In this document: one piece after another, positions 1 through 64,000 of the stretch
Layout of the letters: each line of letters opens with the position of its first letter
Position numbering within the stretch: position 1 is the stretch's first letter
Source: Mobula hypostoma
Lineage: Eukaryota
Direction of reading: 5' to 3'
NCBI RefSeq assembly: GCF_963921235.1
Contig: NC_086097.1
Coordinates: 90,460,001-90,524,000, forward strand
DNA length: 64,000 bases
Notes under the pieces: generated by a model
The model's input: the letters and a program-made list of their open reading frames with translations, nothing else
Database searches by the model: none
Told to the model about the DNA's origin: nothing
Made by a program: the position numbers and the translations under genes

Positions 1-1652
1 GTGCTGATGTGTCTGTGCTGCTGTGGCTTGCCTTCTGCAGCTGAAAGATTTGCTCGGTGTCTGAGGGAGTGATTGTTCAGGCCTGCCACAGGAGGTACTA
101 AAGCTGTCCTTTGGTTCTGCTTTGTTAATTCCTTCAAGCTTACATTGTGTGCTCACCTCTGCGCCAAATGGGACTTTTGTTGTGGAAGTTACAGTGTAAT
201 GGACTGGTGCAGTTAAAAAAAATGCTGTTTTAGGATTGTATTAAATTCTTCCTGTTTTTAAACAAAATCTCTGTGGTATTTATTTCTTCCTCCTCACTCC
301 GTGTGTACATAAAACATTAGATACTAGACACTAGAATACTACAGCACAGTACGGGCCCTTCGACCCTCGATGTTGTGCTGACCCATATATTCCTTTAAAA
401 AAAGTACTAACCCACACTACACCGTAACCCTCTGTTTTTCTTTCATCCATGTGCCTGTCCAAGAGGCTCTTAAATACCCCTAATGTTTTAGCCTCCACCA
501 CCATCCCTGGCAAGTCATTCCAGGCACCCACAACCCTTTGTGTAAAAACTTACCCCTGATGTCTCCCCTAAACTTCCCTCCCTTAACTTTGTACATATGC
601 CCTCTGGTGTTTGCTATTCATGCCTTGGGAAACAGGTACTGGCTATCCACCCTATCTATGCCTGTCATAATCTTGTAGACCTCTATCAAGTCCCCTTTCA
701 TCCTACTACGCTCCAAAGAGAAAAGTCCCATCTATGCTAACCTTGCCTCAAAAGACTTGTTTTCCAATCCAGGCAACATCCTGGTAAATCTCCTCTGCAC
801 CCTCTCCATAGCTTCCACATCCTTTCTATAATGAGGTGACCAGAACTGAACACAATACTCTAAGTGTGGTCTCACCAGAGATTTGTAGAGTTGCAACATG
901 ATCTCTCTACTCTTGAACTCAATCCCCCTATTAATGAAGCCTAGCATCTCATAGGCCTTCTTAACTATCCTATCAACCTGTGCAGCGACCTTGAGGGATG
1001 TATGGATTTGAACCCCAAGGTCCCTCTGTTCATCCACACTCTTAAGTAACCGAACAGTAACCCTGTACTCAGCCTTCTGGTTTGTCCTTCCAAAATGCAT
1101 CACCTCACAGTTCCAGATTGAACTCCATCTGCCACTTTTCTGCCCAACTCTGCATCCTGTCTATATCCTCTTGTAACCTTCGACAACCTACAGCTGCATC
1201 CACAGCTCCTCCAATCTTCGTGTCGTCCACAAACTTACTCACCCATCCTTCCGCCTCTTCATCCAGGTCGTTTATAAAAATCACAAAGAGCAGGGGTCCC
1301 AGGACAGATCCTTGCGGCACTCCACGAGTCACCGATCACAAAGCAGAATACTTTCCTTCCACTACTACCCTCTGCTTTCTTCCTTTAAGCCAATTTTTTT
1401 TATCCAAACAGCCAAGGTTCCACTGATCCCATGCCTTATGACTTTCTGGATGAATCTGTCATGGGGGACCTTGTCAAATGCCTTGCTAAAATCCATGTAG
1501 ACCACATCTATCGCCCTACCCTCATCGATTTCTTTTGTTACCTCTTCAAAAAACTCAATTAGGCCCGTGAGGCACGACCTTCCCTTCACAAAGCCACGTT
1601 GACTATCCTTGAGTAGACTGTACTTCCCCAAGTGCTCGGAGATCCTATTCTT

Positions 1653-1857
1653 TTTTTTTAATTTTATTTTTATTTGGTAAGGAGTTCACAATTATCATGT
1701 ACTTTTTTCACACATATAACCTTTTCCATTTTTTTATATGTATAAAACTACAATTATTTATACATTCTTAAGTACACATTGAGATGATATAAAAGCAAAA
1801 TAAACATTTAAATAGATAATTATGCACTGTGGTAAATCTAACCTATTAGGCTAAGTA
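1653..1857 (-). mobile_element. 5'-truncated poly(A) retroelement 3' end (probably L1-clade)
   Basis: T-tract on + strand, giving AATAAA plus an A-tail on -. Flanked by ATTCTT (1647-1652, 1858-1863). The same 3' end recurs at 53194-53243. Confidence 0.65.
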
Positions 1858-2428
1858 ATTCTTAAGAATCGTTTCCAGTAGTTTGCAGACCACCGACGTA
1901 AGGCTCACCAATAGTTCCCAGGATTCTTCCTATTACCTTGTTTAAACAAGGGAACTACATTTGCTATTCTCCAATCCTCCGGCACCTCCCCTGCAGCCAG
2001 AGAGGATTCAAGGATCATAGCTACTGCTCCAGCGATCTCTTCTCTCACTTCCCACAGCAACCTGGGGTATATCACATCCATCCCTGGATGGTTTCAAAAG
2101 GATCCAACACTACTTCTTCCTTAATCTCCACATTGTCCAGCACACAGGCCTGTTCTATTTCGACCACACCTTGATCAAGGTCCTTTTCGCTTGTGAATAC
2201 TGAAGCAAAGTATTCATTTAGGACCTCCCCAACCTCCTCCGCCTCCAGGCACATGTTGCCTTCTTTATCCTTTAGCGGCCCCACCTTCATTCTTGTCATC
2301 CTTCTGTTCCTCACATACGCATAGAACGCCTTGGGGTTCTCCTTAATCCTACATGCCAAGGCCTTCTCATGCCCCCTTCAAGCTCTCCTAAATCCTTTTT
2401 TAAGCTCCTTCCTGGCTACCCTATATTT

Positions 2429-4085
2429 TTGAAACTTTTTGAAATGGTTTAAGCTGAAAGAGAGCATCTGTCATATTAGGTGGATAAACAGAAGGGTAAT
2501 TTGGTAATAAACCATGTAAAAAAATTTCCAATTTGTAAATATCTAAAAAAGTGTACATTAGATAAATCATACTTATCCACTAACTGAGAGAAAGATATTA
2601 AACAGTCCCTGAAAAACAAATCTGAAAAAGTTATTATTCCCTGGGTTTTCCAAATTAAAAAGGCCTTATTCAAAATTGATGGTTTAAAAAAATGATTGAG
2701 ATGGATATTATCAGAAAGAATAAAATTATTTAACTCAAAAAATCTATGAAACTGAAACCAAATTCTTAATGTATGTTTAATAATGGGATTAAAATCTTGT
2801 TTGCTAATCTTAGAAAACAAAAAAGGAAGAGGAGCTCCCAGTAAAGAGGCCCTTCACTGAGTTTTCCTCCAAATCCAACCATGAAGGACATTCATGTATA
2901 TCTGAATAGTGAATCCAAAAAGTAATATATCAATGTTAATTGCCCAGTAATACATTCTAAAATTTGGTAAAGCCATACCACCATCGTTTTTCAATTTCTG
3001 CAATAAGGGTTTACTCAATCTAGGATTTTTATTGTTCCAAATATAAGATAAGATTATAGAATCTATTCTGTCAAAGAACATTTTAGGAACAAAGGAAGGA
3101 ACTGCCTGAAATATATATAAGAATTTTGGTAAAACTATTTTAATAGCATTAGTTTGACCTATTAATGATAATGTCATAGGCGACCATTTAGAAAGCTTTT
3201 GTTTGGTGTATTCAATTAATGGAAAAAATTATATTTATAGAGGTCCTTAAAATTTTTAGTAATTTTAATACCAAGATAGGTAAAGTAATTTTTAGCAATA
3301 CTAAAAGGTACTTGATAATTTGGATCCGAGTAATTATTAATAGGAAAAACTCACTTTTATGTAAATTTAATTTATACCCAGAAAAACTACTGAATTCAGA
3401 AAATATAGCTAACATAGAAGGAATAGATTTCCTTGGATCTGAAATATAAACTAACAGTTCATCTACATATAATGAAACCTTGTATATTTTGTCCCCTCTC
3501 TTAATACCCTGAACAGTATTAGAATCTGTAAGAGCAATAGCAAGGGGTTCTAAAGCCAAGTTAAATAATAAAGGGCTAGGAGGACATCCCTGCCCAGTAC
3601 CCCTATATAATCTAAAACAGGGAGATGTTTGATTATTAGTTATAACCGCAGCCACAGGGGCATGATAGATCAATTTGATCCAGGAAATAAATCCTGGGCC
3701 AAAATTAAATCTTGCCAAAACCTCAAATAAGACCACTCCACCCTATCAAATGCTTTCTCTGCATCAAGAAAAACAACACATTCAGATTCTTTAGATGGAG
3801 AAGAGTGAATAATGTTTAATAATCTTCAAATGTTAAAATGTGAATATCTATTTTTAAGAAATCTAGTTTGGTCATTGGAAATAACAGTAGGTATTAGCCA
3901 AGATCTTAGAAAGAATTTTAAAATCCACATTCAATAAGGAGATTGGTCTATAGGAAGCACATTCAGATAAATCTTCCTTTTTTAGGAATTAAGGAGATTG
4001 AAGCTTCATAAATAGTTTTCGGGAGAGTCGCAGAGGAAATAGAATCAGTGAAAATCCGACATACATGAGGTGTAAGTGTATCAGA
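2429..4085 (-). mobile_element. L1-clade LINE ORF2 fragment (RT domain, frameshifted)
   Basis: ORFs 3212-3736, 2854-3177 and 2476-2820 contain RGTGQGCPPSPLLFNLALEPLA, SLYVDELL and GGMALPNFRMYYWA. AT-rich. 13-bp TSD CTACCCTATATTT at 2416-2428 and 4086-4098. Confidence 0.9.
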
Positions 4086-4349
4086 CTACCCTATATTTCT
4101 GATGATCCCCTTCTGCTTCCTGCTTCTTATATCTAACATAAGGTGTAACCCTGGAGTTTTCTGCCCCGGAGGGTTGTGAAGGCTGAATCATTGCGGAGAT
4201 TGAAAGAGAAAGTCAGAAAGACCAGGGTATTCAGGGTTACTGGGGGAATGGCACACAACAGGAGGGAAGGCCCAGGAAGATAATCAACCATAATCATATC
4301 AACTGACAGAGCAGACTTGGGGACTGTGGCTTACTCCTGCTCCTACCTC

Positions 4350-4580
4350 ATGCCTTTCACAAGCTCAGGCAGTCCCTAAATGTTTTACAATTATTTTAAA
4401 TTTTAAAATGTGGCCATTGTTGTAAAATGGCAAAGGTTGGAGCCAGGATTACTGGTTAACGACATTTTCCAGGCTGTGCAAGATCCCACAGCCAGTAATA
4501 TGATGAAGTCCAGATAATGCCATCTGTTGAGGGTGCATCTTGGCCAGAACACATAAGAGAAATTCCTGTGTCTTCCTTGT
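4350..4580 (-). mobile_element. Old Deu-domain-type SINE remnant
   Basis: Resembles, from recall, the reverse complement of the DeuSINE (AmnSINE1/SacSINE1-like) 3' half. Similar to 40990-41350. Confidence 0.45.
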
Positions 4581-4939
4581 ACCTGTACCTGAGATCTTTA
4601 ACAGGAAGGGACAACCATGCTCAACATCTCAGGCGCAGGACTTGAACCTGTCACACCTAGACTTTTGGGAGAAATGACACAATGAGGCATAAGCAGCCAG
4701 CTTGGGTGCTGCATCCAGCAGCAGGTCAAGAATAGATGAGCCAGAGACTGGCGACTCTTTGATTCCTGCTGTGTTTGCTCTGTTGCCATTTCCTACTTAT
4801 TCATTTCTCCTTGACATGGGGGTTAATGGGTTGGAAAGCAGCCAACAGGCCGCCATCATCTTCTGTGGTGGGGAATACCACATGATCAACACCTTCTGAG
4901 TGAAGACCTCTATCTTCATCTCCATCCTGGAGGTTGGTA

Positions 4940-5560
4940 TTGGCATTGCTTTGTTATTGTCACATGAACCACGACACAGCGAAAAGCTTGTCTTGCATAC
5001 TGTTCATACAGATAAAGTCATCAGGCAGTGCGTTGAACTAGAATAAGGGAAAGCAATAACAATGCAGAATAAAGTGTATGAGCTATTAAAAAAACACAGT
5101 GCGGGTAAGTGGGTAAAGTGCAAGGTCATAATGATTGTGAGGCCAATCTTATCATACAAGAGGTCCATTCAATTGTCTGATAGCTGTCGGATAGAGGCTG
5201 TTCTTGAGTCTTGTGGTAAGTGCTTTCAGGCTTTTGTATCTTCTCCGGATGGAAGAGGGGTGAAGAGGGAATGTCCGGGGTAGGTGGAGCCTTTGATTAT
5301 GCTGGCTGCTTTACTGAGGCATTGATAAGTAAGTAGACAGTCCGTGGAGTGGAGGCTGGTTCCTGTGATGCACTGAGCTGTGTCCACCACTCTGCAGTTT
5401 CCTGTAGTTGCCATACCAAGCCACATCGCATCCAGACAGAACGCTTTCTTTGGTGCATCGATAAGAGTTGCGAAGAGCTGACGGTTGAAATGCTGAATTT
5501 CTTTAGTGTCCTGAGGAAGTAGAGGCATTGGTAAGCTTTCTTGGCCATGTTATCAGTGTC
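4940..5560 (-). mobile_element. Rex/Babar-type LINE 3' fragment
   Basis: Peptide AKKAYQCLYFLRTLKKF and RVVDTAQCITG...KAASIIK motifs. 3' UTR is shared with other copies in the window. Confidence 0.75.
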
Positions 5561-7723
5561 TCACCTAAGGGGTCCATCCATCATACTGAGCTGTGTAGTA
5601 ACCAACAAGCTGGTGAGTAGGATGGGAAATGGGTTGTTGTGTGTTGTGGGGGAGGGTGGGTGGCAGGAGCTCGGGATCATAGAGAGGGGAATTAGGCAGG
5701 GGTACTTTGGAAGAAGGGGAAGTGCCCCACAAGGGCACTAGTGACCAAGAGAGAAGCAAAACAGGTTGTGATTGGGAGAAGAGGAAAGTGATTAGGATGG
5801 AAGACCATAGATTATGCTGGAAGCTAATGGCAAGGAGGAGGAGTGTATTGGTTAGGAATAGTGGGTTAGTATGTACTGGTTTTTGACAGCACCCTACACT
5901 GTTAATGCTGGATTGTGAAGATCAGCCCAGTACCTTCAAGAGTATTTCTTGAAGTATGTTTTTGGTGACATTTTACAGTGACCTGTACAAGAATAGCTGG
6001 TCAGATTAGGCTTTGCTGAACTTGGTCTCTATAGTATTCTCTGGGGTCACTGAGTCATATAACACAGCAACAGTTCTGCAGACCATCAACTCTTTCCCTC
6101 GCCAGGCAGAGGCAACATTTTTTAAACTGTACACTTCTGCTACCCTAAAGAATTTCATCCATTATTTCCACATGACAAAGGAGGCTATTTGGCCCATCAA
6201 GCTTATTCCAGAATGCAGCAATCCTATTCCTTCTCTAATTTTCCCTGTACTTTTTGCCCCTGTGTTGCAGTCAACCTCCAAGTTGGCCAACTAACCGTCA
6301 TACCTCTAGAATATGGAAGAACAGAGAACATTACAGCCCATTGCAGGTCTTTTGGTCCATGATGTTATGCTGACCTTTTAACCTACTCTGAAATCAATCT
6401 AACTTCCCTCTTACATTGCCCTCCATTTTTCTATCATCTGTGTGCCTATCTAGAAATTGCTTAATGCCCCAATGTATATACCTCTACCACTGCCCTGGCA
6501 GGGTATTCCACACACTCACCGCTCTCAGTGTGAAAAAACTTACCTCTGACATCCTCTATAGTTCCCTCCAATCAGCTTAAAATTATGGCCCCTTGTATTA
6601 ACTATTTCTGCTCTGGGAAAAAGTCTCTGACTATCGACTCGATCAATGCCTCTTATTATCTTGTATACCTCCAAGAAACCTCCGATCCTCCTTCGCTCCA
6701 GAGAGAAAAGCCCTAGCTCGCTCAACCTATCCTCATAAGACATGCTCTCTAATCCAGGCGGCATCCCAGTAAATCTCCTCTGTACTCTCACCAAAGCTTC
6801 CACATCCTTCCTATAATGAGGTAGCCGGAACCGAACGCAATGTTCCAAGTGTGGTCTAAGCAGGGTTTTATAGAGCTGCAACACTATGTCATGGATCTTG
6901 AACTCAATTCTCCAACTAATGAAGGTCAAATTACAATACGCCTTTGTAACGGCACTGAACTCGTGCAGTGACTTTGAGGGATCTGTGGAACTGGAACCCA
7001 AGATCTCCCTGTTCCTCGACACTGCTAAGAATCTTGCCATTAACCCTATATTCTGTCTTCAAATTTGATCTTTCAAAGTGAATCACTTCACACTTTCCCA
7101 GATTGAACTCCATCTGACATTTCTCAGCACAGGTCTGCATCCTGCCAATGTCTCATTGTAACCATTGACAATCTCCTATACTTGTCTACAACACGGCCAA
7201 CCTTCAAGCTGTTTGCAAACTTAGTAACCATCCTTCCACTTTTTCATACAAGTCACTGATAAAAATCACAAAGGGCAGGGATCCCAGAGCAGATCCCTGG
7301 GGAACACCACTGGTCACAAACATCAAGGCAGGATAAACTCCATCTACTACCACACTTTACCTTCTATGACCAAGCCAATTCTGTGCCCACACAGGCAAGT
7401 TTTCCTGGATCCCATGCTTTATGACTTTCTGAATGATCTGACCATGGGGAACCTTATCAAACACCTTACTCAAATCCATATGCACCACATCCACTGCTCC
7501 ACCTTCATTCGTGTGTTTTGTCACATTGTCAAAGAATTCAATCAGGCTCATGAGGCAGGAGATAGGAAAGGTGTGTCAGAGAACAATGTCATGATATTCA
7601 TTGGGGATTTTAATACGAAAGTGGATTGGGAAAAACAGGCCAGTACTGGACCTCAAGAGAGAGAATTTGTAGAATGTCTCAGAGATGGCTTTTTAGAACA
7701 ACTTCTTGTTGAGCCCACTAGGG

Positions 7724-7900
7724 CAGTGGTCCCCAACCTCCGGGCCGCAGACTGATACTGGGCTGCAAAGCATGCAGGGGTGCAGCAGTAGCCAGAATGC
7801 ACCCAGCACATCTTTAAGGAAAAAGCCGAAATAAACAAGCTAATTAATTAGGTGCCGCCCGGCACGTAAATGTCGGCCCAAATCAGAGGCGATTGCTGAT
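7724..7900 (+). mobile_element. hAT/Charlie-type non-autonomous element, left end only
   Basis: Starts CAGTGGTCCCCAACC, the same TIR type as 33961/34681. No right TIR seen. Confidence 0.6.
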
Positions 7901-8836
7901 TACATAGAGCAATTGAACCAGATGGCTGGAAAATTGCAAATGTTACTCCACTATTTAAGAAGCGTGGGAGGAAGCAGAAAGGAAACTATAGACCTATTAG
8001 CTTGACATCAGTGGTTGGGAAGTTGTTGGAATCAATTGTTAGGGATGAGATTACGGAGTGTCTGGAGGCACGTGACAAGATAGGCCAAAGCCAGCATGGT
8101 TTCCTGAAAGGAAAATCCTGCCTAACAAACCTACTGCAATTTTTTGAGGAAATTACAAGCAGGGTAGACACAGGAGATGTAGTAGATGTGGTGTACTTGG
8201 ATTTTCAGAAGGCCTTTGACAAGGTGCCATACATGAGGCTGCTTAGCAAGATAAGAGCCCATAGAATTACAGGGAAGTTACTAGCATGGGTGGAGCATTG
8301 GCTGATCGGCAGAAAACAGAGTGGGAATAAAGGGATTCTATTTTGGCTGGCTGCCGGTTACCAGTGGAATTCCACAGGGGTCGGTGTTGGGACTGCTGCT
8401 TTTTACGATGTATGTCAATGATTTGGACTAGGGAATAATGGATTTGTGGCTAAATTTGCCGATGATACAACGATAGGTGGAGGAGCGGGTAGGTTTGAGG
8501 AAACAGAGAGCCTGCAGAGAGACTTAGATAGTTTAGGGGGATGGGCAAAGAGGTGGCAAATGAAATGCAATGTTAGAAGGAGTATGGTCATGCACTTTGG
8601 TGGAAGGAATAAACGGGCAGACTATTATTTCGATGGGGAGAGAATTCAAAATGCAGAGATGCAAAGGCACTTGGAGTCCTTGTGAAGGATACCCTAAAGG
8701 TTAACCTCCGGGTTGAGCGGTGGTGAAGAAGGTGAATGCAATGTTGGCATTCATTTCTAGAGGTATAGAATATAAGAGCAGGGATGTGATGTGAAGCTCT
8801 ATAAGGCACTCATGAGACCACACTTGGAGTATTATG

Positions 8837-9468
8837 CAGACAACAGGAATTCTGCAGATGCTGGAAATTCAAGCAACACACATCAAAGTTGCTGGTGAAC
8901 ACAGCAGGCCAGGCAGCGTCTCTAGGAAGAGGTACAGTCGACGTTTCAGGCTGAGACCCTTCCTCAGGACTAACTGAAGGAAGAGTTAGTAAGAGATTTG
9001 AAAGTGGGAGGGGGAGGGGGAGATCCAAAATGATAGGAGAAGACAGGAGGGGGAGGGATGGAGCCAAGAGCTGGACAGGTGATTGGCAAAAGGGATATGA
9101 GAGGATCATGGGACAGGAGGTCCGGGGAGAAAGACAAGGGGGGGGGGAACCCAGAAGATGGGCAAGGGGTATAGTCAGAGGGACAGAGGGAGAAAAAGGA
9201 GAGTGAGAGAAAGAATGTGTGTATATAAGTAAATAACGGATGGGGTACAAGGGGGAGGTGGGGCATTAGCGGAAGTTAGATAAGTCAATGTTCATGCCAT
9301 CAGGTTGGAGGCTACCCAGACGGAATATAAGGTGTTGTTCCTCCAACCTGAGTGTGGCTTCATCTTTACAGTAGAGGAGGCCGTGGATAGACATGTCAGA
9401 ATGGGAATGGGATGTGGAATTAAAATGTGTGGCCACTGGGAGATCCTGCTTTCTTTGGTGGACAGAGC
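8837..9468 (-). mobile_element. Penelope-like element 3' fragment (GIY-YIG C-terminus + terminal repeat)
   Basis: Near-identical reverse complement of about 27085-27690. GTATTATG is duplicated at 8829-8836 and 9469-9476. Confidence 0.9.
8936..8971 (-). ncRNA. Minimal type I hammerhead ribozyme motif in Penelope terminal repeat
   Basis: Minus strand reads AGTC-CTGAGGA-AGGGTCTCAGCCT-GAAAC-GTC-GACT: CUGANGA box, helix II, GAAA, GUC site, and AGUC/GACU helix I. Confidence 0.75.
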
Positions 9469-10899
9469 GTATTATGTACAGGAGTACTGGAGTATTGTGT
9501 ACAGTTTTGGGCTCCTTATTTTAGAAAGGATATACTGACATTGGAGAGGGTTCAGAGAAGATTCACAAGAATGATTCCAGGAATGAAAGGGTTACCATAT
9601 GAGGCACATCTGGAAACTCTTGGGCTGTATTCCCTGGAGTTCAGGAGAATGAGGGGGGATCTCACAGAAACATTCTGAATGTTAAAAGGCCTGAAGAGAT
9701 TAGATATGGCAAAGTTATTTCCCATGGTAGGGGTGTCTAGGACAAGAGGACACGACTTCAGGATTGAAAGTCGTTCATTTAGAACAGAGATGCGGAGAAT
9801 TTACTTTAGTCAGAGGGTGGTAATTCTGTGGAATTTGTTGCCACGAGTGGCTGTGGAGGCCAAATCATTGGGTGCATTAAAGGCAGACATAGATAGATTC
9901 TTGATTAGCCAGGGCACCAAAGACTATGGGGTGAAGGCAGGAGGCTGGAGATGACTGGAAGAAATGGATCAGCCTATGATTGAATGGCGGAGCAGACTCA
10001 ATGGGCTGAATGGCCTACTTCTGCTCCTACGTCTTGTGGTCTTTTAACCTACCATGTTAGCTATCCCTAATCAGTGCTTCTTCCTAATGCTTGTAAATCC
10101 TGTCTGTAAGAATCTTCTCCAATAATTTGCCCTCCACTGTGGCAAGACTCACTACTCCCTGCTCCCTTTCTTGAACAAAAGAATAACGTGTGCAACCCTC
10201 CAATCGTCTGGTACTACTCCTGTGAGGATGCAAAGATCATCATCATAGTAGGTGCAGCAATCTCTTCTCTCACTTCCCGTAGTACCCTGGCCCTGGGAAT
10301 TTATCTGTCTTAACAGTTTTCAAAAGTTCCAGCACATCCTGCGTCCTAACGTTGACACGTTCTAGCATTACAGCCTGTTTTACACTGTCCTCACAGATGT
10401 CAGGTTTCTCTCACTGATGGATACCAAAGCAACATATTGGGTAAGGACCTCCGATATTTCCTCATACTCATCTAAATCTGATTGGTCCTACCCTCACTCT
10501 AGTCATCTTCCTGTTAGTCACATATGTGTAGAACACCTTCCTCAATCCTATTCGCCAAGGCCTTCTGCCTCCTTCTAGCTCTGAAGTCCATTCTTCAGAT
10601 TCTTCTTGGCTACTTTGTAACTCTCTAGAGGCCTTTCTGATCCTTGTTTTTTAAACATTAAGTAAGTTTCTTTCTTGCTTTTGACAAGATATTCCATCTC
10701 TTGTCAACCATGGTTCCTTCACCGTACCAACCTTTTCCTCCCTCAACGGGCCAACCTATCCAGAAGCCCATGTGAGTGCTCCCTAAACAACCTCTACATT
10801 TCTGTTGTTTGTTTATCTGAGGACATCAGTTCCCACTTTGTTTCCAAGCTCCTGCCTAACAGCATCATAGTTTGCTACCTTCCCCTGTCCCCATTAATA

Positions 10900-11133
10900 C
10901 GAGGGGTGATGGATAAGTTTGTGGCCTAAGGAAGAAGGAGTCAATTTTAGAAAACCTAGCACATTTATTTTTCAACACAGTACCCGCCTTCATTTACACA
11001 CTTAGTCCAGCGGTCGTGGAGCAAACAGATCTTGGACCTCCAGAAAGTGTCCACAACATGGGTGATTGATAAGTTTGAGGTTAATAACTCAGCTCCTTCT
11101 ACCTTGGGCTATGAACTTATCAATCACCCCTCG
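10900..11133. mobile_element. Mariner-type MITE, short derivative
   Basis: TA-CGAGGGGTGAT...ATCACCCCTCG-TA termini with TA TSD. Homologous to 53120-53634. Confidence 0.9.
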
Positions 11134-13399
11134 TACTTAGCCATACTGACTGCTCCTATCCCTCTCCAAGGCTGTGATAAAGGTCATGGAGTTGTGGTTA
11201 CCATCTGTGAAATGCTGACCCACTGAGAGATCTGATACCTGACCTGCTTCAGTACCATTGGTAAGAAACTGAAGCACAGGGAGAACATGCAGTCTCTACA
11301 CAGACAGTGCTATTGAACCTGTGCTATTGAAGCTGTACTATTCGATGGAAGGTGCAACTGTCAAATTATTTCCTGAATCTAGAATTAAGACAGTCATATA
11401 ATCACACCTTTTAGCTTCATCTTTCCATGCCCATGGGGATCATGTCTAAGTTAAAATTTAGACATCAAAGCTAAAACTTGTGCTTATGACTGTATTAAAC
11501 GTGGGGATCTCAACTAAGTTAGTTGATTTATCCTTGCATGGCTATTCAGATCAGCTAGTGAGGTCTTTGCACCTGACAGATGACATAATGCTAGGGTTTT
11601 CACTGTCCAATGCTGTGGTGGTGGTGTGGCTGTCAGGAGGCAGAGGGAGAGCTGAGACAGGGCCTTTTAATGAATAAGAAGCCTTGTAGTTTCGGCAGAA
11701 AGCCAGCTGCTGGAGGAACTTAGTCGGTCAGGCAGCATCTATGGAAGTGAAAGCATAGTCAACGTTTCGGGTCGTTGATTTTTTCTCCCGGTCCCAGCCT
11801 TCTCCTTTGTCTCTTCCATTTTCTGCAGCCTGGTTGTCAGTGGCTTCATAGCCCAGCCCGTGCTCTGGCCAATATTTCTGACCAGTTAGGTTGGCCAAGG
11901 TCGATGGTATTCTGAAAGAGGTTCATTAGTTTATGAGATTCACAGATTGAGGAGACAGCTGTTATCTTTATTCCAGGGTCAAAATGTTGTTAACAAGGGG
12001 CATGTGTTTAAGGTGAGAGGGAGTAAGTTCATGTAGGGCAAGTTTTTTTAAAATGGAAAATGGTGGTGCCTGAAATGCGTCACCAGGAATGGTGGTGGAG
12101 GGCGGATAAGATAAGGTTTTATGTTAAGAGGGTCTTGGATAGGCACGTGAAACTGCAGAAAATGGGATATGGACCATGTGTAGTGATCAGGAGTGAGCAT
12201 AGGGAAGTTATCGTCTCTCCTGAAATCAGGGCTATAAACAGATCAGTGACCTCAGGAGTGACGGGCAAGTATCATTCCCCACTTACGTATCACGATCCAG
12301 AATTCAGTTCATGCTGGAGCAATGCCATCAGCCTTATTCCCACTTCACTCATTTTCCGTACCCCTGCAAACGACTCCTGACCCACTCTCATCAAATCTCT
12401 GTTGACTGGGGTTTTGTTTTGCTGTCTAGCTATGTGATGGGAGATTTATGGCAGCCAGTTAACCTTCTGCTCTACTTTGAGATGTGGGTGGAAACTGGAT
12501 CTCCTGGGCAAACCCACGCAGTCTGAGGGAAAACTTGCAAAGCTCGTGCAGGCAAGGCCTAAGGTCGAGATTGACCCTGGGTCTCCTGCACCGGCATGCA
12601 AGTCTGCTTTGTGCATTGTTCTGCTTGGCACACTTGCTGGTGTGGCCCTTCCTCAGTGCCACGCACTTAGCATTTAATAGTCATCCCCTCATGACTGATT
12701 GGTGTCAGGTCACTCCCCACAACTACCACCAACCAACTCCCCCCCCCCACCTGCCAGTCACTTCTTCAACACATGCCATCACTCTCACTCCTCTGTTGCT
12801 TCCTCCCCTCCCAGCTGAAGATGGGGTGGAGTGGGGGGGTGTGGTCAGAAGATCAGGGAGTGCTCTCCCTCCGGCCATTAGGCATTTCAGGAGGCAGTGC
12901 TGGAGGTGGCTACTGTGCTGGAATTCTTCAGGGAATGGGGCTGGAAAGCGGTCCGAATTTAGCCTCAGTTCTCCACTGCAGCACGCTGGTTGACAGGCAG
13001 CAGCAGATGAGGTTCACTCGTGTGTGATGGAAACCGTAAGCATGTTTATCTCGACTGCTCCAGTTTGTGTGTTAAAACTCCCACGGGCCCAGGCAGAATG
13101 CACAGCGGGTGGTGATGATGAAGACTCCCACACTCCGTCTCTCATTGGAAGAGCTTGCATGCATCTCCAAAGGTTTTAAATTTTTGAGCATGGGTGTGAC
13201 TTTGAGATGTTTGAAGACAGTTCATGCTGTTTAACCAGGAGGCAGAGAGAATCAGGAAATATTTAGGCACGTATTCAGGTGATTAGCAAATGAACATCCG
13301 GGTGGAGGGGTCAGCGAAGAGTCACCAGGTGGAGGGGCTAATGAGGAGTTCCTGGGACTAGTGGTCACTAAGTGCAGCTTCTTCACTCTAGACAGCAAA

Positions 13400-14520
13400 G
13401 AAACATAGATCAAGCTTCAGAACCTTTGGCATCAATACCTCCTTGTGCAATTGCATCCTTGATTTTCTCACTTGCAGAGACCCAGGTCAGTTTGGATTGG
13501 CAACATCTCATCCACAATCTCCATCAGCACAGGTGCACCACAAGGCTGTGTGCTTAGCCCCCTGCTCTACTCACTTTACACTTATAACTGTGAGGCTGAG
13601 CACAGCCCCAACGCCGTATTCAAGTTTGCTGACGACGCCACTGTCGTAGGCCAAATCAAAGGTGGTGACGAATCAGCATAAAGGAGGGAGACTGAAAATC
13701 TGGCTGAGTGGTGTCACAACAACAACCCCTCATTCAATGTCAGCAAGACCAAGGAGCTGACTATTGACTTCAGGAGGAGGAAACCTGAGGTCCATGAGCT
13801 AGGCCTCATTAGAGGATCAGAGGTGGAGAGGGTCAGAAACTTTAAATTCCTCAGTGTTATCATTTCAGAGGACCTGTCCTGGGCCCAGCGTGTACGTGCA
13901 GTGCCTCTCCTTCCTTAGGAGTCTGCACTGCTTCAGCACGACTTCCAAAACTTTGACAAACATACATAGATGTGTGGTGGAGAGTATATTGACTGGCTGT
14001 GTCACAGGCTGGTGTGGAAACACCAATGTCCCTGAACAGAAAATCCTACAAAAAGTAGTGGATATGGCCCAGTCCATCAGAAATAAACCCCCCCGCCCCC
14101 CACTGAGCACATCTATACGAAGCATTGTCGCAAGAAAGCAGCATCCATCATGGAGGACCCCCACCAATCAGGTCATGCCCACTTCTGGCTGCTGCCTTCA
14201 GGGAGAAGGTACGGGAGCCACAGGACTCATACCACCAGGCTCAGGAACCGTTATTAACCCTCAACTATTCGCCTCTTGAGCCAAATGGGATAACTTCACT
14301 TGCCCCATCACTGAAATGGTCCCACACCTATAAACTCACTTTCATGAACTCTTGTATGGAGGGACCACTGCACAGGATGTGGTAAAAGCTGCAGAAAGTC
14401 GTAAACTCAGCCATCTCCGTCATGGACACTGGCCTCCCCAGCATCGAGGACACCTTCAAAGTGCGATGCCTCAAAAAGGTGGCATCCATCATTAAGGACC
14501 CCCACCACCCAGGACATGCC
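13400..14520 (+). mobile_element. Rex/Babar-type LINE RT fragment
   Basis: TGAPQGCVLSPLLYSLYT and KFADDATVVG in ORF 13472-13681. C-terminal ESILTGC...LQKVV motifs. Confidence 0.85.
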
Positions 14521-14524
14521 TGGA

Positions 14525-15225
14525 GGATCAGAGGGATCATGGGGTTTGAGTCCATAGTCACTCAAGGCTGCTGCGCAGGTTGACTCTGTGGTTAAGAAGG
14601 CAAATGGTGCATTGGCCTTCATCAATTGTGGGATTCAGTTTAAGAGCCCAGAGGTAATGTTGTAGCTATATAGGACCCTGGTCAGACCCCACTTGGAGTA
14701 CTGTGCTCAATTCTGGTCGCCTCACTACAGGAAGGACATGGAAACCATAGAAAGGGTGCAGAGGAGATTTACAAGAATGTTGTCTGGATTGGTGAGCATG
14801 CCTTATAAGAGTAGGTTGAGTAAACTCGGCCTTTTCTCCTTGGAGTGACCGAGGATCAGAGGTGACCTGATAGAGGTGTATAAGAAGCTGAGAGGCATTG
14901 ATCTTGTGGATAGTCAGAGGCTTTTTCCCAGGGCTGAACTGACCAACATGAGAGGGCACAGTTTTAAGGTGCTTGGAAGTTGGTACAGAGGAGATTTCAG
15001 GGTTAAGTTTTTTATGCAGAGAGTGGTGAGTGCATGGAATGGGCTGTCAGCGACGCTGGTGGAGGCGGATACAGTAGGGTTTTTTAAGAGACTCCTGGAT
15101 AGGTATATGGAGCTCAGAAAAATAGAGGGCTATGGGTAACCCTAGGTAATTTCTAAGGTAAGGACATGTAAGGACACAGCTTTGTAGGTCAAAGGGCCTG
15201 TATTGTGCTGTAGGTTTTCTATGTT
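14525..15225 (+). mobile_element. CR1 LINE 3' fragment
   Basis: RPHLEYCAQFWSPHYRKD-coding sequence, ORF 14876-15139, and a ttctatgt-type tail. Confidence 0.85.
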
Positions 15226-17994
15226 CCTTCATCTCAGGTTCTCAATATTTATTGATTATTTATTTGTTTGTTTATTGTTATTATTTCTTGTTATATTTGC
15301 ACAGTTTGTTGTCTGTTACACACTGATTCTGTTATGGTTACTGGACTTACTGAGCAAGAAGATGAATGTCAGGGTTGTATATGGTGACATTTTATGTACT
15401 TTGATAATAAATTTACTTTGAACTTTGAGTCCTGGGGATGCGGGGTCGGTGAAGAGTCATGGAGTGTAGGAGCAAGTGTGGAGTCACTGCGTGCGGAGAC
15501 CAGTGAGGGGTCACTGGGGATGGGGCTGGTGAAGAGGCAGCACATCTGTCCCGAGGATGGGGCACTTTAGCAGTTCTTAAAACCAGACAGAATGGAGGTT
15601 GGTTGGATGTAAGCTGAAGATGTAGAGTTTTTATTAGGTCACCTGGATATAGAGTCACAGAGAAGCACAGCACTGAAACAGGCCCTTTGGCCCATCTAGC
15701 CCATGCCAAAAAATATAGAAGATACTAAGATTGCCCTGTATTTCCAAGATGGAGACACCACTTCTTTCCCATTGCTTCTGTTTGTCTCAAATAAAGTTGC
15801 TCCTGTTGTACAGTGCTCATGGTAAACTCTTTCAGCCTTGATCACAGCCCATCCTCAAACATGCAAATGAAATAATAAGAAAAACTTAATGTACTGGAAA
15901 TCTGAAATCGGAAGCAGGAAATATTGAGTGTGTATCTTCAGTCTCTTGCACCTCCTCCCTATGGTAGTAACACAAAGAGGGCAGAGAGTTATAAAGCACT
16001 AGAGCACAGAAACAGGCCCTCCAACCCATCTAGTCCATGCTAACCTGATCCCTGTCCAGTCCCAGCTATCCATCAGGGACACTTCGGAACTGAATACGTC
16101 ACAAATATTTCAGTAAAAGCAATGGGTGACAAATGCCATCTCCGTTCCTGACATACGTATATAGGCATTGGTAGGAAAAGTTGACAAAAACAAATCAGCC
16201 AGGGATTGCTCCTAAGTGATGTGCACCATGTTTCTACTGTCATTCTGAAGTAGAAGGAACAGAATCAGCAGTAAATAGCCCTAAGTGTTAAAGTTCCTGA
16301 GTACAGGGCCAGTGAGGGCATCAGTGCGGGGACGGGCATGCCAGAGAGAAATAGGGATGATTGGTGTTGGGGTGACATGGTTTGAGGGCAAAATTCCTAA
16401 ATAGAGATAGAGGGTCTGGACTGGTGGGTCAGGTCAGAGAAAGAGATGGGGGTGGGGTGTGAAGAGGAGCATCCATCGTAGTCACTAGCCTTCAATACCA
16501 TTGTGAGCATCTTTAAACTGCCTCAAGAAGGCAGCATCCAACATGAAGGATCCACACCATCCAGGATATGCCCCGTTCTCGTAACAATCATCAGGGAGGA
16601 GTCCACGAGCCTGAAGACACACACTCCATGTTTTAGGAACAGCTTCTTCCCCTCCATCATCAGATTTTTGAATGGTAGATGATCACTGTCTCTTTATTTT
16701 GCTCTCTCTTCACATTTTATTTATGTATTCTTATTGGAGCTTGTTGTAATTGTAATGCATTGCTCTGTGCTGCAGCTGTACAGCAGCAAATTTCATGACT
16801 GTGTCAGAGATAATAAAGCTGATTCAAATTCGTGAGGGAGAGAGTGGTGCGAAAGAGGGAGGGGGAAGAGGCAAGAGATGGCAGAGAGTGAAAAAGGAGC
16901 AGGGAATGGAGGAGTGAGCGTGGGAAGAGAGAAAGGCACGTGGGAGCAATTGAGTACAGGGAACTACTGGGTCAATTCAGAGAGAGAGGGAGGATCCACA
17001 GGGAGCAGCAGTCATCCTTACAGCTGTAGCAGTCACATTTAAAATACAAATTAAAACAAGACAGCAGAGCTAGCAGGTTAGGAGACATTGGGTGTAAAAT
17101 GCAAGTACAGAGGACGCTAGGCACCACAGCACTGTTTTGATGGAAAAAGCCAGCAGCTCCATCGCGGGGGCGGGGGGGGGGAGGTGTCGGAAGGAGCTTG
17201 GAGATGTGTGAAAAGGTGTGTGAATTCTTCACATCCTACGCGCAACTCTTGCGGAAATATTGGCTCCACCGTTCTTCAGCTGGAAGATGCTGCTAAGAAT
17301 GCAGTGAGAAATATTGCTTGGAAGCACATCACACACCAACGTTCTGCAGCAAGCCCAAGATACCCTGTCTGAAAAGGTGGAAGAACACTAACCAATGCAT
17401 CGTTGAAGCTTTTTCCCCTATCCACTTGTTAAAAAGCTGAAGAAGTCAGAACTGAAAGCTCTTCACAGAATTGAATTGCTCACAATGTATATAATTTCAA
17501 GACTTTTTTTTGCACTATCTTACTTTCCATTTTCTATTTTCTATTTATGATTTATAATTTAAATTTTTAATATTTGCTATCGATTTGTACTCCAGGGAGC
17601 AGGGAGCGCAGAATCAAGTATCGCTGTGATGATTGTATGTTCTAGTATCAATTGTTTGGTGACAATAAAGTATAAAGTATCTCCATTATATTCTCATCAA
17701 GGCTTCCAGAGAGTCAGAGGAGCAGAAGGTCCTTACTCTCCAGTGGACATGACTAATGGTGCTCTCTAATGTCCTCTTCTCACTCCTACCTTCAGTGAGA
17801 GGGTACCACAGCAGTTCGAAGACCTACACTCAATGGTTCAGAAATTTCTTTGTTTCTGCTATCAGATTTCTGAACAGCCCATGAATACCAGCTCATTATT
17901 TCATTTTTATTGCGATATTTATTTATTCTGTGATTTATAGTAATTTCATGTCTTTACACTGTACTGCTGCTGCAAAACAAGAAGTTCCTTGGCA

Positions 17995-18560
17995 TTGCAC
18001 ACAAAATGGCGGAGGAACTCTGCAGGTCAGGCAGTATCTATGGAGGGGAATAAACAATTATCATTTTGGGCCCTTCAGGATTGGAAAGGAAGGGGGCAGA
18101 AGTCAGAATATGAAGGTCGAGGGAGGGGAATGATTACAAGGTGGAAGGTGATAATGAAAACTCAGTGAGGCCAAAGTTGGATGGGTGGGGGAGGGGTATT
18201 GAATTAAGAAGCTGGAATGTGATAGGTGGAAGAGATAGAATGGCTGAAGGAGGAAGAATCTGATAGGAGAAGAGAGTGGAGCATGGGAAAAAGTGAATGA
18301 GGAGGGATACCACGGGCTGGTGCTGGGCAGGTAAGGAGAAATGAAGTGGTGAGAGGGGAGCCCGAATGGGAAATGAAAACGAGAGAAGGGTGGGGGGATT
18401 AGAGATTACTAGATATTAGAGAAATTAATGTTTCTGCCATCAGGAAGCTACCCAGATGAAATATGAGTGGCCCCAATATGACAGTAGAAGATGATATATT
18501 GGAAAGGGACGTTGAATTGAAATGGGTAGCCATTGGGAAATCCCACCTTTTGTGGTAAAT
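17995..18560 (-). mobile_element. Old Penelope-like 3' fragment
   Basis: Purine-rich tract and 'caggtcaggcagtatctatgg' end, colinear with 8860-9450 but diverged. Confidence 0.65.
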
Positions 18561-20914
18561 TCCTTGTCATAAAAGACACAGATAATAGACATGATTCTGA
18601 TGGTGACTTATCCCAGCTGGAAGTCTACATTCTGTCAGCCGTCATCAGGAAACGGTTCTCCTTGAAGTAATCAGATAGCAAGGTGATCCACGCTTCAATC
18701 CAAGGTGGCGAATGTGGAGATTGGAGACCAAGTGAAGAAGCTGAGTGAGTGACCTCAGGGTACTGGCAGAGATTGAAAGCTTCTAACTCCACTGCCGATG
18801 AGTCTGATGCTGAATTAAAGTTATTGGTGCAGGTTGGAGTGACTGAGGAGGCGGCGAGAATCAAGCAGCTTGGACTGTGGGAGGATGCAGGTTTGGCAGC
18901 AGGGAGCAGCTGAGGGAAAAGAAATGTTTCTGTTTCTGCAAAGCGATCTCCAAACTCTCGAGAACAGGCCTTCCCTAGGTGAAACGGCTGACAATGTGCG
19001 TTCATTAGGCTGATTGACTGCCACAAATTGCACAATTTGTTTGGGGGGCATTAATGTTCTTGTTGCAATTTGGCATGTTTTATTAGTTTTTTGTGGGAGA
19101 GGGGGTTTGGGGTTTGATGTTCTTGTCATTTGCATGATTTGTTTTTCTGCATGTGGGGGGCTAATGTTCTTGTTACATTTGTACATTTTCTTGCTGGGGG
19201 CTGATGATTATATTGCCATTTGTTTTTTTTTGTGGGGGGGGGGTGAGTTTGATGTTTTTCTTTGAATGACCTCCATGGTTTCCCTTGTTTTGTGGTTATC
19301 TGGAGAAGACAAATCTCAGAGTTGTATTCTGCATATATACTTTGATAATAAATTAATCTTTGAAACTTTGTTGAGCAACGGAGAGAAGAACACCAATTAA
19401 TTTGCCACAGAAAACCACATTTCATTGTCTCTGATGTCTCCTGTTTGTGAAAGGTGTAAGAAAGCTCCCTCCACATGGGGCATGGATACAACCACAAAAC
19501 ATAGCCAGTTAGAGTGGCAATCACCCTAAACCTCCCTCCCCCACCCCTCCACAGCGAAACCTGCCCATTCTTCTGCCAACTGGGGATATTTGGCAAACCA
19601 ATGAAAGGGGAACAAGTGGATTTGGTATGAGGCAAAATAAAATGAGTGAGCAAGATTTTATCCTTAAAAATAATCATGGGGGAGGATGCTCAGCAGGCTG
19701 AAGGTGGAGGTGTCAGTACAAGTTATGTGCCGTGGACGACTGTGCACACCAAGACCATATAGTACAAACACACAAAGAGTAATTCTAGATTTAATGTAAA
19801 TCCGTAATAATGCCCCATGGTCTTCCTGGATACTGCCAACCGCTCCCTATACCAGCACCACTGGTCACAACATTGACCCTTCTAAGACAGTGCTTTAGGG
19901 CTCCTCTGTCTGATCTGGGTGAAATGGAAGCTCAGATTCACAATGATTCTTTGTCCCTTAGCCCACTGACACTTTGTCCCCAGCACTGTTCCTTCCAATG
20001 TGGCACTATGCTCTGGGGCAGGTAGATGGACCTCAGTCTCTGTGAGCAAGCTGAGCCCTCGACTACTGAATGAAAGCCTACATCCTCTGACTGTGGAATG
20101 GCAGCCATTGTTTTTCCACACAACACAGAAACTTAAGGAATTTTAGAAGTATGAGTATTCAAAGAAGGCAAAAAAAAAAAGCCATGAAGATTGCCCTCGG
20201 CTTGCGATCGACTTTCTGAGGCGTGGTCTCTGTTTTAGGAGGAGCACCAACTGTTTTGTGCACAGCAAGCTCTGACAAGCAGGAATGAGATGTGACCCAC
20301 ACAGTATTTTAGTTAATTTGATCAGTGTTCTGCCTTGGTATGGGTGATAGTATTGGCTTATGTCCTGAGATACAATGAAAACTTCTGTTTTGCCTGGCAT
20401 TTGTGCAGATCATAAGTACAACACGCCGATGGAACTCAGCAGGTCAGGCAGCATCTATGGAGGGGAATAAATAGTTGATGTTTTGGCCGAAACCCTTCAA
20501 CAGGATTACAAGTATATCGAGATAGTGAATAGAAAACAGAGAGCCGAATGTAGTGTTTTGTTGTTTCAGAGGAAGTGGGTGGAGGTAGACAAGTAACGTG
20601 TAAGGGCAACAATGAGGTAGATTGGGAGATCAGGAGTTGACCTTTGTCTTTTACATGGGAAAGGTCCGTTCAATAACAGCAGGATAGAAGCTGTCCTTCA
20701 TTCGAGTGGTTCATGGTTTCAAGCTTTCGCAGCATCTGCCCGATGGGAGAGGGGAGAAGGAAAAAAAATAACTGGGCTGGAAGGAGTCCTCGATTATGTT
20801 GGCTACTTTCTAGACGTAGCAGGAAATGTAGACGGAGTTAACTTGGGGGAGGGTGACTCTGAACTCAGTACATTTTGGTTCAGTGCAGTGGAGTGGGAGG
20901 TAAGCTGCAATTCT

Positions 20915-21360
20915 CAGACCATAAGACATAGGAACAGAATTAGGCCATTCAGCCCATTGAGTCTGCTCTGCCATTCCATCATGGCTGTTCCTAGATCCCA
21001 TTCAACCCCATACACTTGCCCTCTCACCATATCGCTTGATGCCCCGACCGATCAGGAGTCTTATCAATTTCCACTTTAAATATACCCATGGACTTGGCCT
21101 GCATTGCAGTCTGTGGCAGAGCATTCCACCAATTCACTGCTCTTCAGCTAGAAGAATTACCCCTTTCTTCAGTTCTAAAATGTCGCCCTTCAATTTTGGG
21201 GCTGTGCCCTCTAGTACTGGATACCTCCACCAGAGAAAACATCCTCTCCACTTCCACCTTATCTAGTCCTTTCACCATTTGGTAGGTTTCAATGAGATTC
21301 CTCCTGCATTCTTCTAAATTACAGTGAGTACAGTATGAAGGCTGCCAAATGCTCCTCATT
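20915..21360 (-). mobile_element. CR1 LINE 3' fragment
   Basis: ORF 21144-21386 (LIETYQMVKGLDKV) and a CR1 3' UTR. Confidence 0.8.
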
Positions 21361-21559
21361 CCCAGACATTGGCCTGCAGCACACAAACATGGGAGTGTGG
21401 GACATGCTGACCTGAGACTAAAAAGTCACCAGTGAAGCAAGTAGGCTTCAGGCCAATGTTTCTGGTCTCTTTCCTGCTGAATTCTCAGTTCCTGAGTGAA
21501 AGCTTCTGGAGCCCAGAGCACAGCAATTGCCGTGCATGTTTGAGATAGCTGTGGTGATA

Positions 21560-22155
21560 GGTGTCGTCGTAGGCAATGAAGATGGTTGCCAAGAACCACA
21601 GCACAACCTTGGTCAGCTGGGTAAAGGGGCTGAGGATTGGTGAATGGAGTTCATCATTTTGGGAAGACAAATCAGACCAGGATTTTCACAGTAAATGGTG
21701 GGGCCCTGGGGAGTGTTGTAGAGCAGAGGGAGCATAGTCTACCCTGAAATCATAGGTAGACTAGGTGGTGAAGACCTTCATCATTCAGGCCACTGAGTAC
21801 AGGAATAGGGGCATTATGTTGCAGTTGCACAAGATGCCAGAGAGGCCACATTTGGAGTACTGTATACAGTATTGATCCCCTTGTTATAGGAAGGATTCCA
21901 TTAAGCTGGAAAGAGTGCATGAAAGATTTATGAGTGTGTTGCCAGGATTCGAGGGGCTGAGTTATAGAGAGAGCTTGACCAAGCTAGGACTTTATTCATT
22001 GGAGCACAGGGGAGTGGGGAGTGATCTTCCAGAGGTGTATAAAATCATGAGGTGCACAGGCTGAGTGCACGCAGTCTTTTTCCGGGGTTGGGGAAATCAA
22101 GAGCTGGAGGGCATAGCTTTAAGGTGAGGGAGAAGATTCAGTTAGAACCAGAGGT
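21560..22155 (+). mobile_element. Decayed CR1 fragment
   Basis: 'aggccacatttggagtactgtatacag' (RPHLEYC) and flanking CR1 sequence. Confidence 0.75.
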
Positions 22156-22159
22156 GCTA

Positions 22160-23230
22160 CACGGTCAAATGGTATGATCTCATTGACTTTTTATGCGGCC
22201 TTGGGCCACCTGGACAATTCTAGTGCGTATGTAAGCATGCTGTTTATTGACTCCAGATCAGTGTTTAACACAATCATTCCTACAGTTCTGATCAAAAAAT
22301 TCCAAAACCTGTGCTTTTGTACCTCCCACTGCAATTGGATCCTCAACGTTCTTACTGGAGATCACAGTCTGTGTGGATCAGAAATAACATCAATTGCTGA
22401 CAGTCAACACTGGTGTACCTCCAGGATGTGTGCTTAGCCCACTGCTCTACTCTCTCTACACCCGTGACTGTGTGGCTTGACACAGCTCAAATGCCATCTT
22501 TAAATTTGCTGACAACACAACTATCATTGGTAGAAATTCAGAAGGTGACGAGAAGACATACAGGAGCAAGTTATATTAGCTAATTGAGTGGTGTCACAGC
22601 AACAACTTTGTACTCAACGTCAGTATGTCCAAAGAACTGATTGTGGACTTCGGAAACGGTAAGACAAGGGAACTCACACAAGTCCATACAGAAGGATTAG
22701 AAGTCGAAAGAGTGAGTAATTTCAAGTTCCTGGGTCTCAACATCTCTGAGGATATTTTGGTTGTAAGTGGCTGCACCACTGTGTGGTTTGGGTAGGGGGC
22801 ACTGCACACAATCGAAATAAGCTGCAGAAAGTTGTAAAACTCAGTCAGCTCCATCATGGGCACTAGCCTCCATAGTATCCAGGACATCTTCAAGGAGCAG
22901 TGCCTCAAAACAGTGGCAATCGTCATTAAGGACTCCCAACACCCAGACATCCCCTCTTCTCATTGCTACCATCAGGAAGGAAGTACAGGAGCCTGAAGGC
23001 ACACACTCAGTGATTCAGGAACAGCTTCTTCCCCTCTGCCATCAGATTTCTGAGTGGAGGTTGAACCCATGAACACTTCCTCACTACTCATTTGCACTAC
23101 TTGTTTAATTTAACTATCTTATATATACATACACACATACACATTGCTTTAGTATTATGTATTTTCATGTACTGCTGCCACAAAACAACAAATTTCATCA
23201 CTTATGGCAGTGATATTAAATCTGATTCTC
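22160..23230 (+). mobile_element. Rex/Babar-type LINE RT fragment with 3' UTR
   Basis: Colinear with 13400-14520 and 55165-56125. Ends in a 'tctgattct' tail. Confidence 0.85.
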
Positions 23231-25597
23231 ATTCCTAGGCGGGCATCTTGGCCAGCACAGACAGGTTGTGTTGAAGGCTTGTTTGCATGCTGCATGACTC
23301 TGTGCCTCTCTGACTCTGACAAAGAAAGCAGAGATACAACCCAGTAATGGACCCTTGGGCACACTAAATCCACACAACTATTAACTATCTATTTACACTA
23401 ATCCTATGTTAATCCACTTTACTGTCCCTATTCTCACCAGCTCCCTGCCCGCCCCCCCCCCCAAGATGCCACAGTTTAAGCAGCCAGTTTAACTACAAAC
23501 CTGGGGAAAACCTGAAGCACGCGGAAGCAGCACAGGGAGAAAGTGCAAACCCCAAACAGACGGCGCCTGAGGCCCGGGTGAACCCCTGGCCCCTTGGGCA
23601 GTGCCTCCGCTGAACGTGTCACTGACATGAAGCAAGCCCATGGCTTATACCCTCAGCAACACAGGCGAAAGGCAGAAAGTACTGCTGGCACCCAGCAGTA
23701 CTTGTGGGGGACATTAAAGGTGACCCTTCATTATCACACTACAATTGTTCATCTCTTGGTGCCTGACCTGCTGAGCATTTCCGACACTTTGTTTTCTGAT
23801 TCCCAAGTTATTAGTGTTGGACAGCAGAGAAGTAGGCCATTCAGCGTCCCAAGTTTATTCCAACTAGCCTGCACCCATTTACTCTAACCCTATACTAATC
23901 TCATTTTATTCCCCCCAGATTCCTAGATTCTACCACTCACCTACACACAAGGAAATTTACAGTTTAGTTAATAGTGCTCAATCATCCTACCAACATGCCT
24001 GTCTTTGGACTGTGGGAGGAACTGGAGCATCCAGGAGAAATCTGCAGAGTCAACGGGAACGCATGGAAACGTGGCGCAGGGAGCGACGGAGGTCAGGATT
24101 GAACCTGCGTTACTGAGGCGGGAAGCAGCAGCCCCGCTAGCTGCGCCATGGTGCCACCCGTCTCAAGTCATTCCTTGGTTTTCCACTAGATGGAGGTGTT
24201 GCATTGTTAAAGCTTCAGCAGGAGACTTGCACGCCGTGTGTGATGCCTGTTCACAGGATATGAGAACAATGGACTATCAAGTGTAAAGTACTGAGAGAAA
24301 TTAGTTATTAAGCACAGCTTGCTTTTATTACTTCGAGCGAAAAAATAAGCTTCAAAACTGAGCCCAGATGCATTGCCTGAATTAAATAACACCCAACTGC
24401 ATAACACGTAGATTGACACAGAAAGTTCTATTTACAACCTCAAGAAATACCAAGATGCTCACGGGCAATTTATAATTTCGAAGTATGGTCACTCTTCCAG
24501 GAAATGTTTGAGCTCATTTATGCATGGCATGTTCCAACACACAGTGATTGGAGGAAGCTGCAGCACAGTGGACTCTGCACAATATATCGTAGGGACAGCC
24601 CCTCCATCAGTTGTCTACTGAACAGCACCCTCAGCACTGGAGTTTAGCAATACAATTATGTTTCAGGTTCAGAAGTTTTATTTATCACACGCACATGGAA
24701 ACATACAGTGAAATGTGTTGTTTGTGTTAACATCCTAGAATGAGTTGTGACAGCCCAGGAGTGTCGTCACATATTACAGAGCCAACAGAGCATGCCCTCA
24801 AGGTTCAAAGTAAATTTGTTATCAAAGTATATATATATCTTGCCGGCCATACTCTCAATCCATAACAGAATCAATAAAAGAACGCACCAACTTGCGTGAT
24901 CAACCAGTGTTCAAAAGACAACAGACTGCAATTGCAAAAAGAAAGAAATAATAATAATTAAAAAATCTAATAAATATTGAGGACATAAAATGAGGAGTCT
25001 TTAAAGTGAGTACATAGGCTATGGGACAGTTCTGTGATTGGGCAAGTGAAGTTGAGTGAAGTTATCCGGTCTGGTTCAGGAGCCTGATGATAGCTGTTCC
25101 TGAACCTGGTGGTGTGAGTCCTGAGGCTCTTGTACCTTCTTTCTGATGGCAGCAGTGAGAAGAGAGCATGGGCTGTGTGGTGCGGGTCCCTAATGATGGA
25201 TGTTTATTATTGTTGTTCAACAAAACAGCAATAAAACCAAACAAGGTAACAATAGCAATACAACCCCTTTCCCACCTTACCACCCACCGGTCCTGCTAGC
25301 CACACAGGCCTCCAACCCTAGGACAGGCTGCTTCCGGACTTTCAGTCCTTGGCTCTGGACTCTCAGACTTGTAGATATCGGGCCTCCAACCTTTAGTCCC
25401 TGGCCCTGATTCGCAGATATTGGACCTCTGGCCTCCAAGTGACCCAGGGGCTTCAATCTTTGGGCCCTTACCTACAAACTTGCCCACTTGGGTCTTTGAC
25501 TTTGAGACTTCTACCTCTGGACTCACTGAGGTGGAGGAGTGAAGAGGCAGAACAATCACCCATCCATTTAGTCCTGAATCCTAGATTCAGAGGATCC

Positions 25598-27292
25598 TTC
25601 GATTGTGACCCCACTAAGGAGCACCAGGCCATTGTCTCCCACACCATTACCGACTTTATCTGCTCAGGGGATCTCCCATCCACTGCTGCCAACCTTATAG
25701 TTCCCACACCTCGCACTTCCCGTTTTTACCTCCTACCCAAGATCCACAAACCTGCCTGTCCTGGCAGACCTATTGTCTCAGCTTGCTCCTGCCCCACCGA
25801 ACTCGTTTCTGCATACCTCGACACGGTTTTATCCCCCCTTGTTCAATCCCTTCCTACCTATGTTCGTGACACTTCTCACGCTCTTAAACTTTTCGATGAT
25901 TTTAAGTTCCCTGGCCCCCACCGCTTTACTTTCACCATGGATGTCCAGTCCCTATATACTTCCATCCCCCATCAGAAAGGTCTCAAAGCTCTCCACTTCT
26001 TTTTGGATTCCAGACCTAATCAGTTCCCCTCTACCACCACTCTGCTCCGTCTAGCGGAATTAGTCCTTACTATTAATAACTTCTCCTTTGGCTCCTCCCA
26101 CTTCCTCCAAACTAAAGGTGTAGCTATGGGCACCCGTATGGGTCCCAGCTATGCCTGCCTTTTTGTTGGCTTTGTGGAACAATCTATGTTCCGTGCCTGT
26201 TCTGGTATCTGTCCCCCACTTTTCCTTCGCTACATCGATGACTGCATTGGCGCTGCTTCCTGCACGCATGCAGAGCTCGTTGACTTTATTAACTTTGCCT
26301 CCAACTTTCACCCTGCCCTCAAGTTTACCTGGTCCATTTCCGACACCTCCCTCCCCTTTCTAGATCTTTCTGTCTCTGTCTCTGGAGACAGCTTATCCAC
26401 TGATGTCTACTATAAGCCTACTGACTCTCACAGCTATCTGGACTATTCCTCTTCTCACCCTGTCTCTTGCAAAAACGCCATCCTCTTCTCGCAATTCCTT
26501 CGTCTCCGCCGCATCTGCTCTCAGGATGAGGCTTTTCATTCTAGGACGAGGGCGATGTCCTCCTTTTTAAAAGAAAGGGCTTCTCTTCCTCCACTATCAA
26601 CTCTGCTCTTAAACGCATCTCCCCCATTTCACGTACATCTGCTCTCACTCCATCCTCCCACCACCCCACTAGGAATAGGGTTCCCCTGGTCCTCACCTAC
26701 CACCCCACCAGCCTCCGGGTCCAACATATTATTCTCCATAACTTCCGCCACCTCCAACGGGATCCCACCACTAAGCACATCTTTCCCTCCCCCCCCTGCT
26801 TTCCGCAGGGATCGCTCCATACGCGACTCCCTTGTCCATTCGTCCCCCCCATCCCTCCTCACTGATCTCCCTCCTGGCACTTATCCGTGTAAGCGGAACC
26901 AGTGCTACAAATGCCCTTACACTTCCTCCCTTACCACCATTCAGGGCCCCAAACAGTCCTTCCAGGTGAAGCATCACTTCACCTGTGAGTCGGCTGGGGT
27001 GGTATACTGCGTCCGGTGCTCCTGATGTGGCCTTCTATATATTGGCGAGACCCGACGCAGACTGGGAGACCGCTTTGCTGAACACCTACGCTCTGTCCGC
27101 CAGAGAAAGCAGGATCTCCCAGTGGCCACACATTTTAATTCCACATCCCATTCCCATTCTGACATGTCTATCCACGGCCTCCTCTGCTGTAAAGATGAAG
27201 CCACACTCAGGTTGGAGGAGCAACACCTTATATTCCGTCTGGGTAGCCTCCAACCTGATGGCATGAACATCGACTTCTGTAACTTCCGCTAA
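25598..27292 (+). pseudogene. Disrupted Penelope polyprotein ORF
   Basis: In-frame TGA at 27023-27025 inside the GIY-YIG motif. Apparent compensating frameshifts near 26578 and 26790. Natural stop near 27292. The first ~50 aa of the tracked ORF lie outside the TSD. Confidence 0.85.
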
Positions 27293-27588
27293 TGCCCCAC
27301 CTCCCCCTCGTACCCCATCTGTTACTTATTTTTATACACACATTCTTTCTCTCACTCTCCTTTTTGTCCCTCTGTCCCTCTGTCTATACCCCTTGCCCAT
27401 CCTCTGGGTCCCCCCCTCCCCCTTTTCCTTCTCCCTGGGCCTCCTGTCCCATGATCCTCTCATATCCCTTTTGCCTATCACCTGTCCAGCTCTTGGCTCC
27501 ATCCCTTCCCCTCCTGTCTTCTCCTATCATTTCGGATCGCCCCCTCCCCCTCCCACTTTCAAATCTCTTACTCACTCTTCCTTCAGTT

Positions 27589-27624
27589 AGTCCTGATGAA
27601 GGGTCTCAGCCTGAAACGTCGACT
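27589..27624 (+). ncRNA. Minimal type I hammerhead ribozyme motif
   Basis: AGTC-CTGATGA(27593-27599)-AGGGTCTCAGCCT-GAAAC-GTC(27618-27620)-GACT. Confidence 0.8.
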
Positions 27625-29594
27625 GTACCTCTTCCTATAGATGCTGCCTGGCCTGCTGCGTTCACCAGCAACTTTGATGTGTGTTGCTTCAGAGGATCCA
27701 ACTCAGGACTCTACATGCTCTATGCTCAGAACTGGAGTGGAAACAAGTCTCCTTCAATGATAAAGGAACTTGATGCCCTGATGCAGGGTTTTGACCACTT
27801 TGCACTAATTTCTTTTTGTTTTCATTTTGTTCTTTCTTGTAAAATTTGTGTTTAATGTAAACATTTCACCTGAAGGTCATCACCCCTACATTTGCAGCCT
27901 TCCCTTTAAGGAGTTCCATTCCAGATTCTGTGCTTGAACCTTGGACCCTTGGCCTTCTGACTCGGAGATGAGGGAGCAGCATTCTGAGCCCGGATGTCCA
28001 GGCAGTTCACATGACCTTCATTCTTTAGTCAAAGATGTTGACCATCAACCATGGAGTATTTTCTGAACGCATTGCGTGTGCCTTCACAATTGGAGCCAAT
28101 CGACTGAATTTGAGTGATGAGTAAATGTCCTTTTCCATAGCATTCAGGTTGAATGAAGCTTTCTGCATTATTATAGGAACAATTCCCTCTCCCAGTGTAG
28201 AAAGCGGAGCGGTGTAAGTAATAGCAATATATTTTCTGTTGCATCTAGCCATTTGCTCCAAATGATGACGGAGTGGAGTGAACCAGTGTAGGAGAAAAAT
28301 AGCTGTGCAGTCAGTGGGGCATGGGTAAGAAAGGTTTATTACAGATTATTCATCATTCACAACAATATCTGAGGGCTACTCGGCAATATTTTAACCACCC
28401 CCCCTCCAAACTTCTAACTGGTTAGTCAATCATTTTACTTCCTTGTCATGTCCAAAATTCTAATTAAATTATTGGTAGGAAAGTTATGTGGACCAGAAAG
28501 CAAACACTTTAATAAATGATTACGGTGTACAATTTGAGGACAGAAGTTAGTCATCAATATTTTCGCCCCCAAAAATGTCCTACACAGTTAATCATTTTGC
28601 TCTCTTACAATACCCCAAACTTCAATTAAGTTATTGGTATGATGATTATACAGACCAGGAAGCAAACTGTTCAATACATGCTTACAGAGTACAATTTAAT
28701 ATCTAGTGTTCAGACACTACGATTTCATTTTATCCATCTGTCCAACCGTAACTGCCTGCTGATCGTTGCTTCTCATTACTCCTGCACTGCTGGTGTTGAG
28801 TATCATTTAAACGCTCAGAGAAATGACTGTCTTGTGATTTTTAAAAGGACTTTTAAAAACCTAAGGATGTGTCATATTTAGCAAAGCCACGGTATGGAAA
28901 ATGGAAGCAAAGAGAAAGCTCTCACACACAACGAGCTTTTGACAATTGAGTGGTACCTTTACAGCTTCCACAGCACTCTCTACCTTACCCAACTCAATCC
29001 CTGCAACTTTCTGAGAGTTTTTGATTGCTGCTGCATAAAAGAGTCAAAGTGTTTTCCGATTCCACCCCCAGTTCTAATAGCTTCTTTATATCTTCCCTGT
29101 CAAGTACTTCCAGCACTGACTGATAAAGTATCAGTTACAGAAACAAGAGGAAGCCCCCATTGTGAGCAGGCCTTTATCTGTGACCAAGCCGCTCTGGAGA
29201 GAAGATGCCAACACCTGCTCTTTTTATGCCCTATGTAATGTTGTAAACCACTATCAGGTCCCTCCCCAGCCTCCTCTGCTTCAAGGAAAACAAACCCAGA
29301 CTATCTAGTCTCTTCATCACTGAATGTTTCCATCCTAAATTACATCCTGGTGAATCCTCTCTGCGTCCTCCCCACTCTAATTATATCCTTCCTGTTGTAC
29401 GGTGACCAGTATTTCAGCTCTATACTAAGGAGTGTTTTATAGTTATATCATAACTTTTGTGCTTTTATAATGAAGGCAAATATCCCATATACCTTCTTTA
29501 TTACCTTATCTACCTGCACCACCATCTTAAGGAATCCTTGGTCTTAGATTCAATACTTCTTAAGACCCTATATTTGCCCAGTTGAATACCTTTT

Positions 29595-30062
29595 CTCCGT
29601 CTCCCTCTCCCCCCCTCCCTCTCCCTCCCCCTCTCCCTCTCCCTTCCCGTCCCCCTCTCACTCCCCCTCTCCCTCTCCCCCCCTCCCTCTCCCTCCCCCT
29701 CTCCCTCTCCCTTCCCGTCCCCCTCTCACTCCCCCTCTCCCTCTCCCCCCCTCCCTCTCCCTCTCCCCCCTCCCTCTCCCTCCCCCTCTCCCTCTCCCTT
29801 CCCGTCCCCTTCTCACTCCCCCTCTCCCTCTCCCCCCTCCCTCTCCCTCCCCCTCTCCCTCTCCCTTCCCGTCCCCTTCTCACTCCCCCTCTCCCTCTCC
29901 CTTCCCGTCCCCTTCTCACTCCCCCTGTCCCTCTCCCCCCTCCCTCTCCCTCCCCCTCTCCCTCTCCCTTCCCGTCCCCCTCTCCCTCTCCCTCTCCCTT
30001 CCCGTGCCCCTCTCACTCCCCCTCCTCTCTCTCTCTTACTCTCTCTCTCACTCTCACCCTCA
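29595..30062. repeat. Polypyrimidine (C/T) low-complexity minisatellite
   Basis: Reiterated CCCTCT and CCCTTCCCGTCCCC(C/T)TCTCACTCCCC units. The Pro/Leu and Arg/Gly/Glu ORFs here are artefacts. Confidence 0.95.
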
Positions 30063-30649
30063 CTGTCAGTCTCCTAGTCAGGTCAATGAATTGCCTTCGA
30101 TTACATGCTTTCAACTTTATTTAAAGATTGCTTCTGATGGACATAATTAAATACCTTTTGCAAGTTCATGTGCATAATACCCATAGACCTTCCCATGTGC
30201 TGTGCTTCTCAGCTCTTCCTGAACTTCAGTCAGGATACATACGTGGATGCTAGCATTCTCTTATCAAATTTAAATTTAGAAGGTGTTCATTCATTTTTAA
30301 AAAAATTATATATTCAAGTAATTTACTAGCAGCAGCTGTTGGCTAACTGGGCCTCTGTCCTGTTTTCTCCTTTCATTTTTCTTAAATAGCACGGTGGCAT
30401 GTGTCATTTTCAAAACCAATGGAATACCTACAAAATCAAGTGAAACTTTGAAGCTTATACTAGAGTTATCCAATTGTCCTGGTATCTCAAAACCCTCAGA
30501 ATGAAACCAATTCTTGTTTATTATTTGCCCTCTTCAGTTTCATTTCTACATTGCTGTTATTTTGCTCACATTAACTTTGTGATTCTGTGATTCAATATTA
30601 GGTTACCTAGAGTGCTACTGCTTCAGTGTAAATACTAATGTAAATTTAG

Positions 30650-32740
30650 AGTCAGGTTTAATATCATCGGCAAATGTGGTGAAACTTGTGAACTTTGCGG
30701 CAGCAGTGCAATGCAATACATAATAATAGAAATAAAACTGTGAATTACAGTAAATATATATATAATAGTTAAATAAGTAGTGCAAAAACAGAAACAAGGA
30801 AGTATTGAGGTAGCATTGATAGGTTCAATGTTCATTCAGAAATCGGATGGCAGAATGGGAAGAAGCTGTTTCTGAATCATTGAGAGTGTGTCTTCAGGCT
30901 CCTGTACCTCCATCCTGATGGTAGCAATGAGAAGAGGGCATAAATAATCTTCCAGAAATAGTAAGGGACAGAGGGTCCAGTGAGATGGAGGAACTGAGTG
31001 AAATACATGTTAGTAGGGAAGTGGTGTTAGGTAAATTGAAGGGATTGAAGGCAGATAAATCCCCAGGGCCAGATGGTCTGCATCCCAAAGTGCTTAAGGA
31101 AGTGGCCCAAGAAATAGTGGATGCATTAGTGATAATTTTTCAAAACTCGTTAGATTCTGGACTAGTTCCTGAGGATTGGAGGGTGGCTAATGTAACCCCA
31201 CTTTTTAAAAAAGGAGGGAGAGAGAAACCGGGGAATTATAGACCAGTTAGCCTAACGTCGGTGGTGGGGAAACTGCTGGAGTCAGTTATCAAGGATGTGA
31301 TAACAGCACATTTGGAAAGCGGTGAAATCATCGGACAAAGTCAGCATGGATTTGTGAAAGAAAAATCATGTCTGACGAATCTCATAGAATTTTTTGAGGA
31401 TGTAACTAGTAGAGTGGATAGGGGAGAACCAGTGGATGTGGTATATTTGGATTTTCAAAAGGCTTTTGACAAGGTCCCACACAGGAGATTAGTGTGCAAA
31501 CTTAAAGCACACGGTATTGGGGGTAAGGTATTGGTGTGGGTGGAGAATTGGTTAGCAGACAGGAAGCAAAGACTGGGAATAAACGGGACCTTTTCAGAAT
31601 GGCAGGCGGTGACTAGTGGGGTACCGCAAGGCTCAGTGCTGGGACCCCAGTTGTTTACAATATATATTAATGACTTGGATGAGGGAATTAAATGCAGCAT
31701 CTCCAAGTTTGCGGATGACACGAAGCTGGGTGGCAGTGTTAGCAGTGAGGAGGATGCTAAGAGGATGCAGGGTGACTTGGATAGGTTGGGTGAGTGGGCA
31801 AACTCATGGCAGATGCAATTTAATGTGGATAAATGTGAAGTTATCCACTTTGGTGGCAAAAATAGGAAAACAGGTTATTATCTGAATGGTGGCCAATTAG
31901 GAAAAGGGGAGGTGCAACGAGACCTGGGTGTCACTATACACCAGTCATTGAAAGTGGGCATGCAGGTACAGCAGGCGGTGAAAAAGGCGAATGGTATGCT
32001 GGCATTTATAGCGAGAGGATTCGAGTACAGGAGCAGGGAGGTACTACTGCAGTTGTACAAGGCGTTGGTGAGACCACACCTGGAGTATTGTGTGCAGTTT
32101 TGGTCCCCTAATCTGAGGAAAGACATCTTTGCCATAGAGGGAGTACAAAGAAGGTTCACCAGATTGATTCCTGGCATGGCAGGACTTTCATATGAAGAAA
32201 GACTGGATGAACTGGGCTTGTACTCGTTGGAATTTAGAAGATTGAGGGGGGATCTGATTGAAACGTATAAGATCCTAAAGGGATTGGACAGGCTAGATGC
32301 AGGAAGATTGTTCCCGATTTTGGCAAGTCCAGAACGAGGGGTCACAGTTTGAGGATAAAGGGGAAGCCTTTTAGGACCGAGATTAGGAAAAACTTCTTCA
32401 CACAGAGAGTGGTGAATCTGTGGAATTTTCTGCCACAGCAAACTGTTGAGGCCAGTTCATTGGCTATGTTTAAGAGGGAGTTAGATATGGCCCTTGTGGC
32501 TACGGGGGTCAGGGGGTATGGAGGGAAGGCTGGGGCGGGGTTCTGAGTTGGATGATCAGCCATGATCATAATAAATGGCGGTGCAGGCTCGAAGGGCCGA
32601 ATGGCCTACTCCTGCACCTATTTTCTATGTTTCTATGTTTCTATGTCCTGGGTGATGGGGGTCCTTAATGATGGACACCCCTTTTTGAGGCATCACTCCT
32701 TGAAGATGTCATGGATAGTATGGTGGCTAGTGCCCATGCA
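30650..32740 (-). mobile_element. Rex/Babar-type 3' fragment (30650-30941, 32645-32740), split by a CR1
   Basis: 'gaagagggcat|gtcctgggtgatgggg' rejoins when the CR1 is removed. Compare 45990-46035. Confidence 0.8.
30942..32644 (+). mobile_element. Young 5'-truncated CR1 LINE with uninterrupted RT domain
   Basis: 455-aa ORF 30985-32352 with all RT motifs (GVPQGSVLGP, FADDTK). One frameshift near 32320. (TTTCTATG)n tail. Confidence 0.95.
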
Positions 32741-33960
32741 TAGTTTTCTTATTTTAATTTACAGTTTCCCTGTTAACATCTTTCGATGGGCCCACATTGG
32801 TCTATCTTCTGTACACCCATCACCTATTGGACCCTGTCTCAACACTACACCCTCCTCCCCTTTATTCTGGCCGTCTCCTCTATCCACGAAGTGTCCTGAT
32901 GCAGGGTTTCAGCCCAAAATGTCAACAGTTCCTTACCTCCCATAAGTATTGCCCAGCCTGCTGAAACCCTTTGGAAGATCATAAGTTGCTCCAGATACCC
33001 GCGTCTGCTGTCTCTTGTGTCTCTCAGTTTGATTGTCTTCCTTTCCTAAAGCAAGGAAGGAGGCCCTTTGCCTCTTTGAACTCTGGCGGGGTCTTTGTGA
33101 ATTTGATCCAGTTGTTTCACACTCACCTTTTCAGCAGCTCTGCAATCAGTTTGCTTGGATTGCCTTGTTTATGATGTGCTATGCTGCTGCAAATAGCTAT
33201 TTTTCATGGCATTTATATCCAGTGTATGTGTGCCCATGAGAATAAACATGAACTTAAAGTATTTACTGAGCTATAATATAATTGTAAGAACAATCTTGCA
33301 TTGACTCTGACATTCCTTGTGGGTGTATTACTCGTGTTTAAGCCTTGATATTGCTTTGCCACCTTAATTCCTTCACCAGTTACTGAAATTAGTAGTAAAT
33401 TCTGCTCTTTTATTTGTTATTAATTTTATGTTGTCCCTTGTCTCCTGAGTCACCCATGGCTTTATTTTGACAAGCAAAGCTATTGGCTTCTTAGTTACAT
33501 GCTTCTTGTTTGAGGACTGCGAACAGATTTTCATGTTTGCTGTGTCTCATTGGTAAATTGGTTTGTACCCTGGTACAGCTTCCCTTACCTATTGTCCTTG
33601 CAGGTCAATTCACTTCAATGGAGCAAGGTAAGACAATAACAGAATGCAGAATACAGCATCACAACCTCAAAGGAACTGCAGTGCAGGTAGCCAGTAAGGT
33701 GCAAGGTCACCATTAGGTAGACTGTGAGGTCAATCGTCCATCCTATTGTATCAGAGAACCATTCAGTAGCCTTGTAACAGCAAGATAGAAGCTGTCCTTT
33801 GGCTTGCTGGTATGTGCTTTCAGGCTTTTGTATGTTCTGCATGATAAGACGGGGGAGAAGATAGAATGTCTGGGGTGGGTGGGATCTTTGATTATGCTGC
33901 CTACTTTACCGAGGTTGTAAGAAGTTTAGACAAAGTCCGTGGAGGGGAGGCTGGATAGTG

Positions 33961-34681
33961 CAGGGGTCCCCGACCTTTTTTGCACTGCGGACCGGTTTAA
34001 TGTTGACAATATTCTTTCGGACCGGCCAACCGGGGGGGAAGGGGGGTGTTCAAGTGGGGTTAAACTCACCTCAGCATGTCTTTTACAGTTAGGGTTGCCA
34101 ACTTTCTCACTCCAAAATAAGGGACAAAAGCAGCAGTCAAATCCCAGGATGCTTTACCCCAGAAAAGACTACCATGACCATGAAGCCTTGCGCGGGCACC
34201 TGTGTGTGCATGCGCGTACGTGCCGATTCTTTTCTCCCACAAATTGGTTTGCCTTCATCTTCCCGATTATACTGTACATACATTATTTCTACTTTATATA
34301 GGCTGTGTATTTATCATATCATTCCTACTTTTACTATAGGTTAGTGTTACTTATTTCCATTTTATATGTTATTTGGTATGATTTGGTAGGTTATTTTTTG
34401 GGTCTGGGAACGCTCAAAAATTTTTCCCATATAAATGAATGGTAATTGCTTCTTCACTTCACGCCATTTCGGCATGAAAGGTTTCATAGGAACGCTCTAC
34501 CTTAGAGGGGGAAATACGGAACAAACCAATTTAGCCCAATATACGGGATGTCTCGGCAAATATGGGACAGTTGGCATCCCTATGTTCAAGTTCAACAGTG
34601 CATGACAGGGAATGAGGAAAGGTGCAGCTGACTCATATTGTTTCCTCACATGCTTTGCGGCCTGGTGGTTGGGGACCACTA
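33961..34681. mobile_element. hAT/Charlie-type non-autonomous element, composite
   Basis: TIRs CAGGGGTCCCCGACC and GGTTGGGGACCACTA. 8-bp TSD GGATAGTG (33953-33960) and GGACAGTG (34682-34689). Confidence 0.85.
34055..34582. mobile_element. Second hAT-type element nested in the first
   Basis: 8-bp direct repeat TGTTCAAG at 34047-34054 and 34583-34590. Inverted repeat TAGGGTTGCCAACT (34090) and AGTTGGCATCCCTA (ends 34582). Confidence 0.7.
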
Positions 34682-35079
34682 GGACAGTGGATATTGTGAT
34701 GTGCTGAGCTGTGTACACAACTCTCTGCAGTTTCTTGAGATCACAGGCAGAGCACATGACATACCAAGCTGTGATCCAGACAGGATGCTTCCTATGGTGC
34801 ATTGACAAAAATTGATGAGGATTGATGGGCACTCGCCAAATTTCTTTCACCTCCTCAGGAAATAGAGGCTTTAGTGAGCTGTCTTGGCCACGGCAGCAAC
34901 CTAGACCAGAAAAGGCTACTGGTGACGTTCACTCCTTGGGACTTGAAACTCTCAGCCCTCTAGACATCAACCCTGTTGATATAAACAGAAGCTTGTGCAC
35001 AAGCGTATGTACATTGCATCAGAGCAACATACAATGTGGAAATGGAGTCTGTGATTCTTTGTGCGTTGATTTGTACAAA

Positions 35080-35440
35080 TCATCATCATTATGTGACGTG
35101 TTGTATGACATCATCATGAGGTCCCCATGTCGTATGACGTAAGTCATGGTCTTCCATCCTGGCAGATTTTTCTACAGGACTGGTTTACCATTGCCTTCTG
35201 GGCAGTGTCTTTACAAGATGGGTAACCCCAGCCATTATCAACTTCAATGACTGTCTGCCTGGTGTCGGTGATCGCATACCAAGACTTGTGATATGCACCA
35301 GCTACTCATACGACCATCCACCACTCACTCCCATGTCTTCACATGACCCTGAGCAGGGCAAGGGTGACCTGCAGGTTAGCAGAGGGAAGGAGCATCTTAC
35401 GCCCCCTTTGGTAGAGACGTACCTCCACCCCATCACCCAA
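35080..35440 (-). mobile_element. RTE-derived non-autonomous retroelement
   Basis: Minus strand has AGAAGGCAATGGTAAACCA (RTE 5'-UTR-like motif, from recall) and a (TGA)n tail at 35080-35090. Confidence 0.55.
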
Positions 35441-37091
35441 TTTATACTAATCCTACATTAGCCTCATTCTTTTGTTGTCTGCTTATTTCTATCAACTTCC
35501 CTTACTGCTCCCTCAAACAGTTCACCCAGTCAACCGACACAGCAGAGAGAACTTACAGTGGCAAATTCAGCCACTGTCGTACACACCTTTGTCCCCAACT
35601 GGAGGACCCAGAAGAAACACATGTAGTCTCAAGGGAGAATGTGCAGACTCCATGCAGCCGGGACCAGGGGTCAGGATTGGACTGGGTCTCGGGCGCTGTG
35701 GGGCAGCTGTACTGTCTGCATCACTGTGCTTTCCCACTTCTAGAATCTTTTGTTTGTTTTGCATTTCTCTAATTCTGACTCAACCCGAAGACAGGTACTA
35801 TTCAATATCGTTCATATCTTGTGCTCATTGACTTGGTCGGCCACCTTGACTAATTCCACCTTGCTGGGTTTGTTACTGTCACAGCTGGCCATAATTCATC
35901 CTCATTGCCAGCATAAATTCTGCGGGTCCCAATGGTAATGCTGCACATACTGTCCTCAGATGAACGAATAATGTCTCTCCACTCTTTATTACTTAGGCAA
36001 ATGCAAGGGAAGCTCATTCAACCTGATAAATTGTCCTTACATTTTAAAGCCTGAATCATATATTGTTCTTGAGCTGTTTATTTTGAACTCCAGATGTGGA
36101 TTTGCTCCAGAAGTCCAGATGTGGATTTGCACATTAGAAGCATCACATTTTGTAATACATTTCAGCCTTTCTTGAGATAAGGCCCATCATTCCATTAGCC
36201 TTCTTGATTGTTTTTTGTATCTGTCCACTGTCTCTTCTTGACCTTTTGGAAGTCCTTTGCGTGAGTCTTCCGTATGTCACCTTGGATAACATCTTAGAGC
36301 TATGTTTACAGCTTGCCTTCACTTCAAGTGAAGCTGTTTAAAGAGAATTTATTGTCAAAGCAATTGCAGTGCCAAACTTTTATTGTAAGCTGGAGCATTT
36401 GCAGTTAGCATGCATCAAAGCAGGTGATCTCGCTGACATTTGTCGAAATGTTCCAGTGGTTCAGGAGCGGGTGTGCAGCTAAAATCTCAGGAGTGATTGG
36501 GAACATTAATTATTTTGTGGAAACTTAAATAATTCCACAGGAATAGACTTATGTTCCACCAATCTACCAGCAGCTCATTTGGTTGAAGCATTTGAATTTA
36601 TGCCCTTCAGTCGCAAACAGCTCGGAAATGTCACAGTTATGATGCACCGTCTGATGTGTGCACTGGAACAAAATTGTTACTGTTTGTAGTGAAAGGAACT
36701 GCTTCCTTCACTGCAGAATCTTAGAGCACAGGATGCTTTTTCACTCATTGTTCCCTTACCAACCCTTCCTGAAGCAGCATGCTTACTAGAACCCTTCCCT
36801 TGCTCTTTTCCCATCAGTACTTCTCTTTTTTAAGTATATATGCAATTTCCTGTTTCCAACCCTTCCGCAAACCCTGAAACACTTCACATTCTGGATGATG
36901 TTAATTTAGAAGTACTCGCCCAGGTTGCCCTGCGGACTGATGTGGTGGACTGGATGCTGTGTTTCAAGCCTTCACCTTTGCTGCGGTGCTGGAGAAACAG
37001 AACGTTGAACAGTTTATCATAGCAACACGCTCTTCAGCCCACAAGGTTGTGATGAACTAATTCAGCTACGGACACCTAATTAAGCTACTCT

Positions 37092-37240
37092 GGCCAGTGG
37101 TGCAGTGGCACCAGTCACCGGAGTATGAGGTGACTGGTCCCAGGTTCGAATCCAGCCAGCTCCTTGTGCACTTTTCATCCATACTGGGTTGAGTGTTGAG
37201 CTAGCAGCTCATTAAAAAGCAGTCAAGTGCTATGAATGCC
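37092..37240 (+). mobile_element. tRNA-derived SINE head
   Basis: A-box-like TGGTGCAGTGG and B-box GGTTCGAATCC (37143-37153). No proper acceptor stem. Confidence 0.65.
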
Positions 37241-39769
37241 TTGGGAGAAACTGAACAACCTAATTAAATGAATCCCTTTTACCTGCATGTCCCTCCATTC
37301 TCTGTTCAAGAGCCTTTCAAATGCTTTGATCGTATCTGCCCCATCATCGCCCATGGCAGTGCTTTCCGACCGCCTACTGCTGTCCATACGTCCTCACCTT
37401 CGGTTTCCTCCCACAGTCCACAGACATTCCGGTTGGTAGGTTAATTAGTCATTGTAAATTGTCCTGTGGTTAAGCTAGGGTTAAATTGGGGGATTGCTGG
37501 GTTGTGCGTGTGTCTTGAGGGGCTGGAAGAGGCCTACTCTGTGCTTGTATCTCAATAAATAAGTAAACTCTGTGTAAAACACTTATTCCACACAGTCAAA
37601 CTTTCTCCTCTCACCTTAAATGTGCGTTCTTTTGTATTAGATATTTCAACCCTGGGAAGATGATACCATCACTCTACCCCTTATAGACTTCATTCAGGCC
37701 TCCCCTCAGCCTCTTGTTGCTCCAGAGGAAACATCTCTAGTTTGTCCACCCTCTCCTTATAGCATGTCCCCTCTAAGCTTGGCAGCATCCTGGTAAACCT
37801 CTTCAGCACTCCTTTTAAACCTCCGCATCCTCCCTGTGATGGGGTGACTAGAATCGAGGGCAATACTCTAGATGGAGCCTAACCATGGTTTTATAAAGCT
37901 GCAACAAACACTCCCTCTGCATTTGAGCCTCCAGGGTAGTCACCTCCTCTAACTGAGGCTGCAGTGCCTTTGCAAAGCCACAGCCAGTATTCAGGTCCTG
38001 ATTCAGGGTTTACAGCTGAAATGTTGAGAATCCTTTTCCCGCCATAGATGCTGCTCAACCTGCCCAGTTCCTTCAGCAGGCTGCTTGCTTGTTGTTGCAT
38101 CTTATTTTTCACCAGCCTCGATCTGCTGCCAGTTCATCTCCTCGTCACCATTGTAGACACACACACACCCTGGGTCATACTCAAGCTTCATAAACAAATC
38201 CATTTCAGATTCCACCTGGGTACTGAAGTACCTTTACTTCATCCTGAATTCTCTTCCCTCCCCCATCACCACTTTTAGCTTTTCACTAGTCCTCTTGTTT
38301 AACTTTCTGTATCTCTCTCTCAGGACAGACAGTTCAGTTTGAATCCTCAATAATGCTCAGAGCTATTTTGCCAAGCTTACCGTTGCTCTGCTCAGAGAGT
38401 TTAATCAATGCACTTCTTAAACGTCATTTCATATCAAGAGCTTGTGGGATCTGACTGCCAGCAGACGTAGTTTCCAACATCAATCAATGCTGTCCCAGTG
38501 GATCAGCCTCATTGCTTTGGATGTATTGTGTGCTTGCTGTGCAGATACAAAATGATCTTTGCAGCTAATGTCAAGGGAGTGACCTGCCATGGCTTTTAGC
38601 CAAACCTAATTAAGATAGCGACAGACCATTAAGTAACAATCCCACCTACAGGATTTGTAGTCGAGGCTTCTTCCACTGTGAGAACTTCTGGCGAATGCTC
38701 AATAACCTCAGTTGTGAGGTAACAATTCTCAATCCCCAATCCATGGGGTGAGATACAGAGAACAGTCTGAAGAAGTAGTTTCCTTCCCCAACCCTATGTT
38801 GTACTGATAATGGCAGTTGCACCAGTTGACTGCATTCTAGGCTCATACTGCTGTTGCAGTTCACTGGCTCGTACTGCTAGTACTAACAGTTCACCACCTC
38901 CCATGACTCCAGGTCCAAGTCCTACTGCAGAAACCTATGCACGAGGATCTAGGATAATACTCCAGTGCAGAAAATAGGGATGGTTTTCTATAGAAAATGG
39001 GCCCTTTAATCCCAATTTAATCATGCCAACCATGATACCTATTTAAGTAAATCTCATTTACCCACATTGGGCCCAGATCCCTCTTTGCCTTTTCTGTCTA
39101 AGCATGTGCTCAAATACCTTTTAAACATCATAATCGCATGTGTCTCCACCACCTCTTACAGCAGCATGTTCCGAATAAGCTGCACCCCTGGTGTGAAACA
39201 ATTTACCCTTCTGATCTCCTTTAGATTTCTCCCCTCTCACTATAATTCTAGTCACCCCGACATAGAAAAAAAAGGCTCCATGCCCCTGAAAATGTTATAA
39301 ACCTCTCAAAATCACCTGTCAGTCTTTGACTTTCAATGAGAATAAACCCAGCCTACTATTCACTCGTTCTAACTGCTGCTCTCCTTTCTAGGCAACACCC
39401 GAGTGAATCTCTTGTTTACTGTCTCCATTGCTGCCATATCTTTCGTGTAGTGAGGTGACCAGAACTACACTACACAGTATTACAAATGCAGTCCAACCAA
39501 TGCAACATGATCACCCAATTCTGCTACTCAATGCCCTGGCCTATGAAGCAAATATCCTAAATGCTTTCTTCTTTACCCCATCCACCCATGTTGTCTCTTT
39601 CAAGTGAGCTATAGAATTGCACCACAAGGTTCCTCTACAATTCTAGGGTCGCTGCTGTTTATTCTGTGTGACCTACCAGAATTTGACCTCCCCGTGTGCA
39701 TTACCTTGGCCTTGTCTGGGTTGAATTCCACCTGCCAGTGCTCTGGCCACCTTTCCAGAAAGAGTGTGT

Positions 39770-40045
39770 GGGAACAGAGGCTTCAGTAAATGGGAAGGGA
39801 GCATGAAAAACGGGTGCTTGGTGATTGGGCAGGGAGTATGAGTAATGGGATCCCAGTGAGTTGGAAGGGAGTGTGGAAACTTTGGCCTGGTGGGCGGGAA
39901 GGGAGCGTGAGAATCGTGACCCGAGTGAGTGGGCTGTGAACTGGGGTCTCAGTGACTAATCAGGGTGTAGGCCCTGGTGATCGGGAAGGCAGCACAGTAA
40001 ATAGACTGGGAGCACTGAAACAGGGACTCAGCGAGTGGAAGGATC
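39770..40045. repeat. Degenerate G-rich minisatellite (~35-bp unit)
   Basis: Recurrent GG(G)AAGGGAG(C/T)...GTGA motifs at about 35-bp spacing. Confidence 0.5.
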
Positions 40046-40989
40046 CCAGTCTGTGGAAACATCGTGGCAAAACACCAACTGGTGAGCCAGATACTGCAGC
40101 CATGGGATTTCAGACAGTGGACTGATTATCAGAGTTTTTACTGCATATTGAAAACTAATCCACATTGCATCCAGCCAGATGACTGGTTGCTTTAGAGTTG
40201 ATACAACTGCATGAAACATGGTTCTGATGGCCCTCTCTTCATCACATGCCTTTATTTTGACTCCATGAAAAGACCCAGGTTCATTCGCTGAAAATCATAA
40301 ATGTTGGGAGTCTGAAAAAGAAGCATAAGGACACTCAGCTGGTCAGGTAGTATCTGTGGAGAGAGAAACAGAACTTGTGTTTTTCATGACTTTTTGTCAG
40401 AACTAGGAAGATGAGAAAACTACATATTTTAAGAAATCTATCTTAGAAGAATTGTTTTTGTTTCCCAATTCTTACAAAGGATCTTGAACCTGCAACATTA
40501 AACTTATTTCCCATTCCACTGAAGATATCTGACCTGCTGAGAATTACCAGTATTTTCTATTTTTATTCCAAAGTTCATCTGCCCTACTTGTTTTGCTGCA
40601 GGAATATTGCGAGTTGACTTAACACATCAAGATCAGAAGAGAACCGTTAGCCCGTTGAACAGTGCAGTAAGCGGCTCCTTAATATTTTATAACTGGCCTT
40701 TACAAGTGGTTACTAAGGTATGTTGTACAGCACATTCATTTTTCAATTAGTTGGAAGTTTATTCTTACATTATTAAAATGCTTTAATCAAATTACTTCAC
40801 AGTGTGTAGACCTTTTGTTCCATCTTCCCTCCCCTGAAATATTTATTCAAGGAATAAACCTTGAGCGCACCACAATACATGATACTGTAGCTCATGTAGG
40901 GATTGCCTGTCTGCTGTTGTTCTAAGGAGGGCAGCAGCTCTCCCTGGTCATTTATATGTCAGGGAGCAGGTTGGCCTCTCTGTGGAAAT

Positions 40990-41350
40990 GAGGAATGCCC
41001 TTAGCCACAGAATCCTTGCTGTTTTGTCAAAAGATTGTGCTTCAAACCTCACAGCAGGTTTTTAAACACACATTGTAGGCTAACACTCCTAATGAGGTAG
41101 TGCTGCACTGTTAGAGGTGTGGGTAGTTAAGTTATGTCCTTTGGAAGGGGATAAGTTCCACAGCAGTAGTTGGAAAAGAAAGAGGAGAGTTCTCCTGGTG
41201 CTCTATCCTGTACATATCCTTCAACCAAAACGCAAATGCAGACAATCTCCTTGCTATTTGCAGATGCATCTCCTCAGGAGGGACTTTATTGGCTGTAAGG
41301 GTCTTTGAGATGTTCTGAGGCCAGGGGAGGTGCTTTAATGTTGCAGATCC
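40990..41350 (+). mobile_element. Old Deu-domain-type SINE
   Basis: 'gtgctgcactgttagaggtg', 'gagttctcctggtg' and 'attggctgtaagggtctttgagatgttctgagg' match the recalled DeuSINE consensus. Confidence 0.6.
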
Positions 41351-43949
41351 TAATTACTTCCTGTTGAATGATATAAAATGTCGTCTTTGCAGTCCAAATA
41401 AGAACTTTCAGTTAGGTAAAGCAGAAAAAAGCTACCATGGAGAGCATTCTAACTGGCTGTATCACCACCTAGTATTGGGGGGGGGGTGGGGAAGGTTACT
41501 GCACAGGATCAAAGTAAGTTGCAGAGAGTTGTGAACTTAGCTCTATCATCACCAGCCTCCGCAATAGCTAGGACATCTTCCAGCAGCATTGCCCATCATT
41601 AAGGACTTCCATCGCCCAGGACATGCCCTCTTCTCATTGCTATACCATCAGGAAGAAGGGACAGCAGCGTGAAGGCATACACCCAACCACGACCTTGAGC
41701 ATAACTTGTCCCGATCAGGAGACAAGAGACGGAGCGCAGGGCCGTGATCGACTCCGCTTCGCACCAACTGAAGCGTTGAGGGAGATTGAAACATAGAGGC
41801 GAATGCGGAGGAGACCGGGTCGGCGGTCGCTCTTTACAGGTAGGGCCAGAGGTCGAAAGGTCATGAGGTCACTCTTCACGGATCGGGCCGGAGGTCGAGA
41901 GGAAGGACTGAGTTCGAGTTGTCACTCTCCGCTGACGGAGGATGTTTTCGAAATTCCAAGACGTATGATTATTGGTGCAGACTGTAGTTTATTTTGGTCT
42001 CCTTCAGTTTTTCTGTGTTTTCTTTCTTGTTGCCGATTGGGTGATAAATTACTGTTTTTGGGCCAGGGAGTGTTTGGGGATTTGAGGTCTGATGTACTTG
42101 TTGGTGATTTCCGTGTGAGCGACCTATTAGGTTGGAGTTTGATTTTATTGTCGCTGCTTTTTTTAGTGGGAGGGGCTTGGGGGGGTTAGGGTTTGATGTT
42201 TTAGCTGCCGTGTTCGGTTGAGTGATCTGTTAGCTTTGTGCGGTTGGTGGGCGGGGGGGAGTTGTGTTGGGGTTTGCAAGTTTTGTTTCTTTTTCTTTTT
42301 CATGCGGGGAGGTGAAATGGTGTCTTTTCTTTCAAAGACTTTAATAGTTTTTCTGTATTTCATGGCTATTCGGAGAAGATAAATCTCAGAGTTGTATTCT
42401 GTGTACATACTTTGATAATAAAATGAACCTTTGAACCTTTTTGAAGGATTCAGGAACAGATTCTTCCCTCTGCCGTTCGATTTCTGAATAGACATTGAAC
42501 CCATGAACACTACCTCACTACTTTTTTATTTCTTTTCTTTGCATTACTTAATTTAATTCAATGATTTAACATATATGCACTTACTGTTACTCTCAGTTTT
42601 TTTCTCTATTATCATTGTACTGCTGCCACAAAGTTAACAATCTTCGCTGCATATGCTGGTGATATTTAGCCTGGCTCTGTTTCTGAGGTCTTCAGCAGGC
42701 CAGGCAATGCCTGTGGTGGGAGAAACGGAAACAATCAGTGCTCTTTCATTAGAATGGGAAATGATAAGGTGCAGTGTGGAGCTGGGGATGTGATCAAAGC
42801 ACATAAGAGACGGTCTCTTTAATATTGTGGATACCATTGTCAATGACCTTACCATCCCCAAGATATTTATGAGAGCGGTTTGTAATAAACCACATTGATG
42901 GTTTTGAGGTCATGTCCTCCACACTGGGAGAACAGAGCAAACTTGCTCTTCTGAACAGAACCAGATGAGTTTTTATGCAGTGCAGCAGTTTGATAGTCAC
43001 CAGAGTCAATGGACCAACACTCTGGATCCATTTACAATGAATCGCACAAATCAGGAGAAGTTAGATGATGAAAGGCAGGGAGTGGAGGTAAAGTGTTTGG
43101 TGAAAATCAAAGGATTGGTCCAGAAGAGGGGTAAATAGGAAGAACTGAATGGTTACTTGATATCGCCAGAAGAAAATGCTGGAATTGTGGTATCAAGACA
43201 AGAATGGTGGATTGTCCAATGTTCTGGAATTGAGTGAGAATCCAGAGGTTGTAACATGCCCAGTTAGGTCAGGTACATGTAGATGCAATCAAGAGGAAGG
43301 CTCACAAATGCCTTTCATTTCTTAGGAACCTAGAGAGATTCAGCTTCTACAGTCCGACAAACTTCTACAGATAGACTGTTGAAAGTGATCCAACAGGTTG
43401 TATCTGGTAATGAAATTCGGATGTGTATCTCAGTGAAGAAACACTATCACCAATTTGATCACTTTGCAAAAATTAGACTTTCTTACTTCTAATTATGTGC
43501 TCTCTTGTAAAAAATGCATTTAATTTATCTTGTGAGTGCTGCTTATCTGAAGCTCTGTGGCTGTGATATTGCTGCAGATAAGATTTTCATTGCTCCTGTG
43601 CATACATGTATTTTTGCATATGACAAAAAAAATCAATTTTGGATTTGACTTTGTTCCTTGAGCATATGTTGTTCATCTGGCTCTGAGGAAAAGTCAGCAT
43701 CCTGAAATACTTAACTGTTTATCTTTGCACAGATGCTACCTGACCTGCTGAGTGTTTCCAGCATTCCCGGTTTTTATGCCATGGAGTCAAGCCGGAACAG
43801 CTTAGAGGAATGGTCAGAATGAGAGTGGGATGGATTAGGAAGTGACTGGAAGACTACAGTCCCACTTGTGGATTCAGTGGAGGATTTGCACAAAGTGGTC
43901 ACCCAATCTGCATTTGGGATTTTCAGTGTGGAAGAGGACATGCTTTTAT

Positions 43950-44218
43950 TTACTTTTTGATTTATTGAGATACAGCGTGGAATAGGCCCTTACAGCGTTT
44001 TGAGCTGTGCCTCCCAGTAATCCCCCAATTTAACCTTAGCCTAATCATGGGACAATTTACAATGACCAATTAACTTACTAACTGGCATTCCTTTACTAGA
44101 GTACCCTGAGGAAGCCCATGTGGTCACGGGGAGAACGCACAAACTCCTTACAAACACTGGCGGGTATTGAACCCGGGTCACTGGTACTGTAAAGCGTTGT
44201 GATGTGTCACTCTGCGTC
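43950..44218 (-). mobile_element. HE1/V-type tRNA-derived SINE; related copies at ~37395-37560(+), 53890-54120(-), 56670-56955(-), older ones at ~12400-12630, 23880-24160, 35440-35730, 45060-45240, 47760-48090, 51100-51400
   Basis: Shared 'tttattgagatacagc...ggacaatttacaatgaccaattaac...ggggagaac...attgaaccc' (B-box on the minus strand). Confidence 0.75.
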
Positions 44219-44308
44219 ACCCTAGCAAATGCGGCATATTGAACTGAAAGTCAAAATTCTCTGCTTTACCTGATGCTTGGATCTCTGGATGGAAGGAAGG
44301 GGAGGGTA

Positions 44309-44311
<3 letters not shown>

Positions 44312-44348
<37 letters not shown>
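44312..44348. repeat. (TG)n microsatellite
   Basis: Direct observation. Confidence 0.95.
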
Positions 44349-44350
<2 letters not shown>

Positions 44351-45259
44351 TTGTGGACGTGGGGAGAGAAATAAGTAAGGCAGGTGTTGCATTTCCTGTG
44401 GTCACATGAAAAGGTACTGGAGAAAGGGAGTGTGTGTGGTTGGAGATGGCCAAGAGGATCAGAAATTTGAGGAAGAAGTGGCTACTTCTATATGAAAAGA
44501 GGAAGGGATAGGAAGATACATTTGTGGCCTCTCAGAGAAGTTGTACTCAAATGCCTTGTTATCTGTCTATATTTATGCTTAGAAGATTCAATCCATTCTT
44601 AAATGAGGGAAGTGTTTAAATGAGCTAAAGGTACCTGAGGCCTAGATATCAAACGTGATCCTGTTAAAATCCATCGTCGGCTTGTCTCCTAGCAACAGAT
44701 GCTCCTCTGCCGAGACCAGAAGGTTCCTGCTGGAAGCAGGTTGCCTTTGTCAGACAAAAGTTGAGTCATTAATTTGAGCCTTGAATAAATTTTTACATAA
44801 TATGCCTTGAGTCAGCTCCCGCTAAAAGGTAATCAGGCATACAGGCCATTTTAAAATCAATTAGCTGACTAAAGCCACTAATTATTGAGCTATTTCCTCC
44901 TCTCCAATGAATCTTTATACCTATATGATTGCTCAACTGTTTTGGGAATATTAGAGAATATTGTATTCTGACCTTTATCCTTTCTGCTGATTTTATGTAT
45001 CTTTTACCTTCTACATTTGTATTTCTAGTGGCTCTTCATCCTAGTTTTTTTTTTATGGTGCCTGTTTAATCTACCAACCCGCATGTCTTTACAATGGGGG
45101 AGGAAACTAGTGTGTCTGGAATACGCCGTGCAGCCACTGGGAGAATGTGCAAACTCCACACAGACAATGCCCAAGGTTAGAATCGAATGCAGACTGGTGA
45201 TACAGCAACTCTAACAAGTTACACTTTTGTGCCACCATGGGCAACGCCCTGGAATGAAA

Positions 45260-46040
45260 GATTAATGGAACAGCTCTGCCCATGAATGCAAGAAACTGCG
45301 GAGAGTTTTCACAGCTCAGCACATCATGGAAAGAAACAGCCTTCCCTCCTTGGGCTCTCTCTGTACTTTTCGATGTCTCCGTAGAGCAGCCAAAAAATTC
45401 AAAGAGCCCACCCACCAGGATGTTCTTTCTTCTCCATTCTTCCATTGGGCAGAAGATACAAAAACTGGAAAATGCATTTCTGTAGGCTCGAGGACGGCTT
45501 CTGCCCTGCTGTTCTAAGACTTTTGAATGGTTCCCTGGTACAATGAGATGGACTCTGGACCTCACAATTTATCTTATCATGATCTTGTAACTTATTGTTA
45601 CCCTGCACCACGCTTTCTCTGTAGTTGTTACACTTTATTCTGCATTCAGTTATTGCCTTACCTTGTTCTACCTCAGTGCACTGTGTAATGAATTGATCAG
45701 TATGAACAGAATCAGAATCAGGTTTAATATCACTGGTATATGTTGTGAAATTTGTTGTTTTGCGATAGTAGTGCAGCGCAATACATAATAAAAATGACAA
45801 ATTACAACAAAAAGCATGTAGAAAAAAGAAAATTAATTTAAATAAGTAGTGCAACAAGAGAGGGAAAAATACTAAGGTAGTGTTCATGGGTTCATTGTCC
45901 GTTCAGAAATATAATAGCAGAGGGGAAGAAATAGTTACAGAATCATTGTGTGCGTGTCTTTGCACTCCTGTACCACTTCCTTGGTGGCAGCAATGAGAGG
46001 AGGGCATATCCTTGGTGACGGGGGTCCTTAATAATGGAAG
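45260..46040. mobile_element. Two Rex/Babar-type 3' fragments, tail to tail (+ 45260-45705, - 45708-46040)
   Basis: Each matches other Rex-type 3' UTR copies in the window. The (cagaat)n tail lies at 45707-45720. Confidence 0.7.
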
Positions 46041-49000
46041 GCAGTAGCAAGGCAAGCTATCCAATATACCTTGATATAATCTAATTACAATTCCAATGAG
46101 AGCAACATACGGAGATAAATAAGTAGTGATGCCAGAAAATTCAACCATTTTTTTTCTTGCAAGCCTGTGTTTTTTGTTGATAAAGATTGGAGCGATGGAA
46201 GGGATTGAAGGATTTGAGTGACATTTGAGTTTTGCCTTGTCAGTTATGGTAGAAGGTGAAGCCTCAGCTGAATGACCATTGGCGAACTGGGAGGTCATGT
46301 GATGAAACTTGCAGGGAGATGTCCAATCAGAATCGGAAACATCGGGCAAGATGGTGGTTTCGGGAACCACAAGAGTGAATCCTGCAGTGGAACACCTGAT
46401 CTCTGAATAGTTTGTTCTCCTATGCATAGGTCAAAGGTAAGGATAATGTGTTATTTCCCTCTCCTTCAATTCACAGTTTGTGCCTGGCTTGCTTGGGCAC
46501 GACCTCGCTCTTTATACAGCCAGTGTTGTGTAGTGGATCTTAGGATGGAGGATACTCAGGAGAGTGTGGTCGTTTTGTTGTGGAGGAGCTTTTTCAAGTG
46601 TGTCACTACTTGTTTGAATTCGGGGGTTTTATTATTTGTTTTGATGTATTTGGTCTGAGATTTCACTGGCAAGAAGTGCTGTCTACTATTATCCAGCTGC
46701 CTTGAAGTACTTACAGGACAATTGTACTGGAGGATTTGGAGTTATGTGATGATCAGGTAAATATGGCAGATTGCTTTCCTTGAAGAACTTCAGTAGAGCA
46801 AGTGGGGATAATTCTTAGCTATTTGTGGTAGGGAATAGGTCTAAGAGTATGTCCATATGCTGGGTGGTCTCTAAGACCTCTACATCTACTGATATTAGAG
46901 ATATTAATCTTGGACTAAAGTGTAATTTGAAAGTGTTCCTTCAATTCCATAATGGGAATACCAGTCTAGGTGATAAATCAGCTCTTTGGAATGATATTTA
47001 TGGTGTTTGGCCTTGGAAGTGAGTGTCAGTAACTGGGCTAGGACTGATAGAAATTGAGAATGTTCGATCTATCAATGTTATTTTTAATCACAGAAGGCAA
47101 GCCCACGGTCTCCATTTCCATCAATGTTTCAAAGAGGCAACATAAGACATGAAAACTTTAACTTTGTTAGCGTTTCCTACAAGAATAACAGATAATTCTT
47201 AAAAAATTCTGCAGCAACTTTTACTTCTTACTGCTTGATACTCTATGGTATCTCTGTGTGAGCTTTCCTGTTTAATGTCTATTTGTGCAGAATATGTGTG
47301 ATTTCGTGTGGTGAAGATGATCAGCACTAGGAAGTTAGGCTGAATTGGCCAATGATACAAGCTTGCATTTATACAACATCTATGTAACAAAACACAGATG
47401 CACACAACGAGATAAGGGGGAAAAGTGTCTAAAAGCCTTGCTGTAGAGCCAGATTATAAAGAGCATTAGAGAGTAACAGGATGGTTAGGGAGGGAATTCT
47501 GGAGTTTGATGGAGCCAACGAAACCTCAGAGTGTGCAGGAAGCCAAGGTGAAGCTATGCAACTAGATACTTCCCATGTATCCAGCCAACAAGTTGAGGTG
47601 TTTTTTTTGTCTTATTAAACTGGATTGGAATTAATTGCTGATGCCAAAGGTCACTGGTCACCATCCTATCTTCACTGCCACTTCCTAAGTACGCTCTTCA
47701 ATTACCTGGAGCCATTCTGATTCAGAAACAGTGAAGAGGACACAAAGGCCTGCTAACAGATCTGCTGCCTTACAGCTCCAGTGACACAGGTTCAAATCTA
47801 GCCTTGGATGCTCTCTTTGTGGAGTTTTCACATTCCCCCTGTGGCCAATTTTTCCAGGGTGCTTTAGTTTCTTCCCACATCCCAAAGACGTGCAAGTTTG
47901 TCCATTAATTGTCCATAATTGTGTTCCTACTGCGTAGGTAAATTGTGCCCACTGTGTAGTTGAAGGGTATATTTAGGGTGGGAAGGGGGAGTTGATGAGA
48001 ATAATATGGACTCAATGTAGGCAGGTGATAAATGGTTGACACCAACTCAGTGGGCCAAAGAATCTCTTTCTGTGCTGGATGACTCTGTTAAGTTTGTAGG
48101 TTACTGAAATAATTGCTACAGTTCACTTCAGAGGGATTTGCTATTTCTTTTTGTCTCCAACCTCTCCAGCATTCCCTGTTCTAATTTTAAGAATTGCAGA
48201 AATCTACTGATTTAATGTTCGTGCCCTCTTCTAACTTCATCATCATCTCACAACGCCCACCACCGACCCTCTAAAGTACACCACCTCCCCTGTCTGAGGG
48301 CTCGGGCCATGAAGAGAAGCAGAGGACTGGATGATGCATTGCAGAACACTGCCCGCACTCAAGCACACACTCTCATTCGCAGTCACTTAATATATAAACA
48401 GCAGGCAGCCGCTAAGTGCACTCTGGAATGAAACTGTAGAGAAGCCTGAATTGTAGATAAAGCTTGAGTTACTCAATAACCGAAACAGATCCCATTGCTG
48501 AGCCAGGAAACTGCCCTTGTAATTTGAATTAAAGACAGTTGTTTTAATTGACAATTGACCTGAGATAATCAGTATTATAAATTTGGAGGACAAACACCAT
48601 TATTGACTATGGTCCTGGATAACCATTCCATCCATAATGGATTTTGCAGCATTAGAAAGGAAATCTATCTAAATATTGTTAAATATTTAATTTGTTTTAC
48701 TGACTGTTGTCTTTATAAAACTGAAGCATTCTTATCATTGGGAATGGAATAACGCTGTACTTTATTTTATTTACTGCAACTTCTGAGCAGGTAAGCAACC
48801 TCACTGCTCAGGGCTTTGCTGCAAGTCTAAGAGTGCTTACTAAAATAGGGTTAACACGAAGCTATAGATTTTTTTTGTAATTCATTTATTGCCCATCCCT
48901 AGTTATCCTTGAGAAGGTGATGATGAGTTGCCAACTTACACTGCTGCACTTTGGGGTAAAACTTCTCCCACAGTGCTGCTGCGGAGGGAGTGTCATTATT

Positions 49001-52000
49001 TAGACCCAGTGGCAATGACAGTGCAGTGATATGATTTCAGGTCAGGATGGTGTGTGACTTTGAGGGGACCCTATAGATATGTGTGCTGGCCCCATCTGCT
49101 TCAGTGGTGGAAGTTGCAGGCAGATGTAATGAGCTCTCCAGGCCTGTGTGGGGCGCCGGAGAGTGTTGGGCTCCTGAATTGGTTATTTGTTGTTTAATGA
49201 CAGCTGTTAATCATTTAGATTCCCTTGTGTTTTTCTCTAGCGACTCTTTCTTTGTGATCTGCCAGTTTTTTCTAGTTGAGCTTTTTAATTTTATTTTGAT
49301 AGGCTTGGGGATTCCATATTATTTGTACTATTTAAGTGGATGCCCAATAAGTGCTAATCGCAGGGTCCTAATTTTGAGAATGTTACTTCTCACGGTGTCG
49401 CTCGGCTGAGCTAACGATATTCTTTTGGAATTATTATGGATGAACTCTCATCATCATCTTCATGCGGAGCCTGTCTTTCCTCTGCATTTAGGTTCCAATA
49501 TTGCCAGCATACATTTTGACAGTGTGGGAGTACATAGACAAGTAACTGGAGTGCATTTTGTAGTTGGAGCATCTGCGGCCACTCTGCATGTGTGCAGTGG
49601 AAGAATGTTTTGGGTGGTTGGTAGGCTGCCAGTCAAGTGGGTTGCTTTGATCTGAACCTGAATGACCCATGATGCTGTAGATGCATTATAAATTTATCCC
49701 TCTGTTGTTGACCAAATGCTCTTGGGTCAGGTTGAATGGAGAGCAATTTACTGTGCCAACAAGGTGACCTAAAGAAAATTTTTTCCCTTAAAATCTCAAA
49801 AACTGGACCATCAATACAAAATCACCTTTTACAGTTTTGTGTCCTGATCTCATAGAAGAGTGCGGTATTGGACAGGCCAGGCCATTCAGCTTACGATGTT
49901 GTGCTGATTGTGATACCAATAATATTAAGTGTCCTATTGCTGTGTATGCATATCCCCATCATATTCATGTGTCTATCTAAAAGCCTCTCAAACTGCCTGA
50001 TTCCACTGTTACCCCGGTAACCCAGTCCAGGCACTTACTGCTCTCTGCATAAAATAACTTGCTTCTCACAGTGCCTTTAAACCTTCTCCGTCAAATCTTA
50101 AAAGCATAGCCTCTGGTGTTTGATATTTCTGCCCCAGGAAAAAGATTTTAATTGTCTGTGTTGTGCTCATAATTTTAAAAACCTCTGTCAGGTTTCCTCT
50201 CACCCTATTACACTCTAGGGAGGACAAATCACATTTGTCCAACCTTTCTTTCTAGCAATGCCCTCTAATCCAGGCAGCATCCTACTAAACCACTTCTGCA
50301 AACTTTCTACCTTCCCCACATGCTTCTGATAACGGGAGCAACCAGAATTACAAGTGTGGTCTGACTGAAGTTTTATACAGCTGTAGCATGACATTCTTAC
50401 TATTATACTCTACACCGCTACCTGTGAAGGCAAATATGCCACATGTCTTCTTTACCATCTTACCCACTTGCTTAGCTCAAAGCACACCTTTCCTATAATG
50501 TGGCACTCAGAGCTACACACAATACTCTTAAGTGCAGACTAATTGAAATTTTATATAACTGCAGCATGACTTTCTTATTCTCATACTCAACGCCCTGACC
50601 AGTGAAGGCAAGCATGCCTCCTGGTTTCGCCATCTCAAAATGCCAATATTGCCACTTGGATCCAGCATTTTTGATTTCTCACTGTTCAATAGACACAGAA
50701 TTCAACGATCAAATAATTAATGTGTGGGAGTGTTCTAGCTTCAAGCTCTGGCAGGGAACATTGGGTATTGAGAATGCATGCAGAAAATGCTGAATTTGCT
50801 TGTTATGTGATTTGTTTTATAATTAATTTCAATAGCTGGGGAAAAAATATGTTGAACAGTCATCTGTCTGCCTGGTGAGAGTACAAATCCCAGCAGCCTT
50901 GTGTGTGAATGGAATTGTAATTCATAGTTGGAACGAAAGTGTCGCTGACACAGTTGGAATTTATTGCTAATCTCGGAGGGCATCTTAGAAGTTAGAGGTG
51001 TAGATCTTTAGTATACACATCCGTGGTTTCTTATGGTAATTGGGGCATAGTTAAGGTTTAACTGATTGACCTGGGGACTGGAGCCGAACGTAAATCAGAC
51101 TCATGGGTGGCACAGCTGGTGGTACTGGTGCCATGCAGCTCCAGCCACCAAGGTTCCGTCCCGACCTTGGGTGCCACCTGAGTGGAGTGGAGTTTGCTGG
51201 CTTCTCTGTTACAGTGTTGATTTCCCACAGGTGATTTGGTTCCCTCCCACATCCCAAAGCCGCACAAATTGCTGGGCTAATTGGCCACAGAGTGCAGGTG
51301 AGTGGTAGAATTGGAATGGGGAGGGAATAAAATGAGAGGGTTGGTGTATCTGTGTGGTTGATGGTTTGTTTAGACTCAAGGGGCAGGAGACCCCGTTTTT
51401 ATGCTGTACGCCTCCAAGAGGTGATCTGGAAAGGAAAGGAGGCTTCCTTCCCTATCCTGAAGGGTATTTATGGCAAATCTGCAACTTTTATCTAAACTAA
51501 ATTTTTAATTCTAATTTTGTTTTAAATTAAATTCAAAGTCTGTGGCTGGGTTGAATTCCCATGCATTGTATTATTAATTCAGAAACTCAACAACACATTA
51601 TGTGCCCACATGGAACTGAAATGACTAGAATGGCTTTCTGTAGGAGAGGGTTATCCCAAATCAATTTCTTGCCTCAGTCCCAGTGCAATTCAATCCGAAG
51701 TGATTTCACAGCCCCTTGTAGAATTCTAATGAATAAAGCATACAGATTTTCATATCTTCATGCGTCATTTTTTATAGGACTTGTGGCAGTTTCATGTTTT
51801 TATAGTGGACACCACAGCTCAGACAACAATAAAATGGGAGCAATGAAGCAATTTTTACTCCATAGTGTATCAAATGGGTGTATAAAATCCTATTGCTAAA
51901 TTTTGAAGCAGAGCACATGATCTCTCTGGCCAATACCTAGTCTTCTTATTATGTTATTGTTTTTGCATTGTAGGTGATAAAACAGCCTTACTACACGCAG

Positions 52001-53119
52001 GAGGTTTCTACAAGTTACAATATCTGGGCAATTGGTCGCTGGCTGAAGAATAAAGGCCATTCTTCATTTAGCTCACAGGCTTTTGCAGGTTTGGCTGTGA
52101 GGCAGCAAAACTTTGGACTAAAATCTTCTCTAAAAGATAGATGCCACCTTCAACATTGGACCACTTTTTCAGATTTTTAAAGTAACCAGAATATTTTAGT
52201 CTAAAGCATCAGAAGCTCTCTTGGAACTCAGCAAAAGGAAGGGACAGAGAGGAAATTCAAGTGGGGGGGCGGTTTCATCTGAAATATGCTACCTAAACCC
52301 TTCGTGTTCTTGAGCATTGTCCCCGCATATACAGAATGCTAAGTAATGTGTGAAAGTGATATTCTGGCTGACGAGAGCCGCACAGTGGTACAGTGACAGA
52401 GTAGTTAGCACTATTGCCTCGTGGCTACAGTGACCTAGCTTCAATGCTGGCTGTGATTGCACATTCTCCCCAACACCATGTATGTTTCCCTTGAGTCCTT
52501 TGGTTCATCCTAAATCTTCCCCCTTCCTTCTCAGTCCTGAAAAAGGGTCTTGGCCTGAAACATGAACTGTTTATTCTTTTCCATAGATGCTGCCTGTCTT
52601 GTTGAGTTCCTCCAAGGTTTTCAGTGTGTTGTTATAGGGATATTAGTTGGCTACTGGTGTTTTTTGAATGGTAGGAGAATCAAGAGGGAGATGCTGGACA
52701 TGTGAGGAAGAATAATTTGCAGGGAGGTAAGTGGGGAATTGGGAATATCCTATGAGCTGGCATAGAACTGATGGGTCAAATATTGTCCTGTAAGTAAACA
52801 CAAGAATAAAAGAATATAAATCAAGTATGAAATGTAACATTTGTTGCCAAATCCCTCTATGTTCTTATTTTTCCTAAGACAGTATTCTCCCTCAGATCTT
52901 TCAATCTTCCTAGATCTCTGTTGTGCCATCAGATTAGGGCTCCCGAGCATCTCTGATTTCCCTTGTCTCTCATAGGTGTCCATACTTTTACTGACTAGGA
53001 GCTAAGCTCTCAAGTTCCCTACCTAAGTCACTCCACCTCTCCATATCTTGGTCCTCATTTGCTGATGAGGATTGAATTCCTTAATCAAGATCAGAATCAG
53101 GTTTATTATCACTGATTTA

Positions 53120-53634
53120 CGAGGGGTGATTGATAAGTTTGTGGCCTAAGTTAGAAGGAGTCAATTTTAGAAAACGTAGCACATTTATTTTTCTTTTTTA
53201 AAAATTTTTTATTTTTATTTGGATAAGGAATTCACAAGTATCATTATTTTTCAATGTAGTCCCCTCCTACATTTACACACTTAGTCCAGCGGTCGTGGAG
53301 CACACAGATCTTGGACCTCCAGAAAGTGTCCACAGATGAGTGATTGATAAGTTTGTGGCCTAAGGTAGAAGGAGATGAGTTATACAGCTCTCGTTACATG
53401 CACATGCAGTTCAGCTCTTTGAGTGATTATAACTCATCTCCGTCTACGTTAGGCCACAAACTTATCAATCACCCCTGCTGTGGGCACCTTCTGGAGGTCC
53501 AAGATCCATGTGCTCCACGACCGCTGGACTAAGTGTGTAAATGCAGGAGGGGACTATGTTGAAAAATAAATGTGCTAGGTTTTCTAAAATTGACTCCTTC
53601 TACCCTAGGCTATGAACTTATCAATCACCCTTCG
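53120..53634. mobile_element. Mariner-type palindromic MITE with duplicated internal TIRs
   Basis: TA TSD (53118-53119, 53635-53636) and CGAGGGG termini. Arms are reverse complements around a spacer at 53385-53427. Confidence 0.92.
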
Positions 53635-54824
53635 TATTTCATGAAATTTGTTGTTTTGTGGCAGCACTGCAGTGTAATACATTAAAAATTGCTATAAGTC
53701 ATAATATGAAATATAAAACAAGAAATAAATAAATAGGTAGCAAAAGAGTGAGGTAGTGTTCATGGGTTCATGGACCATTCAGGAATCTGATGGCTGGCTT
53801 GTTCTTTGAGAATAGCTTAAGCAGATTGAGTCTGTGCTCCCTGGAATTTAGCAGTACGAGTGGTGATTTATCAAAATGTACAAACGATTTATTTATTTAT
53901 TTCTTGAGATACAGCACGGAATAGACCTTTCCGGTCCTTCGAATTGTGCTGCCTAGCAACTCCCAATTTAATCCTAACCTAATCATGGGACAGTTTACAA
54001 TGACCAATTAAACCACCAACCAGTATGTCTTTGGACTGTGGGAGGAAATCGGAGCACCCGGACGAAACCCACGCGGTCATGGGGAGAACATTCAAATTCA
54101 TTACAGACAGCAGCAGGTCTTGAAGATAGATACAAAGCTGATGTGTACCCTGACGTGTGGGTCTCTAGAACCAGGCGGTCATAGCCACCCAGAATGGAGC
54201 TGAGCAGAAATTTCTTCAATCCACGCACAGTGAATCTATTTCTTATTGTTATATTTTTGGCACCCTTCCCAACCATATGTGGTTTTGTTGTGCTAATTAC
54301 CCTGAGACATTTAACAACATTATGAATACTCTATAAATGCAAGTGGATGCTGCTGAGGAACAGAATGGTGTCTGGTCCTTGGCTGTTTCACAGAGTGGAT
54401 AGCATCTGTTGTTTCCAGTAGACAATCAGTCTGAACCCTGACATTTCTGATCAAGCCCTGATTTGATCCCTCGTAACACAGCAGAAGGAGGAATAGACTG
54501 ATAACCAATAGACCGAGATCACCTAAAGGCAGTTGCACTTTGCAACTCAAAGGCTGCTCCATCTTTTATCGATGGGTCACATTAGTCTCAGTACAGTGTG
54601 GATTTCTCCAGCTGGAACAGAGGGAATCGTCTTCTTAACCTGATGAAGATAGTTGTATTGAGGTATTAGTTCAAAGGACAGCGCAGAGAAGCTGGAACCG
54701 TTCTCTTAAGTGTAGAGAATGGTCTCATTGGATAGCATTTCCTCGGGTTCAAAAAACCAAAGGCTTGCTTCTTTGTTTTTACATGCAGCAATGTAATTAA
54801 CAGTTGCAAATAAAAATATATATA

Positions 54825-55164
54825 CAGTGGCAGGCAAAAGTTTGGGCAGCCCTGGTCAAAATTTCTGTTACTGTGAATAGCTAGGCAAGTAAAAGATGAC
54901 CTGATTTCCAAAAGGCATAAAGTTAAAGGTGACACATTTCTTTAATATTTTAAGCAAGATTACTTTTTTATTTCCATTTTTTACAGTTTCAAAATAACAA
55001 AAAGGAAAAGGGTCCAAAGCAAATGTTTGGGCACCCTACATGGTCAGTACTTAGCAACACCCCCTTTGGCAAGTATCACAGCTTGTAAACGCTTTCTGTA
55101 GCCAGCTAAGAGTCTTTCAACTCTTGTTTGGGCTTCTAGTTCTGTGAGATTCTTGGGCCGTCTT
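54825..55164 (-). mobile_element. Tc1-family transposon end (IR/DR TIR + transposase C-terminus)
   Basis: TA-CAGTGGCAGGCAAAAGTTTGGGCAGCCCT with an inner DR near 55019-55037. Minus strand encodes [10 protein letters not shown] and ERLLAGYRKRLQAVILAKGGVAKY* (stop 55044-55046). Confidence 0.9.
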
Positions 55165-56125
55165 CAAAGACATTTTCAATCTCTCATTCCTACAGATAGA
55201 AGTTCCCACCTGCTTCAAATGGGCAACAATTCTACCAGTGGCCAAGAAGACCAGGGTGAGATGCCTTAATGACTATCGTCAAGTAGCACTCATATCTATG
55301 GGGATGAAGTGCTTTGAGATGTTGGTTATGACTAGAATTAATTCCTGTCTCAGCAAGGACCTGGACTCACTGCAATTTGCCTATCGGCACAATAGGTCTA
55401 CAGTGGATGCGATCTCACTGGCTCTTCACCTGGCCTTGAATCATCTGGACAATACAAGTACCAATGTCAGGATGCTGCTTATTGACCACAGCTCAGTGTT
55501 TAACACAATCATTCCTACAGTTTGATTTGAAAAGCACCAGAACTTGGGGCGTGGAATCTCCTTCAGCAACTAGATCCTCGACTTCCTAACTGGAAGACCA
55601 TAATCTGTGTGGATCAGAAGTAACATCTCGCTGACAATCATCACAGGGATGTGTGCTTAGCCCACTGCTCTACTCTCTATACCCATGACTGTGTGTCTAA
55701 GCATAGCTTAAATGCCATCTATAAATTTGCTGATGATACGACCATTGAACAGAATTTCAGAAGGTGACAAAATGGTGTAGAGAAGTGAGATATACCAGCT
55801 AGTTGAGTGGTGTCACTGCAACAACCTTCTATTCAGTGTCAGTAAGACCAAAAAGGTGATTGTGGACTTCAGAAAGGGTAGGATGAGGGAACACACACCA
55901 ATCCTCATAGAGAGATCAGAAGTGGAAAGAGTGAGCAATTTCAAGTTCCTGGGTGTCAATATCTCTGAGGATCGCACCTGAACTCAACATATTGATGCAG
56001 CTACAAAGAAGGCACAACAGTAGCCATATTTCATTAGGAGTTTGAGGAGATTTGGTTTGTCACAAAACTCTCGAAATCTCTACAGATGTACTGTGGACAG
56101 CATTCTGACCGCCTGCATCACGTCT
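55165..56125 (+). mobile_element. Rex/Babar-type LINE RT fragment
   Basis: ORF 55238-55525 ([29 protein letters not shown]) and KFADDT-coding sequence. Confidence 0.88.
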
Positions 56126-57150
56126 TGCCTTCATCAGTCAAGATGCTGAGTATAGAAGTTACTTTGCAGTTATATAAGACATTGGTGAGTGTTGTGTACA
56201 GTTGTAGTCACCCTGTTGTAAGGAAGGTGTTACTAAACTAGCAAGATTGCAGAAAAGATTTACCAGGTTGTCGCCTGGACTTGGGGCCCAAGTTACAAAG
56301 AGATGTTGCATAGACTAAGACTTTATTCCCTGGAATGAAGGAAAATGAGGAGTAATCTGATAAGGGTGTGTGAGATCATGAGGGTCATAGACAGGGCGAA
56401 AGCACGTGGTCATTTCCCTATAGAGGGGATGCTAAAACAAGAGTGTACAGGTTTAATATCAGAGGTGAGAGACTTAAAAGACACTTCAGGGCAGCTTCTT
56501 CATGAAAAAGGTGACATGGGTTTGGAATGAACTTCCAGAAACAGTAGCTCATTTAAAACCTTCAAAATTCATCTCGATATGGATATATTTAAAGCAGAGA
56601 TTGATGGGTTATTGGTTAGTAAGGATGTCAATGGTTACGGGGAGAAGGCAGGAGAATGGGGTTGAGAGGGATTTATTTATTTACTGAGATACAGCACAGA
56701 ATAGGCCCTCTGGCCCTTCGAGCCACATCACCCGGCAATTCCCTGATTGAACCCTAGTCTAATCACAGGACAATTTACAATGACCAATTAACCTACCAAC
56801 CAGCACATCTTTGGACTTTGGGAGGAAACTGGAGCACCTGGATGAAACTCACATGGTCGTGGGGAGAACATACAAACTCCTGAGAGGCAGCAGTGGGAAT
56901 TGAACCTGCGTCGCCCATACTGTGAAGTGTTGTGCTAACCCCTACGCTACAATGCTGAATCAGTCATGATTGAATAGCAGAGCAGACTCAATGGGCAGAA
57001 TGGTCTCGTTCTGCTGCCATGTTTTATGGATAGGAGAGGATTAGAGGGCTTCAGGGCAGGGTGGGGCAGATGGGACTAGCTCATGGGTCAGCATGGACAA
57101 GATGGGCTGAAGGGCCTGTTTGCCTGCTGTAGGACTCTATGCCTCTTTGG
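56126..57150 (+). mobile_element. Decayed CR1 3' fragments with inserted SINE
   Basis: CR1 C-terminal similarity (ORF 56345-56530) and 3' UTR motifs. Confidence 0.7.
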
Positions 57151-58242
57151 CTGTTATAGTACTCCAGAAAAATGGCACCTCCTGTCTTCTTGTGATTAAT
57201 CGTTGGACACTAAAAAAAAACCTAAAATCAGGAGATTCTGCAAGTTGGAAATAAATTGCTGACAGTGGACCAAGCAGCAACTGAGGAAGGAGAAACAAAG
57301 TTAACTCCTTTGTAGTTCTGAGAATGGGTCGTCCCTAAAGCATACTTAACTGGAGCTACCATCACAGTTATCGGCACGACTTACTCCAGTAGGACTGAAT
57401 TGAACATCAAAGGGTCATCAATTGAGCCACTGGACGGGTCACCCAAAGAGAGTCCATCGTCCACCATAAAACTCTGTGCTTGTCAAAGGCATGCACTGTC
57501 GCCATAATTGATGGCTTTCTCTCATTTATGCCAGCTAATGCACTGCAGTGTTACTGGTATTGAGATGAATACAAAGCCAGTAGATTGATTTAATATCTTG
57601 TGTGCTCCATGTCTGACTTGCCTAGGGTGCCGATTGATTCATGGGGAAGTTTAACCTGTAATTGAATGTATATCTTTTCCTGAGAAGGAGGTGTCAGAGC
57701 AACTGTATATGTAAAGCCCTGGCTAATCAATGCTGTTGTTACAAAGTGTGGAGCATTATTTCATTTAAACTGAACTTCGGGGCAGAAAGTGAGAATATAC
57801 GACAAGGGAGCAGAAGTAGCTCACACTCAGCCTCTCAAACCTGTCTCACCATACAAAATGATCAGAGCTGATATGTCCCAGGCGTCATTCCTTCCATGCT
57901 GGCTCACCACATCCTGCAATTCTCAGATGTTTCAAAAATGTATCTGCTTCCTCTTTAAAGAGCTCCAGTATCTAGTCTCCACAACCAACCAGAGAAGGGA
58001 ATTTCAGAAATGAATGAAAAGCTTACTTGCAGCACCATCACAGACACATGGCATCAGCTAAGTAGCATCCACAAGAAAAAAATATTGTATGTAAACTAGG
58101 CGCAGATTAGATGGATTCTCTCCAAGATGACACTGGAAAGTGGTGACTCTGCATGCAGTTGGTTAAATGATCAAATATTTCCGTTCAGGACAGCTGCAGC
58201 TGAGATCCACAGTCACACCATGGTTGCTTCAACATTGTTTTA

Positions 58243-58520
58243 GTTAAAGTTAAAGTTTGTCCTGAGCCTTGTGGCCCATCAGGCCGGTGCCTGTGGCGTG
58301 AAGCGACTGAGAGTACGAGACTCCACCCCTGGATAGGACGCCAGTCTATCATGAGGTTAACCCCCAGCATTTGCCGGTACCCATTTTCAGCTGGGTGGAC
58401 TGGAGCAGTGTGTGATAAAGTGCCTTGCTCAAGGACACAACAGGCTGCCTTGGCCGAGACTCGAACCCACGACCTTCAGATTATGAGCCCAAAGCCCTAA
58501 CCACTTGGCCACGCGCCACA
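58243..58520 (-). mobile_element. Full-length tRNA-derived SINE (CORE-like + Meta/V-like body, (ACTTTA)n tail)
   Basis: A-box TGGCCAAGTGG and B-box GGTTCGAGTCT on the minus strand. Perfect 13-bp TSD CAACATTGTTTTA (58230-58242, 58521-58533). Confidence 0.9.
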
Positions 58521-59093
58521 CAACATTGTTTTAAGACTCTTAAAAACCTTATCAATCCTCAAAATCGCTGGACCCCAGACTGCAGACTTGGGATAGAAGT
58601 GCAGTTTCCATTTAAGAAAAAGGAAATGTAGAAGGCGTGCTGGGGTGCAAATGAGATTGAAACGCAAGGCCATGGACTCCTACTCCCCGCTATCCTGCTG
58701 GCGAATGTACTGTCTCCTGAAGATCTCAGAGCAAGACTGCAGTACCAGAGGGCCAGCTGTACACTTCGTGTCACGGAAACATGGCTCACCCCAGATGCAG
58801 CGCTGCAGAACAGCGGAGTCTCTTAGAGATAGAGTGCGCTTCATGATTAACTGACTGCGGTGCACAGACATGGTGGGTTCTAGCTCAGTGTTTCCCACCT
58901 GACCTGCAGTCATGTGACATCCATTTCAAAGTTCAAAGTTCAAAGTAAATTTATTATCACTATGTCTATGATAACAAAGATAAGACTAATGACCCTCTCC
59001 TTACCTCTACGACACTTAAAAACCCTCATGTGATTGCTACACCTTTAAACAACTCACAGAGTTTATAAGCTGGAAAACTACTCACCATGGACG

Positions 59094-59135
59094 AGAACTG
59101 AAGAAGCCTCTCGGATGAGTGGCGAAACGTCTTCT
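59094..59135 (+). ncRNA. Minimal hammerhead ribozyme motif, second family
   Basis: AGAA-CTGAAGA-A-GCCTCTC(GGAT)GAGTGGC-GAAAC-GTC-TTCT. Intact core, 6 of 7 bp in helix II, AGAA/TTCT helix I. Confidence 0.75.
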
Positions 59136-59167
59136 AGACAACACAGGAAGTCCAGGTGCCTTGATTT

Positions 59168-59790
59168 TCAGATTATGAAGACATGCAGTCCTCTTTTATT
59201 GTCATTTAGTAATGCATGCATTAAGAAATGATACAATATTTCCTCCTGTGTGATATCACAAAACACAGGACAGACCAAGACTGAAAAAACCAACAAAACC
59301 ACATAATTATAACATATAGTTACAACAGTGCAACAATACCATAACTTGATGAAGAGCAGTCCATGGCACAGTAAAAAAAGTTCAAAGTCTCTCAAATGTC
59401 CCACATCTCACGCAGATGGGAGAAAGAAAAAAAACTCTCCCTGCCATGCCCGACCACAGTCCGATTCTGAGTCGTCCAAAAACTTCGAGCCTCCGATCAG
59501 CTCTCCGACACCGAATACCGAGCACTGTCTCTATCCGAACGATTCGACCTCAATCTCGGTCACCAACAACAGGCAAAGCCAGGGATTTTGAGGCCTTCCC
59601 TCCAGAAGATTCTCGATCGCACAATAACAACAGCAGCGAACCTGCGTTTCAGAAATTTCTCCAGATGTTCCTCTGTGCTTTCACGTCTATCTCCATTAAA
59701 TCAGAATTGTCCACGGTCCCATTTAACGGATATGATGTCATTTTCACCGGAGGGCTGCGTGCGCGCGGCGCGCTGCTATCTCCTCCTCCT
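59168..59790 (-). mobile_element. Unclassified non-autonomous retroelement (CpG-rich head, T-rich body, AATAAA tail); architecture like 41700-42440(+) and 18650-19365(+)
   Basis: CpG-rich 59450-59780 and minus-strand AATAAA near 59195. No real ORF. Confidence 0.5.
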
Positions 59791-60514
59791 TCCTGTTACA
59801 CTACTTGTTATTATCAATATGTACACCCTGAGATTCATTTTCCTGAGGGCCTTCACGGTAAATACAATAAACACAATTGAATCAATGAAAGACCACACCC
59901 AAAAGGATGGACAAACAACCAGTGTGCAAAGGACAATAAACAAGAAATACAAAAAAAAGAATAAAAAGAAATACTAATAGTAATAACAATAATAATAATA
60001 ATTCAAGGCTTAAGAAACTATGCTAAACAGAGCTCAACAGTAAAAATATAACAAAGGCAATACATACTTTAGTTATACCCATATCAACATATACTTTTGG
60101 CATACTATCTTGGTCTGAAACCAATCTAGAAAATTTATAAAGAAAAATAAGAACTGAAATGACAAATTAACATTACTTAGGACAGAAAAGGGAATTGGAA
60201 TCTGAATCAGGTTTAATATCACTGGCATAAGTTGTGAAACTGTCTTTGTAGCAGCAGTAGAATGCAATACATAATAATAGAAAAAATTGTGAATTACAGC
60301 AAGAATATATATATATATAATAGTTAAATTAAATAAGTAGTGCAAAAATAGAAATAAATGTAGTGAGGGTAGTGCCCTCTTCACCATCTTAATGCCGCTT
60401 TCAGCAAACTATACACCTGCATTTCTTGGTCTTGCTGTTCCACAACTCTACCATTCACTAAATAAGTCCTGCCCTGGTTTGATCTCTCAAAATGCAATAC
60501 CTCACATTTATCGG

Positions 60515-61900
60515 GATTGAAATGAGGGTAGTGAGATCAGTGTAGGATTTTTTTTTGTATGCTGGGGAATGTTGAGATCTAGAAGGAAGCTGTGTTGGGT
60601 CTCTAAAGGAATGGTAAAGTGGATAGATCCCCAGGGCCTGGTGGGAACAATCCCAGGTTGTTGAGAATGGCAAGAGAGGAGATTGCTGGGACCTTGATAA
60701 GATAATTGTATCCTCTCTAGCCACAGGTGAGATGCTGGAGAACTGGAGAGTAGCCAATGTGTTTTCTTTGTTTAAGAAGGGAAATAGAAATAATCCAGGA
60801 AATCATAGGGCTACTCTTGTATCAGTGAAAGGTAAGCTATCGGAAAGAATCCTTAGGGATTCCCTAAGATTCTTAGAGAACTCATAGGGCTAGACATGGG
60901 CTCACTTGGGACAGGTACCATGGCTTTCTGCGGAACAGGTCACATCTTACAAGCAGGAGAGAATCTGCAGATGCTGAAAATCTAAAGCAATACACACAAA
61001 ATGTTGGGGGAGTTCATCAGGCCCAGTAGCATCGATGGAAAAGAGTGAACAGTCAATATTTCGGGCCGAGACTGTTTGTCAGGACAAACGTACAAACTTG
61101 ATTTGAGTTTTTTGAGAAGGTGACCAAAGTAGTTGAAAAGGGTAGGGTAGTGGATGTTATCTATATGGTGTTTAGTAAGTGACAAAGGTGCCTTATAGTA
61201 GGGTGATCAGGAAGATTAAGATGCATGAGATTCACAGAGGCTTGGTAGTTTGAATTCAGAATTGGCTTGTCCATAGAAGATAAAGTGTTGTGATGGTCAG
61301 GTATTATGATGGCTGGAGAACTGTGTCCAGTGATATCAGTTCTGGGACCAGTGCTGTTTGTGATATTTGTAAATGATTTGGATGAAGACGAAAGCTTGAT
61401 TGCTAAGTTTGTAGATAACACAAAAATTGGAGTTGTAGAGAGAGACAAAGGTTATTAAAGGATAAAGCAGGATAATATTAGGCATCCGTTAGTCTTGTGA
61501 GACCATGGATTTGTGCCTTGGAAGGTTTCCAGGGCACAGGCCTGGGTAAGGTTGTATGGAAGGCCGGCAGTTGCCCATGCTGCAAGTCTTCCCTCTCCAC
61601 GCCACCGATGTTGTCCAAGGGAAGGGCATTAGGACCCATACAGCTTGGCACCGGTGTTGTCGCAGAGCAATGTGTGGTTAAGTGCCTTGCTCAAGGACAC
61701 AACACACTGCCTCAGCCAAGGCTTGAACTAGCGACCTTCAGATCACTAGGCGGATGCCTTAACCACTTGGCCACGCACCAACACAAAGCAGGATAGAGAT
61801 CAATTACAATTATAGGCAGGGAAATGGAAGAGGGAGTTTTATATAGGTAAGTGTGAGGTGTTGCACTTTGGGAGGTAAAAGGAAGTGTATAGTTAATGAA
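60515..61900 (+). mobile_element. Decayed CR1 RT region hosting a Penelope terminal-repeat piece (60950-61085) and a SINE
   Basis: 'agatccccagggcctggtgg' and 'ttctgggaccagtgctgtttgtgatatttgtaaatgatttggatg' are CR1 RT-like. Confidence 0.75.
61475..61784 (-). mobile_element. Full-length tRNA/CORE-like SINE with RTE-type tail
   Basis: Head nearly identical to 58410-58520. Tail ends CCATGGTCTCACAAGACTAACGGATGCC. 11-bp TSD AAAGCAGGATA (61464-61474, 61785-61795). Confidence 0.88.
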
Positions 61901-64000
61901 CATAGAACATGCACCATTACAGCACAGTCCTGGCCATTTGGCCAGTGTTGTTTTTACATTTTAACCTACTCTAAGATCACTATAACCTTTCTCTTCCATA
62001 TAACACTTCATTTTTCTATCATCCATCGAAGAGTTTCTGAAAATGCTATAATGAATCTGCCTCTAGTACCACCCTTGGCAGGGCATTCCATGTACTCAAC
62101 ACTCACTGTTTAAAGAACATATCTCTGACATCCACCTATGCTACCCTCCAATCACTTTAAAATTATGCCCCCTCGTATGAGCCATTATTGCCCTGGGAAA
62201 ATGTCTCTGGTAATCCACTCAATCTTTGCCTCTTATCATCTTGTACACCTCCGTCAAGACTCTTAACAGTGCTGATGTACAAAGGAATTTTGGTGTCCCA
62301 AGTCCATAGTTTCCTAAAAGTGGCAACACAAATGGGTAGAGCAGCATTCTTGCTTTCATCATAACGGGCAGAGATTATAAGGCTCAGGAAGTCATGACAC
62401 AGCTGCATAAAACTTTGGTTATGTTTGCTATTGTATGCAGTCCTGGTTGTCACATTTACAGGAGGGATGTGGAGCTTCAGAGACAGCACTGGAGAGTTTG
62501 ATCAGGATGTGCTCTGCATTAGAGGTATTTGCTTTAAGGATAGGAGAAATGGCCTGGATTATCTTTTTCTGGAATGTTGGAGGCTGAGGGGAGATCTAAT
62601 AAAATTTTGTAAAATTATAAAAGACGTGGATAGGGTGAACGGCCAAAATCATTATCCTAGGGTCAAAATGTTGAATGCTAGAGGACATAGCTTTAAGGTG
62701 AGAGGCAGAAGCTTTAAGAGGGGTATGTGGGGCAAGTTTTTTTTTTACACAGAAAATTGTAGGAGCCAGGAACTCACTGCTTGGGTAGTGGTAGAAGACG
62801 AAGATAGTGGTGTGCAAGAGGCTTTTGGTTAGGCACATGAATATGCAGAGAATGGAGGAGTATGGATCAGATGCAGGGAGAAGGGATTTAATTTGGCATC
62901 ATGCTTGGCACAGACATTGTGAGCTGCACTGTACTGATCTAGGTTCTAAATCCTGTGATTGTGAAACTTACTGTAACCATGCAATCTCCTCACCCTAATC
63001 TATTATTTTCTGTTACTGAAACATTGGGAATAAAGTTTGAGGCTGCCTGTTGGACAAACCATGCAATGCCATAAAACGAATTACTTTTCACACGGGGCAA
63101 TTATTAGGAGCTTAAACAGACAGAGAGTCAAAGGAGATTGACCAAAGATGTAGTTGGTTGGTTGCATTGATTGGGGAGTTCCTGTGCACTACAGTGGGCA
63201 TTGTTCTATGTGCTCGGTAGTTTAAAATAGAGCCGCAGTAAACAGCTTCAGTCACAGCACACTAGCTTTTGCAATAAACGTACCTTGCTATTAAATGAGA
63301 AGGAATGATTGTGAACACACCAGGGAGCAATGGTTGTGGCAGTTTGGTTTGACCATAAATAGGGGTACAATAAAAGTGGAATCGCAATATACACTGTGGT
63401 ATAAATAATCATGTTTAATGAACGCACCTCTCTGGCTGCAGGGTAAACGGTGATATCTAGTGTACAGTAATATGCAAACACTCTCCCGCAAAGTGAACCT
63501 CTGACTATTGGTCTCCTGGTACTGCTCTAGAAAGAGGAGGGGATTCCCCCTAATGCTCCCTTAGTCTGCATTGCCAGTCAGCCTACAATGCATGTCTGGT
63601 CCAGGTGTGACAGGATGGACGGGATTTTAGCCCACATTCATTTTTACTGCAAAATGCCAATAGTTTGAAGAAGTTGTCTGGGTGACCAAAGCAACAAACG
63701 TCTGTCTGATATGAAATCCAGCAGCTGGCCAAAATTATTGAGCCGTCTAGAAATCAGGACATGCGAGGCAGCAATACCAGTTTCATCTGATAATCTCACA
63801 CCTGTAGTTCACCTGAGTAATACCATTGTGGCAGCTGGCTAGAACCAATTGTTCTGCTCAATGCATTACTGCCACATTTGTTGGTAAAATGGGAACATAT
63901 GAGAAATAGAAGCAAAAATGGGCTATTTGGCCCTTCATGCCAAATGGTAACGATTACTACATGCGCTGGGAAAAACGTGCTGGTTGTCCACTCTATCTAT

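Follow-up and report, generated by a model that had tools for sequence, protein, structure and literature searches.

Minimal hammerhead ribozymes (min-HHRs) of Penelope-like elements were defined by Cervera and De la Pena (2014; PMC4209133). As described in that paper, these motifs combine a long helix II with a short helix I, carry an unpaired base before G10.1 and have a palindrome in place of helix III, and they mostly occur as single copies derived from truncated elements. In its Table S1, the Tetraodon and Oreochromis elements are classed as Poseidon and the Takifugu element as Xena, and the Xenopus and Trimeresurus entries are of the same GGAU-loop type.

The Poseidon element of Anolis (PAc; Frangieh et al. 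2024, PMC11167929) resembles the locus reported here in its AT-rich target and in its pLTR hammerhead. According to the same source, the optional tail of this element is accounted for by reverse transcription having two internal points of initiation; its hammerhead did not cleave without protein, and catalytically dead mutants were still inserted in vitro. Retrozymes are described as tandem units of 150-450 nt which contain a canonical type I motif, with a 6-pair helix I and a 4-pair helix II, and which are expressed as circles (PMC7229834); a preprint (10.64898/2026.07.22.740005) admits minimal motifs in retrozymes too.

The segment considered here (58961-59167) belongs to a 64,000-nt stretch of the Mobula hypostoma genome, which was analysed as a whole and is called the window below. 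It carries a complete minimal hammerhead and is part of a multi-copy family. It is probably the 3' end (pseudo-LTR) of a 5'-truncated Penelope-like retrotransposon of the Poseidon/Xena type, whose insertion into another repeat would be an old event and which a third repeat likely interrupted afterwards.

A complete minimal hammerhead motif

The motif extends from 59094 to 59135 on the plus strand and has the layout of the minimal type I hammerheads in Fig. S3 of PMC4209133; it was recognized by a strict descriptor and by folding. Inspection of the sequence showed a helix I of 4 pairs formed by AGAA (59094-59097) and UUCU (59132-59135), the core elements CUGAAGA (59098-59104), GAAAC (59124-59128) and GUC (59129-59131), and a helix II formed by GCCUCUC (59106-59112) and GAGUGGC (59117-59123) around the loop GGAU. 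The core CUGANGA ... GAAA ... NUH is present in type I order, as in min-HHRs, and cleavage is predicted 3' of 59131. Where min-HHRs have 7-8 pairs in helix II and 4-5 in helix I, the site has seven helix II positions, 6 of them paired and the fourth being a U.U mismatch, and a helix I of 4 pairs. The unpaired base between positions 9 and 10.1 is the extra A59105, located between the core and helix II, and the pair G10.1-C11.1 corresponds to G59106-C59123 (pairing probability of 0.996 upon folding). Helix III is reduced to one pair plus the palindrome ACGU (59127-59130; positions 15.2-16.2), so that no stable helix III is formed. The original prediction had correctly placed the complete core, helix I and the long helix II; its description of the helices had omitted A59105, the U.U mismatch and the reduction of helix III.

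The loose core pattern was found at chance level in the window (8 matches versus 7.75 expected) and thus carries no evidential weight alone. The strict minimal-hammerhead descriptor, drawn up after the site and the published descriptor had been seen, retained three sites in the window, at 8967 on the minus strand and at 27593 and 59098 on the plus strand. None of 100 Markov-simulated windows passed this descriptor, and in 200 further simulations nothing equalled the site at 59098. Rfam gave 0 matches at the gathering score for the whole window and, at E<=10 between 58900 and 59300, no hammerhead and 4 weak unrelated matches. It was concluded that 59094-59135 is a genuine and complete minimal hammerhead motif.

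Relation to Poseidon elements

When compared by eye with the entries of Fig. S3 in PMC4209133, the site shares 37 of 40 letters with the cichlid sequence and 33 of 40 with the Takifugu Xena sequence, and pairs 5, 6 and 7 of helix II are altered on both sides relative to Takifugu. The fish Xena/Poseidon min-HHRs and the window site have in common the GAA/UUC helix I, the CUGAAGA box, the extra A before G10.1, the 7-pair helix II, the GGAU loop and the GAAAC-GUC palindrome. Unlike these fish elements, the window copy has the U.U mismatch in helix II, is devoid of an ORF or a tandem partner, shows a weakly similar upstream region and comes from a ray, a group absent from the table of PMC4209133. 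As motifs of this class, those of fish Poseidon elements included, were already published in 2014, little is new in the motif.

A relaxed pattern scan of metagenomes yielded 109 related loci with 114 matching sites; these loci are not independent, since 107 of them stem from two assemblies. No match was obtained by the pattern scans of viral contigs (three of three) and GTDB genomes (two of two), nor by the first metagenome scan. Among the 58 sites having at least 300 nt upstream, six displayed the C-terminal motif of a Poseidon-type ORF within 450 nt upstream, and in five loci the stop codon of the ORF is located 151-264 nt before the core. Locus L026 contains 512 codons with RT and GIY-YIG domains and two internal stops. 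It lacks the cysteines of the Neptune linker, which are also absent from its named vertebrate matches; cysteines in the RT-EN linker are given as a mark of Neptune/Nematis versus Penelope/Poseidon (PMC8557442). The RT was assigned by Pfam (PF00078, E 1e-10). In the 256-aa C-terminal piece Pfam recognized no family, and the GIY-YIG assignment comes from the motif together with a weak match to the endonuclease of the Neptune-type element of the window (E 1e-4). This element was the sole match of the L026 protein in the window (23% identical). Among the best 120 of 3232 matches, the named relatives of L026 are teleost proteins (61-78%), Xenopus (68%) and Bufo (63%), followed by echinoderms and amphioxus, and no cartilaginous fish is named. 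In a FastTree analysis of 31 proteins (29 picked from 240, plus L026 and the ORF of the window; 620 columns), L026 clustered with proteins of perciform fishes (support 1.0) and was remote from the Neptune-type element of the window.

Since the search pattern had fixed the core, the flanks were tested alone. The segment downstream of the ribozyme (59136-59169, plus strand) is conserved and common to the Poseidon-linked loci: compared with 56 distinct flanks, it gave a best score of 37 and a median of 23, which were reached by 0 of 1000 control segments, and a flank-only profile had its top match in the window at 59147-59166 (E 0.028). The upstream part (58975-59093, plus strand), delimited by the starts of contig pieces, shows a weak colinear likeness to the relatives and would correspond to the 3' UTR of the parent. 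Its best score against the relatives' 3' UTR was equalled by 33 of 499 controls, which is not significant, and the mean of its five top scores by 2 of 499; an upstream-only profile failed to find the site in the window. The ribozyme and its downstream flank are thus homologous with loci in which a Poseidon-type RT/GIY-YIG ORF ends upstream. The proposal of a terminal repeat from a second Penelope-like family, reminiscent of bony-fish ends, is supported, as both the Xena/Poseidon hammerheads of PMC4209133 and the loci linked to a Poseidon ORF match.

An ORF containing RT together with GIY-YIG at its C-terminus is absent from the window copy, which was for this reason filed as a terminal fragment and not as a complete element. 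As had been noticed originally, no ORF of at least 100 aa covers 58961-59167. None is expected at this locus, because the family match reaches 123 nt upstream while the stop codon is found at 151-264 nt. In addition, the upstream match to a reference covers at most 82 nt in 51 of 54 relatives, so that short copies without ORF are the norm. The window copy is also devoid of the optional tail of 30-40 nt; in relatives, a pLTR hammerhead behind the ORF and the tail are both found.

The 3' ends of the relatives, counted from the cut site, fall at +45 to +59 in 49 of 78 cases and at +85 to +89 in 20 of 78. These two clusters, about 35 nt apart, recall the tail of PAc. In 25 of 88 sites, the stretch between them starts with an ATG 52-57 nt past the cut site; it reads MTWMNENIHR, like the N-termini of P0010 and P0054, which are Xenopus and Tetraodon proteins. 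The start codon is inside the hammerhead in PAc, with the cut 26 nt after it (PMC11167929), whereas it is situated 52-57 nt past the cut in this lineage.

Covariation, evoked in the original prediction, was followed in 17 chosen aligned sequences. In these, 91% of the cells are paired, versus 44-63% for slid partners, but the signal is not above column shuffles (2 two-sided pairs, 74/500; score 27/500); relative to the published Takifugu entry, three two-sided changes are seen by eye. At the fourth pair of helix II, where the window has U.U, 108 of 114 relatives have C.A, so that a mismatch at this position seems to be tolerated in the lineage.

Core words were found on both strands in 12 of the 109 related loci. 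In L028, L032, L037, L044, L051, L058, L064 and L076, two hammerhead cores lie on opposite strands, 37-153 nt apart. Judged from their arrangement, such pairs are the inverted-partner insertions typical of Penelope-like elements.

Copies and age of the family

Parts of the segment were detected in 20 rows of sequencing data, none of them from RNA, which represent 10 studies and 9 organism labels plus a skin metagenome; rows X19 and X20, with fewer than 5 matching words, were set aside. The copy analysis was carried out on the contigs of four of these rows, DNA-type runs that include X1, X3 and X5. The segment was multi-copy in all four runs, and a multi-copy family is deduced from the 81-107 separate contigs per site in X1 and X5. 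In these contigs, with 24 of 1389 loose ends covered, a copy of the ray family bearing an ORF was not seen. The summed contig depth, a rough measure that gives no copy number, was 1,568-4,177 in X1 and 3,236-11,205 in X5 over 58965-59139, with about 5 in the flank bin 58860-58894. The sequence is thus neither the orphan that it had been called nor the single-copy sequence that had been named as the outcome against it. Within the window, self-BLAST revealed no second copy, in agreement with the earlier remark that the site is unrelated to the other hammerheads of the window apart from the core. The tandem copies that had been envisaged are missing at the locus, as is a partial tandem or inverted 5' partner, which is frequent and not obligatory in Penelope/Poseidon. 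Literature searches outside Repbase and most of the subscription journals brought up no publication that treats this family in rays.

The youth of the segment had been deduced from its intact CpGs. Five CpGs are indeed present, but the CpG count was rejected as an age marker: at least five are also found in 59 of 309 bins of the same size in the window, and three of the four CpGs other than 59092-59093 are located in helix II or the core of the ribozyme. The window letter is the minority one at no fewer than five sites (59014, 59040, 59082, 59092 and 59093, among 40 of 135 difference rows), where 85-98% of the X1 depth reads another letter. The CpG at 59092-59093 is consequently not the family state. 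In view of these minority letters and of the interruption of the copy by another repeat, the youth of the segment is not supported. The longest contig pieces diverge by 10-18% from the window, long contigs favouring diverged copies.

In X1, X3 and X5, contig pieces start at 58975-58979 with unmatched letters beyond (among 24 of 1389 loose ends), which fits a truncation of the window copy and also a fixed end of the family. Because many pieces start there, the family could conceivably consist of non-autonomous units (SINE-like, or monomers of a retrozyme) which measure about 200-250 nt, stem from a Poseidon pseudo-LTR, have a fixed 5' end near 58975 and are mobilized in trans by a Penelope-like protein. 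The absence of cartilaginous-fish ORFs among the named L026 matches (best 120 of 3232) would agree with this, as would the preprint 10.64898/2026.07.22.740005, according to which retrozymes originate from pLTRs and leave scattered monomers behind. We nonetheless consider such a unit improbable. The depth halves from bin 59035-59069 to bin 59000-59034 in three runs, as expected from staggered 5' truncation; short ORF-less copies predominate even where ORF-linked copies occur; no tandem copy is present at the locus; and the hammerhead is minimal and not canonical in the sense of PMC7229834. The truncated terminal fragment of a Poseidon/Xena-type element is therefore preferred.

As regards the suggestion of a retrozyme-like unit, the segment and the described non-LTR retrozymes are alike in being non-coding, about 200 nt long, endowed with a type I hammerhead and related to pLTRs. 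Those retrozymes form tandem arrays of a canonical motif, whereas the window segment forms no array and has a minimal motif. A retrozyme at this locus was accordingly rejected, head-to-tail units being absent around the single copy.

Possible horizontal transfer

A transfer of Poseidon from bony fish, taken alone, is a tentative reading, and we rate it below an even chance. The teleost ribozymes are the nearest ones, frog and reedfish proteins are nested among teleost ones, and the named L026 relatives (best 120 of 3232) include no protein of cartilaginous fish; these are leads for a transfer, and ray-finned fishes are reported to be involved in 93.7% of the inferred vertebrate transfers (PMC7070016). 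On the other hand, the same ribozyme type is listed for Xenopus and a snake in PMC4209133, and the clear likeness extends over about 75 nt of structured sequence and no more. Furthermore, the preprint 10.64898/2026.07.22.740005, whose sample includes a single cartilaginous fish, records Neptune and Poseidon for five classes of vertebrates, and this reported spread of Poseidon counts against the transfer. The likelihood drops further when a non-autonomous spread is included: it is unlikely that a bony-fish Poseidon crossed into a ray ancestor and then spread as a short hammerhead unit devoid of an ORF, for which the resident Neptune machinery may have been the driver. Once its parent ORF is recovered, the family would offer a concrete case for testing transfer between bony and cartilaginous fish, which is of modest importance.

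In the protein tree, Xenopus, Bufo and Erpetoichthys nest among the teleosts within the Poseidon lineage of L026, with uneven support; Erpetoichthys is found with the catfish Trichomycterus (1.0) and Nothobranchius with the tilapias (1.0). These positions hint at repeated horizontal transfer within the lineage.

History of the locus

The compound insert landed in the tail of a host repeat (58925-58959, minus strand), other copies of which occur at 15410, 19351 and 42421. This repeat is also present at high depth in all four runs, where contigs of its other copies join 58959 to 59825. A 15-nt AT-rich direct repeat, likely a target-site duplication, is found at 58951-58965 (plus strand) and again at 59808-59822 (plus strand), where the interrupted host repeat resumes. 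The two are identical at 14 of 15 positions and enclose 842 nt, which comprise 9 nt on the left, the Penelope fragment (58975-59169), a nested repeat (starting at 59170 and reaching to about 59790) and a final 18 nt. The first 9 nt (58966-58974, plus strand), which separate the left duplication from the family match, look like part of the target site in inverted orientation. An insert at 58961-59167 wedged between two elements had been described earlier. The flanking repeats are there, but the family match begins near 58975 and the direct repeat brackets the next element as well.

The nested repeat (59170-59790, about 620 nt, minus strand, with approximate strand and right limit) is CpG-rich (CpG o/e 0.91) and of very high copy number, with a depth of up to 9e5 in X1 and loose ends before 59170; no RT was seen in it. 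Whereas organisms A and B have it in abundance, much of its length is scarce in organism C, and it could be a lineage marker or a non-autonomous element. In X5 it is mostly very shallow (73-89 at 59385-59454, versus more than 1e5 in X1), while the Penelope family is deeper there than in X1; this comparison suggests that the Penelope family is older than the expansion of the nested repeat.

The 18 nt at 59790-59807 (plus strand) are candidates for the last nucleotides of the Penelope fragment. Their length would put its end at +56, inside the main end cluster of the relatives, although no convincing alignment of this remainder to the relatives was obtained. The simplest order of insertion is the host repeat, then the Penelope fragment, then the nested repeat.

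A single direct repeat encloses both pieces and no duplication is seen around the nested repeat alone. Together with the lack of a clear match for the 18-nt remainder, this could mean that the Penelope fragment was carried in by the neighbouring repeat 59170-59790, through 3' transduction or as a chimera, and that the latter made the 15-nt duplication. Such carriage appears very unlikely, since the length of the remainder fits the usual 3' end of the family, the depth of the nested repeat drops within 59770-59804, before the right duplication, and the target is AT-rich, as Poseidon is reported to prefer (PMC11167929). If true, it would alter the history of the locus and not the identity of the family.

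Predicted folding and proposed mechanism

The whole segment of 207 nt folds no better than shuffled sequences (z -0.02), and the 81-nt core region has a folding z of -1.63 versus shuffles. An outer helix of 9 pairs (59083-59092/59150-59158, plus strand) is predicted to enclose the ribozyme; it was rejected as a conserved feature of the family, being formed inconsistently in 8 folded relatives. In the predicted ensemble of the monomer, helix II pairs at 0.99 and the outer helix is kept, while helix I does not exceed 0.002. A competing hairpin (59129-59132/59136-59139) is predicted to sequester the GUC cut triplet, and the ribozyme-like fold reaches -19.7 kcal/mol versus -24.5 kcal/mol for the favoured fold of the monomer. 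Because helix III consists of one pair plus the palindrome and the hairpin masks the cut site, the solo copy is predicted to be inactive, as a catalytically silent and passive relic. PMC4209133 states that a Schistosoma motif is inactive as a monomer and has low activity as a dimer; a dimer result of Luense et al. is relayed by the review PMC6765202.

The hairpin GUCU/AGAC, which may hold the monomer off, can be formed in the window (59129-59139) and at 98 of 109 related sites, mostly from the two assemblies. In the published Takifugu, cichlid and Xenopus entries, the letters differ from those of the window's hairpin.

That the host has retained a functional solo ribozyme, in the manner of the ultraconserved intronic hammerheads of amniotes, is hardly credible in spite of the intact core and the predicted outer helix, as a monomer would need a longer helix III, helix I is unformed in the ensemble, minority letters adjoin the core and the copy is one of many.

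For a truncated Poseidon/Xena-type fragment, the following course can be proposed. The protein of the parent would nick AT-rich DNA, as judged from the Anolis Poseidon (PMC11167929). By analogy with the same element, reverse transcription would begin within the parent RNA, at the first of its two initiation points, some 50-59 nt beyond the cut site, and copying would stop after some 200-220 nt, short of the ORF. The parental ribozyme would precede the start codon of the next tandem unit by about 55 nt; as the Schistosoma and Anolis cases suggest, its cleavage may require either dimerization through the ACGU palindrome or the protein of the element. As to the role of the hammerhead in Penelope-like elements, the window copy adds no testability beyond the published elements.

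The Neptune-type element and other repeats of the window

A 5'-truncated Penelope-like element of the Neptune type is located at 25601-27690 on the plus strand. It includes an RT, the linker cysteines, a GIY-YIG region, which is frameshifted and contains one stop, and its own hammerhead at 27593. The best named matches of its ORF (25601-27022) are a Mobula hypostoma sequence, at 91% over 68% of the query, and one from Hypanus sabinus, at 87% over 45%, with sharks next (62-69%). The descriptor scan also indicated Neptune-type terminal fragments, one with a hammerhead passing the strict descriptor (8944-8967, minus strand) and others with decayed cores at 43683, about 52540, about 61080 (minus strand) and about 18080 (minus strand). 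The hammerheads at 27593 and 8967 and the four decayed look-alikes belong to the Neptune-type element.

This element shares with the Poseidon-type segment the minimal architecture, the extra A and GAAAC-GUC. It differs by a short helix II, another helix I, the linker cysteines and many more copies in the window, and it is placed far from the Poseidon lineage on the RT tree. The ray genome thus contains Penelope-like elements of two clades, whose hammerheads are distinct: the Neptune type, which is abundant, and the Poseidon type, which is rarer, older and near to teleost elements.

Elsewhere in the window, a 473-codon open RT frame is found at 30931-32352 (plus strand) and a fragmented RT of another type at 2476-3742 (minus strand); from their appearance, they would be ordinary LINE remnants.
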